NCBI GenBank assembly: GCA_046331385.1
Contig: JAXLQW010000001.1
Location: forward strand, 3,719,037-3,783,036
Direction: 5' to 3'
DNA: 64,000 nucleotides
Source of the DNA: Thermoanaerobaculia bacterium
GTDB lineage: Bacteria; Acidobacteriota; Thermoanaerobaculia; Multivoradales; JAGPDF01
Below are positions 1 through 64,000 of this stretch, piece after piece (positions within the stretch are counted from its first letter, which is position 1; every line of letters starts with the position of its first letter). The notes under the pieces were generated by a model, which was not told the origin of the DNA, ran no database searches, and saw nothing but the letters and a program-made list of their open reading frames with translations. Made by a program: the position numbers and the translations under genes.

Positions 1-100
1 CGGTGGCGACGGTGGCCGCGGTGACGACGAATCCGGCGAACGCCAAGGCCGCCAGGGCGGCGGTCGGTGAGGCTGCGGTCTGGCGCTGGAGTCTCGACAT
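1..100 (-). CDS. Partial CDS (N-terminus only): hypothetical membrane protein, runs off left edge
   Basis: Reverse complement of ~98-100 is ATG preceded by GGAGG. The 33 translated residues (MSRLQRQTAASPTAALAALAFAGFVVTAATVAT) are hydrophobic and TM-like. Confidence 0.3.
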   Translation of the reverse strand, partial: MSRLQRQTAASPTAALAALAFAGFVVTAATVAT

Positions 101-430
101 GATCCACCTCCGCTGGTGGTCGATCGGGTTCGCCTGCCGGGCGCTCCGGGCCTCCGGCCCCGACGGCCGGTGACCCCACGTTTCGAGTCGACGAATCACC
201 GCAATCGGCCCCGACGGCGAGTCTTGGAGTGCGGTCGGATGGGTCGACCGTCAAGCTAGCGCCGAGGGCGGTCGGGCGACATGACGACCGTCATACCGAC
301 GCCGCCGCCGCGGTGTTACGCCTGGGCGCCGACCCCGGCGCCCCGGGGCTCCCAGCGCGGCCCGGGCCTCGCCCAGCTTCTCCGGGCGCGCCGGGTCGGC
401 GCCTCCGGGAGCGACCGCGAGCGTCTCGGC

Positions 431-2446
431 TCAGGGCGCGATCACCGACCAGGCCGCCGTGTTGCCCGACTCGAAACCGTCGGCGAAGATCTGGCCGGCC
501 GGGTCGTCGTCCAGGAGGGTGATCGTGAGGGTCGAGGGGCTGCCGAGCGCCGTGCCGGCGGTCGGGTTGGACAGCGCGAAGACGATCGTCTCGTTGGGCT
601 CGTCGGCCGAGTCCTGCCGGATCGAGAAAGTGAAGACCTCGAAGGAGTCGTCGCCCACCGCCCAGCTCTCGGTCCCGGCGCTATAGGAGAAGTCGACGCC
701 CGGAGTCGCCGTGCCCCCCGTCCGCGAGTGCTCGACGGTCGCCGCGACGACCGCGCTCTGCGACCGGTTCACCACGACGACGGTGAGCCCATCGCCTTCG
801 TCGTAGGTGAGGGCGTTGGTGGAAAACTGCACGGTGCCGAACGCGCCGAGGTCGCCGTCGAGGCCGTAGATCACCTGCACCGCGCCGGCGTCGCCGTTGC
901 CGCCCGAATTCTCGCCGGGCACGCCGATGGCGAGGTCGTCGCTGCCGTTGCCGTCGAAGTCGCCCACCGCGAGAGCGACGCCGAACGAGTCGCCGGCGGA
1001 GGGGACGCCGAGCATGCCCGCCGGGCTGTCCTGGTGGAAGGTCTGGTTACCGGCGGTCGACAAGCCGGTGCCGGCAGCGCCGTAGAGCACGTTCACCGTG
1101 CCCGCCGCCGAGCGGTTCGCGCCGGAGACGACCAGGTCCTCGAGCGGCACGCCGATGGCCAGATCCGCGGCGCCGTCGCCGTCGAAGTCGCCGACCGCGA
1201 GCGGTTCGCCGAACCAGTCCTCCGACTCGGCGCCGGAGCCGGGAGCGAAGTCGTCCTGGTCGAACATCTGATCGAGGTTGCCGGTGAGCACCGTGCCGTT
1301 GTTGTAGAGAACGTGCACGACGCCTTCGTAGATGCCGGCGAGGGTCTCGCCCGGGGCGCCGATCGCGACGTCGGAGTCGCCGTCGTCGTCGAAGTCGCCG
1401 GCCGCCACGGCCGCCGAGAAGAAGTCCTCCAGCTCGGCGACGCCCTGCACCCCCGACGCGTCCTGATCCCAGCATTCCGAGCCCGGATGGGCGTGGTATT
1501 CCACGCCGAGACGTCCGGCCGAGAGCGCGCCGAGCGTCTCGCCGGGCGCGCCGATCAGCAGGTCGAAGTCCGGGAGGCCGCCGGCGGGATCGCTCCAGCG
1601 GTACTCCCCGCCGAGCCCGGCGCCGAACAGGTCGCCCGCTTCGCCGAGCTCGCCGCAGGCCGACCAGAAGTCGCCCTGCGCGTGCCGTTCGGCGGCGTTC
1701 AACGTGCCGCCGTTGTACTGAGCCACGGAGAAGACGGCGCCTTCGTCGGCCCACAGCCCGTCCTCGTGTGGGGTCCCGATCAGGAGCGTGTCATGGACGT
1801 CGGCGCGAAAGCTCGGGGCGGTGGCCAGGTCCTCGCCGAAACGATCCCCGGCCTCGATGCTGTCGTCGGGGATCGGCGACGTCTGCTGGTCGAAGTAGCG
1901 GCTGCCGGAGCCGGTGAGACCCGACGCCGAGCCGAAGAGAACCCAGACCGCTCCGGCGTCGACGAGCTCGACGCCGTCGACCGACAGGTCCTCGAACGGT
2001 CCGCCGATCGCCAGATCGTCGTAGGCGTCGAGGTTGAACCGGCCCGCGGTGAGCGACCAGCCCCAGCGGTCGTCCGCCTCGGGCCCGCCGGCGACGCCGG
2101 AGCTGCTCTGGGTGAAGAACTGGTCACCGGTCATCCTCAGCCCTCCCGGCGAGCCGTAGAAGACGTGGACGGCGCCCGCGGCGTTCTGTCCGCTGACGGT
2201 TTCATAGGGCGCGCCGACCGCCAGGTCGACGTAGCCGTCGCCATCGAAGTCGCCCGCTGCGAGCGCATTGCCGAGCAGGTCGCCGGCCTCGCAGGGGTCC
2301 GGGGATCCGTCGCACTGGTCGAGAAGCACGTTGCCCAGGTCGGTGAGCTGGGCGCCGGCAGGAGTCGGCGCGCGGAGAAGAACGGCGACGGTGAGGACGG
2401 CGGCCGCAAACAGGGCGTGCCATCGAAGGGGGGGCCAGGCGCTCAT
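431..2446 (-). CDS. Secreted FG-GAP repeat protein (integrin-alpha-like beta-propeller) with Calx-beta-like region
   Basis: 671-aa ORF with N-terminal signal peptide (LFAAAVLTVAVLLRAPTPAGA). Multiple FG-GAP repeats (GDFDGDGYVDLAVGAP, VGDFDGDGAADLAIGVP, AGDFDDDGDSDVAIGAP). C-terminus ends FADGFESGNTAAWSVIAP. Confidence 0.8.
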   Translation of the reverse strand: MSAWPPLRWHALFAAAVLTVAVLLRAPTPAGAQLTDLGNVLLDQCDGSPDPCEAGDLLGNALAAGDFDGDGYVDLAVGAPYETVSGQNAAGAVHVFYGSPGGLRMTGDQFFTQSSSGVAGGPEADDRWGWSLTAGRFNLDAYDDLAIGGPFEDLSVDGVELVDAGAVWVLFGSASGLTGSGSRYFDQQTSPIPDDSIEAGDRFGEDLATAPSFRADVHDTLLIGTPHEDGLWADEGAVFSVAQYNGGTLNAAERHAQGDFWSACGELGEAGDLFGAGLGGEYRWSDPAGGLPDFDLLIGAPGETLGALSAGRLGVEYHAHPGSECWDQDASGVQGVAELEDFFSAAVAAGDFDDDGDSDVAIGAPGETLAGIYEGVVHVLYNNGTVLTGNLDQMFDQDDFAPGSGAESEDWFGEPLAVGDFDGDGAADLAIGVPLEDLVVSGANRSAAGTVNVLYGAAGTGLSTAGNQTFHQDSPAGMLGVPSAGDSFGVALAVGDFDGNGSDDLAIGVPGENSGGNGDAGAVQVIYGLDGDLGAFGTVQFSTNALTYDEGDGLTVVVVNRSQSAVVAATVEHSRTGGTATPGVDFSYSAGTESWAVGDDSFEVFTFSIRQDSADEPNETIVFALSNPTAGTALGSPSTLTITLLDDDPAGQIFADGFESGNTAAWSVIAP

Positions 2447-2582
2447 CGAACCTCCTCGGCCAGGGTGGGCGTGGCTTCCCGGCCTGTTGATTTCCGCGCA
2501 ATCGGGCGGAAGGACGGCTCAGCGGTCGCTTGACGACCCGAGTCGGCGCTCGTACGCTCTGCCCAAGCGAGACCTAGACCGG

Positions 2583-3187
2583 ATGGAACAGCAGGGCGAC
2601 GAGGTTTCGGCGAGCCCCGAACGGGGCGAGGTCACCGCGTTGCTGTGCGCTTGGGCGAGCGGCGGGCCGGAGGTCGCCGAGCGCATCTTCGAGCTCGTCT
2701 ACAGCGAGCTGCGGGCGATCGCGGCGAACCATTTCCGACGCGAGCGCGTCGGCCAGACGCTCCAGCCCACCGCGCTCGTCCACGAGGCCTACCTGAGGCT
2801 GGTCGACCAGACGCGCGTCGAGTGGAAGAACCGCGGCCATTTCTTCGCCGTGGCTTCGCAAGCGATGCGCCGCGCGCTGGTCGACCACGCGCGGGCGCGC
2901 GCCGCGGCCAAGCGCGGCCGAGGCCTGGAGCCGGAGACGCTCCGGGTCGAAGTGGCGGCGGAAACCCCGGTGTCGCCGATCGACGTCTTGGCGCTCGATC
3001 AGGCGCTCGACCGCCTTGCCGCGGCCGACGCGCAGCTCGCCCGCGTCGTCGAGTTGCGGTTCTTCGGCGGCCTGACCCTCGAGGAGACGACCGAGGTCGC
3101 CGGCCGCTCGCTCGCCTCGGTCAAGCGCGACTGGCGCGCCGCGCGCGCCTTTCTCCACCGCGAGCTCGGCCTGCTCGCCGAGCGACC

Positions 3188-3191
<4 letters not shown>
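2583..3191 (+). CDS. ECF-type RNA polymerase sigma factor (Sigma70_ECF/PF07638-like, kinase-associated)
   Basis: Internal ATG of track ORF 2268..3191 at aa offset 105. Translation MEQQGDEV...LLCAWASGGPEVAERIFELVYSELRAIAANHFRRERVGQTLQPTALVHEAYLRL...VELRFFGGLTLEETTEV has sigma-70 region 2/4 hallmarks. Confidence 0.85.
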
Positions 3192-5815
<2,624 letters not shown>

Positions 5816-5872
5816 CGCTCGCTGCCGGGTGCGGCGCGGATCCGATCCCGCGCGAGGTGGAGGAGCAAGAAG

Positions 5873-6655
5873 ATGAACGTGCATTGTCTCCAGCACGTGC
5901 CGTTCGAAGGGCCGGGAAGCATCGAGCACTGGTGTCGCCGAGGAAGGCACGCTCTCGGCGTGACGCGGTTCCATCGCGGCGAGCCGCTGCCCGCGGTCGA
6001 GGATGTCGACCTGCTGGTGGTCCTGGGCGGGCCGATGAACGTCGATGAAGAATCGAAGTACCCCTGGCTGGCGACGGAGAAGCGTTTCATCGCGGCGGCG
6101 ATTGCCGCCGAGCGGAAGGTACTCGGTGTCTGCCTCGGCGCGCAGCTGGTCGCGAGCGTCTTGGGAGCCAGGGTCTATGCCAACCCGGAGAAGGAGATCG
6201 GCTGGTTCCCGATCGAACCCACCGGGGCGGACGCGGCGAACGGCTGGTTCGGTCCGGTCCCGCGCGGACTCGAGGCCTTCCATTGGCACGGCGACACCTT
6301 CGACATTCCAGCCGGCGCGCTGCACGTGGCCCGCAGCGCCGCCTGCGCGCACCAGGCATTCGTCCATGGTGAGCGGGTCGTCGGACTGCAGTTTCATCTG
6401 GAGGTGACGCGGGCCGCCGTCCGGCAGCTCATCGCCCACGGCTCCGGCGACCTCGTCGCAGGGCGGTACGTCCAGAAGCCGCAGGAGATGCTGGCGGGGG
6501 TGGAGCGGTTCGAGTCGGCGAACCGCGTGCTGGACGGATGGCTCGATCGGCTCGCGGTGGAGGCGTCGAATCGGGCCGCGCGGGAGGACGGAACGTCGTG
6601 CCCGACGGCGCCGGTCCGAGCGGGTCAGCCGCCCCCCAGCGGACCCGCCGGGTGA
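5873..6655 (+). CDS. Class I (type 1) glutamine amidotransferase-like protein
   Basis: 260 aa. GATase1 nucleophile elbow GVCLGAQ. Overall similarity to GATase1 domain proteins. Confidence 0.7.
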   Translation: MNVHCLQHVPFEGPGSIEHWCRRGRHALGVTRFHRGEPLPAVEDVDLLVVLGGPMNVDEESKYPWLATEKRFIAAAIAAERKVLGVCLGAQLVASVLGARVYANPEKEIGWFPIEPTGADAANGWFGPVPRGLEAFHWHGDTFDIPAGALHVARSAACAHQAFVHGERVVGLQFHLEVTRAAVRQLIAHGSGDLVAGRYVQKPQEMLAGVERFESANRVLDGWLDRLAVEASNRAAREDGTSCPTAPVRAGQPPPSGPAG

Positions 6656-6928
6656 GGACGCACGGTCAGGGGTCTCTGGCGTGAGGCCCTAGCGGCGCGG
6701 AATCCCCCTTCTGCCCCTGAGCTCGGGAAGCGCGCTCGAGGGGTCGACCGAATCCCGTGAGCCGATTGCGAAGCGAATCTCGCGGTAACGAGTGGGTCGA
6801 TCCACGGCAGAGGGGCTGCCTGTGCCGGGGGAGGAATCGACGATCGAGCCGAGGGAACATCGAATGGTACGGGACGAAGGGCCGTGAGCGGGAACACGGG
6901 CTACCCGCCGCCGCCACGCACGGGAGCG

Positions 6929-7432
6929 ATGGCGGCGATGAAGAGGAATCCGCGGCGATCGGCGTTCGCGGCGGGAGCGTGCGCCATCCTCTCGACGCTG
7001 CTTGCGCCGCGCCTCGCCGCGGGCGCCGTCTGCCCGGTGCCGAGCGTGGGCCATCCGACGATCGGCGCGGCGGTGCGCGATCCGGTGTGCACGACCGTCC
7101 AGCTCGCCGCCGGCACCTATTCCGAATCGGTCGAGGTCGCGCGCGACCTGGCGATCGCCGGCGTCGGCTCGGCGGCGAGCCTCGTCGCCGGCCACTTGCT
7201 GGTGAGCGGCGCGACCAGCGACGTGACGCTTTCTGGCCTGCGCGTCGACGCCACCGGGACGGGAGTCGCCGGTTGCTGGCCGCGGGCGCTCGAGGCCGTG
7301 GGGGGTGCCGAGGTCGCCGCCGGGCCTGATGTGGACGTGCGCAACACGGCGGTCGGGGGCGCGGATTGCAGACTCTTCGCCGACGGCTTCGAGAGCGCCG
7401 GCACCTTGGCTTGGTCGGCGACGGTGCCGTAG
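6929..7432 (+). CDS. Small secreted protein (unknown function)
   Basis: Internal ATG gives signal peptide MAAMKRNPRRSAFAAGACAILSTLLAPRLAAGA. C-terminus CRLFADGFESAGTLAWSATVP matches the C-terminal motif of the FG-GAP protein. Confidence 0.55.
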   Translation: MAAMKRNPRRSAFAAGACAILSTLLAPRLAAGAVCPVPSVGHPTIGAAVRDPVCTTVQLAAGTYSESVEVARDLAIAGVGSAASLVAGHLLVSGATSDVTLSGLRVDATGTGVAGCWPRALEAVGGAEVAAGPDVDVRNTAVGGADCRLFADGFESAGTLAWSATVP

Positions 7433-7529
7433 CGCCGGGGCGGCGGAGCCCGGAGCTCGCGGCGGGATTCGGCGGACTGGAGGGTCGCGCAGCGGCCGGT
7501 TCGAGCGCGGTGATCGGAGGGAGGATCGA

Positions 7530-9497
7530 ATGGCGGCAAGCACGAGAGCAGAAGCATGGGCGCTGGCCATAGCGGGGTGGCTCGTCGCAGCGCACGCCGC
7601 GGGCGCGGCCGGGGCCGTGGCGGTATCTCCGGGGGTGGGCGCGGATGCGGCCACGGCGGTGAGCGAGGTCGCGAGCGGTTGCCCGACTTTCAGCTGGAGC
7701 CCGGCCGAGAGCGGCGCGGCGAGCGAGCTCGCGGTGCTCGAGCTCGGAGCGGAGCGCGACCTCGAGAGCGCGCGGGTGGTGTTGCGCCGGCGGGTGGCGG
7801 CAGGAGCGAGCTCGTGGACACCGGGGCGGGCCGAGGGCCTGGCAGCGGGGCGGGAGTACGCCTGGCTGGTGCGCGCCGCCGGCGAGGGGTCGAGCGGCTC
7901 CGCGCCGGCGGCGTGGTCCGCACCGCTCTTCTTCCGCGTGGCGAGCGCGCCGAGCGAGGCGGAGGTGGCGGCCGCGCTCGCCCTGCTCGAGCGCTGGCAG
8001 GCGGAGCGGGAGTCGGGCGGGCGCGCGGAGGGAATCGCCGGCGGACGGGCGGCGGCCTCCGCAGAGGCGCGGCGGGTCGCGGGCGCGGCTGCCGAAAGTC
8101 CGCGAACGCCCCTGGTCAGCGGCGTCTCGGCGATCCACGGCGAGCTGCCCGACGCGAGCGGCGCGGTCTTCGGCGTCCTCGGCGTCAGCCATTCGGCGCA
8201 GGGCGCCGGCCTGGCCGCGCGCAACGAGACGACGGGAGCGGATCTCGCCCTCGACGGCGCGGCGCAGGGCGAGGTGGATACGCTGATCACCCAGGCGGGG
8301 ATCGACCGGCCGTCGGGTTCGGGGCAGACCTTCAACGTCCAGAACTCGGGCGCCGGGGCGATGACGCTGCAAGTCGACGGCGTGGCGGTCGACACGGCGA
8401 CGACGGCGATCGACTGGACGCGTCTGGCGAGCGTCCCCGCCGGCTTCGCCGACGGCATCGACGCCGACAGCGGCGGTGACATCACCGAGATCTCCGCCGG
8501 CTCGGGTCTGTCCGGCGGCGGGAGCTCCGGAACGGTGACGCTCTCCGCCAACTTCGGCGGCAGCGGCGCGGCGTCCTCGGTCGCGCGCAGCGACCACGAC
8601 CACTGGGCACAGAACTGGACCGGAGCCTCCACCTGGGGCCTGCGCGTCGACAACTCGCTCCTTAGCGGCCATGCCCTCGAAGGCCGCGCCACCGCGACCG
8701 GCGGCCAGAGCTACGGCGTCTACGGCGAGAGCAGCTCGACGACGGCGCGCGCGATCTACGGCTGGGCCTCGGCGACCAGCGGCATTCCTTACGGCGTCGA
8801 AGGCGTCGCCTCCGGTCCGGGTGGTCGGGGAGTCTTCGGCTACTCCACGGCCACTACCGGCAGCGGCTACGGTCTCATGGGATCGAGCGAATCGACGGCG
8901 GGGCGCGGCGTCTCCGCCTATGCTCCGGTGCCGGGCTGGGCGGGGTACTTCACGGGCAACGTGAATATCACCGGCACGCTGTCGAAAGGCGGTGGGTCGT
9001 TCAAGATCGACCATCCGCTCGACCCCGAGAACAAGTACCTCTACCACTCCTTCGTCGAATCGCCCGACATGATGAACGTCTACGACGGCATCGCCACGAC
9101 CGGCGACGACGGCTTCGCCACGGTCGAGCTGCCCGCCTGGTTCGAGGCGCTCAATCGCGACTTCCGCTACCAGTTGACGGTGCTCGACGAGTCCGGCGGC
9201 GCCGGTTTCGTGCAAGTCAAGGTCGTCGGCAAGATCGCCGACAACCGTTTCACACTTCGCACCAGCGCGCCCCGAACCGAGGTCTCCTGGCAGGTGACGG
9301 GAATCCGCAAGGATCCCTTCGCCGAGAAGTACCGGATCCCGGTCGAGCAGGAGAAGCCCGAAGCGGAGCGCGGGCTCTATCTCCACCCCGAGGCCTGGGG
9401 CCGGCCGCCGGAGGCCGGTCTCGACTACCGCGAGCGCTTGCTCGATCTGGAGAGCGGGCGGGGGGAGCCGGCCCGGAATCCCCCGGTTCCGGAGTAG
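7530..9497 (+). CDS. Large secreted protein with Fn3-like N-region, Gly/Tyr-rich repeats and conserved C-terminal module (unknown function)
   Basis: Signal peptide MAASTRAEAWALAIAGWLVAAHAAGAAG at internal ATG. Repeated xYGxxG segments (QSYGVYGESSST, IPYGVEGVASGPG, GSGYGLMGSSE). C-terminal KIDHPLDPENKYLYHSFVESPDMMNVYDGIATTGDDGFATVELPAWFEALN block. Confidence 0.6.
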   Translation: MAASTRAEAWALAIAGWLVAAHAAGAAGAVAVSPGVGADAATAVSEVASGCPTFSWSPAESGAASELAVLELGAERDLESARVVLRRRVAAGASSWTPGRAEGLAAGREYAWLVRAAGEGSSGSAPAAWSAPLFFRVASAPSEAEVAAALALLERWQAERESGGRAEGIAGGRAAASAEARRVAGAAAESPRTPLVSGVSAIHGELPDASGAVFGVLGVSHSAQGAGLAARNETTGADLALDGAAQGEVDTLITQAGIDRPSGSGQTFNVQNSGAGAMTLQVDGVAVDTATTAIDWTRLASVPAGFADGIDADSGGDITEISAGSGLSGGGSSGTVTLSANFGGSGAASSVARSDHDHWAQNWTGASTWGLRVDNSLLSGHALEGRATATGGQSYGVYGESSSTTARAIYGWASATSGIPYGVEGVASGPGGRGVFGYSTATTGSGYGLMGSSESTAGRGVSAYAPVPGWAGYFTGNVNITGTLSKGGGSFKIDHPLDPENKYLYHSFVESPDMMNVYDGIATTGDDGFATVELPAWFEALNRDFRYQLTVLDESGGAGFVQVKVVGKIADNRFTLRTSAPRTEVSWQVTGIRKDPFAEKYRIPVEQEKPEAERGLYLHPEAWGRPPEAGLDYRERLLDLESGRGEPARNPPVPE

Positions 9498-9503
9498 CGG
9501 GCG

Positions 9504-11495
9504 ATGGCTTCGCCAGGCTGGCGGGCGGTGGCCGCGGCCACCGCGCTGGTCGCGGCGACCCTCGGGGCCTACCGGGGCGTGGCGGGCAACGACTTCGTCG
9601 TCTACGACGACGACCAGTACGTCACGGCCAACCCGGCGCTCCGCGACGGACTGACCGCGCCGGCGATCCGCTGGGCCTTCGTCACCGACCACGCCGCGAA
9701 CTGGCACCCGCTGACCTGGTTGTCGCACCTGCTCGACGTGCAGCTTTTCGGCTTCGCTCCTCGCGGTCACCACCTGATGAGCCTCGCTCTCCACGTGGCC
9801 GCCACGGTGCTGCTCTTCCTGCTCTTGCGGCGGCTGACCGGGAACGCGCTGCCCAGCCTGGCGACCGCCGCCCTGTTCGGCCTCCATCCGGCGCACGTCG
9901 AGTCGGTGGCCTGGGTGGCGGAGCGCAAGGACGTGCTCAGCACGCTGCTCGGCCTGTTCGCCATCGCGGCCTACGCGGGCTGGGTTCGGCGACCTTCGTG
10001 GCGGCGCTATGCGGCGCTCGTCGGTCTCTTCGCGCTCGGCCTGCTCGCCAAGCCGATGCTGGTGACGCTGCCTTTCGTCCTGCTCCTGCTCGACCTCTGG
10101 CCGCTGCGGCGCTGGAGCTGGAAGGAATCGCTGGCGGGCCTCGTGCCTCGCGTGCGCGAGAAGCTCCCCCTGTTCGCGCTCGCCGCGGCTTCGTGCAGCG
10201 TCACCTTCCTCGTCCAGCGCGGCGGCGGAGCCGTGCAGTCGGCCGATCGCTATCCGCTGGCGATTCGTTGCCAGAACGCGGCGGTGGCGTACGTGGACTA
10301 TCTGCGCCAGCTCGCCTGGCCCTCCGACCTCGCCGTCTTCTACCCGCACCCGGGCGTCGCGCTCTCGCCCCTCCGCGCTCTCGCCTCACTGGCGCTCCTC
10401 CTGCTCCTGACCGCCGGCGCCTGGCGCCTGCGGCGCAGCCAGCCGGCCGTTCTCGTCGGCTGGCTCTGGTTCCTCGGTACCCTGCTGCCAGTCATCGGGC
10501 TCGTGCAGGTCGGCTGGCAGGCGCGCGCCGATCGCTACACCTACCTGCCGAGCATCGGGCTCTTCGTCGCGCTCGCCTGGGGTGCCGGCGCCCTGGCGAC
10601 GACGCCGGAGCGTCGCACCGCGCTGGCCGCGGCGACCGGCGCGGCGCTCGCGGCCTGCTGTTTCGTGACCCAGGCGCAGGTCGGCTACTGGCGAGACAGC
10701 GAGACGCTGTTCCTGCGCGCGCTCGCGGTCACCCGGGAGAACTTCCTCGCCGAGAACAACCTCGGCCACTTCTACAACGAGCGGTCGCGGCCCGCCGAGG
10801 CTCTCCCCCATTTGCAGGAAGCGGTCCGCATCCGGCCGGGCTACGGCGAAGCGCACACCAACCTGGGGCGAGCGCTCTTCCTCCTGGGGCGCGTCGACGA
10901 AGCCGGCACGCAGTTCGAGCGCGCGAACGCGCTTCAGCCCGGCGATCCCGTGGCGCTCAACAACCTGGCCTTCACGCGCCTGCGGCAGGGGGAGCTGGCG
11001 CAAGCCGAGCGCTGGTATCGCCTCGCCCTCGAGCGGGCTCCGGACTGGGCGGAGCTGAACCGCCAGATGGCCGTGCTCCTGCTGCTCGAGGAACGCCCCG
11101 AGGAGGCGCGGCCCCACCTCGACCGCGCGGTCGACCTCGATCCCGGCAATCCGGCCTACCGCGAGCTGCAGGCCGGCGCCGCGGGAGCGGATCCGGCGGC
11201 GATCGTCGCGCTGCGACGGCAACTGGGCGCGCTCCACCGCGAGATCGCTCTCGCGCTGCTGCGCAAGCGGAGACCGACAGCCGCGCGGGATCACTATGCG
11301 CGGGCGATCGCGCTCGACCCGGCCGACGCCGAGTCGCTCAACGACCTCGGCTATCTGCTGCTACTCGACGGGCGGTGGGACGAGGCGATCGCGCGGCTCG
11401 AGGCCGCCGTCCGGCTGCGGCCGGACCTCGCGCTCGCGCGCGACAACCTGGCCGACGCCCTGCGGGCGCGGGCGGCGGCGGCGCGGGTTCCCTGA
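9504..11495 (+). CDS. Polytopic membrane protein (DUF1736/TMTC-PMT-like glycosyltransferase fold) with C-terminal TPR repeats
   Basis: 663 aa. ~10 TM helices in N-terminal 400 aa with the DUF1736-like segment WHPLTWLSHLLDVQLFG. TPR repeats in the C-terminal 250 aa (AEALPHLQEAVRIRPGYGEAHTNLGRAL...). Confidence 0.75.
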   Translation: MASPGWRAVAAATALVAATLGAYRGVAGNDFVVYDDDQYVTANPALRDGLTAPAIRWAFVTDHAANWHPLTWLSHLLDVQLFGFAPRGHHLMSLALHVAATVLLFLLLRRLTGNALPSLATAALFGLHPAHVESVAWVAERKDVLSTLLGLFAIAAYAGWVRRPSWRRYAALVGLFALGLLAKPMLVTLPFVLLLLDLWPLRRWSWKESLAGLVPRVREKLPLFALAAASCSVTFLVQRGGGAVQSADRYPLAIRCQNAAVAYVDYLRQLAWPSDLAVFYPHPGVALSPLRALASLALLLLLTAGAWRLRRSQPAVLVGWLWFLGTLLPVIGLVQVGWQARADRYTYLPSIGLFVALAWGAGALATTPERRTALAAATGAALAACCFVTQAQVGYWRDSETLFLRALAVTRENFLAENNLGHFYNERSRPAEALPHLQEAVRIRPGYGEAHTNLGRALFLLGRVDEAGTQFERANALQPGDPVALNNLAFTRLRQGELAQAERWYRLALERAPDWAELNRQMAVLLLLEERPEEARPHLDRAVDLDPGNPAYRELQAGAAGADPAAIVALRRQLGALHREIALALLRKRRPTAARDHYARAIALDPADAESLNDLGYLLLLDGRWDEAIARLEAAVRLRPDLALARDNLADALRARAAAARVP

Positions 11496-11503
11496 GGCGA
11501 GGC

Positions 11504-12100
11504 CTATCGCCGTCGCGGGCGGGGAGCGAGGCCGCCCCAGACGACGTCGACCATCGCCAGCAGTTGCCTGCGGTCGGCGCGCACGCCTTTCCCCGCCAGC
11601 GACTGGCCGAGCGCCCAATCGTGAGCCAGGCTGGTGAGCAGACGCGCCGCCGCGAGCGAGGTGGCGGCGGCGATGGATCCGCGCCTTTCGAAATGCCGCA
11701 GGCGCGTCGCCAGCTCTTCCGCCAGGCGCGCCGAGGCGGAGGCCGGTTGCGCCTGCGCGATCGAGTCCGGGTCGAACGACGGGTGAGTCATGACCTGCAC
11801 GCCGAGCGGGACGATCTCGGCGAAGTAGCCCGCCATGCGCTCGACCACCGACCGCAGGTAGGCGCGGGCGTCGGCGGGAGGCTCGGCCGGTCCGAACAAC
11901 TGCCGACGATCCGGGGCGGTGGGCACCATGGCGGCGAAGAAGAGCGCGTTCTTGGTGCCGAATCGCTGGTAGAGCACCGTTTCCGAGACGCCGGCGGCTT
12001 CGGCGATGGCTCGAGTCGACGCCGTGTGCCCGCGCTCGCGAAAGAGGCCGCGCGCCACCGCGAGCACCTCGTCGTCGGAGATCGTCTTGTGCCGTCCCAT
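11504..12100 (-). CDS. TetR/AcrR family transcriptional regulator
   Basis: N-terminal TetR HTH signature (VLAVARGLFRERGHTASTRAIAEAAGVSETVLYQRFGTKNALF). 198 aa. Confidence 0.8.
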   Translation of the reverse strand: MGRHKTISDDEVLAVARGLFRERGHTASTRAIAEAAGVSETVLYQRFGTKNALFFAAMVPTAPDRRQLFGPAEPPADARAYLRSVVERMAGYFAEIVPLGVQVMTHPSFDPDSIAQAQPASASARLAEELATRLRHFERRGSIAAATSLAAARLLTSLAHDWALGQSLAGKGVRADRRQLLAMVDVVWGGLAPRPRRR

Positions 12101-12284
12101 GGGCTCCCCGCGCCGCCGCCGCGACGAAAAAAGCGCGCGCCCGCTGACTGTACCAGGGCCGTCCGGCGATCCATGACGAGCGCGGTCGGCGGCGTCTTGA
12201 CATAAGCGAGTGCTTGCTTATATATTGCGACGGTCGCGCCGCGAGCGCGCCGAGTCGCCCCCCGCGGGGAGAAAGACACCGTCC

Positions 12285-12776
12285 ATGAACACCCCGAGCT
12301 TCTCCGCCAACCGAGTGACCAGGACCCATCGGCAATCCATCGCGGCTCCCGCCGATCGAGTGTTTCCACTGCTCTGTCCGGTGCGCGAGGCCGAATGGCT
12401 GGCCGACTGGGAGTACACCATGATCCGCTCCGTCTCCGGCCTGGTCGAGCCCGGGGCGGTGTTCACCACTCCCGGCGCCGGCGAGCCCGATACCGTTTGG
12501 GTCGTCACCCGGCACGACACGCGGGAGCGCGTCGTCGAATTCACTCGCTTCACTCCCGGATCGCGCGTCTGCGTGCTGCGTATCGGCGTCGCGCCGAGCG
12601 GCGCGCACCGATCGCAAGTCGACATCGCCTACACCTATACCGCGATCGGCGAGGCGGGCAACGCCTTCATCGACCGATTCACGGAGGACTCGTTCCGCGC
12701 GGCGATGGCGTTCTGGGAGGACTCGATGAACCACTGGCTGGCGACCGGCGAGCTGCTGGCGCGACACGAGGCGTGA
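12285..12776 (+). CDS. SRPBCC (polyketide cyclase/Bet v1-like) family protein
   Basis: Divergent from the TetR gene. Internal ATG MNTPSFSANRVTRTHRQSIAAPADRVFPLL resembles SRPBCC/AHSA1 N-termini. Confidence 0.55.
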   Translation: MNTPSFSANRVTRTHRQSIAAPADRVFPLLCPVREAEWLADWEYTMIRSVSGLVEPGAVFTTPGAGEPDTVWVVTRHDTRERVVEFTRFTPGSRVCVLRIGVAPSGAHRSQVDIAYTYTAIGEAGNAFIDRFTEDSFRAAMAFWEDSMNHWLATGELLARHEA

Positions 12777-12879
12777 CCGGAGCCCGGCGACCGCGATCCT
12801 GGCGTGACGCCAAGACGCAGCACGAACGACCACACCACGCCGCGCGACCCGCGCGCGGTCGGCGCAAGGCAGAGCGAGC

Positions 12880-13150
12880 GGGCCTGGCGGTCCGCTTCGA
12901 CCTGGGATCCGGCACGGACTTTCCGTACGCTTCCGGGAGCTTGGATCGCCGGCTCTCGACGCTCATGTTCCACCATCTGCGGGCCGACGAGCGGCCGAGG
13001 ATGCCGGCCGAGGCGCATCGCGTCCTCAAACCCGGAGGGCGGCTCGAGAGGTTCGACTTCGGAGGCGCGGCGACCCTGCCCGACGCTTTGCCGATCGCGC
13101 CGCGGGCACCGCATGAAGTTGCGGTGCCGGAAGCCACTGCAAAGCCGTGA
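12880..13150 (+). pseudogene. 3' fragment of a class I SAM-dependent methyltransferase (remnant)
   Basis: Frame-2 translation FDLGSGTDFPYASGSLDRRLSTLMFHHLRADERPRMPAEAHRVLKPGGRL matches MTase post-II/III motifs (LPFxDxSFDxVxSxxxLHH...RVLKPGG). No upstream motif I in frame. Confidence 0.35.
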
Positions 13151-13313
13151 AAAGCGGTCTTTCGTCGCCCTCCCTCGCCCGCGCCGAGCGCTGGCTGCTC
13201 GCCTTGCTCGACCAGGTCTTGAGCCGTCACGCCGCTCCTTCGTAAGCAGCACGTTCATGCGCTGGCGCGGCGGCGCCGGCGCCTCTAGGGTTCCACTCGG
13301 AGGTGACCAGACG

Positions 13314-15521
13314 ATGCGGACTTCCGCCATCGGCCAGCCGGCGCTCAGCGCCTGGCGGCCCGGAGACCCGATGTTCGAAAGCGCGCGGCTCGACATTGCC
13401 GAGCTTGCTCCAATACAGCAGTTCTACGGCGGTCAGGCAGGCGGCGATCTGGGAGTCATCGAGATCGTCAAGCCCGAGAAGAACGACTTCAAGGGTCTGA
13501 GCAAGGGGCTGGCGTTCCTGAAGTTCACACCCGCGGAACAGGAGGTGCTGTTCACCGCCATCGGCTCGACCATCAACATGGTCGCCGGAATCGTCTCGGT
13601 CGTGGGCGCGGCGGGCGCTGCCGTCAGCCTGTTGAAGAGCCTGGGCGTCCTGGGCTCGGCAGAAGATCCGGTGCAGGCGGCGCTGAAGAAGATCGGCCAG
13701 CGCGTCGAGCAGATCTACGGCTACCTGGCCGCGCAGGAACGCCGCGGTCTCTACGATCGGGCGCTCGCATGGCGCGTCGACGGCGACAACGCCCGCAATG
13801 CGGTGATGAACGCCATGACCTCGCGTTCCGCGCAGAACCTGGAGCAGCTGGCCGACCGCGCGGCCGAGCTGAACGCGTCGATCCTCCAGATGCTCGACGA
13901 CGGCAAGGGGCGGATCGCGTTTCTGCGCTCGGCCTACGGCAACCCGTGGTGGACGGCCTACGCCCAGACGCCGTACATGAAGACCGCGTCAGGGGCGGCG
14001 ATCAACTACCGTGATCCCGGGCAGGAATTGCAGGCGGAGATCTGGGACCCGGGTCACTACCTCGACGTGCTCGTCCGCTCGCTGGACGATCGGGTCGCGG
14101 TGGCGGCGACGCTGGAGCCGGCGTTCCGGTCGACCGGCTACGATCGCGCCGCGCTGCGCAAGATCGCCGACGACCTCATGCGATTCGCTCAAGCCTGGCG
14201 CGGTGCCATCTTGGTCGCCGATCCGGTCTTTGCGCTCAATGCCGGGGGCACGATGCGCAGCCCTGAGATGAGCGCCCCGCCCGGCGTGCCGATCGGTGCG
14301 GTCGATCCAGTGACGGGACTGTCGTCGCTGATACCGCAATGGTCCGGCTTCAGCGTCGAGTTCAAGCACACCGGCGTGCCCTGGGCAGCTTGGGGCGGCG
14401 TGTGGGACGAATCGCGCGCCACGGATCCGGCGGCAGCGCTCGCGGCGATCAACCCGGCGCACGCGGCGGCCGTCGACAGCGTGGTGCGCGCTTGTGGGGT
14501 CGACAAGTTGGTGCGCTTGTCGGAGCGATTTCGCGAGCTGGCGAGCCCGCCAGCGGGCTCGGACTTCGTGCAGCTCGCGGACGCCAGGTTCCGCCGGCCG
14601 CTCGCCGATCTCGTCTACTGGGGCATGAACAACGGCAACACCGTCCCCCAGGGGACACCGGTGACGGTCGACTTGGGGCGACTGCGCCTGTTCTCGCCGA
14701 CGCCGGATCGCACCTACACGGGCGCGCGCTTCGGGCTTCGCGGCAGGAAGGAGTTCAGCTTCCGCATGCCAAGGCGAGCCGAGTTCTCGGGAATACGGCT
14801 GGGCTACGTGCTCGAGATCGCGGGCAGGAAGATCCCGCTCATGTCCTTCGCCACGGCGGCCGACCGGACGGGTGGCGACTTCCCCGGGGCGGCGATCGAA
14901 AAGGACTTCGAAGTGGAAACCAAGGTCTACGACTGCTATCAGAGCGCGCACGTGACCGCCGCGGATGAGGATCAGTTCGAGCGCGAGGGCCGCATCGCTG
15001 GCGTCGAGCGCCTCTTCCTGAACGAGCGCAGCGGGCGCGCGAAGTTCCGCGTCGGAGTGACGTTCGCTCCGCTCCTGGGCGGGAATCCGGCGGCCTATGC
15101 CGGCGAAGCGGAGGTGACCATCTCGGTGCTGGAGCCCGAGGATTTCCCGGACGCGGTCATCCTGAGCGTCAACGTGCTCGAAACGCGGGTCGGGTGGAAC
15201 AACGCACCGGAAGAGGTCCTCGCCGACTCGATGACCGTGCATCTGATCCCGACCTATGTGGTCCTCGGCTCGGACTTCTTCGCCGACTACCACGCCGCCG
15301 TCGTGCGCATGGCCAAGGCCGTGAAGGCCCTCGACCGCAAGGCGATCCCGCAGCTCGACGTGCCTCACGGGCCGCCCGATCCCGATCCCGCCTGGCAGGT
15401 GCGAGCGCGAGCCATCGAAATCGAGCGCGGCCTCGACCGCGTGCAGGATGCCATCGCGCAGCGGAACACGCTGGCGCTCGAGATCGTGGCGGCGAACGTC
15501 GTGCCCGTGGCACGCGGCTGA
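13314..15521 (+). CDS. Hypothetical protein, 735 aa, no recognisable domain
   Basis: ATG preceded by GGAGG (ggaggtgaccagacgATG). Long uninterrupted frame with non-repetitive composition. One hydrophobic segment (FTAIGSTINMVAGIVSVVGAAGAAVSLLKSLGVLG). Confidence 0.65.
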   Translation: MRTSAIGQPALSAWRPGDPMFESARLDIAELAPIQQFYGGQAGGDLGVIEIVKPEKNDFKGLSKGLAFLKFTPAEQEVLFTAIGSTINMVAGIVSVVGAAGAAVSLLKSLGVLGSAEDPVQAALKKIGQRVEQIYGYLAAQERRGLYDRALAWRVDGDNARNAVMNAMTSRSAQNLEQLADRAAELNASILQMLDDGKGRIAFLRSAYGNPWWTAYAQTPYMKTASGAAINYRDPGQELQAEIWDPGHYLDVLVRSLDDRVAVAATLEPAFRSTGYDRAALRKIADDLMRFAQAWRGAILVADPVFALNAGGTMRSPEMSAPPGVPIGAVDPVTGLSSLIPQWSGFSVEFKHTGVPWAAWGGVWDESRATDPAAALAAINPAHAAAVDSVVRACGVDKLVRLSERFRELASPPAGSDFVQLADARFRRPLADLVYWGMNNGNTVPQGTPVTVDLGRLRLFSPTPDRTYTGARFGLRGRKEFSFRMPRRAEFSGIRLGYVLEIAGRKIPLMSFATAADRTGGDFPGAAIEKDFEVETKVYDCYQSAHVTAADEDQFEREGRIAGVERLFLNERSGRAKFRVGVTFAPLLGGNPAAYAGEAEVTISVLEPEDFPDAVILSVNVLETRVGWNNAPEEVLADSMTVHLIPTYVVLGSDFFADYHAAVVRMAKAVKALDRKAIPQLDVPHGPPDPDPAWQVRARAIEIERGLDRVQDAIAQRNTLALEIVAANVVPVARG

Positions 15522-15636
15522 AGCCCTACGGAGGCCGATCGGGCTGGATCTCCCGCGCGTTCGACGATCGCGAACTCGGCGGCGACGACAGGTTCAACCT
15601 GAACGGCCGCCTCGACGCCGCATCGCGATCTGGGAA

Positions 15637-15800
15637 TGGTGGAGCAGATCCCTCTGAGTTCGAACACCCCGAAGGCTCGAGCACCCTGGTTTCGTGGGCG
15701 CGGGAAGTCGCGGCGCCGAGGCCGGCCGCATGACAACGGCAGCCCTACCGCTGGTTCCGTACGCTGTTTCCGCGGGCCCCTCTGCTCCGAAGGAAGCCAA
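15637..15800. repeat. Element A: ~160-nt sequence homologous to elements at 19795 and 27990; begins with tRNA-3'-end-like TGGTGGAGCAGA (reverse complement of ...TCTGCTCCACCA)
   Basis: Shares tggtgga.ca.atc.ctctgagttcgaa.ac.cc...ctggtttc.tgg...cgggaagtcgcggcg with the other two copies. Lies in a non-coding gap. Confidence 0.5.
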
Positions 15801-16010
15801 CCGAGAACGCAGCCGGTCCGCTCGTGTCCGGGGCGCGATTCGCGCGAAGGCGGACCCGAGGTCGACGTCGGAGCCATGCCGGCATCGGTTCCGACTCGGC
15901 GACCCCTCGGACTGGGGCAGCCTCCGTCAGGTTCTCGAAGCGAACGGCTCGCCGCCCGCCCTATCGGGGGCGCAGGTCCTTGCTGCGAAGGCAGAAGATC
16001 GTCCTCATCG

Positions 16011-16484
16011 TCAACCTGGGCCCGCCGGTCGCGAGTGCGGCCGGTCGCGGACCGCGCAGGTGCCGTCGCCGCAGCGCCCGGTGAGACGAGGTCGATTCTC
16101 GGCGAAAACACGGTAGGCGAGCTCGAGCAGCTGCGCGATGCCAGGCAGTCGAGTCAGCGCCACCAGGGGTCCGAAGCCGACTGCGGCGTAGAGGCGCCGA
16201 AACACCTCGACGCCTTCGACGAGCGTACCGTCAGGCAGGCGACCGTGGATGCGCTTCATCATCGCCTGCCATGTCTTGCCGACCGAGGACGCCTCGAAAC
16301 CCTCGGCGGCGATATCGGTGAAGCGGATGCGCTGGCGGCGGTCGCGACGCCAGAGCATTCGGACTTCGCGCATGCAGAGCGGGCATTCGCCGTCGTAGAA
16401 GACCTCGATGTCGATTTCGGTCGTCGCGCGGTTCGCGGCCTCCGGAGGCAGCCGCTGCTTCTCGTGCTCATTCGACGGGGACAC
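16011..16484 (-). CDS. DCC1-like thiol-disulfide oxidoreductase family protein (DUF393)
   Basis: Signature [15 protein letters not shown] and typical size (157 aa). Confidence 0.75.
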
Positions 16485-16663
16485 GGTTCACCTCCACGGC
16501 GGCGGCGGGCTGCCGCGCGCGAAACGGGTGGGGCACCGGCCGCAGCGCATCCCTTCTGAAGTCGAAGTTCCGATCGCGCCGGCGACGAACGAAGTGGAAG
16601 CCTATCAGCCGAAAAAGTCGATTTCAATGGCCAGAATCGTCTAAATCATGCTAGGATTGCCCC

Positions 16664-17476
16664 ATGCGGACGGCGAGGTTGCTGACCCCCCGCGAGGCAG
16701 CCGGAATGGCTGGCGTGGTGCCTTCCACCATCAAGCGCTGGGCGGAGAATGGGCTCCTTCCCTACATGCGCACCGCCGGCGGTCACCGGCGGTTCGAGCG
16801 CTTGGCCGTCGAGCGGTTTTTGGACGAGCAGGCGCGCCCGGAGGCTCACGACAGGTCACGAGGCGAATCGTGGATCCGGTGCCTGGTCGAAGGCCGGCGC
16901 CACGAGATCGACGGGCGGCTGCTCGAGGCCAGGGGTCGACTCGCGTCGTGGTGCCACGTCGCGGACGAGGTCGCCGCCGCCCTGGTCGCGATGGGCGCGC
17001 AGTGGGAGAGCGGTCGCCTGACCATCGCGGAAGAGCATGTTGCCTCCGACGCCCTGGCGCGAGCGCTCGCTCGCATGGGCGACGCGCTGCCGGTTCGCGT
17101 CGATGGCCCAAGGTCTCTGCTGGCCTGCGCGGGCGAGGACGAACACACACTGGGTCTGTCTCTCGCCGAGCTCTGCCTGCGCGAGCGCGGCTGGGCCGCG
17201 CTCTGGCTCGGTCGTCGCACGCCTCTTTCCGAGCTGGTGCGCCTGATCCGGAGCGGCGAAGTGGCGATGATCGGCCTGTCGGCGTCGCTGTTGCTCGGCG
17301 ACCGCCAGACGCTGCGACCGATCGCGGACGAGGTCGGAGCGGTCTGCGAGGAACGAGGCGTCGGCCTGGTGCTCGGCGGCGCGGGCGCGTGGCCGGATCG
17401 GCCTTCCTTCGGCGTTCGGGTGACCTCCTTCACCGCGTTCGGTGACTACCTCACCCTTGAAGAGGGCCGACCATGA
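16664..17476 (+). CDS. MerR-family regulator with cobalamin-binding domain (CarH/LitR-type B12-dependent photoreceptor-like)
   Basis: N-terminal MerR HTH (LLTPREAAGMAGVVPSTIKRWAENGLLPYMRTAGGHRRFERLAV). C-terminal B12-binding Rossmann-like region (ACAGEDEHTLGLSLAELCLRERGW...MIGLSASL...VLGGAGAW). Confidence 0.8.
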   Translation: MRTARLLTPREAAGMAGVVPSTIKRWAENGLLPYMRTAGGHRRFERLAVERFLDEQARPEAHDRSRGESWIRCLVEGRRHEIDGRLLEARGRLASWCHVADEVAAALVAMGAQWESGRLTIAEEHVASDALARALARMGDALPVRVDGPRSLLACAGEDEHTLGLSLAELCLRERGWAALWLGRRTPLSELVRLIRSGEVAMIGLSASLLLGDRQTLRPIADEVGAVCEERGVGLVLGGAGAWPDRPSFGVRVTSFTAFGDYLTLEEGRP

Positions 17477-18081
17477 GCGCCGCATGGCGATCGGCGATGC
17501 GAGTCGTCGGTTCGCTGTCGGGGCTCGCCCTGATCGTCGGTTGCGCCCCCAGTACGACCGAACGGCTGCGGCTGCCGCCGCTTACAACGGTCGCGCACGT
17601 CGAGCTCTCGCGCTATCTCGGTACCTGGTACGAGATCGCCAGCTTCCCGCAGAGCTTTCAACGCGGCTGCACCGCCACCACGGCGACCTACACGCAGCGC
17701 GGCGATGGCGGCATCGCCGTGCTCAATCGTTGCCGAATGGGCTCGCTCGACGGCGAGGAGAAGTCAGCGCTCGGCCGCGCCCGGGTGATCGAGCCTTCCA
17801 CGAACGCGAAGTTGGAGGTGAGCTTCTTCCGCCCCTTCTGGGGGGCGTACTGGATCATCGATCTCGCCGAGGACTACTCGTACGCGGTCGTCGGCCATCC
17901 GGGCCGCGACTACCTCTGGATCCTCGCGCGAGCGCCGCAGATGGGCGAAGCAACTTACAGGGGCATCGTCGCCCGCTTGCAGGCGCAGTGCTACGAGACC
18001 TCCCGCCTCGTTCGAACCCAGCAGCTCGCCGCGCCGGGCGCCGCCGCGAGCGCGCGCGAGCTCCCGAGCGGAGCTCGGTAG
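17473..18081 (+). CDS. blc: Bacterial lipocalin (Blc-like outer-membrane lipoprotein)
   Basis: Lipoprotein signal (LALIVGCAPS). Lipocalin SCR1 motif GTWYEIA. ATGA overlap with the upstream gene. Confidence 0.8.
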   Translation: MSAAWRSAMRVVGSLSGLALIVGCAPSTTERLRLPPLTTVAHVELSRYLGTWYEIASFPQSFQRGCTATTATYTQRGDGGIAVLNRCRMGSLDGEEKSALGRARVIEPSTNAKLEVSFFRPFWGAYWIIDLAEDYSYAVVGHPGRDYLWILARAPQMGEATYRGIVARLQAQCYETSRLVRTQQLAAPGAAASARELPSGAR

Positions 18082-18089
18082 GTCCCGCC

Positions 18090-18734
18090 ATGCTCGAGCG
18101 TGCGCTCCTTTGCCTGGCCGTTCTCCTGCCTGGCCGGTGGGACAGGCCCGAGAGTCTCCTCGCGGCGGGCTTCGCCGATGCGGTGGAGAAGCGCGGCACG
18201 CGACTCGACCTCGTTGCGGTCGACGCCCATCTCGGCTACTTCCGGGACCGATCGGTGGTCGAGCGTCTCCACCTCGATATCGTGGCGCCGGCCCGTGCCG
18301 CTGGGTATCGGACGATCTGGATCGTCGGGACCTCTCTCGGCGGAGTCGGCGGGCTTCTCTACCTCCGCGGTCGCCCGGAAGGGCTTTCCGGGGTTCTCGC
18401 GCTGGCTCCGTTTCTCGGGGGCGAAGATCTGATTCGAGAGATCGAAGCGGCCGGCGGGCCCACGCGCTGGACACTCCTTCCTGCATCGCCAGCCGACGAT
18501 GTCGGTCGCGGGCTCTGGAGATGGCTCGTGCCCTGGGCCAGGAGCCGGCAGGCGACGCCTCTGCACCTCGGCTGGGGGAGCGACGACTCCTTCGCGCAGG
18601 CGAACGAGATGCGGGCGTCTCTGCTTCCCCGAGAACGTATCTACTCTGAGCGTGGCGGTCACGACTGGGGCGCCTGGGCGCGGCTCTGGGAGCAGTTTCT
18701 GGATCGAACGCAGCTCTGCGGGGAGGAGACTTGA
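18090..18734 (+). CDS. Alpha/beta hydrolase (esterase-like)
   Basis: Nucleophile elbow GTSLGG (WIVGTSLGGVGGLLY). Internal ATG of track ORF 17442..18734. Confidence 0.65.
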   Translation: MLERALLCLAVLLPGRWDRPESLLAAGFADAVEKRGTRLDLVAVDAHLGYFRDRSVVERLHLDIVAPARAAGYRTIWIVGTSLGGVGGLLYLRGRPEGLSGVLALAPFLGGEDLIREIEAAGGPTRWTLLPASPADDVGRGLWRWLVPWARSRQATPLHLGWGSDDSFAQANEMRASLLPRERIYSERGGHDWGAWARLWEQFLDRTQLCGEET

Positions 18735-19621
18735 GACGATTCGATCTCGCGGCCACGGCGGCGGTTCTGCTGCTCGTCGGGGGATGCATGAGCTGGACTC
18801 CGGGATGGCGGTCACCATCGCCGGCGAGTAGCGCGCGTAACGTCGGGGGCGCCCAGGAGAATGCTCTCGAGCGTGCCGAAAGGCTCTTCGAGCCCGCGGA
18901 CAGCGCCAGCCGCTTGCGGGAAGCGATCGCCGCCTACGAAGAAGCGCTCGGCTCCGCGCCGGAGTCCGGCGAAGTTCTGGCTCGCCTGGCCGAGGCGCAT
19001 GTTCTCTACGGCGCCGCCTACTCCGACGCGCGGCGGGACAAGGCGCGCTCGTACATCACGGGCATTCGTTACGCCGAACAGGCGGCGGCGCTGAACCCGG
19101 AGTTCCGGCGCCGCGTCGAGGCGGGCGAGTCGTTCGGCGGCGCGAGCGCCGTGCTGGGGCGGGACGAGCTACGGCCGATGCTCTTGTGGGTGACGGGCGT
19201 CTCGTACTACTACAAAGAGTGCCTCAGTGGTGTCGGGCATCTGACGCAGTTCCGCTGGATGCTGCGCACGCGGGAGGTGATGGAGCGGATGATGGCGCTC
19301 GATCCCGCCTTCGAACACGGCGCCGTGCCGTTCTCGCTCGCGATCTACTTCATCGGTTTGCCGGCGGGCGCCGGCCGGGATCTGACCCGCTCGGCCGATC
19401 TCCTCGCCCAGGCCGTCGCCGAGTCGCCGACCTCGTTGCTCACCCGTTGGGGCCGCGCGAAGTACCTGCACGTCAAGACCGGGGATCGCGCCGCCTTTCG
19501 CCGCGATCTGGAGTGGGTGTTGGCGCAGGATCCCACCGCCGCGGACACTCCGTTGCGCTGGAATGTCTACTTTCAGCGCGACGCCCGCGAGCTTCTGGCC
19601 CAGATCGAGCGGTGGTTCTAG
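18731..19621 (+). CDS. TPR-like lipoprotein (TatT-like family, putative)
   Basis: Lipobox LLLVGGCMS. Helical TPR-like composition. ATGA overlap with the hydrolase gene. Confidence 0.5.
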   Translation: MRRFDLAATAAVLLLVGGCMSWTPGWRSPSPASSARNVGGAQENALERAERLFEPADSASRLREAIAAYEEALGSAPESGEVLARLAEAHVLYGAAYSDARRDKARSYITGIRYAEQAAALNPEFRRRVEAGESFGGASAVLGRDELRPMLLWVTGVSYYYKECLSGVGHLTQFRWMLRTREVMERMMALDPAFEHGAVPFSLAIYFIGLPAGAGRDLTRSADLLAQAVAESPTSLLTRWGRAKYLHVKTGDRAAFRRDLEWVLAQDPTAADTPLRWNVYFQRDARELLAQIERWF

Positions 19622-19794
19622 ACGAGCGCGCCGGACGGCAAGCCTCAGAACGAGTGCCGGCCGGATCGTAGCGGCCGCCGGAAGCGCGCCAGGCGGACGA
19701 GCTCCCGCGCCTGCGCCAGAGGAGCCGGCGATTCCCGGGCGTGCCCCGGAGTGGGCGCCCCTCGGCTCCGCGGTACGTCAGTGCGGCCTGAGAA

Positions 19795-19950
19795 ACCGGT
19801 ATGGTGGACCAAATCACTCTGAGTTCGAATACGCCAGGAGATTCGAACACACTGGTTTCCTGGCTTCGGGATGTCGCGGCGCTGAGGCGGTTCGCATGAG
19901 GGCCCTGCCTCCGGTTTCCTTACGCCGACCCAGCAGGCTGTCCGAAGCCT
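19795..19950. repeat. Element B: homolog of elements A and C (starts TGGTGGACCAAATCACTCTGAGTTCGAA)
   Basis: ~100 nt alignable to copies at 15637 and 27990. Lies between the TatT-like gene and AbiEii. Confidence 0.5.
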
Positions 19951-20761
19951 ACGGCCCCTTCCAGGCTTCGCCGGAGAGCCGCGGCGCGATCTCGTCGAGC
20001 ACGAAGCTCGCGGCTTGGCCCAGGTCCCATGCGACTCCACGCGCCAGCACCGGGCCGAGATCGGCTTGGAACACGCGATCCTGGAGCTTGCCATGCAGGT
20101 TGGCTTCGAACTCCGCGCGGGAGACGCGGAGCCCGTCCGCCTTCAGGTACTCTCTGAAGCAGGCGACCACGCGGTCGAAGTCGACCGCGGCGTGCGTCGC
20201 CGCCCACCAGAGATCGAAGAGATCCCTTCCCTTCCGGCGCTGGTAGAGCGCGCGGAGCTTGGTTCCGAGAAGCTCGTCAAGGGTGTAGCTCGAAATCGAC
20301 ACCGCTCCGGTGAACCACCGCGAGCGCACCTCGAACGGCCGGTTTTCGATCCCGAGAACGCAGAGGTGTTCGCGCGAGTTGATCTCGAGCTTCAGTCGGA
20401 GCGGTAGAGGCTCGGCATCTTCCGACGCGAATCGATAGACGAGCGTCACGCGGCCCTCGCCGAAGCTCCTCCTGGGTTCGCCCAGCCAGGGGTCGAGGCG
20501 CGACCGCAGCCGGTCGAGTGTGGCTCCGATCGGCTCGGCGCGTGTCTGCACGAGGTCGATGTCCTCGGAGTACCGGGGCGCCGGCGTCAGGTGCAGCTTG
20601 AAGAGCGCGGTCCCGCCGCGGAAGGCGAGGGACCGTGCGAGGTCCGCATCGCCGAAGGTCTCGACCAGGACCCGGCTCAGGACGAGATCCTGCTCGACCT
20701 GGGAGCTCGGCACCCACGGGACGTGCTGCCGCCACTCCGCGATGTAGTCCGCCGGAATCAC
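19949..20761 (-). CDS. abiEii: AbiEii/AbiGii nucleotidyltransferase toxin (DUF1814)
   Basis: 270 aa. DUF1814-like NTase motifs (FRGGTALFKLHL...RYSEDIDLV). 4-nt overlap with the upstream AbiEi gene. Confidence 0.85.
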   Translation of the reverse strand: MIPADYIAEWRQHVPWVPSSQVEQDLVLSRVLVETFGDADLARSLAFRGGTALFKLHLTPAPRYSEDIDLVQTRAEPIGATLDRLRSRLDPWLGEPRRSFGEGRVTLVYRFASEDAEPLPLRLKLEINSREHLCVLGIENRPFEVRSRWFTGAVSISSYTLDELLGTKLRALYQRRKGRDLFDLWWAATHAAVDFDRVVACFREYLKADGLRVSRAEFEANLHGKLQDRVFQADLGPVLARGVAWDLGQAASFVLDEIAPRLSGEAWKGP

Positions 20762-21561
20762 AGGTCGGGCTCCACGTCGGTGTTGATGCGGAGCTTCCAG
20801 CGCTCGTTCCGCGGCGCGTCGCCGCGCTCGCCTCCCGGGATCAACGAGGCGGTCTCGGTCGCACTCTGCGCGACGAACGCGGCCAGCGGCTCGCCACGCG
20901 ACGTCTGCCCGAGGCGCTCCAGGAGATAGCCGAGCCGCTGCGCCCAGGGGATCGGCGAGAGCGGGCCGAGCTCGGCGAGGCGTTTCGCATCGAGCTTTTC
21001 CGCCAGCTCGGCGAGGACGGTGGCGACGTTGTCGAGCCCGCCGCAGCGCTCGGGGTAGCCGACCAGGTCGAAGGCCGTCGCTTCCGGCGAGGAGACCCGG
21101 AGGTAGCCGCGCGGCGTGTTGACCTGCGCCGTCGGCATGGCTTCGGCGTTATGTCGCGCCACGAAATCGACCGCCACGCGGCCACAACGGATCGACGGCC
21201 GGTTCTTCGGCACGACGACCTGGAACTGCTGCGGCTGCTGATGCGCCGCTCCGTGGTAGCGGGCCGCGGTCAGGAGGCCCGCGTAGTGCGCGACCGAGAG
21301 CCGCTCCATCAACTGCGGGACGAACTGCTCGGGCGGCAGGCAACCGAGCGACTGGTACTCGGGCGGAACGAAGAGATGAATGCCTCGGTAGGGGGTGGCG
21401 ATCTCCCCCTTCGCCTTCAGCCGCCGGAGCGCGGCCCGCGCCGCGACGTCCGAGACGCCGAGATCTCGCACGACCTCCGCGGTCGAGAAGAGATACCGCC
21501 CCCGCGCGGCCCAATCCAGGACCAGCTTTCGGGCCGCGGGGCGGCTGGGTTCAGGATTCAC
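20758..21561 (-). CDS. abiEi: AbiEi antitoxin (type IV TA transcriptional regulator)
   Basis: 267 aa. N-terminal wHTH. Gene pairing and order AbiEi then AbiEii. Confidence 0.8.
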   Translation of the reverse strand: MNPEPSRPAARKLVLDWAARGRYLFSTAEVVRDLGVSDVAARAALRRLKAKGEIATPYRGIHLFVPPEYQSLGCLPPEQFVPQLMERLSVAHYAGLLTAARYHGAAHQQPQQFQVVVPKNRPSIRCGRVAVDFVARHNAEAMPTAQVNTPRGYLRVSSPEATAFDLVGYPERCGGLDNVATVLAELAEKLDAKRLAELGPLSPIPWAQRLGYLLERLGQTSRGEPLAAFVAQSATETASLIPGGERGDAPRNERWKLRINTDVEPDL

Positions 21562-21648
21562 GCGACCAAAATAACGCTAAACGTTACTTTTGTCGAGCAC
21601 ATTCTGCGGAGTGGGCCCCTTCCTAGGCGTAGCCCTGGAGTTGGAGCC

Positions 21649-22788
21649 CTACAACTCCCCGCGAAAGGCGCGGTCGAGCACGGCGGGGAGGAGGGCGTCG
21701 AGGGTGGCGGCGGACTCGGACTGGAGATCTTTCGCCGGTGTCAGCTCTGCCACGATCCGGACGGCTTCGAGTTGCAGGTCGAGGCTGGGCATTGGAAGGA
21801 CAATCGAGAGGAACTGCTCGGGTCGTGTGCGCTCCCGGCGTGCGCCGACACCTCGCGTTGCAGCGCCGAGTTTGCGCCAGAACCACTCCGTCCTCACTAG
21901 CGGCGCCAGATATCCAGGGTTTGCTTCTGCCTCGATGCAGCGGAAGGTTCGGTACTCCGGCGAAACAAACCAGCCGGCGAGAGCTGGCGAGCAGACCGCT
22001 ACCGCCCCCTCCCAGGCTTTCACCTGGCTCAAGACCAAAGAACCGTCATAGAGCCGATTGAAATGCTTGTAGGTCGTTCCGCCTCCCTCGACCGACGCTT
22101 TCGGGAACAAGCCGCCGCCGAAGCTCCTCACACCAACTTGAGGATACGAGGCTTGAGTGTCAACGCCGACCGATTCTTCGTCGAGACGCAACAAGTCGCC
22201 GAGCCGTCGGCGTCGTTCGCCCGAGAGCTTGTAGTGAAGACTCACGACAAGTGCTTCCTGTTCAAGCCTCGAGAGCGAGCGGAGGCGCCTTGCCTCAGCC
22301 ACCAACCCCGCCACCTCCTCGATTCGCGCCACCACCCGCCGCTGCTCCGGGAGGGGAGGTAGCGGAATTCTGTAGTCGAGCACCTCGGCGGGGCGAATCG
22401 CTGCGTAGTTCGTCGAACCTTGCGCTTCGACCTGGTCGCGGAAGGCTCGCGTGCGGGAGAAGTAGTCGAGAAACCGCCGATCCAACCTCCTCTCGTCTAC
22501 CTCGAAGAGGAAGTAGTGGCTGCTCACGATCGCGCCCTCGAGCTCCGGCGGCACGAGGCCAAAGCCACCGACTTTCGCGTCGATCTCCGCTACCAAGAAC
22601 TCACCGGCTCGGCAGACCTGCTGCTTCTTCGTTTTGATCATCGCGCCCGGCACGCGGTCTCGAACGACGATGCCTTGGGCGTGGAGCTGTACTCGGGGCC
22701 GCGTGTATTCCTTCAGGTCATCGATTTGAATGAAGTCCCGGCGCAGCTTTAGGACCTCACCGAGGCTGCTAACGGGCCAGCCGGTCAT
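21649..22788 (-). CDS. hsdS: Type I restriction-modification specificity subunit HsdS (two TRDs)
   Basis: 379 aa with duplicated TRD architecture and conserved central/distal repeats (LPPLPEQRRVVARIEEV...). Overlaps the hsdM stop. Confidence 0.85.
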   Translation of the reverse strand: MTGWPVSSLGEVLKLRRDFIQIDDLKEYTRPRVQLHAQGIVVRDRVPGAMIKTKKQQVCRAGEFLVAEIDAKVGGFGLVPPELEGAIVSSHYFLFEVDERRLDRRFLDYFSRTRAFRDQVEAQGSTNYAAIRPAEVLDYRIPLPPLPEQRRVVARIEEVAGLVAEARRLRSLSRLEQEALVVSLHYKLSGERRRRLGDLLRLDEESVGVDTQASYPQVGVRSFGGGLFPKASVEGGGTTYKHFNRLYDGSLVLSQVKAWEGAVAVCSPALAGWFVSPEYRTFRCIEAEANPGYLAPLVRTEWFWRKLGAATRGVGARRERTRPEQFLSIVLPMPSLDLQLEAVRIVAELTPAKDLQSESAATLDALLPAVLDRAFRGEL

Positions 22789-24341
22789 CGGATCGGAGCC
22801 GCGAGCAGTCCCTGGATCCTCTCCACGATCTCGACGATCCTCCGCTCCTTCTCCAAGACGCTCGCCACTAGCACTTCAGGCGGCAGGTGGGTGATGTCCT
22901 CTTTCGCGCGCGGATTCTTGCGGTCGAGGTTGCAGCCGTTCGCCAGGAGCTCGGTGGCTGGCACCTTCCAAGTGCGCTCGTTCTCTTCGCGGTGCGTCCA
23001 CCACGCGAGGCAGGGCTCGAACTCGTCGTACTGGAGCGGCTGCGTCTTCGTGTAGTTCTTGCGCCCCTCGGGGAGGGGGTGCTCGTAGTACCAGACGTCC
23101 TGCGTCGGGCCGGAGCGGTCGAAGAAGAGGAGGTTGGTGGGGATCGACGTGTACGGGGCGAAGACGCCGTTCGGGAGGCGCACGATGGTGTGGAGGTTGA
23201 ACTCTTCCAGCAACTCCTTCTTGATCCGCGCGCAGACGCCGTCGCCGAAGAGCGTGCCGTTGGGCACGACGACCGCGGCACGCGCCGGCGGGAAGCCCGC
23301 GCGCGGCTGCTTGCGCAGCTTGCGCATGATGAGCTGCAGGAAGAGCAGCGCCGTCTCCGCCGTCTGGCGGTCCTCCGGGAAATTCGACTGGATGCCCTTC
23401 TCCTCCTCGCCGCCGAAGGGCGGATTGGTGAGGATGACGTCGACGCGGTCCTTCTCGCCGATCTCGGTGAGCTTGAACCTCAGGGCGTTGCCGGGGTCGA
23501 TCTGCGGCGCGTCCAGCCCGTGGAGGAGGAGGTTCATTTGGCAGAGCAGGTACGGCAGCGGCTTCGGCTCGCAGCCGAAGAGGGACTTCTCCTGCAGCAC
23601 CTTGCGGCCATCCGTCGTGCGCACTTGCGCGAAGAGGTGGTTGTATGACTCGACGAGGAAGCCACCGGTGCCGCTCGCCGGGTCGAGGACGCGCTCGCCG
23701 AGACGGGGATCGGTGACCGCGACCATGAAGCGCACCACGGGTCGCGGCGTATAGAACTCGCCCCCGTCGCCCGCCGCGTCGCGCATCTCGCGCAGCATCG
23801 ACTCGTAGAGCGCGCCCAGCGTGTGCAACTCCGCGCTCGACGTGAAGTGGATCGTCGCCAGCTTGTTGATCACGTCGCGCAGCAGGTAGCCGCTCACCAT
23901 GCGGTTCTGCACGCCCTTGAACACCGTGGCGATGACGTCGCGCCGGTCGTCGCCGTTGGCGCTCGACAGGTTCCGGAGGTAGGCGAACAAGCCGGGGGCG
24001 CGCTTCCCGTCGGCGCGCTTGTACTCGTCCTGGTTGATGAACGCGATCAGGTCGTCGCCGGTGATCCCCTTGGGGTCGGCCGCCCAGTCCCGCCAGCGGT
24101 AGGGCGCCTCGATCGCCGGTCGGAACCTGCTGCCGGCGAGCTCGGCCTCGGTCTCGCGCTGGGCCTCGAGGTCGTCGAGGAACTTGAGGAAGAGGACCCA
24201 GGTGAGCAGCGGCAGGCGGTCGACGTCGCCCGAGAGCCCTTTGTCCTTGCGCATGATGTCGCGCGCCGACTTGATGGTGCTGGCGAGCGATTGGACGGTG
24301 GTGAGCGGAGCGCCGGCTTTCTTGGGAGTTCTAGGCGGCAT
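22785..24341 (-). CDS. hsdM: Type I R-M DNA methyltransferase subunit HsdM (N6-adenine)
   Basis: NPPF catalytic motif (ILTNPPFGG). SAM motif (VLDPASGTGGFL). HsdM N-domain. Confidence 0.9.
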   Translation of the reverse strand: MPPRTPKKAGAPLTTVQSLASTIKSARDIMRKDKGLSGDVDRLPLLTWVLFLKFLDDLEAQRETEAELAGSRFRPAIEAPYRWRDWAADPKGITGDDLIAFINQDEYKRADGKRAPGLFAYLRNLSSANGDDRRDVIATVFKGVQNRMVSGYLLRDVINKLATIHFTSSAELHTLGALYESMLREMRDAAGDGGEFYTPRPVVRFMVAVTDPRLGERVLDPASGTGGFLVESYNHLFAQVRTTDGRKVLQEKSLFGCEPKPLPYLLCQMNLLLHGLDAPQIDPGNALRFKLTEIGEKDRVDVILTNPPFGGEEEKGIQSNFPEDRQTAETALLFLQLIMRKLRKQPRAGFPPARAAVVVPNGTLFGDGVCARIKKELLEEFNLHTIVRLPNGVFAPYTSIPTNLLFFDRSGPTQDVWYYEHPLPEGRKNYTKTQPLQYDEFEPCLAWWTHREENERTWKVPATELLANGCNLDRKNPRAKEDITHLPPEVLVASVLEKERRIVEIVERIQGLLAAPIR

Positions 24342-26694
24342 AGAGGAGGTTCTGGAGCTCGGTCACGGCGGCGCGCAGGAGGTCGGCGCCGCCGAAGAGG
24401 TTGGTGATCTCCTGCACCGTGCCGTGCTGCGACACCGGCGGGACCTTGAGGACGTCGGGCATGAGGAACTGCGCGGCGCCGTGCTCGGCGTACCTTTCCA
24501 GGAGCTCGTCGAGGACCGCGCGCGCCTCGGGGCCGTACCTGGCGAAGAAGTCTCTGCGCTCGGTGCGCAGCCGCTGGGCCCGTTCCCGCCGCGTGCGCAG
24601 CGGCGCGTTCCAGGCCAGATGACAGAGCAAATCGAACGGGTCGGCGTCGGGTTGGCGCGCGGTCTCGGCGAGGGCTTCGAAGCTCACACCCATCGCCTCG
24701 AGGCGCGAGAGGATTTCGGCGCGCTTCTCCGGGTCCGCCCAGCGAGCACGCAGCTCCGGGGCCGACGGAACCAGCGTGCGCACCTTCTCGGCCGCGTACT
24801 CGGTGTAGCGCACCACGCGGAGCTGCCTGCCGTCGGGGTCGAGCTCGTAGACGAGGTGCGCCGCGATCTCCACGCTGCCCTCGTCGAAGTAGTACTTCCT
24901 TCGCGGCGCGTGCTCCGGATCGAGAATGACGCCGTCCTCGCCGGGGTAGGGCGGCGGCATCTCGGCCTCCTCCTCGGCCACCTCGTGCGGATCGGGACCG
25001 GGGACCGCGGCGAGCTCCTCCTCGGTGACGCGCGCCGGGTCGCCGTCGAAGTCCGGATCGGCGAACAGGCGGGTGGCGGAGCCGGTGTAGTCGAGGATGT
25101 TGAACCACAGCTTCCCGTAGTCGTCGCGCACCCGCGTGCCGCGCCCGATGATCTGCTTGAACTCGCTCATCGAGCCGACGACGCGCGCCAGAACGACGTT
25201 GCGGCAGGTCGGTGCGTCGACCCCGGTCGTCAAGAGCTGGGAAGTGGTGAGGATGACCGGCGTCCTGGATTCGACGTCTTGGAAGCGATCGAGATGCCCG
25301 CGGCCGACGTCCCCTTCGTCGGCCGTGACCCGGCAGACGTAGTCGGCATGCTTCCGGACCAGATCGGCGTTGAGGTTGCCGAGCGCCCGGCGCATCTCGT
25401 CGGCGTGCTCCTGGTCGACACAGAAGACGATGGTCTTGGCGAAGCGGTCATCCCGCCGCAGGAACGCCGTCAGGTGGCGGGCGATCGCCTCGGTCCGCGC
25501 GCGGAGCGCCACCAGCCGCTCGAAGTCCTTGGTCTGGTATTCGTCGTCGGGGATCTCGCGGCCGTAGCGGTCGAGCTCGTCCTTGCTGGGGCGCCACCCC
25601 GCGGCGTCCCATTCGGTGATCACCCGGTGAACGCGATAGGGCGCCAGGAAGCCGTCCTCGATGCCCTGTCGCAGGCTGTATTGGTAGATCGGGTTGCCGA
25701 AGTAGAGGTAGGTGTCGCGGCTCTCCTCGCGCAGCGGTGTGGCGGTCAATCCGAGCTGGTAGGCCGGATGGAAGTAGGTGAGGATCTCGCGCCAGCTGGA
25801 GTCGTCGCGAGCGCTGCCCCGATGGCATTCGTCGACGATGACGAGGTCGAAGAAGTCGCGAGCGTACTCGCGATAGAGGCCGGGCCGGCTCTCGTCCTCG
25901 GCCAGCGCCTGGTAGATCGCGAAGTACATCTCGCGGCCCTGATTCGCGACGCCGCCCTCGATCTTGAAGCGCGCGTCGCCGAACGGGGCGAAGATCCCGT
26001 CCTTGGGCTGGTCGACGAGGATGTTGCGATCGGCGAGGTAGAGGATGCGCGGCCTGCGATGGTCGCCGGTGGCGTTCCAGCCGGCGTTCCAGAGCTTCCA
26101 GCAGATTTGAAAAGCGACGGCCGTCTTCCCCGTTCCGGTCGCCATCGTGAGGAGCTGGCGCCGGCGGCCGCCGAGGATCCCCTCGACGGCCCGGTTGACC
26201 GCGATCTCCTGGTAGTACCGCTCGCCCTTGCCGACCGCGTGATTCATCGGCGTCAGCAGACGGGACGCCGCTTCGTCGGAGACGAGTCCGCGGCCGGCGC
26301 GATACCGGTTCCAAAGAGCTGCTGGCGTCGGAAAGTCGGAGACCGTCAGCTCCTGGCCGGTGAAGCGGTCGAACTCTAGGATCTCGTGACCGTTCGTCGC
26401 ATACGCGAAGTGCAGGCCGAGCATCTCCGCGTACTCTCTGGCCTGCTGCATGCCCGCGCCCGGCGTCTGCCACTCGCTCTTCGCCTCGACTACGGCCAGC
26501 GGAAAGTTGCGTTCGTAGCGGAGGATGTAGTCCACGCGCTTCGGCGCCTTGCGCACGAACGACTTTCCCGCCGGGACGATGCGCCCGTCGGTGATCGAAC
26601 GCTGCTCGGCGATCGAGTGCGGATCCTCGTCCCAACCCGCAGCGAGGAGTCGAGGCACGACCAACTTCCGGCACGTATCCGCTTCATTGAGCAT
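24331..26694 (-). CDS. hsdR: Type I restriction endonuclease subunit HsdR
   Basis: N-terminal PD-(D/E)xK nuclease region. SF2 helicase motifs: Walker A TMATGTGKT, DEAH-box DECHRG, LTATP. Confidence 0.9.
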   Translation of the reverse strand: MLNEADTCRKLVVPRLLAAGWDEDPHSIAEQRSITDGRIVPAGKSFVRKAPKRVDYILRYERNFPLAVVEAKSEWQTPGAGMQQAREYAEMLGLHFAYATNGHEILEFDRFTGQELTVSDFPTPAALWNRYRAGRGLVSDEAASRLLTPMNHAVGKGERYYQEIAVNRAVEGILGGRRRQLLTMATGTGKTAVAFQICWKLWNAGWNATGDHRRPRILYLADRNILVDQPKDGIFAPFGDARFKIEGGVANQGREMYFAIYQALAEDESRPGLYREYARDFFDLVIVDECHRGSARDDSSWREILTYFHPAYQLGLTATPLREESRDTYLYFGNPIYQYSLRQGIEDGFLAPYRVHRVITEWDAAGWRPSKDELDRYGREIPDDEYQTKDFERLVALRARTEAIARHLTAFLRRDDRFAKTIVFCVDQEHADEMRRALGNLNADLVRKHADYVCRVTADEGDVGRGHLDRFQDVESRTPVILTTSQLLTTGVDAPTCRNVVLARVVGSMSEFKQIIGRGTRVRDDYGKLWFNILDYTGSATRLFADPDFDGDPARVTEEELAAVPGPDPHEVAEEEAEMPPPYPGEDGVILDPEHAPRRKYYFDEGSVEIAAHLVYELDPDGRQLRVVRYTEYAAEKVRTLVPSAPELRARWADPEKRAEILSRLEAMGVSFEALAETARQPDADPFDLLCHLAWNAPLRTRRERAQRLRTERRDFFARYGPEARAVLDELLERYAEHGAAQFLMPDVLKVPPVSQHGTVQEITNLFGGADLLRAAVTELQNLLYAA

Positions 26695-26734
26695 GAGGCT
26701 CAGCGGATTCTAGCCCTCGCGTTCGAAGGGAGAC

Positions 26735-26852
26735 ATGGTGGAGCAGAAGGGATTCGCGCCGGGCGGTTGGGTGGGGGGCCCGAATCCCCGATGCGAGATA
26801 TTGCAGGAACTGAATGGTGGAGCAGAAGGGATTCGAACCCTCGACCCCCACG
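26735..26852. repeat. Two tRNA-3'-end-derived fragments (minus-strand orientation); the second (26827-26852) is a near-perfect T-arm plus acceptor 3' strand plus CCA
   Basis: Reverse complement of 26827-26863 is ...GAGGG-TTCGAAT-CCCTT-CTGCTCC-A-CCA, a canonical T stem-loop with G53-C61. No complementary 5' acceptor strand downstream, so a fragment not a gene. Confidence 0.6.
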
Positions 26853-26876
26853 TTGCGGGCGCCGGAGCGATCGCGA

Positions 26877-27332
26877 CTACTTGCGATCGCGCACTTCGCG
26901 CAGGACGCGCGCGTCGTCCTGGTGGCGCGGGTCGTCGATCCCACTCTTGATCGCGATCAAGCTGTCGATGTCGATCCAGTTGGCGTGCGCCGCTCCATAG
27001 CGCGACTCGATCCTGCGCCCCCAGGCGTCCGTGAAGCTGATCTCGCTCGATCCCCCGGCTTCCCGGAGCAGATCGACGCGGTTGGGCTCGACGCCGAGCT
27101 GCAGGATCTCGCCGGGCTTCTCGGCGTCCAGGAGATAGGGGCTGCCGAAGTCAGCCAACGCGCGGTTGGCGCGCTCGACATTCCCGCGCTCGGGGTCGAG
27201 CCAGAGATCGATGTCCCTGGTGTAGCGAGGCCTGGCGTGGAAGATGAACGCCAAACCGCCGATGATCAGATAGCGGACGCCGTGGCGGGCAAAGAGCTCG
27301 AGGATGTCCTCGAAATCGCGAACGGCGTCCAA
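26877..27332 (-). CDS. Putative nucleotidyltransferase-fold protein (possible toxin-like component)
   Basis: 151 aa. HGVRYLIIGGLAFIFHARPRYTRDIDLWLDP resembles minimal NTase-fold proteins. Confidence 0.5.
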   Translation of the reverse strand: MDAVRDFEDILELFARHGVRYLIIGGLAFIFHARPRYTRDIDLWLDPERGNVERANRALADFGSPYLLDAEKPGEILQLGVEPNRVDLLREAGGSSEISFTDAWGRRIESRYGAAHANWIDIDSLIAIKSGIDDPRHQDDARVLREVRDRK

Positions 27333-27336
27333 ATCA

Positions 27337-27555
27337 TCAACTCTCTACGGGATGCGCGGTCGCGCGGGCGGCCTCGACGAGCTCCACGTCGCGCCGGAGG
27401 GCGACGAGCACCGAGAGCCGCTCCTCGGGCGTCCGTCGCTGCCAGAACTCGAGATCCCAGGCCTCGGCCTCGGCGAAGCTCGCGGCGCGATTCGCGACCA
27501 GGCGCTCGCGGCGCTCGCGGCTGCGCTCCTGGAGCGTCGTCTCGGAGTCCGACAT
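27337..27555 (-). CDS. Small 72-aa protein (possible antitoxin-like partner)
   Basis: Genuine C-terminal part of track ORF 27337..28191. Start MSDSETTLQERSRERRERL; the rest of that ORF is tandem-repeat translation. Confidence 0.4.
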   Translation of the reverse strand: MSDSETTLQERSRERRERLVANRAASFAEAEAWDLEFWQRRTPEERLSVLVALRRDVELVEAARATAHPVES

Positions 27556-27666
27556 GACCGTGATTCTACCGCTCATCGAACATGTCAACGCGGCGCTTGC
27601 GGCCGGCGGCCAAGCGCCCGACGATCCGCGTTCCGGGGATCGATCCGTAGAGACGCAGGAGGACCT

Positions 27667-28070
27667 GGTGGAGCAGAAGGGATTCGTGCCGGGCGGCCGG
27701 GTGGGGGGCCCGAATCCCTGACCTTCTGGTCGACCGAAGGGAGACATGGTGGAGCCGAAGGGATTCGCGCCGGGCGGCCGGGTGGGGGGCCCGAATCCCT
27801 GAATTTCTGGTCGACCGAAGGGAGACATGGTGGAGCCGAAGGGATTCGCGCCGGGCGGTCGGGTGGGGGGCCCGAATCCCTGAATTTCTGGTCGACCGGA
27901 GGGAGACATGGTGGAGCCGAAGGGATTCGCGCCGGGCGGTCGGGTGGGGGGCCCGAATCCCTGAATTTCTGGTCGACCGGAGGGAGACATGGTGGACCAA
28001 ATCACTCTGAGTTCGAACACCCCAGGAAGTTCGAACACCCTGATTTTCTGGCTTCGGGAGGTCGCGGCAA
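27667..28070. repeat. Tandem array of an 81-nt repeat (4 near-identical units plus a 5th divergent unit merging into element C)
   Basis: Units start at 27667, 27747, 27828, 27909, 27990. Unit is TGGTGGAGCCGAAGGGATTCGCGCCGGGCGG.CGGGTGGGGGGCCCGAATCCCTGAATTTCTGGTCGACCG.AGGGAGACA. Each begins with a degenerate tRNA-3'-end-like sequence. Confidence 0.85.
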
Positions 28071-28200
28071 TGAGGCAGGCGGCATGAGCTCCATGCCGAT
28101 GAAAGGCCTGTCTCTGGGTTCCGTACGCCGTCTCCGGAGGAGCCCGGCAGGGCGCCTCGGGACCGGCGTCCCTCTCTGGTATCCGCTGCAAGGCAGCGGA
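27990..28200. repeat. Element C: homolog of elements A and B, immediately upstream of repA-like gene
   Basis: TGGTGGACCAAATCACTCTGAGTTCGAACACC...CTGATTTTCTGGCTTCGGGAGGTCGCGGCAATGAGGC aligns with the copies at 15637 and 19795. Confidence 0.5.
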
Positions 28201-28213
28201 GCGGAGGGGCAGT

Positions 28214-29170
28214 ATGGCTTGGAAGTCCGCGACCCCGCAGCTTTCGTTGGTCCTCCCTGGCGCCCCGGCGTCACAGTTTCATTCTACAGATGTTGAGATC
28301 GGATCCCGCAAGTCCAGGCGCTCGGGCAGCCTGATCCGGCAGGCGCTCTACCTCGACCAGGAAGACGCCTACGCCGCCGGCGAGGTCGGTTTCCTGGCCC
28401 GGGCGCTCGTGCAGGCGACCCTCCCGCACAGCGACCCGAAGGCCAACGAGTTCGTCCGGCGGAACGGACACTTCACCCTGTCCATCCTTGCCCCGAAGGA
28501 CGTCGGGCTACCCTATGGCCGGTATCCGCGTCTGGTGCTCGCCTACCTCACGACCGAGGCGGTGCGCCGCAAGAACCCCGACATCGAGCTCGGCGGCCAC
28601 TTCTCGCACTTCTGCGCCGCCCTCGGGATCCCGCCGACCACGGGACCGCGTGGGTCCTTGCCGCAGCTCCGCGACCAGCTCCAGCGCCTCTTCGCCTCGA
28701 CCTTCCAGTGCATCTTCCACGACGAGAGCCAGGGGAGACACGCTGGCGATGGCTTCCTGATCGCCGAGAAGCGGGAGCTTTGGTGGGACCCGCGGCCGAG
28801 GAAGGGCGAGGCTGCGTGGGGGTCCCACGTCGTTCTCTCGGACCGGTTCTACCGGGAGGCGACCGAAGCGCCGGTCCCGCTCGACCTGAGGGTCCTTCGC
28901 GCCCTCCGGTCGCCGTTCGAGATCGACATCTATGTCTGGCTGACCTGGCGCTTCTTCCGCCTGCGGAAGCCGGTCACCATCCCGTGGGCTTCGCTGGCGC
29001 TCCAGTTCGGGTGCGGCTACGCCAACCCCCGACACTTCAAGAAGCGGTTCCTCGGCTACCTCCGGAGCGTCATCGACTACTACCCGGACGTGAGGCTCGA
29101 GAGCTCGGCCGCCGGCTTGCTGCTCAAGCCCTCGCCAACGCATATCGAGCAGCGGCCTGCGAAGCGTTGA
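28214..29170 (+). CDS. repA: Replication initiator protein RepA-like (RPA family, PF10134-like) of integrative/conjugative elements
   Basis: 318 aa. Resembles ICE/plasmid RepA proteins (LPYGRYPRLVLAYLTTEAVRRKNPDIELGGHFSHFCAALGIPPTTGPRGSLPQLRDQLQRLF). First gene after the repeat array. Confidence 0.7.
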   Translation: MAWKSATPQLSLVLPGAPASQFHSTDVEIGSRKSRRSGSLIRQALYLDQEDAYAAGEVGFLARALVQATLPHSDPKANEFVRRNGHFTLSILAPKDVGLPYGRYPRLVLAYLTTEAVRRKNPDIELGGHFSHFCAALGIPPTTGPRGSLPQLRDQLQRLFASTFQCIFHDESQGRHAGDGFLIAEKRELWWDPRPRKGEAAWGSHVVLSDRFYREATEAPVPLDLRVLRALRSPFEIDIYVWLTWRFFRLRKPVTIPWASLALQFGCGYANPRHFKKRFLGYLRSVIDYYPDVRLESSAAGLLLKPSPTHIEQRPAKR

Positions 29171-29223
29171 GCGAGCTTTGATGGATTGCACAAAAGTTAA
29201 CCGTGGGTTAACATTCGTGCGTC

Positions 29224-29823
29224 ATGGGCGCCGTAGCTCCGAAGGCACCGAACCAGCCGGACTGGGATGGCCTCTTCGCCGTCGCGCAGGCCCAGAGCGG
29301 CTACTTCACGACGGCTCAAGCCGCCCAGTCGGGCTATTCGCGTCCGCTCCTTCACAAGTACCTGGCGACGGGGAAGGTGGTGCGCGTGCGACGTGGCGTC
29401 TACCGCGTCGTGCACTTCCCGGCCAGCGAGCACGAGGACCTCATCGTCCTCTGGCTCTGGGCCGAGCAAGCCGGCGTGTTCTCCCATGAGACGGCCCTGG
29501 CGCTCCACGATCTCTCCGACGCGCTTCCCGGAAAGGTACACCTGACGGTGCCCCCGGGTTGGCGCCGGCGCCGTCTCCGAGTCCCAGCCGGGCTCGTGCT
29601 GCACTTCGCCGACGTCGGTGACGTCGACCGCGCCAGCTATTCAGCGGTGCCCGTCACGGCACCGCTCCGGACCCTGCGAGACTGCATCGAGGCCAACGTC
29701 GCCGCCGACCTTGTCCGCCAAGGGATCCTCCAGGCGCGGCGGCGCGGGATCGTTTCCGCGAAGGATGAAGCTCGACTTCTTTCCGAGCTTGGCAGCCTGG
29801 GCCGGACGGTAGCTGCGCGATGA
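29224..29823 (+). CDS. abiEi: AbiEi-family antitoxin (second copy)
   Basis: 199 aa. AbiEi_4-like N-terminal domain. 4-nt overlap with the downstream AbiEii. Confidence 0.7.
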   Translation: MGAVAPKAPNQPDWDGLFAVAQAQSGYFTTAQAAQSGYSRPLLHKYLATGKVVRVRRGVYRVVHFPASEHEDLIVLWLWAEQAGVFSHETALALHDLSDALPGKVHLTVPPGWRRRRLRVPAGLVLHFADVGDVDRASYSAVPVTAPLRTLRDCIEANVAADLVRQGILQARRRGIVSAKDEARLLSELGSLGRTVAAR

Positions 29824-30725
29824 CCGCTCGCCAGTACGCAACGCCTCTGGCCTTCAAGCAGGCGCTCGAACAACGGCTCAAGTCCTCGTCGGCCACCGGC
29901 GTCGACTTCGGACGGCGCCGCCAGTTGCTCGTCTTCGATCGCTTCCTCGCTCGCCTGGCCCAGGTCGCTGGCGACGCCGTCACTCTCAAGGGTGGGCTCG
30001 TTCTCGAACTTCGCCTCGCCCGGGCACGGACCACCAAGGACATCGACCTTCGCATGATGGGGTCGTCAGACGACGTGCTCGAGCGGCTCCAGGAAGCAGG
30101 CCGCCTCGACCTCGGCGACCACATGCTCTTCGAGGTCCAGCCGGATGCGGACCACCCCGAGATCCAGAACGAGGGGATGCGCTACGACGGATTCCGCTAT
30201 CGCACCGAGTGCCGGCTCGCGGGCATGATCTACAGCCGACCGTTCGGCGTCGACGTAGCCTTCGGTGACCCGCTCGTCGGCGAGCCCGACATCGTCACTG
30301 GCGACGACATCCTCGGATTCGCCGGGATCGCTCCTCCGTCGCTGCGCCTGTATCCGGTTGTCTCCCACATCGCCGAGAAGCTTCACGCGTTCACGATGCC
30401 CCGGCCGAGGCCGAACTCGCGGGTTCGAGATCTCCCCGACCTGGCACTGCTGGCGACCACCGGCACGATCGACGGGGCTGAGCTCCGTCGGGCCATCGAG
30501 AAGACATTCGAGTTTCGCGGCACGCATCCGATTCCGCCCGCGGTCCCGCAGCCTCCCGAGTTCTGGGAGGCGCCGTACACAACCATGGCCGAGAACGACG
30601 ACCTAGCCTGGAGGGCACTACCGGAAGTTACGGCAGCGGTGGAGACGTTCCTCAATCCCGTGCTGGCTTCCTCCGACTCTGGGACCTGGGAGCCGAAAAG
30701 CTGGCTCTGGAAGGGCCGTGCCTAA
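29820..30725 (+). CDS. abiEii: AbiEii/DUF1814 nucleotidyltransferase toxin (second copy)
   Basis: 301 aa. DUF1814 motifs (TLKGGLVLELRL...TKDIDLRM). Confidence 0.8.
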   Translation: MTARQYATPLAFKQALEQRLKSSSATGVDFGRRRQLLVFDRFLARLAQVAGDAVTLKGGLVLELRLARARTTKDIDLRMMGSSDDVLERLQEAGRLDLGDHMLFEVQPDADHPEIQNEGMRYDGFRYRTECRLAGMIYSRPFGVDVAFGDPLVGEPDIVTGDDILGFAGIAPPSLRLYPVVSHIAEKLHAFTMPRPRPNSRVRDLPDLALLATTGTIDGAELRRAIEKTFEFRGTHPIPPAVPQPPEFWEAPYTTMAENDDLAWRALPEVTAAVETFLNPVLASSDSGTWEPKSWLWKGRA

Positions 30726-30756
30726 GAGATGAAACTGTGACGGGCGAGTCCGTCGC

Positions 30757-32256
30757 CTACTCCGCGCTTGTTGGCTGTGGCGCGAAGATGAGGATCTGCT
30801 CGGCCTGACCCGGAGCGAGATTCGGCAGTCGCGGGCGGGTGAGCCGCTGACCGGCTGCCACTCGTGCCCAGTAGCCGCGCGGCGGAACGGGAATCTGAAG
30901 GCGCCGGCAGGCCTTTGCCAGCCCCCGGCCTGACAAGCCCCATTCTCTTGCCAGCGTCTCAACCGGCTCGGTCCAGATGCGCTCGAAGAGCGCCGGCCGG
31001 TCGAGGCGGATCTCGCGGCCATCCCGGCGCCAGCCCCCGATGCGCTCCGTTCGATGCAAGATGGGCTTAGCCCGCTCCGCTTTCGGCTTCGGCCGCTCGA
31101 TCCCGAGCTTGTTGAGTGTTTCTCGGGCTCTGGAGGGTCGAACTCGGTCGAACGCACTTCGCGAGTGCGGAGTTGCTGGAATCAGGCCGACGCGCTTCAT
31201 GCGCTCTCGCATGCTCGGCGTGCGGGCGAGCTCAGTCAGCACTTCCCGTGAGCAGAAGTCCTGGGTCGCGAGGAGCTTCATCACGTCGGCGAAAACGTAG
31301 TCGCTGCACCGGAGCAGATCCCGGCGCGCGCTCGCGATCTCCTCTTTCGGGCTGGCCTGCCACCTCACGCCGGCATTGAACAGGGCGCGGAGCGCCTCGA
31401 CCGGCCGGTGTTCGCGGAAGGGCCAGTTGGCCCGCGCTAGCTGGAGAGCGACGATCCTTCCGGACTCCTTGGGAAGAGCTGAGCGCACCAGGAGGGCGAT
31501 CACTTTCTCGTTGGCCGCCGAGTAGAAGAGCTCCTCGAAGTCGTCTCTTTCGAGGTCGGGTCCCAGGCGCTCGAGGATCGCCGCATGTCCGCTGCTGCAC
31601 GCTTCCTGGATGGCGCTTCGCCTGTCGTCCTCGTCCGCCTCGTCGACTCCGTAGCCCATGTAGCTCAGGCTGGGAACTCGAGCGTGCGGGTTGGCGCCTG
31701 CCCAGAGGCAAAGCATGACGCCCTTCTCGTTTCCCTCTCCCGCATGGCGCGCGATCGCCATGTCGAGCGCGGTTTGGAGTCTCGGGTCGTCGATCCGGTG
31801 CCGCCGTGCGTAGCCGAACAGCGGCTTGTTGCTCGTGTGGTACCCGAGCGCATAGGCGACCGCGTGGCCCTCAGTGAGGTCGATGCCGAGGCTGCGGAAG
31901 CGCTCGAACAACAGCGAGTCGTAGGTCTCGAAGAGGATGTCCAGGTTCACCTCCCGAGGATCCGCCCCCCACTCCAGGAGGAGATCTAGAAGGTCGCGAC
32001 GGCGCAGCCGAAGCACCGTGTCCAGGGGACTCTGCGGCTCGAGGGTAAGGTCGTATCCGTTCGCAACGAGGAGAAAGATCAGGGCTTGGTCCTGGCGCTC
32101 CAAGGCGATCTCGAGGGCGGTCCGTTCACGGCGGCGCTCGCCGGGAGAACCAGGCGCGAGCTGAAGAGATCTGCCGGCCTGGATCCAGCGCTCAACGTCG
32201 TAGAGACGCCCCGTGCGGCAGAGCTGGTGAAGCTCCGTCAGCTCCGCTCCACTCAT
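30757..32256 (-). CDS. Ankyrin-repeat-like protein with uncharacterised C-terminal domain
   Basis: Start chosen at internal MSGAELTELHQL. The track ORF extends to 32814 through a low-complexity N-extension. ANK-like repeats (TALEIALERQDQALIFLLVANGYDL, TALDMAIARHAGEGNEKGVMLCLWAGANP). C-terminal ...LAREWGLSGRGLAKACRRLQIPVPPRGYWAR. Confidence 0.5.
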   Translation of the reverse strand: MSGAELTELHQLCRTGRLYDVERWIQAGRSLQLAPGSPGERRRERTALEIALERQDQALIFLLVANGYDLTLEPQSPLDTVLRLRRRDLLDLLLEWGADPREVNLDILFETYDSLLFERFRSLGIDLTEGHAVAYALGYHTSNKPLFGYARRHRIDDPRLQTALDMAIARHAGEGNEKGVMLCLWAGANPHARVPSLSYMGYGVDEADEDDRRSAIQEACSSGHAAILERLGPDLERDDFEELFYSAANEKVIALLVRSALPKESGRIVALQLARANWPFREHRPVEALRALFNAGVRWQASPKEEIASARRDLLRCSDYVFADVMKLLATQDFCSREVLTELARTPSMRERMKRVGLIPATPHSRSAFDRVRPSRARETLNKLGIERPKPKAERAKPILHRTERIGGWRRDGREIRLDRPALFERIWTEPVETLAREWGLSGRGLAKACRRLQIPVPPRGYWARVAAGQRLTRPRLPNLAPGQAEQILIFAPQPTSAE

Positions 32257-32372
32257 CGCGAGGCGCGCGGCAGGGCGGGGTGCCCGAGGAGAGGGGTTCG
32301 CTCTCGGATCGACGAACGCAGTGCAGGTGCTCGTCGTCAAGGTCGCCACCGGACCCGCGGCCGACTCGAGGC

Positions 32373-32921
32373 TCACAGGTCTTTCGAGGCCTCGGATTCG
32401 CCCGAAGGCTGTGGTGCTTCGGAAAGCAGATGGCGCGCTTCCCGGGATTCGACTACTTCTAGGTGCAATCGCCAGCGACCCAGGGGGTCGCCGCCCACCA
32501 CTAGAATCACAGGCTGGCGGCAGTGGTAGTGCGGTGAGTCGGCGATCTCCTCCATCTGACGAACGTCCCGGATGCTCGGCGACGGATCCGCATGGGGATG
32601 GAAATGCCACTCGCCGAGATAGTGGCCTGATCGACGAGCCCAGAGCTGGGCCAGCCACGCCTGAAGCCCCCTGACCCCTCGCACGAAGTGCGTCCGACCG
32701 CTCTTGCCGTCGGCCGGGGCCGTCGAGGCGCCCGTGATACGGGCAGTGCGCAGATCCGGTGAGTACTTTCCAACCAAGATGCCACCAGTTTCGTGGTCGC
32801 CAGCACTCGCGCATGCGTCGAGAATGAGCGCGAGAGCAGCTGGCTCTAGGTGAACACCAAATCTGCCGTCCTGCGACCTGCGATCAATGGGGACGATCGG
32901 GGTTCGCATCGACCTCGGCAT
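32373..32921 (-). CDS. cap3: CBASS Cap3-like JAB/JAMM metalloisopeptidase
   Basis: JAMM motif HFHPHADPSPSIRD (HxHx7SxxD) plus an upstream Glu. Overlaps the Cap2 3' end. Confidence 0.8.
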   Translation of the reverse strand: MPRSMRTPIVPIDRRSQDGRFGVHLEPAALALILDACASAGDHETGGILVGKYSPDLRTARITGASTAPADGKSGRTHFVRGVRGLQAWLAQLWARRSGHYLGEWHFHPHADPSPSIRDVRQMEEIADSPHYHCRQPVILVVGGDPLGRWRLHLEVVESREARHLLSEAPQPSGESEASKDL

Positions 32922-34680
32922 CTTGCGCGTCGCCAGAAAGTTGAATCACCTTGAGCTCGGATCCCACGCTGGGTCCCTCGCACCAGCGCTCGATCGCCCC
33001 CACGGCGCGACACGCGGTCGCCCAGACGCGGTCCGTGCGTGCTGGGAACACGGGATGCCAGCAACCAATCCCTTCCCAGGGGAAGTTGGAGTCTGGGTAT
33101 TCAACTTCATCCTGCTTCAGGTGCGAAGAGAGTGCAGCCCAATAGTCATCAGCAGGGAACCGTCGTCCGGTGCTTGTGAACAGGTAGGCGCGAATGGCGC
33201 CGCGGCCCAGCGAGACCGACGCAAATACCACGGGCGCTTCGAGTTCGCGCACCGAGAGAAGATGGAGGACTTCGTCTTCTCCGGTGCAGTCGACCACGAG
33301 ACCCAGATCGGCAGGAAACGCTGTTGGATCCGTGGTTTGCAGGGTCGTAGGTAGCGCGGTCACATTGGCGTGAGGCGAAATCCGATTCAGCCGCGAGGCC
33401 AGCGCACTAGCCTTCGGCTTGTCCACTTCATCCAACGTGAGAGTGTGGCGTGCGAGATTGCCGGCTTCGAGGCTGTCCCCATCCAACACGCTGACGTCGA
33501 AGACGCCTCCTCTCACCAATAGCTCTGCGATTGCGGAGCCCAACGCTCCAGCACCTATCAGCAGAACCCGTCGGCGGCGAAGCTGAGGCCCAAGCTGCCC
33601 TCTTGTCGCTAGCTGGTCAACTGCCCAGTTCGCAGCTGAGAGCCACGCGATTTTCCGACCGTCGGCCAGCACGACTTGTCGGTCGTGCTTCCAGAAGGAT
33701 GTCTCTTTGTTCCGGAAGCCGTTGACGCTGTCGGTTGACAGGCCATCCAACAGCGCCGGCTGCCAGTGGAGTCGCACCCCTTCCCCGCCGACCACTTTCG
33801 GGACCGGAAATCCGACGAGCACGATTGCTGCCTTCTTGCCGCGCATTGCTCGAATCGCCGTACGGAGCAACTCGTCGACGTGGGCGCCGGCCTTGCTGGC
33901 TACTTCGCGCAATTCCCCCCATTTCATGGGTGCGCCGTAGGGACCGAGAATGGGGATCTCGGGAAGCCGAATCCAAGCCGCCATTCGAGTGACGCCCCTT
34001 GCCGCGAGGTACTTGCCCCATGGAGGGGCGACAAGCTCCTTCTGCGCCAACGTTAGGAATCGCTTCGCGACATAGGGGAAGGGCTCACCCAGAGCAGTGA
34101 GCTCGGCGATCCCGCACTGGTCCGGGATCTGAGTCCAGGATGAGTAGGTGGTCTCGTCCTCGGCAAAGGCGACGGTGCCGCCTGACGTCCGGAACTGCGG
34201 AAGCTCGAACGCGTCTCCGTCTCGGACGAGCGTGCCGGCTGCCGCATTCTCCGCCCAGCCCTTTAGGCGGGCTGCGTACCAGACCAACCGCGAAGGTTCG
34301 CCCTTGGGGTCGGGGTCTCCACCCGCCCTACCAAAGACAAACGACGGCGACTTGACGCAAACGTCACCGTCACGCCAGGGAACCTTCCCATCCCCCGCAG
34401 CATTGTGGTCTTGGTGCGGATAGGTCTCGACGATGCCGCCTTCTGCGGCTGGGTAGATTTCGATCTCGCCCCACGGATAGGCGGAAGACGTGACGAGGTA
34501 CCACCTGCTTTCGACTGGGAAGCCACCTCCGGAGTCCCGCGCGAGCGTGATGTTCACGGGAATTGCCCACTTTGAGCCAGAAGCGTCAGACAGCGTCTCA
34601 CCCGAGATCCGAATGCCACCGATCTGATCGAGCTCTCGGCGCGCGACCCGAAGCGCCTCCGGCATCGAAAGCGGAGGCAC
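32884..34680 (-). CDS. cap2: CBASS Cap2-like E2/E1 fusion (ubiquitin-conjugation-like)
   Basis: 598 aa. N-terminal E2-like region with HxN...C (YPHQDHNAAGDGKVPWRDGDVCVK). C-terminal ThiF/E1 Rossmann (VLLIGAGALGSAIAELLVRGGV...DGDSLEAGNLARH). Confidence 0.8.
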   Translation of the reverse strand: MPPLSMPEALRVARRELDQIGGIRISGETLSDASGSKWAIPVNITLARDSGGGFPVESRWYLVTSSAYPWGEIEIYPAAEGGIVETYPHQDHNAAGDGKVPWRDGDVCVKSPSFVFGRAGGDPDPKGEPSRLVWYAARLKGWAENAAAGTLVRDGDAFELPQFRTSGGTVAFAEDETTYSSWTQIPDQCGIAELTALGEPFPYVAKRFLTLAQKELVAPPWGKYLAARGVTRMAAWIRLPEIPILGPYGAPMKWGELREVASKAGAHVDELLRTAIRAMRGKKAAIVLVGFPVPKVVGGEGVRLHWQPALLDGLSTDSVNGFRNKETSFWKHDRQVVLADGRKIAWLSAANWAVDQLATRGQLGPQLRRRRVLLIGAGALGSAIAELLVRGGVFDVSVLDGDSLEAGNLARHTLTLDEVDKPKASALASRLNRISPHANVTALPTTLQTTDPTAFPADLGLVVDCTGEDEVLHLLSVRELEAPVVFASVSLGRGAIRAYLFTSTGRRFPADDYWAALSSHLKQDEVEYPDSNFPWEGIGCWHPVFPARTDRVWATACRAVGAIERWCEGPSVGSELKVIQLSGDAQDAEVDANPDRPH

Positions 34681-35798
34681 TAGGCGAATCGGCCTTCCCG
34701 CGGTCGTGCTGGGGCGCTTGGCTGTGTGAAGCCTCCCAAGAACGCGCTGGTCTTGCTCGGTGGCTCAGGGAACTCTGGTCCCAGGAGCTGCCGCCACAGT
34801 TTGGAGCTCTCGTCGATGGTCGCCGCTTCGAGCGCTCGCTTCGCGAGGTCGCTAGCCACGACGAGCTTCTCGTGAAATCCGGCGAAGTCGTCACCACTCA
34901 CGCGCCTCATGACGTCAACGAGGGGATCGCGAACGCCTCGCGCAGGTAGGAAGGGAGTCTCTCTCCTCCTGGCGTAGGGAGCGTACCGCCGTTCCATCTC
35001 CTCGAGTGTCCCTGAGAGTCCGGCCGCAACGCTGTCGATACCGTCGGCGCAGCACTCTCCGACGAGGTGTTCGAGCGTGTACCCCTTCGGGTACTTCGGC
35101 AGGGGTGCAATCTCGCGCCGCCACCACTTCGTCGCGCGTGCAACGTGAATGAAGTGACCACCAGTCGCCTCGTTCTTGCGAGCCGTCCAGCCGATCAAGA
35201 AGAGTGGATGGGTTTTTTCCCAAACCTGGAGAGTCCGGTCCGGGATCCACAAGGGCTCGGACTTGTCGAAATCGCGATCCGCCCGTGCCGACTCGAGCAC
35301 AGCTGCACTCAAGGTTCGGAACTGAGCGCCACCGGCCTGAGGTGAGCCCGGCTGAGCGTCCCAGTCGCGCAGGGCTTTGGTCTGCAGGGCCTCGCGCAGC
35401 TCTCGGCTGTCCGGTTCGGAAGTGGGTACGAGGTCGATCGTGACCTCTGGGTCAACGGTAATGCACCACGAGCGATCCTGGGCTTCGTAGCGCCCGGCGT
35501 AGTGGCGCTCCAGGAACGGCTGGAACAGATGGTGGGCGTAGGCGGCGGTGTAGGTGCTTCGCGGAAGGTTGGTCACGGCCACGACATCGACGTCGCATTG
35601 ATGCTGAGTGCTCCCGCGATTGGCGGTGAACCGCCGCTGACTCCCTTGAATGAAGGTAGCGAGCAGGACAGGCCGAAGGTGTGGATCCTCCATGAGTCGT
35701 TCGCGGAGCCGCTTGTGCTCGGCGATCATCACTTCCTTCTGGCGAGGAGTTGGCGCGGTGTTCTGCAGGAAGTCCTCGAAGTAAGTAGGAAGTTCCAT
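34680..35798 (-). CDS. cdnX: cGAS/DncV-like nucleotidyltransferase (CD-NTase, SMODS domain)
   Basis: 372 aa. GS...[DE]h[DE]h active site (GSQRRFTANRGSTQHQCDVDVVAV). 1-nt overlap with cap2. Confidence 0.8.
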   Translation of the reverse strand: MELPTYFEDFLQNTAPTPRQKEVMIAEHKRLRERLMEDPHLRPVLLATFIQGSQRRFTANRGSTQHQCDVDVVAVTNLPRSTYTAAYAHHLFQPFLERHYAGRYEAQDRSWCITVDPEVTIDLVPTSEPDSRELREALQTKALRDWDAQPGSPQAGGAQFRTLSAAVLESARADRDFDKSEPLWIPDRTLQVWEKTHPLFLIGWTARKNEATGGHFIHVARATKWWRREIAPLPKYPKGYTLEHLVGECCADGIDSVAAGLSGTLEEMERRYAPYARRRETPFLPARGVRDPLVDVMRRVSGDDFAGFHEKLVVASDLAKRALEAATIDESSKLWRQLLGPEFPEPPSKTSAFLGGFTQPSAPARPREGRFA

Positions 35799-35812
35799 AG
35801 GTTGTATCTCCG

Positions 35813-37111
35813 TCAGCGAGCCACTGTTGGATCGGTCAACAGGGCCGCTGCTCGATACGACCCCACTCCCTCTTGCTGCTCGTGCTCATAGGTTTGAACA
35901 GGTCCCAGTGCGTTGAGCAGTCTCCCCACGAGGACCGCGAGGCCGGTCGGGCCTGCGAGGAACAAGTGGGTGCGCTGGATGGTTCTGAGATCGCGCTTGG
36001 CATCCCGAATCGCGGAGACGACAAGCTGTGCCAGGTGGCTTGCTTGGCTGCCCACGAGGTCACGTCGCGCCGCGCCGTCACTGGGCCGCACTCGGAGCAA
36101 TGCTCGAAACGCCGGGAGGTCGCGGGTGGCGACCACTGCCGGCTCTACATCGCCCGTTACGGAGACCAAGACCGCCAAGTCATCGGAGTCGCGGTCATCG
36201 GCACGAAGGTCCGACACGAATCCAGACTCATCCGGCCGGGAGGAGTAGCTCCAGATCTCGGTAGAGGGCTTCTGGAGCCACGCAATTGGTGTGTCGGTCA
36301 CTTCGCGGAAAGCCCGGCCCAGCGCCAAGCAAGCCGCGAGGGTGGCTCTGCCCTCCGCCAGCACCCCTCTACCCGGCGCCGAAGATCTCACTGCGTCGAG
36401 CACGACCGAGAGTGCCGGCAGCAGCCGATCCCTCCAAAGGTCAGCGGCTGCGAAGCGATGGCTGAAGTGCCTGGCCCAGTTCAACTGAAGGGCGAAGCCA
36501 GGTCTGGGGGCTTCGCCCGCCTCACCGTGGGCGTTGAGGAGAAGGCGGATTGGTTCCCCCGAAGGCAGGCGCGCGTGGATCTTGGCCAGGCGTCGCCTCA
36601 GAAGAACTCCAGCCACCCGGCGTGCTTCGTCATGCGAGATGCGCAGGACCTGTCCTCCGCCGGCTGCGGTCGTCAGTGTGGAGACCGCCTGCTGGAGATT
36701 CCAGGCTCGATAGAGGTCGGTGTGGACTCCCGCCGGCCGGAATAGATCTGTCGCCCTGCCGTGAGGAAGATTGTCGGCGAGCCAGGCTTCGACAATGAAG
36801 TCGGGGTCCCGATCACTCCTTGCCGCGACGAGCGGTGCCTCGAGCTTCGAGATGGTCGCCGAGGTTGCGAAGTCCTCGCTGATCCAGACGACGCAGCCTG
36901 CCGTCTCAGGTGAGCTGAGCGCCCTCGTGATGGCTGGTTCAAGAGGCTCGGAGTCGAGATTCCGCACGTCCTGCCAGGGCGGGACTCCGACGTCCAGCAT
37001 GGCTTCGACAATCTTTCCCACGTCGTCGACATGAGATCGCCGGTAGCTGATGAAGCACCGACCTGTGAGATCGGTCTGGGTGCCTTCGGCGTGCCCTCGG
37101 TCGGTCGTCAC
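35813..37111 (-). CDS. CBASS effector: TIR domain fused to SAVED (cyclic-oligonucleotide sensor) domain
   Basis: N-terminal TIR (CFISYRRSHVDDVGKIVEAMLDVGVPPWQDVRNL; WISEDF). C-terminal SAVED hallmarks (...THLFLAGPTGLAVLVGRLLNALGPVQTYEH). Confidence 0.75.
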   Translation of the reverse strand: MTTDRGHAEGTQTDLTGRCFISYRRSHVDDVGKIVEAMLDVGVPPWQDVRNLDSEPLEPAITRALSSPETAGCVVWISEDFATSATISKLEAPLVAARSDRDPDFIVEAWLADNLPHGRATDLFRPAGVHTDLYRAWNLQQAVSTLTTAAGGGQVLRISHDEARRVAGVLLRRRLAKIHARLPSGEPIRLLLNAHGEAGEAPRPGFALQLNWARHFSHRFAAADLWRDRLLPALSVVLDAVRSSAPGRGVLAEGRATLAACLALGRAFREVTDTPIAWLQKPSTEIWSYSSRPDESGFVSDLRADDRDSDDLAVLVSVTGDVEPAVVATRDLPAFRALLRVRPSDGAARRDLVGSQASHLAQLVVSAIRDAKRDLRTIQRTHLFLAGPTGLAVLVGRLLNALGPVQTYEHEQQEGVGSYRAAALLTDPTVAR

Positions 37112-37114
37112 CGC

Positions 37115-37759
37115 TCACTCTTGACTGGGGATCGTTGCCACGACGACTCCCTGGACGCGAAAGTCGGGGCCGACCACGATCGGTCGGTGCACGGGGTTCG
37201 TCGATAGCGGTTCGAGCAGGATCGCGTCTCGCCCGACGCGCAGGCGCTTCACGGTCGCACTGTCGTCGATGAGTGCCACGACATGCTCACCAGGTTCCGC
37301 CGTGTCCTGTTGCCGGACGAGGACAAGGTCGCCATCTTGGATCCCGGCGCGGTCCATAGAGTCGCCCCGAACCCGGAGGATGAAGTAGCTCCAGCGCCCG
37401 CGCGCGAGACTTGTGGAGACGGGTATGTAGCTCTCGACATTCTCAGCAGCGAGGATCGGCTGGCCGGCGGCGACCTGACCGATTACAGGCACCGACACCG
37501 TGTCGGTACGATCGGTCAGTGCCGCGCCGGTGGAGCGCCGCAGGACCCGGACGTTGCGTGCCCCCGCCGCGCGATCTATGTATCCGGCTTGTTGGAGAGC
37601 ATCGAGGAACTGCGCGACGCTGCGAGGCGAGCGGAACCCTCCCAGAGCCTGCATCTCGCGGACGCTCGGCGGCACGCCCTCACGAGCTTGGTACTGGACG
37701 AGTCGCTCGAGGAAGAGCAACTGCTTGGGCGTGAGTCGGCCGGGGCGCTCTTCTCCCAT
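37115..37759 (-). CDS. lexA: LexA-like repressor (HTH plus S24 peptidase)
   Basis: 214 aa. LexA N-terminal DNA-binding domain (LTPKQLLFLERLVQYQAREGVPPSVREMQ). Cleavage-region AAG. Catalytic Ser (RVRGDSM) and Lys (ATVKRL). 4-nt gap to the TIR-SAVED start. Confidence 0.85.
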   Translation of the reverse strand: MGEERPGRLTPKQLLFLERLVQYQAREGVPPSVREMQALGGFRSPRSVAQFLDALQQAGYIDRAAGARNVRVLRRSTGAALTDRTDTVSVPVIGQVAAGQPILAAENVESYIPVSTSLARGRWSYFILRVRGDSMDRAGIQDGDLVLVRQQDTAEPGEHVVALIDDSATVKRLRVGRDAILLEPLSTNPVHRPIVVGPDFRVQGVVVATIPSQE

Positions 37760-37819
37760 GGAGCGGAATTATACACAAATGCGCCGGGATTGGCCGATGG
37801 TCGGTCGCAGCAGGCCCGG

Positions 37820-37990
37820 CACCGATGAAACTGTGACGGCCGAGGCCCGCTGGTTGGTTCAAGAACCCTGCGGATCTCGCGGCCTTTTCCAGATGAAACG
37901 GTGACGCCCCCACCGAGGAAACTGTGACGCCAGGCGCCCTGCCACCGATGAATCGGTGACGCCGGACCGATGATTCGGTGACGCGACCTG
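37820..37990. promoter_or_regulatory. Five direct repeats of ~17 nt (GATGAAACTGTGACGSC-like) in the lexA-ardC divergent intergenic region
   Basis: Copies begin near 37824, 37892, 37917, 37947, 37969. One further copy at ~30729 (AGATGAAACTGTGACGGGC). Not palindromic. Confidence 0.5.
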
Positions 37991-38322
37991 GGTGCAAGTC
38001 CTTCACTCACCGGCACCTGCGCCACCCCCCTGTAGTTCCCTTTAGATACTCCTCTAGCTCTCCTCGTAGCAGCGCGGCGGTTGCTGCGGAAAAGCCGAAG
38101 ATCCGGGCTCCGCGAAACCAGGGATCCGCCTGACGCTGCGCTCTCCCCCTCAACGCACGACCAGTCTCATCAGCCGCTGCGGGGCGTCAAGGCCGAGCCC
38201 TCCGGGTGGCCTGCGGCCAGCCTTGACGCTTCCTCGCGGCCGGACTGGCTCTTCAGGTGCGTTGAGGGGAAGCCCTCAGGTTCTCGGAATCCACCGAGAA
38301 CGGCACCGAGAGGAGAGCGGCG

Positions 38323-39255
38323 ATGTCGAAGGTCTACGAGGTGATCACCGGTCAGATCGTGGAGCAGTTGGAGCGCGGGGTGGTTCCGTGGGCGCGGCCT
38401 TGGAAGGTGGATGGGCTGACGCCGTCGAACTTGGTCTCGCGGCGGCCGTATCGCGGGATCAACGTCTTTCTCCTCGGCTTCCGGGCGGCGTCGACGCCGT
38501 GGTGGCTCACGTTCCGCCAGGCAAAGGCGCTGGGTGGCAGCGTGCGCGCGGGTGAGCGGTCGACGCCGGTGATCTTCTGGCGCTGGGTCGACCGGGCCGA
38601 GCGCGGGATCGACGAAACGTCCTCCGGCAGCGAGCGACGGCGCGAGCGCCTGCCGGTGCTGCGCTACTACTCGGTGTTCAACCTCGACCAGACCGAGGGA
38701 ATCGACCTGGCGAAGGTTCCCGCAGTCGATCCTTCGGCGATCGACGACGTACCGACCGCCGAGGAGATCGTCGCTCGGTTCCCGGATCCGCCGGCGATCG
38801 AGCACCTGGCGCAACCCCGCGCCTTCTACCGCCCGTCGACGGACAGCGTGACGATGCCGCCGCGTAGCGCGTTCGAGCGGACCGAGGGTTACTACTCCAC
38901 GCTGTTCCACGAGCTCACGCACGCAACCGGCCACGCCAAGCGGCTGGCGCGGCCCGGCTTCGACAAGAACCACGCCTCGCCGTTCGGCTCCGAGCCTTAC
39001 GCGCGTGAGGAACTGGTGGCGGAGTTGGGCGCCGCGTTCTTGTGTGGCGAGGCCGGCCTCGAGCCCGACATCTCGAACTCCGCGGCCTACATCGATCACT
39101 GGCGCCAGCAGCTCTCGCGCGACTCGCGGTTGGTGATCACCGCCGCGCAGCAGGCGCAGCGGGCGGCCGACTTCATCCTCGGCCGCATCGCACGGTCCGC
39201 CGAAGACTCGGAATCCCACTCGGTGGAGGGGAGCCCTGAGGAAGAAGCAGCTTGA
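38323..39255 (+). CDS. ardC: ArdC-like antirestriction protein (ssDNA-binding DUF1738 N-domain plus zincin-like metalloprotease C-domain)
   Basis: N-terminal WARPWK...RRPYRGINVFLL motif. C-terminal HExxH (FHELTHATGH). Confidence 0.85.
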   Translation: MSKVYEVITGQIVEQLERGVVPWARPWKVDGLTPSNLVSRRPYRGINVFLLGFRAASTPWWLTFRQAKALGGSVRAGERSTPVIFWRWVDRAERGIDETSSGSERRRERLPVLRYYSVFNLDQTEGIDLAKVPAVDPSAIDDVPTAEEIVARFPDPPAIEHLAQPRAFYRPSTDSVTMPPRSAFERTEGYYSTLFHELTHATGHAKRLARPGFDKNHASPFGSEPYAREELVAELGAAFLCGEAGLEPDISNSAAYIDHWRQQLSRDSRLVITAAQQAQRAADFILGRIARSAEDSESHSVEGSPEEEAA

Positions 39256-39328
39256 CTCTGCGTCACCAGGCCCGGTAGCGTCCGCGTGTCAACAAGCGTT
39301 GATATCAGAGACCGAAAGGAGATCTCCC

Positions 39329-39676
39329 ATGCTGAACAAGGTGCAACTCATCGGCCACGTCGGGCAGGACCCCGAGATTCGCGAGACGCCGCAGGGCACC
39401 AAGGTTGCCGACCTTCGCCTGGCTACGAGCCGTTACTGGCGCGACGGCGAAGGCAACCGCCAGGAGGAGACGGAGTGGCACCGCGTCGTTTTCTGGGGCA
39501 AGACCGCTGAGAACGTGGCATCGGTGCTCGCCAAGGGGCGGCTGGTCTACGTGGAGGGCCGGATTCAGACGCGGTCCTGGGAGGACGAGAGCGGCAAGCA
39601 CTTCCGCACCGAGGTGATCGCGGAGAGTTGGCAGGCGTTGACCCGGGCCGCGGGCTCGGCAGAAGCCGCAGCGTAA
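39329..39676 (+). CDS. ssb: Single-stranded DNA-binding protein
   Basis: OB-fold SSB signature MLNKVQLIGHVGQDPEIRETPQGTKVADLRLATSRYWRDGEGNRQEETEWHRVVFWGKTAENVASVLAKGRLVYVEGRIQTRSWED. RBS AAGGAGA upstream. Confidence 0.85.
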   Translation: MLNKVQLIGHVGQDPEIRETPQGTKVADLRLATSRYWRDGEGNRQEETEWHRVVFWGKTAENVASVLAKGRLVYVEGRIQTRSWEDESGKHFRTEVIAESWQALTRAAGSAEAAA

Positions 39677-39957
39677 GCACCGAAGCGACAGGGCTGCTGG
39701 TCCCTTTCAGAGGACCAAGGCCGCGATCCCATTCCTTCTCGACCGCCGAGTCGGGAGAACTCTCGCCAGGAGGCGCAATGTGCGACAACGATCGAAGCTA
39801 TTCAGTGACGGTGGGGCTCGAGCGGTCGGCCGAGTCCTGCTCATTCTCTTCGCCCTACCACTCGTCATCCTTGCGGCAGTCGCCGGCGGGGCGATGTCGG
39901 GACTCCGAGCTCGGCCGCGGTTCTGAAGGGCGGTCGGCTGCGAGCGGTTCGTTCGCG

Positions 39958-40203
39958 ATGCCACTCGCCACGGCCGAGCGGATCTATCGCTGTTTGGGTG
40001 CTGGTCGATCGGCGCGTGCGGGGGACGTACTGCTTCGGCCCGAGGGGGTGAGCCGGTCCACGCTTCGGAGGTGGCTGCGGTCGGGCTGGATCGTCACTCG
40101 CGAGCGAGCCGTTCTCACCGCCAAGGGTTGTGCTGCGCTCCCGGTTCACCAGGAGGTCGTGGCGTTCGCTCGACGGTCTGGTCGAAGCACCCTGTTCCTG
40201 TAG
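39958..40203 (+). CDS. Small hypothetical protein (possible wHTH), uncertain
   Basis: 82-aa C-terminal part (MPLATAERIYRCLG...TLRRWLRSGWIVTRE) of track ORF 39628..40203. Upstream part is low-complexity. Confidence 0.25.
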   Translation: MPLATAERIYRCLGAGRSARAGDVLLRPEGVSRSTLRRWLRSGWIVTRERAVLTAKGCAALPVHQEVVAFARRSGRSTLFL

Positions 40204-40578
40204 GGCCACTCGGTGACACCCATCTGGACCCTGAGCCCATCCGTCCCCCTCGCCCGCATGTCTTCGAAGGCCCGGCGAAGGCGGTCGGGTCAAGGGCGGT
40301 CGACAGACCGGCGCCAGCGAACCCTTGACGCGATCGACTGTCGGGCCACCCTTCGGCGCGCGAGGGGGCGACCGGTGTTGTGTCACCCCAGCGTCTCTGC
40401 CTGTTCTTCAGTTCGACCGCTCCCGGAGCTTCGAGGCCACTCCCACTGCTGGTTAGGAGCCAGCCATGTTTCCCGGCCCGGGAAACCTCGCCGCCGCTCT
40501 CGCGGCAGGCAGGTTTCTCCAGGGCGGGCAACGGCTGGCCGCGGCTCGCTTGGGCTCGCAGACGGTATCGGCGGGCTC

Positions 40579-40598
40579 GAGTTGCAAATTTGCAACTC
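40579..40598. promoter_or_regulatory. Perfect 20-bp palindrome GAGTTGCAAATTTGCAACTC, candidate oriT/nic-associated inverted repeat
   Basis: Lies ~30 nt upstream of the mobC-like gene and ~400 nt upstream of the relaxase. Confidence 0.45.
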
Positions 40599-40628
40599 CC
40601 GGCGGGACGCTGCCAACCGGAGTCCGGC

Positions 40629-40991
40629 GTGACCCGCCGAGGGCGTCCGCGCAAGGACCCGGCGCGGGCTCGCGTCGTCAAGAACGGCGCGCATTTCACG
40701 CCGGCTGAAGACGGCCGCTTGCGAGATCGCGCCCGAGCCCTCGGCATCACCGTCGCGGAGTTGTTGCGGGAGGCCGCCCTCGGTCGGCCCCTTCCGCGGC
40801 GTCACCAGCCCGACCCGATCGCGTCGGACCAATGGGTCGAGCTCGGCCGGCTCGCGGCGAACCTCAATCAGCTCCAGCGCGCGATCAACCGCGGACAGAC
40901 CGAAGGCGTTCCGGTGGCGCTCGTCGAGGAGCTTCGCCGGTTGCTTCACGACGTCCGCCAGGCGCTGGTCGGCAAGGCGGGCGCCGCGTGA
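40629..40991 (+). CDS. mobC: MobC-like relaxosome accessory protein (RHH)
   Basis: C-terminal part of track ORF 40380..40991. VVKNGAHFTPAEDGRLRDRARALGITVAELLREAALGR...LGRLAANLNQLQRAINRG is MobC-like. GTG start approximate. Confidence 0.55.
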   Translation: MTRRGRPRKDPARARVVKNGAHFTPAEDGRLRDRARALGITVAELLREAALGRPLPRRHQPDPIASDQWVELGRLAANLNQLQRAINRGQTEGVPVALVEELRRLLHDVRQALVGKAGAA

Positions 40992-43249
40992 TCCAGAGCA
41001 TTCACAAGGGGAAGGGCTTTCGCGGCGTCCTCAACTACGTCTTCGGCCGCGCGAAGTCGCCGGAGCTCGTGGGCGGCAACATGTATGGCGAGGATCCGCG
41101 CGCCCTCGCGCAGGAGTTCGGCGAGTGGCGAGAGCTGCGGCCTGGCCTGACGCGCGCCGTCTTTCACTCGTCTCTCTCCCTGCCGCACGGACCTACCGGG
41201 CGCGAAGAGCTGAGCGACGCGCAGTGGCGCGACGTTGCCGAGCGCTACCTCGAACACCTCGGGTACGGGCGCTCGCCGTTCGTCGTGGTGCGCCATCGCG
41301 ACACCGAGCACGACCACGTCCACATCGTTGCGGCGCGCATCGGCGTGGACGGGCGCGCTGTCTCCGATTCGCACGACTACCGTCGTGGCGAAGAGGTTCT
41401 CCGCCAGCTCGAGCGCGAATACGGGCTTACCCAGGTCAAGTCGGCGCACGAGGTCGAGAAGACTGCGATGCGCCCTGGCGAGATCCGGCAGCTCGAGCGC
41501 ACGGGCGAGGTGAGCACTCGCCTTCGCCTCCAGGATCTGCTCGATCGCGCCGCCGCGGATCGGCCTTCGATGACCACCTTCCTGGAGCGGCTGCGTGAGG
41601 CGGGTGTCGAACCCGTTCCGCGGGTGGCGACGACGGGGCACGTCTCGGGCATTTCGTACGGCCTCGATGGCACGAGCTTTCGCGGCTCGGCGCTCGGCCG
41701 CGCCTATTCGTGGCGAGGACTTCAGGAGCGTCTCGGGGTCGACTACCAGCCCGAGCGAGACCTCGGGGCAGTGCGCGCAGCGGCGGCCAGCCCGGACCGC
41801 GGCACCGGCCGCGCGCCGACGCCCTGGTCGCCGGCGAGCCTCGACGCGCTTCAGAAGGAACTGCGGGCCCTTCCGAACGTCGCGCGTCGCGGTGTCGTCT
41901 CGCGGGCCGCTTCGGGCCTGACTCGTGCGGGTGCCGGTGCGCTCGACGGACCGGCCGATGCCGTGCGCCTGGCGTACGCCCTGCGCTCTCCTCGGTCAGC
42001 GGTGCGCCACGTAGCACGCCGCACTCCGGGCCTCGGTGCCGTGGCGCCGATCCTCGACCTCGCCAACGCGGCGCGTTCGCCCCTCGGACTGCTGCTCTAT
42101 GGCGCCCGCCTGGCGACAACTGCGGGTCGACTGGCTCTGCCGGCGCTCGCGAAAAGCACGGCTCCAAGTCCGCTGTCGCGCGGCGTCGCTGCGGCCTACG
42201 TCCGGGCGGCTGCTACGGGAGCGCCCTCGATGGGGCTCTTTCTCGACCGCCTCGAGGCTGCTGGTGTCCGACCGCTCCCGCTGCTCGGCCGTGGCGGCGA
42301 CGTGCGGGCGATCGTCTACCGCTTGGGCGATGAGCTGATCCCTGGCCAGGAGCTCGGACCGTCCTTCACCTGGACCGGCCTTCAACGGCGTCTCGGAGTG
42401 AGCTATGAGCCGACGAGAGACCTTCCTCGAATCCGCGAAGGCCGCGAACGACCAAGCCCTGAGCCCGGCTCCGCTGCTCGCGACCGACGCCCCCGCGAGG
42501 AGCGAGCTGGCCGCGAGCATATCGACGCTCTTGGCCGTCGCGGTGGAGGCGAACCGGAGATTGGAGTCGATGGAGCGAGCCTTTCGCGAGGCGCTGCCGG
42601 CGACGCGCGAACACGCGGCGCCGAAGGCCACTCGGAGCCGCGCGGCGTCGACCGTGGTGTGGGCGCTCGTGGCGGCCCTGGCCACACTGCTGGGGATCAC
42701 ACTGCTTCGCCCCGAGTGGGCGCTGCGATCCCATCAGCGGGCCGAGCTGCTTCTGGGCCAGAGGCTCTACCAGCGACTCCAGCACATGGAGGAGCCGGAC
42801 CGGCTCGAGGTGCTGAAGTCGCTCTGGGCGGATCCGCCACCGACGAGCGACTAGCGGCGGCGGCGCTTCGCGAGTCCCTGCGGCGAACGGGGACGCCGCC
42901 GTTGGCGAGCTACCACCGCCATCCCGCCTACTCGGCCAGCCTCGATCGGGCGGACGCCGCCTGGGCGACAGCGGCTCTCCGGCGTGGGGTCGAGCCGCAC
43001 GTCGTACTTCGCGAGGTAGCGGAGCGCGGTGCTCGGGCCGCGGCTTCGAAGGATGTTGCGCTGGCCCACGGCACGCGCGTCGTGGCGCGGGCGCTCGCGA
43101 CGGTGCAGCCGGGTCGCGCCGTCGAGAAGACGGTGTCGATGACCGTCCAGGCGCTCGCTACCGCGGTCAAGGCTCCGATCGCGGTGGTGAAGGCGCTGTT
43201 GATCGTCCGCAGCATCGTGCGCGAGCTATCGCAGGAGCGAGGCCGATGA
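40988..43249 (+). CDS. Conjugative relaxase (MobA/VirD2-TraI-like, MOBP/Q-type)
   Basis: GTG overlaps the mobC stop. Relaxase motif III HRDTEHDHVHIV (HxDxxxxHxH). ~753 aa. Confidence 0.85.
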   Translation: MIQSIHKGKGFRGVLNYVFGRAKSPELVGGNMYGEDPRALAQEFGEWRELRPGLTRAVFHSSLSLPHGPTGREELSDAQWRDVAERYLEHLGYGRSPFVVVRHRDTEHDHVHIVAARIGVDGRAVSDSHDYRRGEEVLRQLEREYGLTQVKSAHEVEKTAMRPGEIRQLERTGEVSTRLRLQDLLDRAAADRPSMTTFLERLREAGVEPVPRVATTGHVSGISYGLDGTSFRGSALGRAYSWRGLQERLGVDYQPERDLGAVRAAAASPDRGTGRAPTPWSPASLDALQKELRALPNVARRGVVSRAASGLTRAGAGALDGPADAVRLAYALRSPRSAVRHVARRTPGLGAVAPILDLANAARSPLGLLLYGARLATTAGRLALPALAKSTAPSPLSRGVAAAYVRAAATGAPSMGLFLDRLEAAGVRPLPLLGRGGDVRAIVYRLGDELIPGQELGPSFTWTGLQRRLGVSYEPTRDLPRIREGRERPSPEPGSAARDRRPREERAGREHIDALGRRGGGEPEIGVDGASLSRGAAGDARTRGAEGHSEPRGVDRGVGARGGPGHTAGDHTASPRVGAAIPSAGRAASGPEALPATPAHGGAGPARGAEVALGGSATDERLAAAALRESLRRTGTPPLASYHRHPAYSASLDRADAAWATAALRRGVEPHVVLREVAERGARAAASKDVALAHGTRVVARALATVQPGRAVEKTVSMTVQALATAVKAPIAVVKALLIVRSIVRELSQERGR

Positions 43250-43773
43250 TTCGATTCAAGACGACGGCGCCTCTCGTGGCGGTCGGTCTCTTCCTGGTGG
43301 TCTACCTGGTTCCGCAGGCCACGGGCCTCCGGATCAACACCTCGACGAGCATGCCGCGCGGCGTCTACCGGTCAGTCGCGGGTGCTGTGCGACGAGACGC
43401 GGTCGCGGCCGTCTGCCTGCCGCCGGCGATCGCGAGGTTCGGGATGGAGCGGCACTATCTGGGCGCGGGCTCGTGCCCCGATGGCTCGGAACCTGTCGTG
43501 AAGGTCCTCGCCGCCGTGGCGGGCGATCGCGTCGAAGTGACGGCGGACGCAGTTTTGGTCAACGGCGTCAGGTTGCCTCATAGCCGGCCGCTCGATCGCG
43601 ACCGCGGCGGGCGCGAGTTGCTGCCGTTCGCGGCGGGCGAACATCGACTGGAGCCCGGCGAGGTCTGGCTATACTCGCCCTACGAGGAGCGGAGCTGGGA
43701 CAGCCGGTACTTCGGGCCGGTTCGGATCGAGAACGTCACCACGATCGTCGAGCCCTTGGTGACTTTCCGGTGA
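43246..43773 (+). CDS. traF: Conjugative transfer signal peptidase TraF (S26 family)
   Basis: 175 aa. N-terminal TM. S26-like catalytic segments. ATGA overlap with the relaxase stop. Confidence 0.75.
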   Translation: MIRFKTTAPLVAVGLFLVVYLVPQATGLRINTSTSMPRGVYRSVAGAVRRDAVAAVCLPPAIARFGMERHYLGAGSCPDGSEPVVKVLAAVAGDRVEVTADAVLVNGVRLPHSRPLDRDRGGRELLPFAAGEHRLEPGEVWLYSPYEERSWDSRYFGPVRIENVTTIVEPLVTFR

Positions 43774-45863
43774 GCGCTCAGCCTTCCTACAGGCTCACGC
43801 CAGGCGGCGGGCTCACGGCCAAGGGCGTCGTCGCCCGTGGTCTCGCGGCTTTGGTCGGCGTCGCCACGCTGACCGCCTGGGCGTTCACGCAGCGCGCGGC
43901 GATCCGGCTGGGGTTCCACGCCGCGCTTGGCCGTCCGTGGATCCCTGCGCTCGACGGCCACGAGGCGACGTTGAACATCGCCGCGTGGGCGCTCTGGGGA
44001 GCTGCGCTGCTCCTCCTCGCCCCGAAGCGAACGCGCTTGCTCGCACCGATTGCTGCGGTGCTCGGTGCGGGCGCCTTTGCCTGGTCGCTCGGGCCGCTCT
44101 TCACGCCGTTCCATCTCTTCGTATGGGCACACAGGCTGGGCTCGACCGCGGCGGCGCACCAGTTCTGGCGCTCGGCCTTCCTGGCGCTCGGCCTGACGAC
44201 AGCAGCTTGCGCTGTCGTCGCAGCCATCGTCGTCATCGTGGCCATCAAACGCCTCGATCCGGGGTCCGACCTCCACGGCTCCGCCCGGTGGGCCACGGAA
44301 CGAGAGGCCAGGAACGCGGGGCTCTTCGCCGAGAAGGGTCTCATCCTGGGGCAGTGGCCTGGGAGGAAGGAACGGATCCTCCGCCACGATGGTCCGGAGC
44401 ACATCTTCGTCTTCGCCCCGACCCGGAGCGGCAAGGGCGTCTCGCTCGTCGTGCCGAACCTGCTCACCTGGCCGCACTCGGTGCTCGTCCACGACATGAA
44501 GGGAGAGAACTGGGTGCTCTCGGCGGGCTGGCGGAGTCGCGAGCTCGGCAGCCTCTGTCTCAAGTTCGATCCCACTTGCTCTGACGGATCGGGCGCGCGC
44601 TACAACCCGTTGCTCGAGATCCGCATGGGTGATCAGGAAGTGCGCGACGCACAGAACGTCGCCGACATCCTCGTCGACCCGAACGGCGACCGCATCCGCG
44701 ACCACTGGGACCGCACCGCGCATTCGCTCCTGGTCGGACTCATCCTCCATGTTCTCTACGCGGAGAAGGAGAAGACGCTGGCCGGCTGCGCGCACTTCCT
44801 CGCGCGCCCCGACCGCCCGATCGACCTGAGCCTCGAAGTGCTGCTGGCCACCGAGCATGCGCCACCGGCGCACCCAGGTTGGCGCGATCCGGTCACCGGC
44901 GAATCCTTGCGGACCCATCCGACAGTTGCAGCCGCCGCGCGAGCGCTGATGGACAAGTCGCCGAACGAGCGCTCGGGTGTCCTGTCGACAGCCCTCAGCT
45001 TCCTCGACCTGTACCGCGACCCGATCCTGGCGCAGAACACCGCGGTCTCGGACTTCGCGCTGGAGGACCTGGTGAGCCACGAGCGGCCGGTCAGCCTCTA
45101 CCTGACGGTCCCGCCGTCCGATCTCAGCCGCACTCGGCCGCTCGTTCGTCTGCTCCTGAATCAAGCGTGCCGTCGGCTAACCGAGCGGATGGACTTCTCG
45201 GAAGGTCGCGGCAGGGGAGCGGGCAAGCACCCGCTCCTCCTGATGCTCGACGAGTTTCCCGCCCTCGGCAAGCTCCAATTCTTCCAGGAGTCGCTGGCTT
45301 ACCTCGCCGGCTACGACATCCGGGCGATGCTCATCACGCAGGACCTCTCGCAGCACCAGGGCGTCTACGGCAAGCAGGAGTCGATCACGGCGAACTGCCA
45401 CGTCCGGATCGCCTTCGCCGCCAACAAGCCGGAGACCGCCGAGCTCCTCTCGCAGATGGCGGGCGACACCACGGTCTCACACAAGCAGGTCTCTTACCGC
45501 GGCGGGAGCCTGATGATGGGCGACAGAAACACCACGCAGCAAGAGATTCGCCGGCGGCTGCTCACACCGGACGAGGCGATGCGCCTGGACCCCGACCACG
45601 AGGTCGTGTTCGTGGCCGGGCAACAGCCGATGTACGCGGGGAAGTCGCGCTACTTCCAGGATCGCGAGCTGTCGAGGAGATCCAACCTGGCGGCTCCGGC
45701 GTCGTCGGGTCGGACCGGCCGCAACGTCACGGCCTGGGGAGCCTTGCTGCCCGCCCCGTCCGCCCTGCCGCTCGCGGCCAGCCATGCTGGTGAGCTGAGT
45801 TCCCTGACTTCTGTGCTCGACCGGGAACGAGGTCCCGCAGACGCGGTCGACCGGCAGGTCTGA
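43770..45863 (+). CDS. traG: Type IV coupling protein TraG/VirD4
   Basis: N-terminal TM helices. Walker A APTRSGKGVS. Walker B LLMLDEFPALG. TraG/VirD4 C-terminal region. Confidence 0.9.
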   Translation: MSAQPSYRLTPGGGLTAKGVVARGLAALVGVATLTAWAFTQRAAIRLGFHAALGRPWIPALDGHEATLNIAAWALWGAALLLLAPKRTRLLAPIAAVLGAGAFAWSLGPLFTPFHLFVWAHRLGSTAAAHQFWRSAFLALGLTTAACAVVAAIVVIVAIKRLDPGSDLHGSARWATEREARNAGLFAEKGLILGQWPGRKERILRHDGPEHIFVFAPTRSGKGVSLVVPNLLTWPHSVLVHDMKGENWVLSAGWRSRELGSLCLKFDPTCSDGSGARYNPLLEIRMGDQEVRDAQNVADILVDPNGDRIRDHWDRTAHSLLVGLILHVLYAEKEKTLAGCAHFLARPDRPIDLSLEVLLATEHAPPAHPGWRDPVTGESLRTHPTVAAAARALMDKSPNERSGVLSTALSFLDLYRDPILAQNTAVSDFALEDLVSHERPVSLYLTVPPSDLSRTRPLVRLLLNQACRRLTERMDFSEGRGRGAGKHPLLLMLDEFPALGKLQFFQESLAYLAGYDIRAMLITQDLSQHQGVYGKQESITANCHVRIAFAANKPETAELLSQMAGDTTVSHKQVSYRGGSLMMGDRNTTQQEIRRRLLTPDEAMRLDPDHEVVFVAGQQPMYAGKSRYFQDRELSRRSNLAAPASSGRTGRNVTAWGALLPAPSALPLAASHAGELSSLTSVLDRERGPADAVDRQV

Positions 45864-45928
45864 GCCGAATGGTGCTCCGCGCCGGCATCGTTATCAACAA
45901 CTGTTGACATACTCTCAACGCTTGTGTA

Positions 45929-46933
45929 GTGTCCCTCGCCATGAGGCAGGGGCCACACGACGAGCAGCGGCAGCGCTGGACTGAAGGGCTGATTCGCGAG
46001 CTGGGAGAGACCATCGTCGGTGCCCTCGGGGACGACGACGTGGTCGAGGTTCTCCTCAACCCCGACGGCCGGATCTGGCTCGACTCGCGCACCGAGGGGA
46101 TGTACGACTCCGGCTCCCGCCTGCTGCCGCAGGAGGCGGAGGCGATCCTCGCGTCGATCGCCGGCATGCTCGGCACCCAGATCGACTCCGAGCACCCGAT
46201 CATCGAAGCCGAGCTGCCGCTCGACGGGAGTCGGATCGAGGGCATGGTGCCGCCGCTGGTGGCGAGCCCCAGCTTTGCGATCCGCAAGCGGGCGACGCGG
46301 GTTTTCCCCCTTTCGCACTACATCGAGTCCGGCTCGATGACAGTGACGCAGGCCGAGTTGCTCCGGGCGGCAATCGCCGAGCGGCGGAACATCCTGGTAT
46401 CCGGCGGAACCGGTTCCGGCAAGACGACGCTGGTCAACGCGATTCTCGACGAGATGGTCCGGCTCGGCGAGACGAGCGAGCGCTTCATCCTGCTCGAGGA
46501 CACGGTGGAGCTTCAGTGCACGGCCGAGAACCACACGGCGCTGCGCACCACTCGCCACGTCGACTTGGCGACCCTCGTCAAGGCGACGATGCGGCTCAAT
46601 CCCGACCGGATCATCATCGGCGAGGTCCGGGGCCGCGAGGCCCTCGACCTCCTCAAAGCCTGGAACACGGGCCACCCCGGCGGTTGCACCACCGTCCACG
46701 CCAACAACGCGATCGCCGCCCTGCAGCGCCTCGACCAGCTGGCGCAGGAAGCGGGTGTCCCGTCCCAGCGCGCCCTCATCGCCGACACCGTCGGCCTCGT
46801 CGTCCATATCGAGGGAGGGAGCCGCGGTCGCCGCGTCTCCGAGCTCGTTCGTGTCGCCGGCCTTGCCGGCGACGGCAGTTTTCAACTCGAGCCGACCGCG
46901 GCTCGGACTACCGAGGAGGAGGAACAGTCATGA
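45929..46933 (+). CDS. trbB: P-type conjugative transfer ATPase TrbB (VirB11 family)
   Basis: Walker [10 protein letters not shown]. VirB11 His-box. 334 aa. Confidence 0.9.
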
Positions 46934-47250
46934 AGCGATGGAGGGAGAAGGGACGACAGCTCGGGGCGCTGGCAGCGCTCTGGATGGTGAGCTCGCCGGC
47001 CGCGTTCGCGACGACGGGTGGCACCTCGATGCCGTGGGACGAGCCGCTCATTCGAATCCAGGAGAACCTCACCGGGCCGGTGGCGAGCGCGATCATCATC
47101 ATCGCGGTCGCGCTGGCCGGCGTGATGTGGGCGCTCTCCGATCACGGCACCGGCATGCGCCGCGTCTCCCAGGTCATCTTCGGCGCCGGAGTCGCGCTGG
47201 GAGCAGTCAGCTTCGTCACCGCGCTCGGCTTCTCAGGGGCGGTGCTGTGA
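46930..47250 (+). CDS. trbC: Conjugal pilin TrbC/VirB2
   Basis: Internal ATG overlaps the trbB stop. Signal peptide then two hydrophobic helices (AIIIIAVALAGVMWAL, IFGAGVALGAVSFVTALGF). Confidence 0.75.
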   Translation: MKRWREKGRQLGALAALWMVSSPAAFATTGGTSMPWDEPLIRIQENLTGPVASAIIIIAVALAGVMWALSDHGTGMRRVSQVIFGAGVALGAVSFVTALGFSGAVL

Positions 47251-47576
47251 AGAGACGGTCGCTCCGCACCGTGCCGCTCCACAGCTCGCTCACGAGGCCG
47301 ATCCTCCTGGGCGGAGCCGAGCGCGATCTCGTGATCATCGAGGTGAGCCTGATCGCCGCGCTGCTCTTCGGCGTCGGCTTCCGGTTCGCGAGCCTCAGCC
47401 TGGCGCTGCTGCTCGGCACGGTCGGTCACCGGATCCTGGTGTGGATCGGCCGCCAGGACCCGCAGGCGACGCGGGTCTTCGCTCGTCACCGGCTCTACCA
47501 GCCGTTTTACCCGGCAGCGGCGGCGGTCGGCGCCCCGCTGCCGAGGGTCCCTGTCTTCCGGGGGGACACGCGATGA
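47247..47576 (+). CDS. trbD: TrbD/VirB3
   Basis: GTG overlaps the trbC stop. ~109 aa with TM segment (VIIEVSLIAALLFGV). Confidence 0.7.
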   Translation: MKRRSLRTVPLHSSLTRPILLGGAERDLVIIEVSLIAALLFGVGFRFASLSLALLLGTVGHRILVWIGRQDPQATRVFARHRLYQPFYPAAAAVGAPLPRVPVFRGDTR

Positions 47577-50023
47577 TCCTGCGCGAGCACCGACCGAAGC
47601 CGCAGGGACTCGCCGATCTCCTGAACTGGGCCGCCCTGGTCGGTGAGGGAATTGCCGTCAACAAGGACGGCTCCTTCGTGGCCGGCTGGAGCTACACCGG
47701 CCCCGACCTCGACGCCGCGACGGCGGAGGAGCTGGCGCTCCTCTCCCAACACTTCAACCAGGCGCTTCTGCCGCTCGGCGACGAGTGGCTGCTCAACGCG
47801 GACGCCATCCGGCGACCGAGCCGCGACTACCCGCCACCCGGCCCGTTTCCGGACCCGGTGTCCGAGCTCCTCGACGACGAGCGCCGCGAGCAGTACGAGT
47901 CGGGCCGGCGCAACTACGAGACGACCTACACGCTCTGCGTCTCGTGGCTCCCGCCCGACGAGCTCCAGTCGAGCCTCGCGCGCTGGTTCATCAGCGGCGA
48001 GGACCGCAAGGGTCCCGACTGGCGGGCGCAGGTCGACACCTTCGTCGACCGGCTGGAGGACATCGAGGATCGCCTCTCGGCCTCGCTGGCGCTGACGCGC
48101 CTGAGCTCCGAAGCGCTGCTCACGCACCTCCACACTTGCCTCACCGGGCTCTACCACCGCGTGGCCGTGCCCGACACGCCCTGCTACCTCGACGTGCTGC
48201 TCGCCTCGCAGGACTTGTACGGCGGTTTCAGCCCGCGGGTCGGGGACCGTCACCTGCGGGCACTCTCGATCACGGGCTTTCCCCACGAGTCGCACCCCGC
48301 GATGTTCGACTTCCTCCACCGGATCCCGATGGAGTACCGGTTGTCGCACCGCTTCCTGCCGCTCGACCCGGAGTCGGCCGCCAAGCACATCCGGCTCTAC
48401 CGGCGGAACTGGTGGCAGAAGCGCAAGGGCCTCGGCGGGCTGATCAAGGAGGCGATCACCACCGACGAGAAGGCGTCCGAGCCGAAGTTCCTGAACCGTG
48501 ACGCCGTCCGCATGGCGGAGGACGCTGACGAGGCGCTCGCCGAGTGCCTCGGCGGAGCGGTCCGCTACGGCTTCTACACGACGACGATCGTGCTGATGGG
48601 TGAAGACGAGAACGCCGTCGAGGTGTCGGCGCGTCTGGTTCTCAAGGAGATTCACAACCGGGGCTTCGCGGCGCGAATCGAGCGCGTGAACGCGCTGGAG
48701 GCCTTTCGCTCGAGCTTGCCGTCGCACGCTCATCCGAACGTGCGCCGGCCACTGATCAGCACGCTCAACCTCGCCGACCTCCTGCCGACGACGAGCGTCT
48801 GGCCGGGCCTGCCGACCAATCCCTGCCAGTACTACCCGACGGGAAGCCCGGCGCTGCTCTGGGCGGCGACGAGCGGCTCGACGCCGTTCCGGCTCAACCT
48901 GCACGTCTCCGACGTCGGGCACACGCTCGTGCTCGGTCCGACCGGAGCGGGGAAGAGCACGCTCCTGGGTCTCATCCAGGCGCAATTCTTCCGCTACCCG
49001 GACGCCCAGGTCTTCACCTTCGACAAGGGGTACTCCTCGTTTCCCCTGGTCGCCGCGTGCGGCGGCCATCACTACGACATCGCGGCCGAGTCGCTCGACG
49101 CCCTGGCTTTCTACCCGCTGGCGAGCATCGATCGGCCCGCCGAGCGCGCCTGGGCGGCGGAGTGGATCGAGACGCTGATGGCGCTGCAGGGGGTGGTCAT
49201 CACGCCGGCCCACCGCGGAGCGATCGACCACGCGCTGGGACTGCTCGCCGCGTCGCCTTCGCGCACGCTGACCGACCTCCAGGTGAAGCTCCAAGACCCG
49301 AACCTGCGCCAGGCGCTGCGGCCCTACACGCTCAAGGGCAACTTCGGTGCGCTCCTCGACGCGCAGAGCGACGGGCTCCGCGACGGACGCTTCCAGGTCT
49401 TCGAGATGGCGCACCTGATGGAGCTCGGCGACCGGATCGTCATTCCGGCGCTCCTCTACCTCTTCCACCGCATCGAGCAGCGGCTCGACGGCCGACCGAC
49501 GCTCATCATCCTGGAGGAGGCGTGGACCTACCTGCTCCACGAGCTCTTCGCCGAGCGGATCCAGCTCTGGCTCAAGGAGCTGCGCAAGTACAACGCCGCG
49601 GTCGTCTTCGTCACCCAGAGTCTCGCCGACATCCACGCGTCCTCGAAGCGCCACGTCATCTACGAAAGTTGCCCGACGAAGATCCTGCTTCCCAACGGCG
49701 AGGCGGGCTCGGAGCAGGGCGCCGCGATCTACCGCGCGATCGGGCTCAACGATCGCGAGATCGAGATCGTCGCCCAGAGCGCCAAGAAGCGCGACTACTA
49801 CTACACCTCTCCGCTCGGCAACCGGCTCATGGACCTGACGCTCGGGCCGTTGGCGCTTGCCTTCGTCGGCGCGACCGGGCGCGAAGACCTGCGCGCCATT
49901 CGCGAGCTGCGCGCGACGTACGGACCGGAGTGGCCGCGCGCCTGGGTGCGGCAGCGCGGCCTCGACCGTTGGGCGGAACGACTGACCGAGCGAAACGAAA
50001 GGAGCCTCGCATGCGCAGGCTGA
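47573..50023 (+). CDS. trbE: Conjugal transfer ATPase TrbE/VirB4
   Basis: 816 aa. Walker A GPTGAGKST. Walker B LIILEEAW. ATGA overlap with the trbD stop. Confidence 0.9.
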   Translation: MILREHRPKPQGLADLLNWAALVGEGIAVNKDGSFVAGWSYTGPDLDAATAEELALLSQHFNQALLPLGDEWLLNADAIRRPSRDYPPPGPFPDPVSELLDDERREQYESGRRNYETTYTLCVSWLPPDELQSSLARWFISGEDRKGPDWRAQVDTFVDRLEDIEDRLSASLALTRLSSEALLTHLHTCLTGLYHRVAVPDTPCYLDVLLASQDLYGGFSPRVGDRHLRALSITGFPHESHPAMFDFLHRIPMEYRLSHRFLPLDPESAAKHIRLYRRNWWQKRKGLGGLIKEAITTDEKASEPKFLNRDAVRMAEDADEALAECLGGAVRYGFYTTTIVLMGEDENAVEVSARLVLKEIHNRGFAARIERVNALEAFRSSLPSHAHPNVRRPLISTLNLADLLPTTSVWPGLPTNPCQYYPTGSPALLWAATSGSTPFRLNLHVSDVGHTLVLGPTGAGKSTLLGLIQAQFFRYPDAQVFTFDKGYSSFPLVAACGGHHYDIAAESLDALAFYPLASIDRPAERAWAAEWIETLMALQGVVITPAHRGAIDHALGLLAASPSRTLTDLQVKLQDPNLRQALRPYTLKGNFGALLDAQSDGLRDGRFQVFEMAHLMELGDRIVIPALLYLFHRIEQRLDGRPTLIILEEAWTYLLHELFAERIQLWLKELRKYNAAVVFVTQSLADIHASSKRHVIYESCPTKILLPNGEAGSEQGAAIYRAIGLNDREIEIVAQSAKKRDYYYTSPLGNRLMDLTLGPLALAFVGATGREDLRAIRELRATYGPEWPRAWVRQRGLDRWAERLTERNERSLACAG

Positions 50024-50820
50024 AGCGCACCGTTGCCGCGTTCGTCTGCCTGACCGTGATGACCAGCGTCGCCACGCCCCGGCGGGCGGAGGCCCAGTTC
50101 GCCGTCTACGACGCGCTCAACTGGATCGAAAACGCCTGGCAGGTCATCCAGCAGGCGTACGAGATCTACCAGAAGTACATGCAGCTCTACAACGACTACC
50201 AGCGTTACGCCACGATGGTGAAGAACCTCGAGCGGTTCGACGAGCTCACCTTCCGGAACCTCATCGGGTTGGCCGAGGCGGTCAACGACATCATCCAGTA
50301 CGGCGAGTCGCTCGGCCACACGCTCTACGACATCGACGCCCAGTTCGCCGAGACCTTCCCCGGCTACGAGCCGATCCTCGAGGACGACTGGCTCGAGATC
50401 TTCGAACACCGCAACCGCCGGACGCTCGACACGCTGCGCTACTCGCTGAACGCGCTCAACCGCATCGCCGAGGAATCCGTCTCGTCGCAGGAAATCCTGG
50501 AGGATCTCGCGGCCGACGCCATGGACGCGGACGGCAACGTCGAAGCGCTACAAGCCGCCAACGAGTTCCTGCACCACCAGGCCGGGCAGCTGGCCGAGAT
50601 CAGCCAGCAGATCTCGCTCCAGACCAACGTTCAGGCGGTCTACTGGGCCTATCAGGTCGACCGCGAGGCGGCGGATCGTGCCACGACGAGCGAGTGGATC
50701 GCGAACGGCGTCGGCGAGGTTCCTCCCTACGACAGCGCCCGCGCGGTACGCGCCGTGCCGTCCGACTGGCCCTGGGCTTGCTTCGGCTGCGCGCGCTCGG
50801 CGGCCCGGGGGTCGCGATGA
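50011..50820 (+). CDS. trbJ: TrbJ/VirB5
   Basis: RBS AAGGAG. Signal peptide. Coiled-coil-rich with TrbJ-like N-terminus (AQFAVYDALNWIENAWQVIQQAYEIYQ). Confidence 0.75.
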   Translation: MRRLKRTVAAFVCLTVMTSVATPRRAEAQFAVYDALNWIENAWQVIQQAYEIYQKYMQLYNDYQRYATMVKNLERFDELTFRNLIGLAEAVNDIIQYGESLGHTLYDIDAQFAETFPGYEPILEDDWLEIFEHRNRRTLDTLRYSLNALNRIAEESVSSQEILEDLAADAMDADGNVEALQAANEFLHHQAGQLAEISQQISLQTNVQAVYWAYQVDREAADRATTSEWIANGVGEVPPYDSARAVRAVPSDWPWACFGCARSAARGSR

Positions 50821-51236
50821 CGGTCGCGATGAAGCTCTCGATCCGGCCCGCCTTCGCGGTCCTCGCGTTGACGACCCTGCTGGCCGCGGGCTGCGGTCAA
50901 CCAAGCGCCGAAGAGCTCGCCAACGGCGACGATCCTCTCACCGCGCTCCGCTCGCCGGAGCGGTCGGCGCGCTACGACGGATCGTTCTGGAACCGCGAAG
51001 CGGTCCAGTCGACCGAGCTGTGGGCAGACGCCGTCGCCTACTGCCGCACGCCCGGCAACTCGACCGCCCCGAACTGCCAGACCGTCGGCCTCGTGCTCTC
51101 GACGATCGAGCTCGAGAAGGCGGCGAAGGAAGCGAAGCGCCAGCTCGAGGTACTTCTCGAGCAGAGCAAACACCTGGCGCCGCCCTCGGGTCGCCTGAGC
51201 CGGCGACCTGGTGCGGCGCCCGGCGGCAGGGACTGA
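50817..51236 (+). CDS. trbK: TrbK-like entry-exclusion lipoprotein (putative)
   Basis: ATGA overlap with the trbJ stop. Lipobox LLAAGCG. Lies between trbJ and trbL as in IncP. Confidence 0.5.
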   Translation: MTVAMKLSIRPAFAVLALTTLLAAGCGQPSAEELANGDDPLTALRSPERSARYDGSFWNREAVQSTELWADAVAYCRTPGNSTAPNCQTVGLVLSTIELEKAAKEAKRQLEVLLEQSKHLAPPSGRLSRRPGAAPGGRD

Positions 51237-51242
51237 TCGGCG

Positions 51243-52064
51243 ATGCCAGTCCTTGGAATCCTGGACGGAATCGTCCAGACGTTCGAGCTCGCCACGCAGA
51301 CCTGGTTCACGACGCTCTTCCCGATCGCCCAGAACCTGTTCTTCGCGCTCATGGTGATTCAGATCGCCTGGGCCGGTATCTGGTCGACACTGGTTCGGCA
51401 CGAGAGCGGGGAGCAGGTCCTGGTGCACCTGCTCCGCCAGGTCTTCGTGCTCTCGATCCTCTACACGGTGCTGATCTTCTCGCCGATCTGGGTGCCGACG
51501 GTCATCGGCTCGTTCGAGCAGGCCGGCGCCGCGGCGGGCGGCATCGACGGCATCAACCCGTCGTCCGTCTTCTCGGGTGGCTTTCTCCTCGCGCTCGGGC
51601 TGCTCGACGGCCTCAACAACTGGGGCCTGCTCAACCCGATCACCGGCCCGATGATCCTGTTCACCTGCCTCACGCTCATCCTCTGTTACGCGTGGATGGC
51701 CGGTGTGCTCCTCGTCTACCTGGTCGAGAGCTACGTCGTCCTGGGTGGCGGTGTGGTGCTTCTCGGCTTCGGTGGCTCACGCTTCACCGCCGGTCTCGCC
51801 GACGGCTACATCGTTTACGTCTTCCGCGTCGGCGTGAAGCTCTTCGTCGCCTACCTCGTCCTCGGAATTGCGGGCTCGCTCGCCGCGCAGTGGGCGGGGA
51901 TGCTCAACGGCGTTGCGCTCGACAACCCCGGGCCGCTCTTCGAGGTACTCGGCGGGGCCGTCGTGCTAGCGCTCGTCACCACCAAGGTGCCGCTGTTCGC
52001 GAGCCAGATGCTGGGCGCAGGCCCGGGCTTCAGCCTGCGGTCCCTGTTCGTGGAGGGTCAATGA
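51243..52064 (+). CDS. trbL: TrbL/VirB6
   Basis: 273 aa polytopic membrane protein in the canonical trb position. Confidence 0.8.
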   Translation: MPVLGILDGIVQTFELATQTWFTTLFPIAQNLFFALMVIQIAWAGIWSTLVRHESGEQVLVHLLRQVFVLSILYTVLIFSPIWVPTVIGSFEQAGAAAGGIDGINPSSVFSGGFLLALGLLDGLNNWGLLNPITGPMILFTCLTLILCYAWMAGVLLVYLVESYVVLGGGVVLLGFGGSRFTAGLADGYIVYVFRVGVKLFVAYLVLGIAGSLAAQWAGMLNGVALDNPGPLFEVLGGAVVLALVTTKVPLFASQMLGAGPGFSLRSLFVEGQ

Positions 52065-52753
52065 AGCTGAACCGCATCTTTCGCCGCGGCCCCGTCGGCT
52101 CGGAGCCCGGTCCCGCGGACGCGAGCCTCGCCCGCGGACGACGTGAGTGGGACGACCGCTATGCCGGCCTCGCCAGCGGCAAACGCAACTGGCAGCTCGC
52201 GGCGCTGGGACTTCTCGCGGTGGACGGCCTCCTCACCGCCGGCATCGTCCACCTCGCGAGCCAGAGTCGCGTGTCGCCCTTCGTCGTCGAGGTCGATCGT
52301 CTCGGGCAGGCGGTCGCGTTCGGACCGGCAGAACAGCTCCGGAAGACCGACGAACGCCTCATCCGCTACCAGCTCAACCTCTTCATCCGCGACGTGCGCT
52401 CGGTGTTCTCGGACGCCGAGGTGCAGAAGACCGTCATCAACCGCGCCTACGGCTACTCCAAGGACGGCGCGCTTGGCTTCCTGAACGACTACTTCAAGAA
52501 GAGCAACCCGTTCCTGCGCGAGGCCGAGGGCACCGTCACAGTGCAGGTGCAGTCGGTGTTGCGACTCTCGGCCTCGAGCTGGCAGGTGCAGTGGCGCGAG
52601 ACCCAGATCGCCGCGAGTGGCCGCGTGGTCTCCGAGACCGCCTGGCAGGCGATCCTCGGCGTCGAGCTCACCCCGCCGGAGACCACCGACGTTCTGCTCG
52701 TCAACCCTCTCGGCCTCTACATCACCGAGATCAACTGGACCCAAACCCTTTGA
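52061..52753 (+). CDS. trbF: TrbF/VirB8
   Basis: ATGA overlap. Single N-terminal TM (LAALGLLAVDGLLTAGIV) plus NTF2-like periplasmic domain. Confidence 0.8.
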   Translation: MKLNRIFRRGPVGSEPGPADASLARGRREWDDRYAGLASGKRNWQLAALGLLAVDGLLTAGIVHLASQSRVSPFVVEVDRLGQAVAFGPAEQLRKTDERLIRYQLNLFIRDVRSVFSDAEVQKTVINRAYGYSKDGALGFLNDYFKKSNPFLREAEGTVTVQVQSVLRLSASSWQVQWRETQIAASGRVVSETAWQAILGVELTPPETTDVLLVNPLGLYITEINWTQTL

Positions 52754-52764
52754 GGAGCTGTTCC

Positions 52765-53691
52765 ATGACTGGATTTCCGCCGTTCCGATCGAAGCGCTTC
52801 GCCTCCACTTGTCTCACCCTTCTGGGGACGCTCAGCGTTCTCGGCGCCGGCGCCGCGCGCGCCGGGTCGCGGCCCGACGCGGCAGTTCGCGACGCGACCC
52901 AGCAGTACGCGACCACCGGCAAGGCGCCGGTCATCGAGCGCAGCGACTCGGTGGTCTACCCCTTCGGCGAGAGCCAGCCGGTACTCCAGTGCACGCCGCT
53001 TCGGGCGTGCGACGTCGAGCTCGAGGCGGGGGAGGTCGTACACGGCGTGGCCCTGGGCGATACCGAGCGCTGGATCTCGAGCCCCCTCTACTCGGGCGAT
53101 CCGGATGCGCTCGTTCCTCACGTGGTGGTGAAGCCGCGCGACTACGGCATCACGACGAACATGATCGTGACCACGACCCGACGGACTTACCACCTGAACC
53201 TGGTCGCTCCGGCGAAGGGCAAGGCCGACGAGATCGACGGCACGTATCTGCGGCGCGTCCGCTTCTACTACCCGGGCGACGTCGTCGAGCAATGGTCCGA
53301 CGCCGCTCAGCTCGAAGCGACTCGCGCCCACCGCCAGAGCGAAGCGACGATCGCCAGCCTGACCGGTGCCATGAACCCCGGCCGGATGAACTTCGACTAC
53401 GCGCTCTCGGGAGGCCACTTCACCGGCTTCCGGCCGACCACGATCTTCGACGACGGTCACCACACCTACATCCAGCTCCCTGCCGGTGCCGCGGCCGTCG
53501 ACGCGCCCGCCTTCCTCGCCCGGACCCAGACCGGCGAGGAAGCGATCCTCAACTACCGCATGAACGGCTCCTGGATCATCGTCGATGGGCTCTTCGAGCG
53601 CGGCGAGCTGGTCGCTGGCGTCGGCCGGTCGAGGAAGGCGGTGAAGATCACCAACCGCGGCTTCGCCCGCGTGACGGCAGGGAGCCACTGA
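52765..53691 (+). CDS. trbG: TrbG/VirB9
   Basis: Signal peptide. VirB9 beta-rich domain (RTYHLNLVAP...). Confidence 0.85.
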   Translation: MTGFPPFRSKRFASTCLTLLGTLSVLGAGAARAGSRPDAAVRDATQQYATTGKAPVIERSDSVVYPFGESQPVLQCTPLRACDVELEAGEVVHGVALGDTERWISSPLYSGDPDALVPHVVVKPRDYGITTNMIVTTTRRTYHLNLVAPAKGKADEIDGTYLRRVRFYYPGDVVEQWSDAAQLEATRAHRQSEATIASLTGAMNPGRMNFDYALSGGHFTGFRPTTIFDDGHHTYIQLPAGAAAVDAPAFLARTQTGEEAILNYRMNGSWIIVDGLFERGELVAGVGRSRKAVKITNRGFARVTAGSH

Positions 53692-54965
53692 TGGAGACCG
53701 GGACCCCTCCGGCCGAGCCGAAGGAGAGCGAGCTCGAGCTCACGCCGCAGCCCCGGATCAAGAAGCTCAGCTCGGCGATCGTCTGGATCGCCGCCATCTT
53801 CGCGGTCGCCGTGCTCTGGCTCGTGGGCTACCTCGTCAGCTCGAAGGCACGGCGGCCCAACCAGGAACGGCGCGTGACGGCTGTTCCGCCGCCGGTCGAC
53901 GATCTCGCGGAGCGCATCCAGCGCGCTGCCGAAAGGGAAGCCAAGCTCGCCGCGGAGCACGCGGCGATGATGCGTGGCCAGCAACTCCAGGCTCCCCGCG
54001 AGCTGCCTCCAGGTTTCGAGCAGCTGTTGGCGGAGCAGGATCATCCGTTGGCTGCCGGGCCGCCGGTCGAAAGCTATGGCCGCGAGCTCGGTCGTCGAGG
54101 CGGAGGCAGCCCGGATGCCAGCCGGTCGCCGCTGCAGCGCGCGCTCGACTCGGAGTTGGTGCCGGCCGGCTTTCGCTCGGCCAGCCCTCGCGTGGCCGCT
54201 TCGCTCACGCCTCGCGCCGACGGAGAAGCGGTTGACGGCGCGCCGGCCGCTCCACCGGATCTCGCGGCGCTGCGTGCGGAGCTGGTGCGCGCGGTAGAGG
54301 CCAAAGCCCAGCCGCAGGCAGCGCCGGAGAAGCCGTCAGCCGTCGGCGCGCTGCGTCCCGCCGGCTCGCCGTTTCGAATCGCGATCGGGACCCTCATCCC
54401 CGCGGTTCTCTCGGCCGGCATCAACTCCGACCTGCCTGGCCAGACGACCGCGCTCGTCCGGCGCAACGTCTACGACAGTCGCACCGGGCGCTTCCTCCTC
54501 ATACCGCAAGGCAGTCGCCTGGTCGGCGAGTACGACAGCCGCGTCGCCTTCGGCCAGAATCGCGTCTTCGTTGCCTGGAACCGGCTGATCTTCCCGGACG
54601 GCCGCTCGCTCGATCTCGGAGGGATGCAGGGAGTCGATCTCTCCGCGGCAGCCGGTCTCCGCGACAAGGTCAACAACCATTTCGTCCGCACCTTCGGCAG
54701 CGCGTTGCTGATCGCCGCCGTTTCGGCTGGCGTCCAGCTCTCGCAGCCCGAGAACGACGGAAATTTCCAGTCGAACCCGACGCCGTCGCAGCTCGCGGCG
54801 GCGGCCGTCGGCCAGGAGCTCGGCCGCGTCGCCTCGGAGTACCTCCGTCGCAACCTCGATGTTCGACCAACGATCGAGGTGCGACCAGGCTACGAGCTGA
54901 ACGTGGAGGTGACCGCGGACCTCGACCTTCCCGGGCCGTACGAGCAGGTGGCCTCGGCCTACTGA
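53691..54965 (+). CDS. trbI: TrbI/VirB10
   Basis: N-terminal TM. Pro/Ala-rich linker. VirB10 C-terminal domain (IPAVLSAGINSDLPGQTTALV...VFVAWNRLIFPDGRSLDL). Confidence 0.85.
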   Translation: METGTPPAEPKESELELTPQPRIKKLSSAIVWIAAIFAVAVLWLVGYLVSSKARRPNQERRVTAVPPPVDDLAERIQRAAEREAKLAAEHAAMMRGQQLQAPRELPPGFEQLLAEQDHPLAAGPPVESYGRELGRRGGGSPDASRSPLQRALDSELVPAGFRSASPRVAASLTPRADGEAVDGAPAAPPDLAALRAELVRAVEAKAQPQAAPEKPSAVGALRPAGSPFRIAIGTLIPAVLSAGINSDLPGQTTALVRRNVYDSRTGRFLLIPQGSRLVGEYDSRVAFGQNRVFVAWNRLIFPDGRSLDLGGMQGVDLSAAAGLRDKVNNHFVRTFGSALLIAAVSAGVQLSQPENDGNFQSNPTPSQLAAAAVGQELGRVASEYLRRNLDVRPTIEVRPGYELNVEVTADLDLPGPYEQVASAY

Positions 54966-54972
54966 GGTCGGC

Positions 54973-55701
54973 ATGCGCATCGTCACGGTCACCAATCAGA
55001 AGGGCGGAGTAGGGAAGACCACCCTCGTCTGCCATCTCGCGCTGGCCGGCGTCGAGCGCGGCCTCCGGACGCTGGTGGTCGACCTCGACACGCAAGGCAA
55101 CGCCAGCACCATGCTGGCGCGTGATGCCGCGGTCGCCGGCCAACCCGGCGGCGCCGCGGCGCTCTTCGCGGATGCGCCGCTCGCGCCGACGGTCACCGCG
55201 AGCGGCCTTCACTTGCTGCATGGCCATCAGCGGCTCGACGAGGTCGACCAGCGGGTCGGACTCGCGGACTCCACCCGCGTGCGAGATCGCCTGCGCGCTC
55301 TTCCCTACGACCTGGTGGTGATCGACACGCCGCCGGCGATCGGGCTTCGCCATCTCGGGCCGCAGGTCTGGGCCGATCTCGTCGTGACGCCGCTCGAGCC
55401 GAACAGCTTCTCGCTGCTGGCGCTCGGCCAGACGCTGGCGACGATCGAGGAGATTCGCTCCATCCGGCCCGGGCTCGAAAACCGCGTACTCATCAACCGC
55501 TTCACGCGCTCGTCGGGCCAGCAGAACCGCTACATCGCTCTGCTCGGCGAGCACGTGCCGCTCACGCGGCCGTTCTTGACCCTGCGCGTCGCCGTCTCCG
55601 ACGCGCTCGACGAAGGCGTTCCGGTCTGGCGCTTCCGCCGCGCCGACCGCGAAACCCGGGAGACCTGGATGGAACTGTGCGGAGGGCTGATCGGTGGCTG
55701 A
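54973..55701 (+). CDS. parA: ParA-family partition ATPase
   Basis: Deviant Walker A TNQKGGVGKTT. 242 aa. Confidence 0.85.
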   Translation: MRIVTVTNQKGGVGKTTLVCHLALAGVERGLRTLVVDLDTQGNASTMLARDAAVAGQPGGAAALFADAPLAPTVTASGLHLLHGHQRLDEVDQRVGLADSTRVRDRLRALPYDLVVIDTPPAIGLRHLGPQVWADLVVTPLEPNSFSLLALGQTLATIEEIRSIRPGLENRVLINRFTRSSGQQNRYIALLGEHVPLTRPFLTLRVAVSDALDEGVPVWRFRRADRETRETWMELCGGLIGG

Positions 55702-56659
55702 GAGAGCAGAGGCAACCCTGGGCATGAGCTCGCTCGACCGCCTGCGCGAGCTCAAGGAGGAAACCGAGCGCCGCCAAGCCGGCGGCAAGCGGCGCGTGGT
55801 CGACCTGCCGATCGGCGAGATCCACCCCGACCCGCGCCAGGTCCGCAGCGACTTTGTCGCCGATGTCCTGACCCCCGAGGATCAGGAAGACCTCGAAGGC
55901 CTCGCGCGGAACATCGCTGCGATCGGCATCCACAACCCGATCCACGTGCGGCCGGACGCCGATGGCGGCTACGTCATCATCTCGGGCGAGCGCCGCTGGC
56001 GCGCCGCCGGCATCGCCGGTCTCGAAGTCCTCCCTTGCCTCGTCGCCGCCGAGGGCGAGCTCGACATGGGCCGCAACACCCTGACCCAGCTCTCCGAGAA
56101 TCTCCAGCGCTCCAACCTCAAGCTCCTCGACGTCGCGAACGCGCTCAAGCGCTGCCTCGACGAAACCGGCCTCGGCCAGGCCGAATTAGCCAAGGAGCTG
56201 GGCAAGTCGAAGTCGTGGGTGTCGAAGTACCTGGCGCTTCTGAGGGCGGAAGGACCGTTCCGCGCGGCTCTCGACGAGGGTCTTCTCGGCAACCCAGAGA
56301 CGGCGAGAATGTTCGGGAGGCTGGACGCCAGCCAACAGGAAAAGCTCCTGCGCCGCGCGCGGAAGGACAACCTGCCGCTCAGCCACACCGAGGTGGCCAA
56401 GCTGGATCGCCGGCACGAGAAGGGCGGTCCGCAGGCGTCCGGAAGCCCCGCCGGGAATCGGGTCGAAGGAAGGGAGGAGGATCAGCGGGAGGTCAGGTCC
56501 GCGCGCCGAGCGCCCGCGACTCAGCCAGAGGCGGAGCACCTGGTGCGCCTCTCCTCGGCCCAACTTCGTGAGCTGATCCTGCGACTCGGCGGTTCGCCTG
56601 GCGATGAGAGCGATCTCGTCGAGTCACTCCTCAGGCTCGTCTCCGCCCCGGCGGCTTGA
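55694..56659 (+). CDS. parB: ParB/KorB-like partition protein
   Basis: ParB N-domain (IHNPIHVRPDADGGYVIISGERRWRAA) and HTH (GQAELAKELGKSKSWVSKYLAL). GTG start overlaps the parA stop. Confidence 0.75.
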   Translation: MAERAEATLGMSSLDRLRELKEETERRQAGGKRRVVDLPIGEIHPDPRQVRSDFVADVLTPEDQEDLEGLARNIAAIGIHNPIHVRPDADGGYVIISGERRWRAAGIAGLEVLPCLVAAEGELDMGRNTLTQLSENLQRSNLKLLDVANALKRCLDETGLGQAELAKELGKSKSWVSKYLALLRAEGPFRAALDEGLLGNPETARMFGRLDASQQEKLLRRARKDNLPLSHTEVAKLDRRHEKGGPQASGSPAGNRVEGREEDQREVRSARRAPATQPEAEHLVRLSSAQLRELILRLGGSPGDESDLVESLLRLVSAPAA

Positions 56660-56756
56660 GCGCGTTTTCCGCACTGAATCCCGCGGGAGATCGGGCGGGG
56701 CTTCCCGCCAGCTGCGACGCTCTCTCTACGACAGCTGTCGTAGGATTTGCGGCGCA

Positions 56757-57962
56757 ATGGTGGCGGCGACTTTAAGACCACGTGTCGGCAGGTGGGTCCT
56801 CGTCGCCCTCGGCTTCGTCGGCTTTGTCACTTCGTTCGGGGCGCACATCGTCGCCGTCAATCTCCCCGTCTACGCAAAGCAGGTCGGGGTTGGACTGGCG
56901 ATGATCGGGGTGCTCATCGCGATCTACGATTTCGCGGAGATCATCGCCAAGCCTCTCTTCGGTTACATAGCTGACCGTGGAGGATTGAAGCGGACGGTAC
57001 TGGTCGGCCTCGGCATCTTCACGATCGCCTCGCTCGGATTCTTCGCCGTGGACCCGCGGCTCCTCCTGCTCATTCGCCTGCTTCAAGGCGTGGGGGCCGC
57101 CGCGCTGTCGATTGCGTCCGCTGCTTTGGTGGCCGTCTACTTCCCCGACAGCCGCGGCCAAGCGTTCGGTGTCTACAACGCCATCAAGGGCGCGGGCTAT
57201 GTCATCAGCCCGGTGGTCGGCGGCGCCATCGTCTGGGCATCCAACTTCGGCATGATCTTCGTGGCTTGCTTCGCCGCGGGCCTGGTTGGCTTTCTGCTCT
57301 CGCTGACTCTCCCGAAGCCGCCTGATGCCGCGGTGCGCGACCTGGACGACGACGACTTCTCTCTCGCGAAGTTTGCGGCTGCTTTCCGAAACCGGCTGCT
57401 GCTGCCGTGGTACCTCATCATCGTCGCCAACATGTTCCTCGTCGGCATCCTCTTCGGGTTCCTCCCGGTGTACGTCTATTGGCTGGGCTATGACCAGCTC
57501 CAGAGTGGTCTCATCGTTGGCGCGTGCACGCTGGCGTATCTGCTCATCCAGCCAGTCGCCGGGCGGATGCTCGACCGGCTCGACGCGCGCTCGGTGATGC
57601 TCGTCGGCCTCCTCTTCTCGGCCGCAGGCGTTTTCGCGGTGCCCTTCACCACCGGTCCGATGCTCGTCGTGGCCGCGATCTGCGGTGGCCTCGGCGTGGG
57701 TGCCGTATGGACGAACAGCGATGCGATGGTGAGCCGCCTCGCGAGCGAAGGTCGGATGGCCGCGACCCTCGGCATCGCGGGTTCGTTCAAGGAGCTCGGC
57801 GACATGCTCGGCCCGCTCCTCATTGGCGTGCTGGCGCAGGCGTTGGGAATCCGCGCGAGCTTCATGATCTGCGGCGCGCTCGGTGTCCTCTCGATCGGAC
57901 TTCTCAGGTTCGCTCGCACGGCGGTCCCGGGCACTTTGCCGCAGCATTCCGCGAGCGCATAG
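56757..57962 (+). CDS. MFS transporter
   Basis: 12-TM topology. MFS loop 2-3 motif (GYIADRGGLKR). Confidence 0.75.
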   Translation: MVAATLRPRVGRWVLVALGFVGFVTSFGAHIVAVNLPVYAKQVGVGLAMIGVLIAIYDFAEIIAKPLFGYIADRGGLKRTVLVGLGIFTIASLGFFAVDPRLLLLIRLLQGVGAAALSIASAALVAVYFPDSRGQAFGVYNAIKGAGYVISPVVGGAIVWASNFGMIFVACFAAGLVGFLLSLTLPKPPDAAVRDLDDDDFSLAKFAAAFRNRLLLPWYLIIVANMFLVGILFGFLPVYVYWLGYDQLQSGLIVGACTLAYLLIQPVAGRMLDRLDARSVMLVGLLFSAAGVFAVPFTTGPMLVVAAICGGLGVGAVWTNSDAMVSRLASEGRMAATLGIAGSFKELGDMLGPLLIGVLAQALGIRASFMICGALGVLSIGLLRFARTAVPGTLPQHSASA

Positions 57963-57972
57963 AGTCCTCGCG

Positions 57973-58365
57973 ATGCCCGTGCGCAGAAACGCCCCCGGGG
58001 GAGAGCTCGAACAGGCCGTACTAGTTGCGGTGTGGGAGCTCGAGACAGCCAGCATCCGCGAGATCTACGAGCGGGTCGGTTCACCTCAGGGTCTCGTCTA
58101 CACGACGATCGCGAAGGTGGTGGACCGTCTCGTGTCGAAGAGGCTGCTCTTGCGCACTGGCTCGAGCCGCGCGTTCAGGTACCAAGCCTGCGTGAGCCGC
58201 AGGGCCGTGGAGCGCGCGCAAATCCGCGAGACGTTGAATCGCTTGCTCGGCGGCGATGCAGCTCCCGCGATGGCGACGCTGGTCGAGGCTGTGGAGGAGC
58301 TCGACCCCGAGCTCCTCGACGACTTGGCGCGAGCTGTCTCTGCAAGACGGAAGCGGCGCAGATGA
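57973..58365 (+). CDS. BlaI/MecI/CopY family transcriptional repressor
   Basis: wHTH penicillinase-repressor fold (LEQAVLVAVWELETASIREIYERVGSPQGLVYTTIAKVVDRLVSKRLL). Confidence 0.7.
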   Translation: MPVRRNAPGGELEQAVLVAVWELETASIREIYERVGSPQGLVYTTIAKVVDRLVSKRLLLRTGSSRAFRYQACVSRRAVERAQIRETLNRLLGGDAAPAMATLVEAVEELDPELLDDLARAVSARRKRRR

Positions 58366-59153
58366 GTCGGCGGGGTAGGGCTCGGCTGCCTGTCGCTCGG
58401 CGAGAGCAGAGCGCCATGGACATGGAGCGGCGCCACTGGGTGGCGCTCTGGATACGCGCGGCGCCAGCGCTGGGCGTCGCGTTGGGACTCTTGGCCTGGG
58501 CAGCTGTCGAGCCTTACAACGCCGAGCGTCTCGCCCTTCCGGCGTGGGGCGTCGTCCTCGTAGGTGCGATCGTCTGGAGTAGGGCGCTCCTGCGTGCCGT
58601 TCGGTCCTTGGCGATCCCCGAGGGCCAGGTCGTCGCCGGCACTCTCGGCCTGCTCCGGCCGCGAATCGTTTTCAGCGCGCAATTTCAAAGCGCCGTCGAC
58701 GCGGCCGCACTGCGCGCTGCACACGCCCACGAAGCAGCACACGCGCGACATCGAGATCCTCTCCGCATCTGGCTAACTCAGTTCGCAACCGACCTTCTCT
58801 GGCCGTGGAAGGCGGCTAGGCAGCGCTTTCGGACGTGGCGGTACGCATTGGAGCTCGCCCGCGACGAGGAGGCTGTTGCCGCCGAGGGCATCGAGGGTGC
58901 GGATCTCGCTGCGGCAATCGTCGCAGCGGCTCGTCTCCACCCTCGGTCGCAGTGCGCGCTTGCGGCACTCGTCGGCGACGCGGCTTTGCTCGAGGCTCGA
59001 GTGAACCTCCTGCTGCATCGGGCGCCGTTCCGCAGTGCCAGATCGGCTGCAGCGTGCACCGCCACAGCTGTGGTTGTACTCGCGCTCGCGATCTGGATCG
59101 CCCTCGGCGCGACTTTGGGTGAGACGCTCGTCGAGCCATTCCTGCTTCGCTGA
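58362..59153 (+). CDS. BlaR1-like M56 peptidase-domain membrane protein (no sensor domain)
   Basis: ATGA overlap with the repressor stop. TM helices. HExxH...D (HEAAHARHRD). Confidence 0.6.
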   Translation: MSRRGRARLPVARREQSAMDMERRHWVALWIRAAPALGVALGLLAWAAVEPYNAERLALPAWGVVLVGAIVWSRALLRAVRSLAIPEGQVVAGTLGLLRPRIVFSAQFQSAVDAAALRAAHAHEAAHARHRDPLRIWLTQFATDLLWPWKAARQRFRTWRYALELARDEEAVAAEGIEGADLAAAIVAAARLHPRSQCALAALVGDAALLEARVNLLLHRAPFRSARSAAACTATAVVVLALAIWIALGATLGETLVEPFLLR

Positions 59154-59382
59154 GCAGTCCACCGTCTACTGTGCCAGTCGCCGCCTGCCGGAGGCGTATG
59201 GGCCGCTGTCCAGGAACGATTGCCCACGCGCGAGCGAGGGGCGCGTGCCGAGGCAGAGGCCGCGACGACGCGTCCTCCGGGATCATGGCTTCTGTTGCGT
59301 GGATTACGACGAACGTCGTAGCATGTCGTTCGAGAAGCCCGCGGCGGCGTAGACGGCGCCGAGAGGTGGAGGAGGAACCGAC

Positions 59383-60675
59383 TTGGTGTCGCCGTTCATG
59401 ACGCGCTCATTCGAATTCACCTTCGTGGTTGCCGGTTCACTGCTGCTCGGCTCGACGTCACCGACCCTCGCCGAGGAGCCTCTGGCGCTGACGCTTTCCG
59501 AGGCCCAGGCGCTCGCTCTCCGACAAAGCCCCGAATACCTGGCCGCCCGCCAGGACGAGCCCATTGCCCGCGGCGAGCTGCGCCAGGCGAGACTCCCTTC
59601 GAGCAATCCGGAGGTCGACGTCGAGGCTCCAGGCGTCGGCAGCCACGGCTCGTTGTCGGAGTACCAGATTTCGATTTCCCAGGAGTTCGAGATCGGCGGC
59701 CAGCGTGGCCTTCGCGCACGCGCTGCCGAGCATGCACTCCAGCAAGCCCGCCTGAATGTGGAGGACACGGCTCGGCACCTCCTCGCAGACGTGACCGCCG
59801 CCTACTACAGTGCCTTCGCCGCGGCGCGGAGGTCGGAGGTCGCCGCGGGGAGCCTAGCCCTCGGCGAGCGCCTGCTCGAAGCGGTACGGAACCAGCTCAG
59901 CGGCGGAAAGGTGAGCGACCTCGAGGCCAATCTCACGGCGATCGAGGCTGGCCGCGCTCGGGGTCGACTGCTCCGCGCGCGGCGCGAGGAGACCGCGGCC
60001 CAGCTCGAGCTCAAGCATCTCATCGGGCTGCCCACCGAGCGCGCGATCCGCCTCGTCGCCCCAGTTCCTGGAACACCGGATACGCCAGAAGCTCGGCCTG
60101 CGGGCCTCGAGGTGCTGATGGGCACCGCCTTGGCGCACCGCGCCGATCTCGCGGCCCGGCGCGCAGCGCTCGCCGAGGCGCAGGTTCGCCTCGATCTCGC
60201 CCGCCGGGAGGCGGTTCCCAACCTGCGCGCGGGTCCGCTCGTGGAGCGAACCGCCGATGGCGGAGACTCGCAGGTCGGCGCCGTGGTCGGCCTCTCGCTG
60301 CCACTGTGGAACCGCAATCAAGGCACGGTCGAGTCGCTCACCGCGGTGCTCGCGCAGGCGCAGCTCGATGTCCGGTCCGCGGAGCTCACCGTGCAGAGCG
60401 AGGTCGCCCGCGCCTATCGCGCCTTTACGGCGGCGGATGAAGAGGAGGCCATCTTCCGGACCGAAGTGGTCAACCCCACGGAGGAGAACCAACGGCTCCT
60501 GGAGATCGCCTACGAGGCGGGGAAGATCGACCTGCCCTCGCTCCTCCTGGTGAGGGGCCAGCTGCTCGACGCACAGCTCGAATACTGGGAGGCCTGGCTC
60601 GCGGCGCGGGAGGCGCTCACCGAACTTCGCGAGGCCACCGGCGAATCGTCCCTGGCACCGACGGGATTGCCATGA
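59383..60675 (+). CDS. czcC: TolC/CzcC-family outer-membrane efflux protein
   Basis: 430 aa. OEP repeat features (LTLSEAQALALRQSPEYLAARQ...). Confidence 0.75.
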   Translation: MVSPFMTRSFEFTFVVAGSLLLGSTSPTLAEEPLALTLSEAQALALRQSPEYLAARQDEPIARGELRQARLPSSNPEVDVEAPGVGSHGSLSEYQISISQEFEIGGQRGLRARAAEHALQQARLNVEDTARHLLADVTAAYYSAFAAARRSEVAAGSLALGERLLEAVRNQLSGGKVSDLEANLTAIEAGRARGRLLRARREETAAQLELKHLIGLPTERAIRLVAPVPGTPDTPEARPAGLEVLMGTALAHRADLAARRAALAEAQVRLDLARREAVPNLRAGPLVERTADGGDSQVGAVVGLSLPLWNRNQGTVESLTAVLAQAQLDVRSAELTVQSEVARAYRAFTAADEEEAIFRTEVVNPTEENQRLLEIAYEAGKIDLPSLLLVRGQLLDAQLEYWEAWLAAREALTELREATGESSLAPTGLP

Positions 60676-61931
60676 CGCCTTCGAGGACCGACTCCATGGA
60701 CGATGCTCGCACTATCCCGGTTCATCATCGGAAGCTCGCCGCCGGCGCATTCGTGGCCCTCGCCGTGGCGGCTTTCGCGATCTCCTGTGGAGGCGGCGGG
60801 GACAACCCTGGCGCACAGGTGAGCTCGGAAGAGGCTGCCTCGAGCGAGGAGGCAAAGCCCGGCGCAGGATCCGTCGTAACGCTCGGCGAGGAGTCGCTCC
60901 GCCTGGCTGCCATCGAGATCTCTCTCGCAGCGGCGGCAGGTGGTTCAGAGCTCCTCGCCAACGGCACGATCGCCTACGACGCGAACCGCGTGTCCCTCGT
61001 CGCCCCGCGTGCCGAAGGACGGGTGACCGCGGTGCGCACCGATCTCGGACAGGCGGTGCATTCGGGCACCGTCTTGGCGATCCTCGAGAGCCCCGAGATC
61101 GGCGAGTCCCGCGGTCAGGTCGAGAGAGCGCGCGCCAATCTCGAGGTCGCCAAGCAGACCTCCGAGCGCGAGGCGAGCCTGTTCGAGCAGCACGTCAGCT
61201 CCAAGAAGGAGATGCTCGAGGCGCGCGCGGCCTATCTCTCCGCGCAGGCGGACTACGACGCCGCGCAGGCCAGCGCGCGCGCTCTCGGCGCTTCCGCCAG
61301 CTCGGGATCGGCCGCCGGGGGCTCGTACCCCCTCGTCTCGCCCATCGCCGGCACCGTGGTCGAGCGCAACGCCACGCCGGGCCAGATCGTCGGGCCCGAG
61401 AACCCGCTCTTCACCGTCGCGGACCTGCGAAGCCTCTGGATCGACGTCGATGTCTACGAGGCCGATGCCGACCGCGTGCACCGGGCGGCACGCGCCACCG
61501 TCGTCACCCGAGCCCTTCCGGGCACGACCTTCGTCGGGCGCGTCACCTATGCCGGGGGCATCGTCGATCCCGGCACGCGGACGGTCAAGATGCGGGTCGA
61601 GGTCGACAACGCCGAGGGGCGCCTGCGCCCCGGCATGTACGCGGAGGTGCGCATCGAGGCGCCGCTCGCCCGCTCTGCGGCAACTACCGACGAGCAAGCC
61701 GTGGTCGTGCCCGAGCTCGCGGTGCAAGACCTCGCTGGTGAATGGGTGGTGTTCGTGCCGGGGGAGGCGGCGGGCAAGTTCGTCGCCCGCGGGATCGCGC
61801 TCGGGCCGCGGCTGCCGGGCGGGCTAGTGACGATCACCAGCGGCCTCCGCCCGGGCGAGCGCGTCGTGACCCGCGGCGCCTTCCAGCTCAAGTCCGAGCT
61901 GCTCGAAGCGACCTTCGGCGAGAACGAGTAA
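60672..61931 (+). CDS. czcB: Efflux RND periplasmic adaptor (CzcB/HlyD family)
   Basis: Lipobox-like N-terminus. MFP biotinyl-lipoyl and beta-barrel motifs (PLVSPIAGTVVERNATPGQIV...). Confidence 0.8.
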   Translation: MTPSRTDSMDDARTIPVHHRKLAAGAFVALAVAAFAISCGGGGDNPGAQVSSEEAASSEEAKPGAGSVVTLGEESLRLAAIEISLAAAAGGSELLANGTIAYDANRVSLVAPRAEGRVTAVRTDLGQAVHSGTVLAILESPEIGESRGQVERARANLEVAKQTSEREASLFEQHVSSKKEMLEARAAYLSAQADYDAAQASARALGASASSGSAAGGSYPLVSPIAGTVVERNATPGQIVGPENPLFTVADLRSLWIDVDVYEADADRVHRAARATVVTRALPGTTFVGRVTYAGGIVDPGTRTVKMRVEVDNAEGRLRPGMYAEVRIEAPLARSAATTDEQAVVVPELAVQDLAGEWVVFVPGEAAGKFVARGIALGPRLPGGLVTITSGLRPGERVVTRGAFQLKSELLEATFGENE

Positions 61932-61944
61932 GGACGTCCCGGCC

Positions 61945-64000
61945 GTGATCGACCGCATCCTCGCCTACTCGCTGCGCAACCGCCTGCTGGTCTGCCTGGG
62001 CGCCATCGGCGTGCTCGGGGGTGGCGTCTGGGCGCTGCGCAACCTCCCGATCGACGCCTTTCCCGACGTTTCCCCGGTGCTGGTTCAGGTCATCACGGTC
62101 ACGCCCGGGCTCGCCCCGGAGGAGGTGGAACGACTGGTCACGTATCCGGTCGAGGTGTCGATGAACGGCATCCCCGGCGTCGCGCGGACCAAGTCGCTCT
62201 CGACCTTCGGCCTCTCGCAGGTGTCGGTGTATTTCCACGACGATGTCGACATCTACTTCGCGCGGCAGCTCGCGCTCGAGCGCCTCCAGGAAGCCAAGGA
62301 GCAGATTCCCGCCGGGCTCGGCGAGCCGGCGCTCGGGCCGATCACCAGCGGCCTCGGCCAGATCTATCAGTACGTGCTGCGCGACCGCACGGGCGAGCGG
62401 GACCTGATGGAGTTGCGTTCGCTGCAGGACTGGGTCGTGAGGTACAACTTGCGGACGGTGCCCGGTGTCGCCGACGTCATCTCGTTCGGCGGCGCCGTCA
62501 AGCAGTACCAGGTGCAGGTGGACCCGCGCGCGCTCCGCCAGTACGGGGTGACGCTCGACCAGGTGCGGGATGCGCTCGGCGCGAACAACCGCAACGTTGG
62601 CGGCGGCTTTCTCGCGCGCGGCCCGGAAGAGTACCTGGTGCGTGGGATCGGCTTCGCCGAGAGCTTGCAGGACCTCGGCGACGTGATCGTCGCCAACCGC
62701 GGCGGCTCGCCGGTCTACGTGCGCAACCTGGCTGCCGTCGTCTTCGGACCCGAGGTGAGGCGTGGCGCCGCGACGATGAACGGCCAGGGCGAGGTAGTGA
62801 CCGGCATCGTCCTCAAGCGCATCTTCGAGAACACCTCGCAGACGATCGCCGCGGTCAAGGAAAAGGTTGCGGCGATCAACCGGATCCTGCCGCGCGGGGT
62901 CGCGGTCGAGCCTTACTACGACCAGGCGGATTTGGTCGAGCGGGCGGTGGGGACGGTTCAGGCGGCGTTGCTCGAGGGGGCCGTCCTCATCGTGATCGTC
63001 CTCTTCCTCTTCCTCGGCAACGTGCGCAGCGCGTTGATCGTGACCACGATGCTGCCGCTCTCGCTGCTCCTCGCGTTCATCCTCATGAAGTGGACCGGCC
63101 TCAGCGCCAACCTGATGAGCCTGGGAGGGCTCGCCATCGGCATCGGCATGATGGTCGATGGCGGCGTGGTGATGGTCGAGAACGTCTACCGCCACCTGTC
63201 AGAGGCGCGGCGCGGCCGTGGCCAAATCGCGAATAAGGGCGAGCCAGGGGCTCCGGTGACCGACCGCGAGTCGCCTACGCACCTGGTCCTGCGCTCGGCG
63301 AAGGAGGTAGGGCGCCCGATCGTCTTCGCCATTGCAATCATCGTCATCGTGTTCCTGCCGCTGTTCACGCTCGAGGATGTCGAGGGAAAGCTCTTCCGTC
63401 CCATGGCGTTCGCGATCTCCTTCGCGATGCTCGGCTCGCTTCTCCTCTCGCTCACCGTAGTCCCGGTGCTTTGCTCCCTCTTCCTCCGCGGTCGCGGCGA
63501 GGAGGACACCTGGGTCATGCGGGTCGCCAGGCGAGGGTACCTGCCCCTGCTCGGCTGGTCCCTCGACAACCGGAAGAAGGTGCTCGTCGGCGCGCTGGTG
63601 ACGCTGGCGCTGAGCCTCGCGCTCGTCCCTTTCCTCGGCACCGAGTTCGTCCCCACTCTCGAGGAAGGGTCGATCATGGTGGAGCCGGTCCTGGCACCGT
63701 CCGCTGGGCTCGACGAGATGGTGCGCGCCAGCACGGTGTTCGAGCGCCTCATCAAGAGCTTCCCCGAGGTCCAGGACGTGGTCTCCGACAACGGCCGCGC
63801 CGAGGCCCTCGGTGACCCCGACCCGGTCAACACGTCAATGACGCTGGTGACGCTCAAGCCGCGTAGCCAGTGGACGAGCGGGCGATCGAAGGCCGAGCTC
63901 GTGAAGGCGATGGAACGCCGGCTTACCGACTATCCTGGCGTGGCCCTCGGCTTCACGCAGCCGATCGCGATGCGGGTGGACGAGCTGATCAGCGGCGTGC
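61945..64000 (+). CDS. czcA: Heavy-metal efflux RND transporter CzcA/CusA family (partial, runs off right edge)
   Basis: Open frame to window end, so absent from the ORF track. HME-RND hallmarks (ILAYSLRNRLLV..., AMLGSLLLSLTVVPVLCS). Confidence 0.85.
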   Translation, partial: MIDRILAYSLRNRLLVCLGAIGVLGGGVWALRNLPIDAFPDVSPVLVQVITVTPGLAPEEVERLVTYPVEVSMNGIPGVARTKSLSTFGLSQVSVYFHDDVDIYFARQLALERLQEAKEQIPAGLGEPALGPITSGLGQIYQYVLRDRTGERDLMELRSLQDWVVRYNLRTVPGVADVISFGGAVKQYQVQVDPRALRQYGVTLDQVRDALGANNRNVGGGFLARGPEEYLVRGIGFAESLQDLGDVIVANRGGSPVYVRNLAAVVFGPEVRRGAATMNGQGEVVTGIVLKRIFENTSQTIAAVKEKVAAINRILPRGVAVEPYYDQADLVERAVGTVQAALLEGAVLIVIVLFLFLGNVRSALIVTTMLPLSLLLAFILMKWTGLSANLMSLGGLAIGIGMMVDGGVVMVENVYRHLSEARRGRGQIANKGEPGAPVTDRESPTHLVLRSAKEVGRPIVFAIAIIVIVFLPLFTLEDVEGKLFRPMAFAISFAMLGSLLLSLTVVPVLCSLFLRGRGEEDTWVMRVARRGYLPLLGWSLDNRKKVLVGALVTLALSLALVPFLGTEFVPTLEEGSIMVEPVLAPSAGLDEMVRASTVFERLIKSFPEVQDVVSDNGRAEALGDPDPVNTSMTLVTLKPRSQWTSGRSKAELVKAMERRLTDYPGVALGFTQPIAMRVDELISGV

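Follow-up and report, generated by a model that had tools for sequence, protein, structure and literature searches.

Three co-oriented copies of a conserved sequence, here called E, are found in a 64,000-nt stretch of DNA from a Thermoanaerobaculia metagenome-assembled genome (MAG), which is the whole stretch analysed and is referred to as the window. E is probably the tRNA-distal terminal module of RepA_C-bearing integrative elements that insert at tRNA-Ala(CGC), and this reading, together with the mechanism and the history of the three copies proposed below, is held with moderate confidence. The third copy, E3, is the intact, functional left end of a conjugative element (ICE). E1 is a frameshifted copy and E2 an intact-ORF copy of a RepA-less AbiE module.

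The E copies in the window and the segments they lead

The copies start at 15636, 19801 and 27989, all on the + strand, and each begins with ATGGTGGA, which marks a sharp 5' boundary. A 29-nt degenerate pattern with up to 3 mismatches matches only E1, E2 and E3 in the window (0 expected, from 100 shuffles), and an HMM built on the first 100 nt of E gives the same three window matches and no others. In a MAFFT alignment E1-E3 are alignable over about 100 nt, up to GCATGA, and a second aligned block, GGTTCCGTACGCC, lies 20-45 nt past this motif, giving about 140-150 nt of homology in total. The original prediction of three homologous elements, whose homology extends well past a short att core, is borne out. 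The tRNA-3'-end-like start that it described is also real: TGGTGGA, at the start of E, is the reverse complement of TCCACCA, and E1 has 11 nt (TGGTGGAGCAG) in common with the reverse complement of the tRNA-Ala(CGC) 3' end, the tRNA being taken from related loci. E begins at an 8-9 nt core, AATGGTGGA, which is the reverse complement of the tRNA 3' end. The features of the window are as follows.

15636..15775, + strand: E1, decayed end module with core ATGGTGGA, frameshifted small ORF and no repA after it
16011-16484, - strand: DCC1-like gene
16664-17476: CarH-like MerR/B12 regulator
17473-18081: lipocalin
18090..19621, + strand: hydrolase-like (214 aa) and TatT-like genes
19801..19935, + strand: E2, with an intact 33-codon ORF at 19801-19899 (MVDQITLSSNTPGDSNTLVSWLRDVAALRRFA*), a short hairpin and no repA
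19949..26694, - strand: E2-led cargo, with AbiEii (19949-20761), AbiEi (20758-21561) and a type I R-M system, also on the - strand (HsdS 21649-22788, HsdM 22785-24341, HsdR 24331-26694)
26725..26857, + strand: extra 81-bp-type unit and 43-nt 3' half of tRNA-Ala(CGC)
26877..27557, - strand: nucleotidyltransferase-like gene (151 aa, weak DUF6036/AbiEii-like matches) and small upstream ORF
27662..27996, + strand: 81-bp tandem repeat, 4.1 copies, whose last unit abuts the E3 core
27989..28087, + strand: small ORF of E3 (MVDQITLSSNTPGSSNTLIFWLREVAAMRQAA*), with its start codon within the core AATGGTGGA and two TCGAAC(ACC) repeats
28088..28213, + strand: structured untranslated leader from the small ORF to repA, 126 nt, three hairpins
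28214..29170, + strand: repA, first gene of the conjugative element (Pfam RepA_C, PF04796, E = 2e-32)
29224..30725, + strand: AbiEi/AbiEii pair after repA, in the same gene order as in related locus L004
30757..64000, + strand: body of the conjugative element, which continues past the window edge, with no integrase or tRNA seen; it also carries an MFS transporter and OEP/CusB efflux genes
32884-34680, 34680-35798 and 35813-37111: ThiF, SMODS and SAVED genes of a CBASS-like set
37115-37759, 38323 and 39299: LexA-like, ArdC and SSB genes
40832-43249, 43246, 43770-45863, 45929 and 47441-50023: relaxase, TraF, TraG/VirD4, TrbB and TrbE genes

The gene contents originally read from the sequence are correct (DCC1-like, CarH-like MerR/B12, lipocalin, TatT-like, AbiEi/AbiEii, type I R-M, RepA and T4SS), and so is the placing of the ICE after the third element, since E3 is its true left end. 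The segments bounded by the E copies had been described as tandem islands. The 19.8-28 kb segment has the look of a relic module: E2 runs straight into the 3' end of the convergent AbiEii gene, this junction is kept in L015, and in L034 the same AbiE pair comes after RepA. The 15.6-19.8 kb segment is unsupported as an island: the DNA of its hydrolase and TatT genes (18111-19626) adjoins the same hotspot in two other genomes, with 84-87% identity to the DNA left of it in L005 and L024, and the small ORF of E1 is frameshifted by a 1-nt deletion, which leaves the conserved TGA (15731-15733) out of frame. E1 retains the GGTTCCGTACGC block and has a short H3 hairpin. The hydrolase-TatT block speaks against a simple E1-E2 island. 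The DCC1-like, CarH-like and lipocalin genes (16011..18081) have no counterpart among the related loci examined.

Related loci and the tRNA-Ala(CGC) target

Across 41 loci, almost all of them in Thermoanaerobaculia/Acidobacteriota MAGs, E is present in 51 copies, and in about 50 related copies it marks the tRNA-distal end of islands that have tRNA-Ala(CGC) as their insertion site. In L005, L020/L030/L031 and L100 the tRNA-Ala(CGC) gene lies 1.6 to >5 kb right of E, on the opposite strand and with its 3' end facing E, and this interval is bounded by E, starting with TGGTGGA, and by the intact tRNA, whose reverse complement starts with TGGTGGAGC. The length and cargo of the island between E and the tRNA vary among loci. 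A conserved arm of about 110 nt, called U, adjoins the tRNA in these same loci and adjoins E at at least nine other junctions; it is absent from the window and from L108/L109. E contains two copies of the pattern TTCGAACACC and U contains one, and a 12-bp inverted repeat, CAGAGTGATTTG/CAAATCACTCTG, surrounds the core at several U|E junctions and is degenerate in others. In a sister clade the start of E (TGGTAGCC) and the upstream tRNA-like fragment (TGGTAGCGCG) vary together. As read from these loci, insertion takes place at the tRNA-Ala(CGC) 3' end, and this tRNA is located outside the window, in which ARAGORN finds no tRNA or tmRNA gene.

The window itself contains fragments of this tRNA. 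Each 81-bp unit opens with a fragment, TGGTGGAGCNGAAGGGATTCG, that matches 21-22 nt of the tRNA-Ala 3' end, at 27666, 27747, 27828 and 27909, the extra unit has its fragment at 26736-26756, and the 43-nt copy at 26815-26857 extends to the anticodon. The genes at 26877..27557 sit between the 43-nt fragment and the 81-bp array. By sequence, the pieces at 26725..26857 are scars that other insertions have left at this tRNA. Because these further tRNA-Ala fragments lie at 26.7-28.0 kb, the site is regarded as a multiply hit insertion hotspot, and the predicted tRNA hotspot is supported both by them and by the tRNA-Ala(CGC) of the related loci. Co-oriented arrays of two to four E copies are present in L013, L015, L016, L032, L040, L108 and L109.

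No empty tRNA-Ala locus was recovered among relatives, so U could be native tRNA flank and not an element arm. The homologue of the left-flank protein has a context that is not syntenic. In four loci, including that of E3, a tRNA fragment and 60-80 nt intervene between the flank and E, so the crossover possibly takes place at the tRNA fragment and not at the start of E. No integrase domain is present in the ORFs scanned in the window and the related loci, the right end of the ICE being outside the window, and for this reason the type of recombinase and the crossover point are deduced indirectly.

The small ORF, the repA leader and their interpretation

The conserved stretch of about 100 nt noticed originally corresponds to a 33-codon ORF, from ATG to TGA. 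Its length and its TGA stop are conserved in six divergent lineages, it is retained in 22 of 26 close copies, and indels among copies set in immediately past the stop, while the copy of L019 has an in-frame deletion of 18 nt. The C-terminal half has a pN/pS of 0.40, vs 2.32 and 1.07 in the other frames, and most changes in the last 15 codons are synonymous or conservative; the whole ORF gives 0.72, vs 0.78 in one other frame, and its N-terminal half has no clear coding signal. The motif of the small ORF is found at the end of 38 database ORFs, one of which is fused in frame to RepA. These substitution patterns indicate that the 33-codon ORF is under purifying selection. Both E repeats keep TCGAAC unchanged as DNA, with no synonymous change even in divergent copies, and this invariance may reflect a DNA-level constraint.

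The small ORF lies upstream of repA on the same strand, its stop (28085-28087) being neither overlapping with nor adjacent to the repA ATG (28214), and the start of E and that of repA are 227 nt apart in most copies. The position of this stop 126 nt ahead of repA is unlike that of classical overlapping leader peptides. In intact copies of E the ORF is followed by this leader and then by repA. The leader between them has an MFE z-score of -3.7 and shows compensatory changes in 16 of 50 pairs, vs 4.3+-1.6 in shuffles and 2-11 in slid controls. Within it, CCCTCTCT (28170-28177) is predicted to pair with the repA Shine-Dalgarno GGAGGGG (28204-28210); the predicted helix is present in 25/25 sequences, and the inner hairpin has compensatory changes. 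A promoter search detected no sigma-70-type promoter. The proposal that the elements are attL-side arms of related integrases is partly retained: they do belong to related integrative elements, but an ORF under purifying selection and a structured repA leader make them more than an arm.

In the favoured reading, the family would comprise conjugative elements and small cassettes without integrase, with the extreme 3' end of tRNA-Ala(CGC) as insertion point. The module would be built by the recombination core AATGGTGGA, common to the tRNA end, by the 33-codon ORF, which has its start codon in the core and two TCGAAC(ACC) repeats, with one such repeat in U, by the 126-nt leader, in which the last of three hairpins would sequester the repA ribosome-binding site, and by repA. 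A tyrosine integrase, not seen in the sequence examined, would exchange strands within AATGGTGG, and proteins would bind the TTCGAACACC repeats of both arms as arm-type sites. When translated in cis as a leader peptide, the small ORF would open the anti-Shine-Dalgarno structure, leading to synthesis of RepA and replication of the excised circle. E2, with its intact ORF, no repA and AbiE plus R-M cargo, and E1 would be remnants of earlier insertions of related elements, or of rearrangements, at this hotspot.

Because the start codon is inside the core, the sequence just upstream of the small ORF, including ribosome-binding site and promoter, would be exchanged at every integration, excision or accretion. 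The upstream partner of E would be U in the circle, the chromosome after insertion, or an 81-bp tRNA-fragment unit, and the unit upstream of E3 supplies a strong GGAGGG Shine-Dalgarno. It is conceivable, though quite doubtful, that this works as a recombination-state switch, in which only particular states of the junction license leader translation and hence RepA synthesis and replication; the module could also enable a trans-acting integrase to stack and shuffle RepA-AbiE cassettes that have no integrase themselves into integron-like defence arrays at tRNA-Ala.

Alternatively, E could be only a protein-binding att arm, with sites for integrase, excisionase or host factors, and the ORF an accident of conserved DNA sites within GC-rich sequence, as the invariant TCGAAC of both repeats, the presence of TTCGAACACC also in U, the 12-bp inverted repeat at some U|E junctions and the N-terminal half without coding signal would suggest. 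This is unlikely in view of the C-terminal pN/pS of 0.40 (vs 2.3 and 1.1 off-frame), the preserved TGA and 33-codon length with indels beginning past the stop, the in-frame deletion in L019 and the homologue fused to RepA. The E start that resembles a tRNA 3' end, together with a leader that folds better than shuffles and covaries, could also indicate a small non-coding RNA gene, or an RNA derived from tRNA or tmRNA, that serves as integration target. Such a co-opted structured RNA was offered by the original prediction and is rejected here as highly improbable: ARAGORN is empty, Rfam yields no match that passes the gathering threshold, and a cut-off of E<=10 applied to 15400-28500 brings up nothing relevant, the recurrent target is the intact tRNA-Ala(CGC), E travels with the element, being found in every case on its side of the junctions with repA after it, and the covarying hairpins are the repA 5' leader downstream of the ORF and not a free-standing gene.

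A further possibility is that E and U are the boundaries of an integron-like cassette system, where integrase-less modules (RepA-AbiE, AbiE-R-M, metabolic genes) are stacked and shuffled at a single locus by a trans-acting recombinase and are not decayed, once-autonomous islands. The co-oriented arrays, with two to four E copies 0.5-8 kb apart in at least eight contigs, are compatible with this, as are the small E-RepA-cargo-U units without integrase, the second occurrence of the E2-AbiEii junction in L015, and L108, where 14 kb contain three RepA-plus-AbiE/TA modules and four E copies and where metabolic genes come after an E, as they do after E1 in the window. It is nevertheless considered rather improbable, since no dedicated recombinase adjoins any array examined, U is absent from the window and L108/L109, and the replication and addiction genes of the modules fit decayed or satellite plasmid-like elements (CIMEs, PMC5704250). 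An integron gene cassette proper was rejected, as no integrase is near any array and the units open with an ORF-bearing E module and are not delimited by an attC-like imperfect palindrome.

Comparison with known systems and significance

The control of plasmid RepA by a leader peptide and an antisense RNA is represented by R1 tap/CopA and by ColIb-P9 repY/Inc RNA, which have close translational coupling and a defined antisense RNA. They are similar to the E elements in having a small ORF, and an RNA structure blocking the rep ribosome-binding site, upstream of the initiator gene, and differ in belonging to other initiator families and in the two traits just named. In SGI1, the leader ORF S004 overlaps repA by four codons, and experiments showed that its translation in cis is needed for the RepA_C-type RepA, which also requires a stem-loop where repA starts (PMC7826253). 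SGI1 and the E elements are both integrative and carry, close to one end, an initiator of the RepA_C family; upstream of it lies a short ORF in the same orientation, an RNA stem-loop, predicted here, covers the repA translation start, and in both RepA presumably serves plasmid-like replication of the excised circle. Unlike SGI1, the elements described here have a 126-nt gap, three intervening hairpins and an ORF start in the att core, features known from sequence alone.

It is well known that decayed elements accrete in tandem at tRNA att sites, as in the ICESt1/ICESt3 model (PMC5704250), and Dehalococcoides ssrA islands are another case of accretion at tRNA/tmRNA att sites (PMC3146451). The shared traits are several co-oriented att-type repeats that start with a tRNA 3' end and bound defence or accessory segments, and a newest, intact conjugative element nearest the tRNA, with older parts lacking integration and transfer genes. 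Unlike in that model, the tRNA identity of the E-type repeat is just 8-9 nt at the extreme 3' end, a second class of scar with 21-43 nt of tRNA identity is interleaved, and the window has left-type ends (E) only, with no U and an unsupported island at 15.6-19.8 kb. Tn4371-family ICEs (PMC2789088) resemble the ICE of the window by their RepA-type gene, their relaxase/TraF/TraG and Trb (MPF-T) module and a variable cargo including ubiquitin-activating-like (ThiF) genes; they have an 8-bp insertion site, TTTTTCAT, repA-parA-parB genes and Betaproteobacteria hosts (PMC2789088). Membership in this family was rejected, as RepA and Tra/Trb are present here but neither ParA/ParB nor an integrase is seen, and the target is the tRNA-Ala 3' end.

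As genome scars the E modules are of a familiar type, found here in a bacterial group that has received little study, and they represent no new kind of system. For this uncultured acidobacterial class, the analysis defines the insertion site at the tRNA-Ala(CGC) 3' end, both arms (E and U) and the replication-control module of a widespread element family, conjugative as well as satellite, whose defence genes include AbiE, type I R-M and CBASS, and such elements and their relic arrays become recognisable in MAGs. The conserved, unannotated 33-residue protein joins the short list of candidate RepA leader peptides, and the module offers a test case for a possible tie between the replication of integrative elements and their recombination state.

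The end module and its small reading frame

Three copies of E, the tRNA-distal end module of mobile elements, are found in the window, and each opens with ATGGTGGA:

15636, + strand, E1
19801, + strand, E2
27989, + strand, E3

The original prediction of three homologous elements at these places is borne out. A 29-nt degenerate pattern allowing up to three mismatches matches only these three window sites (0 expected from 100 dinucleotide shuffles), and an HMM of the first 100 nt of E gives exactly three matches in the window. The alignment of the copies extends past the short tRNA-like core over ~100 nt, of which the last bases are GCATGA, and a second block, GGTTCCGTACGCC, comes soon after. 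The start of E was also considered as a canonical T-arm and acceptor, which failed, the tRNA match being limited to the last 8-11 nt. ARAGORN finds no tRNA or tmRNA gene in the window. The Rfam covariance models give no match that passes the gathering threshold, and relaxing the cutoff to E<=10 over 15400-28500 brings up nothing relevant. The suggestion that a structured RNA gene was the integration target is rejected. The repeat is better read as the att core with a conserved mini-gene and the repA leader than as an integrase arm alone.

The mini-gene is a 33-codon ORF that runs from an ATG to the TGA within GCATGA in E3 and in E2, while in E1 the frame is broken by a 1-nt deletion. Among 26 close copies, 22 keep the ORF whole, and it is also unbroken, with an ATG, TTG or GTG start, upstream of RepA genes which are only 77-90% identical. 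Its length and stop codon are kept, and indels begin just past the stop.

Peptides of the small ORF, each ending at the stop codon (L035 and L040 are divergent related loci)
E3: MVDQITLSSNTPGSSNTLIFWLREVAAMRQAA
E2: MVDQITLSSNTPGDSNTLVSWLRDVAALRRFA
L035: (L)VDLTHPSSNTLGDSNTLWSWLREVAELRQAA
L040: VVAHTVASSNPVWDSNRIYAWLHEVAALRQAA

For codons 18-32, the pN/pS ratio (Nei-Gojobori) is 0.40 in frame but 2.32 and 1.07 in the two alternative frames; when all codons of the ORF are taken, the frames are only weakly separated (0.72 in frame, 1.38 and 0.78 off-frame). The N-terminal half is probably constrained as DNA, since the two TCGAAC motifs in the ORF show no variation, not even synonymous. A profile search of 1.84 billion representative proteins gives 38 matches at E<=1e-3, most of which carry the motif at the extreme C-terminus, behind unrelated and variable N-terminal extensions that are gene-caller run-ons across the junction. 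The one in-frame RepA fusion among these 38 is P0151 (a predicted protein of 154 aa), in which the 126-nt leader is missing and the ORF (…SSNTPRDSNTLCEWLREVAAIRQAA) reads straight through, in frame, to the N-terminal region of RepA (…GEVGFLARALV…). Pfam and NCBIfam, searched with the ORF peptide, return no family.

The gene of RepA_C (PF04796) begins 227 nt past the start of E in most copies, including the window (28214-29170), and AbiEi/AbiEii often come next. Neither E nor the small ORF could be detected at distant RepA loci (43-53% identity). Three hairpins are predicted on the + strand in the leader that separates the ORF from repA (28088-28213), and the 228-nt region has MFE z-scores of -3.7 (+ strand) and -2.3 (reverse strand). 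RNAalifold predicts 50 pairs from 25 distinct sequences, with compensatory changes in 16 of them, against 4.3+-1.6 in shuffles (0/500 reach 16) and 2-11 in slid controls. In the last predicted helix, CCCTCTCT is paired with the repA Shine-Dalgarno sequence GGAGGGG in all 25 sequences. Scans for sigma-70 promoters were empty.

The closest documented parallel to this ORF-leader-repA module is the integrative element SGI1, whose RepA_C-type initiator requires cis translation of the short leader ORF S004 and also an intact stem-loop at the start of repA (PMC7826253). Unlike in SGI1, the ORF here ends 126 nt short of repA, so direct coupling by overlap is inapplicable. We prefer to regard the small ORF as a putative leader peptide of RepA.

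The tRNA-Ala(CGC) target and the proposed attachment arms

ARAGORN identifies tRNA-Ala(CGC) in three independent sets of related loci: L005, L020/L030/L031 (one element in three samples) and L100. In these loci the tRNA lies on the strand opposite to E, 1.6 to >5 kb to the right, with its 3' end towards E. The reverse complement of the tRNA opens with TGGTGGAGC(A/G)GAAGGGA, and E opens with (A)ATGGTGGA(C/G)C. The putative opposite arm of the element, U, is a conserved stretch of ~110 nt directly left of the tRNA (...TTCGAACACC...GTTGAAGC...GCGTAAGTGCTT...CAGAGTGATTTGAGAA/TGGTGGAGC, the slash marking the junction). U adjoins E (U/AATGGTGGAC-E) in the related loci L001, L007, L009, L013 (twice), L015, L016, L021, L024 and others. 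The motif TTCGAACACC is found once in U and twice in E, and at several U/E junctions the core lies between the halves of a 12-bp inverted repeat. In a sister clade, E opens with TGGTAGCC and the upstream tRNA-like fragment with TGGTAGCGCG; as both starts are altered, the core and the tRNA-like fragment change together.

Site-specific integration at the very tip of the tRNA 3' end would be expected to yield just these flank/E, U/tRNA and U/E junctions; ~AATGGTGGA would then be the shared core and U and E the two arms of the attachment site. The distribution of TTCGAACACC, the inverted repeat and the joint change of core and tRNA-like fragment agree with this. The right end of the ICE, the conjugative element that starts at E3, is predicted to be ...integrase-U-AATGGTGGAGC(tRNA-Ala CGC), and the empty tRNA-Ala(CGC) site would be flank-AAATGGTGGAGC..., with or without U. 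No integrase was found in the window ORFs scanned or in the related loci, including the small E-RepA-U modules and the long RepA contigs, and a search through homologues of the 735-aa left-flank protein recovered no empty site, the closest relative being in an unrelated context; for these reasons, we infer the recombinase class and the exact crossover. A conserved reading frame upstream of some E copies ('...RTPxxCPLF...') was considered as an integrase C-terminus split by integration. This was dropped, since 'RTP' results from translating TTCGAACACC in a different frame, the fragment represents a variant of the arm, and other copies of U contain in-frame stops.

Further tRNA-Ala scars, with a gene pair among them, precede E3:

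26725-26812, further diverged 81-bp-type unit, 0.9 kb upstream of the array
26815-26857, 43-nt perfect copy of the tRNA-Ala(CGC) 3' half to the anticodon
26877-27332, - strand, nucleotidyltransferase-like gene of a gene pair, after the 43-nt copy
27662-27996, array of 4.1 81-bp units just left of E3, 97% identity, each opening with 21-22 nt of the tRNA-Ala 3' end

Each 81-bp unit has an 8-bp inverted repeat (GGGATTCG...CGAATCCC) and closes with a strong Shine-Dalgarno-like GGAGGGAGAC right before the next ATGGTGGA. A single unit of this type precedes E in L005, L013, L014 and L108. The unit and E open with the same 8-9 nt. A paralogous relationship between the unit and the opening 81 nt of E was considered and rejected, the score (41 vs 25+-6.5, maximum 47) not being significant past the core. 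The units look like decayed tRNA-Ala 3' halves. Unequal exchange between the unit core and the E core could have led to loss of the unit, leaving U/E junctions, or to its multiplication into the four-copy array. The 43-nt copy, which reaches the anticodon, would imply a second integrase class with its crossover in the anticodon loop of tRNA-Ala(CGC).

In L098 (9033-10376), from a lower-G+C organism, tRNA-Ala(CGC) is followed, 330 nt downstream and in the same orientation, by the gene of a RepA of only 44% identity, and E-like sequence is absent there. Distant RepA_C elements may share the tRNA-Ala target in the opposite orientation. In L015 (5156-5250), ARAGORN reports a 'tRNA-Trp' of 95 nt immediately behind an E2-type copy; the homologous DNA of the window, at the AbiEii 3' end, yields no tRNA, and the call is probably a false positive.

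Segments between the modules and the conjugative element

E2 lies 180 nt past the TatT-like gene. Directly behind E2 comes a convergent AbiEii gene, its 3' end first, and then AbiEi and a type I R-M system. Its junction with AbiEii is kept over 407 nt in L015, and the AbiE pair of this segment is found after RepA in the related locus L034; from these two matches, the 19.8-26.7 kb segment is judged to be a relic or satellite module of the E family. This part of the predicted tandem islands stands, but the 15.6-19.8 kb segment as a whole is not supported as an island bounded by E1 and E2. Downstream of the frameshifted E1 are a convergent DCC1-like gene, a CarH-like regulator and a lipocalin gene, which occur in none of the related loci compared. 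Left of the same hotspot, L005 and L024 carry DNA with 84-87% identity to the hydrolase-TatT block (18111-19626), and the homology stops exactly past the TatT stop and within the hydrolase 5' end. Given this identity and these limits, the block would be a piece of old flank or else a two-gene unit that moves separately. The 5' end of the hydrolase-like gene (signal-peptide region) in the window (18090-18130) differs from L024 (186-313) and L005, and homology to them begins ~20 nt inside the window gene, which points to a recombination breakpoint joining the hydrolase to the lipocalin gene. A cassette origin of E1 is possible, since in L108 one E is followed by metabolic genes.

The G+C content falls from ~72% to ~68% near 12 kb. 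In the 735-aa protein encoded at 13314-15521 (U0X73_15695) no Pfam domain is found. Its homologues in Pseudoduganella umbonata (Betaproteobacteria; 75% identity) and in many metagenomes (72-77%) suggest cross-phylum transfer of its gene. Because of the G+C drop and the betaproteobacterial homologue, the acquired region may start before E1.

E3 has all parts of the module and forms the left end of the ICE, which has RepA as its first gene and extends past the window end.

Contents of the ICE
AbiE; SMODS, SAVED and ThiF (CBASS-like); LexA-like, ArdC and SSB
Relaxase, TraF, TraG/VirD4, TrbB and TrbE; efflux genes

Its defence cargo at 30757-37759 consists of an ankyrin-repeat protein, a ThiF/E1-like protein, a SMODS nucleotidyltransferase and a SAVED-domain effector (CBASS-like), and a LexA/S24-type repressor adjoins this set. 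The transfer module resembles that of Tn4371-type ICEs, but membership in the Tn4371 family fails on the target site, the par genes and the integrase (PMC2789088).

Distribution and related systems

A scan of one genome per species, using a pattern with 24 specified bases, gives 24 loci, all but one in Thermoanaerobaculia or Acidobacteriota MAGs, and multiple copies per genome are frequent. With the metagenome loci reached through RepA, the HMM count is 51 E copies in 41 loci. It is common for 2-4 copies to form a co-oriented array at spacings of 0.5-8 kb (L013, L015, L016, L032 and L040; L108 with four copies; L109 with three), so the three-copy arrangement of the window is typical of the family. 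In L108 (4229-20956) and L109 (4172-12346), three RepA_C genes lie within 8.5 kb, with E before each. The AbiE/TA-type module paired with them differs from one RepA_C gene to the next, and a UPF0149/SEC-C gene accompanies each. Neither an integrase nor a tRNA was found within 21 kb in these two arrays.

The main idea of the original prediction on the E elements is largely right. The architecture matches the pattern in which ICEs, IMEs and cis-mobilizable elements in decay accrete in tandem at tRNA att sites (PMC5704250) and is also like that of the Dehalococcoides ssrA islands (PMC3146451). The E finding is real and belongs with already known kinds of system.

Follow-up and report, generated by a model that had tools for sequence, protein, structure and literature searches.

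Upstream of a plasmid-type replication gene in a Thermoanaerobaculia genome lies a tandem repeat whose units carry the 3′ end of a tRNA. The question is whether this repeat is a gene, a replication origin, or a product of mobile elements that integrate at a tRNA gene. The window is the whole stretch of 64,000 nucleotides that was analyzed. Tandem Repeats Finder, a repeat search, and in-register alignment defined an array on the minus strand at 27662–27996 that consists of 4.1 copies of an 81-nt unit with 97% matches and no indels in this metagenome-derived assembly. Read in the tRNA sense (minus strand), the unit consists of a 21-nt core, a ~27-nt spacer (S1), and a GC-rich hairpin (H). [quoted passage not shown] Three core copies on the minus strand, at 27909–27929 (CGAATCCCTTCGGCTCCACCA), 27828–27848, and 27747–27767, are G variants that match the tRNA-Ala 3′ end at 20/21 positions, and the last core of the array at 27666–27686 (minus strand) matches at 21/21. 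Just 60 nt of non-coding spacer and hairpin separate the array cores, with no element-borne genes between them. The 21-mer TGGTGGAGCMGAAGGGATTCG has six occurrences, all on one strand, compared to 0.02 expected by chance. All six tRNA-end copies point the same way within 1.3 kb, and four are arranged head to tail. Unit copies within the window are confined to 26.7–28.0 kb, and in AMX-MBFR-36, the one representative genome with the pattern, every match falls at its tRNA-Ala locus.

A longer piece of the same tRNA is located to the left of the array. Positions 34–76 of tRNA-Ala(CGC), from the anticodon to the CCA, are present at 26815–26857 (minus strand) and match the intact genes of related genomes at 43 of 43 nucleotides. 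ARAGORN found zero tRNA or tmRNA genes over the 64 kb, and therefore the 5′ half of the fragment is absent. An earlier note on this DNA had described at least four head-to-tail copies of an 81-nt unit at >90% identity, derived from a tRNA 3′ end, beside a near-perfect tRNA 3′ fragment with no 5′ half, and each of these observations was confirmed. Its details need correction. The fragment was placed at 26827–26863, a range that excludes the CCA end at 26815–26817; its type was given as Ala or tmRNA, of which Ala(CGC) holds and tmRNA does not; and the tRNA ends in the units were called degenerate, but the cores match at 20–21 of 21 positions. The array was also said to lie directly to the right of the fragment, but a two-gene module (26877–27555) and ~100 nt of unique sequence intervene.

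The two-gene module is part of a small cassette that also carries tRNA positions 34–76. The last 21 nt of the fragment at 26815–26857 form the left-hand core of the cassette, the last core of the array forms its right bracket, and the span 26857–27666 is bracketed by these two perfect cores. Cassette gene 1 is a small ORF of 72 aa at 27337–27555 (minus strand) with a coding-like GC3 of 0.90, and gene 2 is a 151-aa ORF at 26877–27332 (minus strand) with a GC3 of 0.88. The 151-aa ORF gave weak Pfam matches below the cut-off that are nucleotidyltransferase-like (DUF6036, NTP_transf_5, Aminoglyc_resit). The cassette proteins did not match toxin or defense families, and the 72-aa ORF had no family match. 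Pfam searches did not detect integrase or transfer genes between the two cores of the cassette. A unique stretch at 27556–27665 (minus strand) separates the last array core from the cassette. Homology of this stretch to a ~130-nt region upstream of the RepA blocks of relatives was considered and dropped, as the similarity was not significant. Directly to the left of the fragment, the repeat search identified a solitary fifth unit at 26736–26814 (minus strand) that the earlier note had missed. It has a different spacer (S3), a hairpin, and a 21/21 core at 26736–26756, and it is 88–96% identical to the array units. The fold of the solitary unit compared to shuffles gave z = −2.4. The last core is followed by the first 12 nt (TGTCTCCCTTCG) of an S1-type spacer at 26724–26735 (minus strand) and then by unrelated sequence toward hsdR.

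The other edge of the array abuts an integrative conjugative element (ICE). Pfam and PADLOC assignments place the ICE at 27989–64000 on the plus strand, and it continues beyond the window. Its content includes RepA, AbiE, ankyrin, CBASS, LexA-like, ArdC, SSB, relaxase, T4CP, TrbB/E/L/I, ParA/ParB, and efflux cargo; a recombinase or integrase gene was not seen by Pfam in its visible 36 kb (27989–64000). The first gene of the ICE is repA at 28214–29170 (plus strand), which encodes a plasmid-type replication initiator (PF04796, E = 2e-32) that is 48% identical to a Polaromonas plasmid RepA. The end of the ICE is a conserved RepA-upstream block at 27989–28213 (plus strand) defined by the BLAST breakpoint and by alignment. 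Two AGTTCGAACACCC repeats at 28010–28022 and 28028–28040 lie inside this block and are conserved with repA. BLAST comparison with five related loci showed that homology to the window begins at 27985–27990, which is the array edge, and the block start, ATGGTGGACC, is the same in all related loci compared. The junction heptamer TCCACCA at 27990–27996 (minus strand) is common to the RepA-block end of the ICE and to the truncated core with which the array begins. The first 81 nt of the RepA block are in register with the array, like a diverged fifth unit (z = 4.7 compared to shuffles).

The window contains two more RepA-block starts. One at 19801–19909 (plus strand) is 84% identical, is missing repA, and belongs to an older accreted module with AbiE and type I restriction-modification (R-M). 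The other, at 15633–15764 (plus strand), is more diverged (76% identical) and still has 12 nt from the end of tRNA-Ala (TCTGCTCCACCA). The three starts at 15633, 19801, and 27989 all have one orientation, and the three RepA-block ends show serial accretion. The stacked elements carry type I R-M, two AbiE systems, CBASS, and toxin-antitoxin (TA) modules. The ICE end, the small cassette, and the three RepA-block ends are each positioned at a core or tRNA-end boundary. The far side of the ICE was approached through ParB homologues, and no att features were found within 10 kb of them. Scans of viral contigs gave zero matches to the tRNA end, the RepA-block end, or the pattern of two cores.

Relatives of the 81-nt unit occur beyond this genome: in three other Thermoanaerobaculia assemblies, L001, L002, and L014, they lie beside an intact tRNA-Ala(CGC) gene. 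The intact gene of L001 leads into an array with an 87-nt unit and 4.0 copies at 99%; the contig ends inside this array, whose copy number is at least 4. In L002, the intact gene is followed by 1.9 copies of an 88-nt unit, and in L014 it is followed by one unit with a decayed core; element genes and repA are not in view at either locus. L013 has a tRNA-Ala(CGC) gene with zero units. L009, from a distant lineage, carries one unit immediately behind a RepA block, and its core agrees in the 3′ part with the block end of that lineage, CTACCAG. Units from four sources can be aligned along their whole length. The sample is small and comprises four independent sources with units beside tRNA-Ala, plus L009 at the RepA-block end. 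A profile of the aligned units did not detect a further full unit over ~300 kb of compared DNA; its other matches were a hairpin-plus-core in L009, fragments behind tRNA ends that correspond to a core or to the start of a spacer, and opposite-strand palindromic hairpins. Judged from these arrangements, the unit may be either the chromosomal flank of the tRNA, as L002 and L014 look element-free, or the tRNA-proximal arm of the elements, as in L009 and the window. In L011, the same tRNA-Ala gene is immediately followed by a CcrB/XisF-like large serine recombinase. L011 and the window have no more in common than a 12-nt motif, GGGGTGTTCGAA, and an S1-like flank. Assignment of the L011 serine-recombinase element to the family of the window ICE was rejected, as the two elements have no DNA in common.

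Core, spacer, and hairpin have diverged to different extents. Across genomes, the internal (non-tRNA) cores are 95–100% identical, compared to 19–79% for the spacer and 44–85% for the hairpin, and decay is confined to terminal core copies. Because core identity stays at this level while the spacer and hairpin beside internal cores are only 19–77% identical, the comparison suggests that recombination is still active at the cores, which would not be inert scars. High core identity could also arise from recent duplication or gene conversion with no selection involved. In the hairpin, 83% of cells pair, compared to 28–51% in slid controls, and three pairs are changed on both sides. The hairpins do not have a U-tract in the tRNA sense.

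Coding and RNA functions were evaluated directly. ORFs that span the repeats have a GC3 of 0.64–0.76, compared to 0.88–0.90 in the neighboring genes. Protein-coding repeats were rejected on these values, which are not coding-like. Rfam gave zero matches at gathering thresholds and only chance-level matches at E ≤ 10. A tRNA, a tmRNA, a permuted tmRNA, and a known RNA family were rejected on the zero ARAGORN and Rfam matches. A structured RNA was also rejected; the array units are no more stable than shuffles, with z = −0.5 and +0.46 in the two orientations. A promoter-like site for the array was not found. The acceptor strand has no partner, and therefore a minihelix is not possible. Among the interpretations in the earlier note, the artefactual nature of the repetitive ORFs agrees with the GC3 values, and a recombination hotspot fits the positions of the ICE end, the cassette, and the three RepA-block ends. 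The proposal of tRNA-derived small RNAs finds no support in the Rfam, ARAGORN, and folding results. The fragment is an att-type tRNA remnant, and the term att scars is too passive for internal cores that are kept while their flanks diverge. The refuting case named in the note, a generic REP-like element spread genome-wide, would place many copies at unrelated sites; within the window and in AMX-MBFR-36, copies lie only at the array locus and at the tRNA-Ala locus, respectively.

We consider it reasonably probable, from the sequence comparisons, that the array arose by tandem amplification of a non-coding att-site unit derived from the 3′ end of tRNA-Ala(CGC) and that it lies at a boundary between mobile elements piled up at that tRNA gene. 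The array is most likely a stack of attachment sites, a cargo-free short version of a known integration hotspot, and neither a gene nor a replication origin. The element boundaries and the core conservation suggest that the cores would be present or recent crossover sites for site-specific recombinases. The array may have started with an integration whose interior was lost, which would leave core-spacer-hairpin-core, a minimal element reduced to attL and attR. The cores would subsequently have recombined unequally, by a site-specific or a homologous route, and the array would have been expanded and homogenized in this way. The resulting array would present several attB-like sites, and newcomers could insert without touching the tRNA gene. 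A stronger version, which we regard as unlikely, treats the units as landing pads that are maintained in several copies. The core and its ~27-nt flank (48 bp) would be a spare att site that elements entering at tRNA-Ala bring with them or restore, and the array would be a selected attB multiplier rather than a by-product. A length of 48 bp is about the size of a serine-recombinase attB. If the landing-pad version were true, recombinases that normally destroy attB upon integration could add one element after another in tandem. Recurrent crossovers would also prevent the cores from drifting away from the sequence of the tRNA end, and the array would drive the accretion of defense islands.

The alternatives make use of the same features. 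The array might be a neutral minisatellite in which the native 3′ flank of tRNA-Ala, a spacer plus a terminator-like hairpin, includes part of the tRNA end, duplicated long ago, and grew by slippage or unequal homologous exchange; the cores would have no present role, and the ICE would adjoin them only because it targets the tRNA end. The apparently element-free units of L002 and L014, a copy number that ranges from 0 to at least 4, the decayed terminal cores, a hairpin kept by compensatory changes in the manner of a terminator, and a 93–99% within-array identity that is compatible with recent slippage all agree with this idea. We nevertheless judge it unlikely. Three different insertions in the window have a start or an end that coincides exactly with the boundary of a core or tRNA end, the array and the ICE end share one register, and the L009 unit follows a RepA block with another end motif that its core matches. 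The near-identity of internal cores between genomes whose flanks differ by 25–80% and the missing U-tract on the hairpins argue in the same direction. An artefact of assembly, with repeat collapse or expansion in a metagenome-assembled genome, is brought to mind by the homologous array that terminates the L001 contig, but it is extremely improbable. The window copies differ from each other at specific positions in an ordered pattern, unique sequence flanks both sides, and independent assemblies share the architecture.

The position of the array raises the idea of iterons, direct repeats near a plasmid-type repA that would be sites for the adjacent RepA and serve as the origin or copy control of the excised ICE. 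The array end is 218 nt upstream of repA, the RepA is a member of a bona fide family of plasmid initiators, and the RepA block looks like a diverged unit. This role is very unlikely because about a dozen related RepA modules (L003–L010) are without the array, and homology stops exactly at the array edge; the modules compared share 79–92% identical DNA over repA and its leader, with more distant ones included. The repeats that are conserved with repA are the two copies inside the block, whereas the tRNA-derived 81-nt unit is not conserved with the repA of relatives and also occurs beside tRNA-Ala genes with repA not in view. Typical iterons are ~17–22 bp, and 81 nt far exceeds this length. A plasmid with similar DNA was not found. 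The related Polaromonas plasmid was also considered as a guide to iterons and was set aside, as it has no informative iteron pattern. Equally hard to sustain is a functional RNA, in which the transcribed array would supply either mimics of the tRNA 3′ end, co-oriented with the NTase-like cassette like a type III antitoxin repeat or a decoy, or, from the repA strand, antisense RNAs that could pair with the last 21 nt of tRNA-Ala. The repeats are upstream of the pair formed by the small ORF and the NTase-like ORF on the same strand, every unit ends in ACCA, and the hairpin is conserved with some covariation. The RNA searches, the folding tests, the unpaired acceptor strand, and the promoter search speak against transcription into such an RNA. 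ToxI-like repeats of type III TA systems precede an endoribonuclease toxin gene (ToxN, CptN, or TenpN type), whereas the two downstream ORFs here, one of 72 aa and one weakly NTase-like, match no toxin or defense family, and the units of L001, L002, L014, and L009 are not linked to the cassette.

Attachment sites stacked at the tRNA-Ala gene, the preferred explanation, can be compared with known systems. The tRNA segments duplicated by integrases fall into two canonical classes, anticodon-loop and T-loop, and there is normally one fragment per island. The 43-nt fragment (positions 34–76) and the 21-nt cores correspond to these two classes; unlike classical attR fragments, there are six co-oriented copies in 1.3 kb. 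A close layout is that of the Dehalococcoides ssrA genomic islands (ssrA-GIs), where 20-bp ssrA direct repeats have islands of kilobases between them (McMurdie et al. 2011, PMC3146451) and a conserved integration module, with DsiB/DsiA serine recombinases and others, is found at attL (PMC3146451). Both systems have many elements in tandem downstream of a target gene, some without integration genes; here three RepA-block ends and a cassette are in tandem, and the core is from the T-loop. The CcrB-like large serine recombinase by attL has a counterpart in the CcrB/XisF-like enzyme at the same tRNA-Ala in L011. In contrast to the ssrA-GIs, the four repeats of the array are cargo-free with a 60-nt spacer plus hairpin between them, the target is tRNA-Ala(CGC) rather than ssrA, the elements are RepA-bearing and conjugative, and a DsiB/DsiA-type module is absent from the window. 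The CIME/accretion model consists of integration, decay, and new integration (Pavlovic 2004, Bellanger 2011, reviewed in PMC5704250). A CIME (cis-mobilizable element) keeps attL and attR, is devoid of integration and transfer genes, and lies beside a functional ICE that has entered one of its att sites; the CIMEs described are decayed elements of kilobase size. The cassette at 26857–27666, with att-type cores and without integration or transfer genes, resembles a CIME, and the ICE end abuts the first core of the array. The array differs from CIMEs in that the element between cores is 60 nt, is tandemly amplified, and has cores that are apparently homogenized rather than decaying.

Hotspots at tRNA genes and the tandem accretion of islands are already well known. 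There seems to be no earlier description of short cargo-free tandem att units whose cores stay the same as the tRNA end; targeted full-text searches returned nothing comparable on short tandem att arrays, and literature searches returned nothing specific on Thermoanaerobaculia integrative elements. If the cores are active, the array would explain the stacking of defense-laden elements at one Thermoanaerobaculia tRNA gene, and such arrays would offer a simple sequence signature by which to locate hotspots of accretion and the limits of elements in metagenome-assembled genomes. The L001 contig ends inside its array, and therefore such arrays break short-read assemblies. They also yield spurious repetitive ORFs, which should not be annotated.

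Tandem Repeats Finder identified an array at 27662-27996 with a period of 81 nt, 4.1 copies, 97% matches, and no indels. Six copies of the 21-mer TGGTGGAGCMGAAGGGATTCG are present, all on one strand, compared to a chance expectation of 0.02. The array holds four of them, a tRNA-like fragment the fifth (26815-26835), and a solitary unit the sixth (26736-26756). These data confirm the 81-nt tandem array described in the earlier note, which left the solitary fifth unit with its core at 26736-26756 out of its list. The solitary unit is 88-96% identical to the array units (repeat family D2). The array had also been placed immediately beside the fragment, but the two are separated by a two-gene module and about 100 nt of unique sequence. 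The ORFs that run across the repeats are artefacts, as the note had proposed; their GC3 is 0.64-0.76 compared to 0.88-0.90 for the two-gene module. ARAGORN found no tRNA or tmRNA genes in the 64-kb window. Rfam returned no match at gathering thresholds and only chance-level matches at E <= 10 in 26600-28300. The genome-wide search for a dispersed REP-like element that the note had called for was covered for the 64-kb window and for the Acidobacteriota MAG AMX-MBFR-36, and the unit is confined to a single locus in each, the one described here in the former and tRNA-Ala in the latter.

The two-gene cassette consists of minus strand ORFs at 27337-27555 (72 aa) and 26877-27332 (151 aa). A core of the tRNA-type "T" variant stands on either side of it, at 27666-27686 and 26815-26835, and on one side it carries an extra 22 nt of the tRNA (positions 34-55). 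This layout is what a small element integrated at a core would look like. The ORFs have good coding bias, their Pfam nucleotidyltransferase-like matches are sub-threshold only, and the proteins have no PADLOC or NCBIfam match. The cassette may be an uncharacterised TA-like pair.

The origin of the unit was traced through two loci with an intact tRNA-Ala(CGC). In L001, the AMX-MBFR-36 locus that was the one recovered by a pattern scan of representative genomes, the tRNA runs directly into an 87-nt array of 4.0 copies with 99% identity that sits at the contig end. In L002, from a metagenome scan, an 88-nt unit present in 1.9 copies comes after the tRNA, with ordinary genes beyond it. The window fragment (26815-26857) is identical at 43/43 residues to positions 34-76 (anticodon to CCA) of the L001/L002 tRNA, and in each array core 20-21 of the 21 residues agree with positions 56-76. 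The tRNA sense is the window minus strand, and the unit parts are described in that sense. Every unit is tripartite, the core being accompanied by a spacer, S1, and a GC-rich hairpin. S1 is about 27 nt, has the form TGTCTCC.TTC..GTCGACC, and is homologous across all sources. The hairpin starts with GGGATTCGG, and its outer arm pairs with CGAATCCC of the following core. The inner palindrome varies by source with compensatory changes: ATCCGCCGGCC/GGCCGGCGGAT in L001, ATTCAGCGGCC/GGCCGCTGAAT in L002, and CGACGGCC/GGCCGTCG in L014, another tRNA-Ala(CGC) locus. In an eight-sequence alignment, 83% of cells pair compared to 28-51% with the partners slid, and both sides changed in three pairs. The inner palindrome is largely gone from the window array units, whose folding as RNA is no better than that of shuffles (z = -0.5 in the tRNA sense, +0.46 antisense). 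For the units of L001 and L002, the shuffle comparison gives clear stability as RNA (z = -3.9 and -3.6).

Additional tRNA-Ala(CGC) loci were sampled through the conserved upstream YihY/BrkB gene. L014 has a single unit with a decayed second core, and the L013 locus lacks the unit. L011 and L012 carry a large serine recombinase gene (CcrB/XisF-like, NCBIfam) directly after the tRNA. The L011 recombinase ORF (9358-10967, minus strand) overlaps the 3' portion of the intact tRNA-Ala(CGC), so its reading frame appears to cross the attachment site. The motif GGGGTGTTCGAA of the RepA block, the conserved stretch upstream of repA, is found 60 nt past the CCA in L011. A profile built from the units detected no further full units in any locus fetched; the leftover matches are core/spacer-start fragments after tRNA ends, palindromic hairpins on the opposite strand, and a hairpin-plus-core segment in L009, a locus with related RepA modules. 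In the L009 lineage, RepA blocks terminate in ...CTACCAG rather than ...TCCACCAT. One L009 block is directly followed by a complete unit of spacer, hairpin, and core (13141-13240, minus strand), whose hairpin closely resembles that of L001. The 3' part of its core, GTACGCGCTACCA, agrees with the block end of that lineage and not with tRNA-Ala, so the target gene may differ here or the core may have co-evolved with the element end. The core of this unit ends in GCGCTACCA, and there is no tRNA within 21 kb. Units are found at tRNA-Ala loci in 0 to at least 4 copies and at the L009 RepA-block end; thus, among only five independent unit-bearing sources, the unit is a recurrent junction module.

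The cores that were never part of a tRNA were compared between genomes. They are 95-100% identical, whereas the adjacent S1 spacers are 19-79% and the hairpins 44-85% identical. Decay (57-81%) is seen only in cores that end a series, those of the second L002 unit and of L014. The earlier note considered the units att scars, but cores that stay this similar while their flanks diverge do not fit passive decay. The pattern fits repeated re-copying by recombination or conversion, or selection.

An integrative conjugative element (ICE) lies to the right of the array. Its gene order through the window end is RepA (PF04796, E = 2e-32) with AbiEi/AbiEii, an ankyrin protein, a type II CBASS-like operon, a LexA-like protein with ArdC and SSB, relaxase, T4CP, and TrbB/E/L/I, and finally ParA/ParB with efflux cargo. 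The part visible in the window contains no recombinase gene. Many Thermoanaerobaculia MAGs encode close RepA homologues. BLAST against five related loci showed that homology to the window begins at 27985-27990, exactly the array right edge. The block upstream of repA starts (A)ATGGTGGACCAAATCACTCTGAGTTCGAACACCCC... in every relative, and the sequence before it is unrelated. The final seven bases of the tRNA, TCCACCA, read TGGTGGA on the opposite strand; therefore, the ICE ends ...GATTTGG-TCCACCA in the tRNA sense, straight into the array S1. The first 81 nt of the RepA block are a diverged fifth unit in register with the array, sharing ATGGTGGA at the start and CCCTGAWTTTCTGG..GGAGG at the end. 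This alignment has z = 4.7 versus shuffles, and none of 2000 shuffles equaled it.

The window has three RepA-block copies in the same orientation, which implies at least three successive RepA-type elements. In the copy at 15633-15764, a 12-nt piece of the tRNA-Ala end remains. In the one at 19801-19909, repA is gone and an AbiE pair comes next, an arrangement also present in L009. Only the copy at 27989-28213 still has repA. Relatives carry two or three RepA modules in tandem. The copies are serial accretion, and the 15.6-37 kb region is a stack of defence modules on accreted elements. A type I R-M system and a second AbiE pair lie left of the fragment; the two separate AbiEi/AbiEii pairs and hsdS, hsdM, and hsdR flank the array at 19949-26694 and 29224-30725. 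The complete CBASS-like operon (32373-37111, minus strand) encodes JAB/Cap3-like (32373-32921), E1-E2/Cap2-like (32884-34680), oligonucleotide cyclase (34680-35798), and SAVED-TIR effector (35813-37111) proteins. It is flanked by a LexA/S24-like repressor (37115-37759), and its region has a lower GC of 0.63-0.65. A 685-aa ORF (30757-32814) has weak ankyrin matches only and atypical composition. The ORF after the first block copy (15636-16559) and a 905-aa ORF with coding-like GC3 (12804-15521) have no Pfam match.

The array probably consists of att-type units stacked up at an integration hotspot, tRNA-Ala(CGC). The unit originates from a tRNA end and is found beside intact tRNA-Ala and at RepA-block ends in independent assemblies; the ICE junction is exact and in register, a cassette is bracketed by cores, and the cores are conserved in the pattern described. 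Integration followed by loss of the interior would leave a first core-S1-hairpin-core as a minimal attL/attR-only element. Unequal exchange between cores, either site-specific or homologous, would then expand and homogenise the array, and the cores could serve as extra attB-like sites. A neutral minisatellite with no present recombination activity, which we consider unlikely, accounts for the copy-number variation and the terminal decay but leaves the boundaries, the register, the L009 case, and the core conservation unexplained.

The proximity of repA raises the idea that the units are iterons for RepA. This is very doubtful: roughly twelve related RepA modules have no array, it is the two AGTTCGAACACCC copies within the block that are conserved together with repA, units adjoin tRNAs where no repA is visible, and similar DNA was found in no plasmid. 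An equally improbable role is a functional RNA, whether a tRNA-end mimic, an antisense RNA, or a type III-like antitoxin, given that there is no family match, the stability is not unusual, a promoter-like site was not found, and the cassette has no toxin family. An assembly artefact is scarcely credible, since the copies have ordered differences and unique flanks and other, independent assemblies show this architecture too.

Among documented systems, the Dehalococcoides ssrA genomic islands come closest. In the CIME/accretion model, integration is followed by decay to an attL/attR-only element and by entry of a new element into one att site (PMC5704250), and the logic of this model is that seen here. 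However, the cores at this locus are 60 nt apart (spacer plus hairpin), cargo-free, and amplified head-to-tail, they are apparently homogenised, and the ICE end is unit-like and in register. Because of these differences, the locus is a variation on already-known tRNA-end att repeats and accretion. A targeted full-text literature search of limited extent found no description of short tandem att arrays of this type.

Other features accompany the RepA modules. A region of about 130 nt with the GAGATTCGAACAC motif lies upstream of the RepA block in L003a/b, L007a/b, and L008, whichever TA module follows (HigBA or MazE-PIN), and is absent from the window. The repA leader has two exact AGTTCGAACACCC repeats at 18-nt spacing (28010-28040; L003 9794-9824) that are kept in relatives and are candidate binding sites for RepA or a recombinase. 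GTTCGAAC is palindromic and T-loop-like. A conserved GC-rich hairpin at 28126-28168, with a spurious Rfam mir-351 match (27 bits versus a gathering score of 70), may be a repA leader structure. Between the stacked RepA modules of L003 (14213-14249 and 15278-15304, minus strand), and likewise in L004-L006, there are tRNA T-arm/acceptor fragments. One is 30 nt corresponding to tRNA positions 47-76 (TTCCGCTCCACCA variant) and the other is decayed; the crossover points at such a tRNA would therefore be of more than one class.
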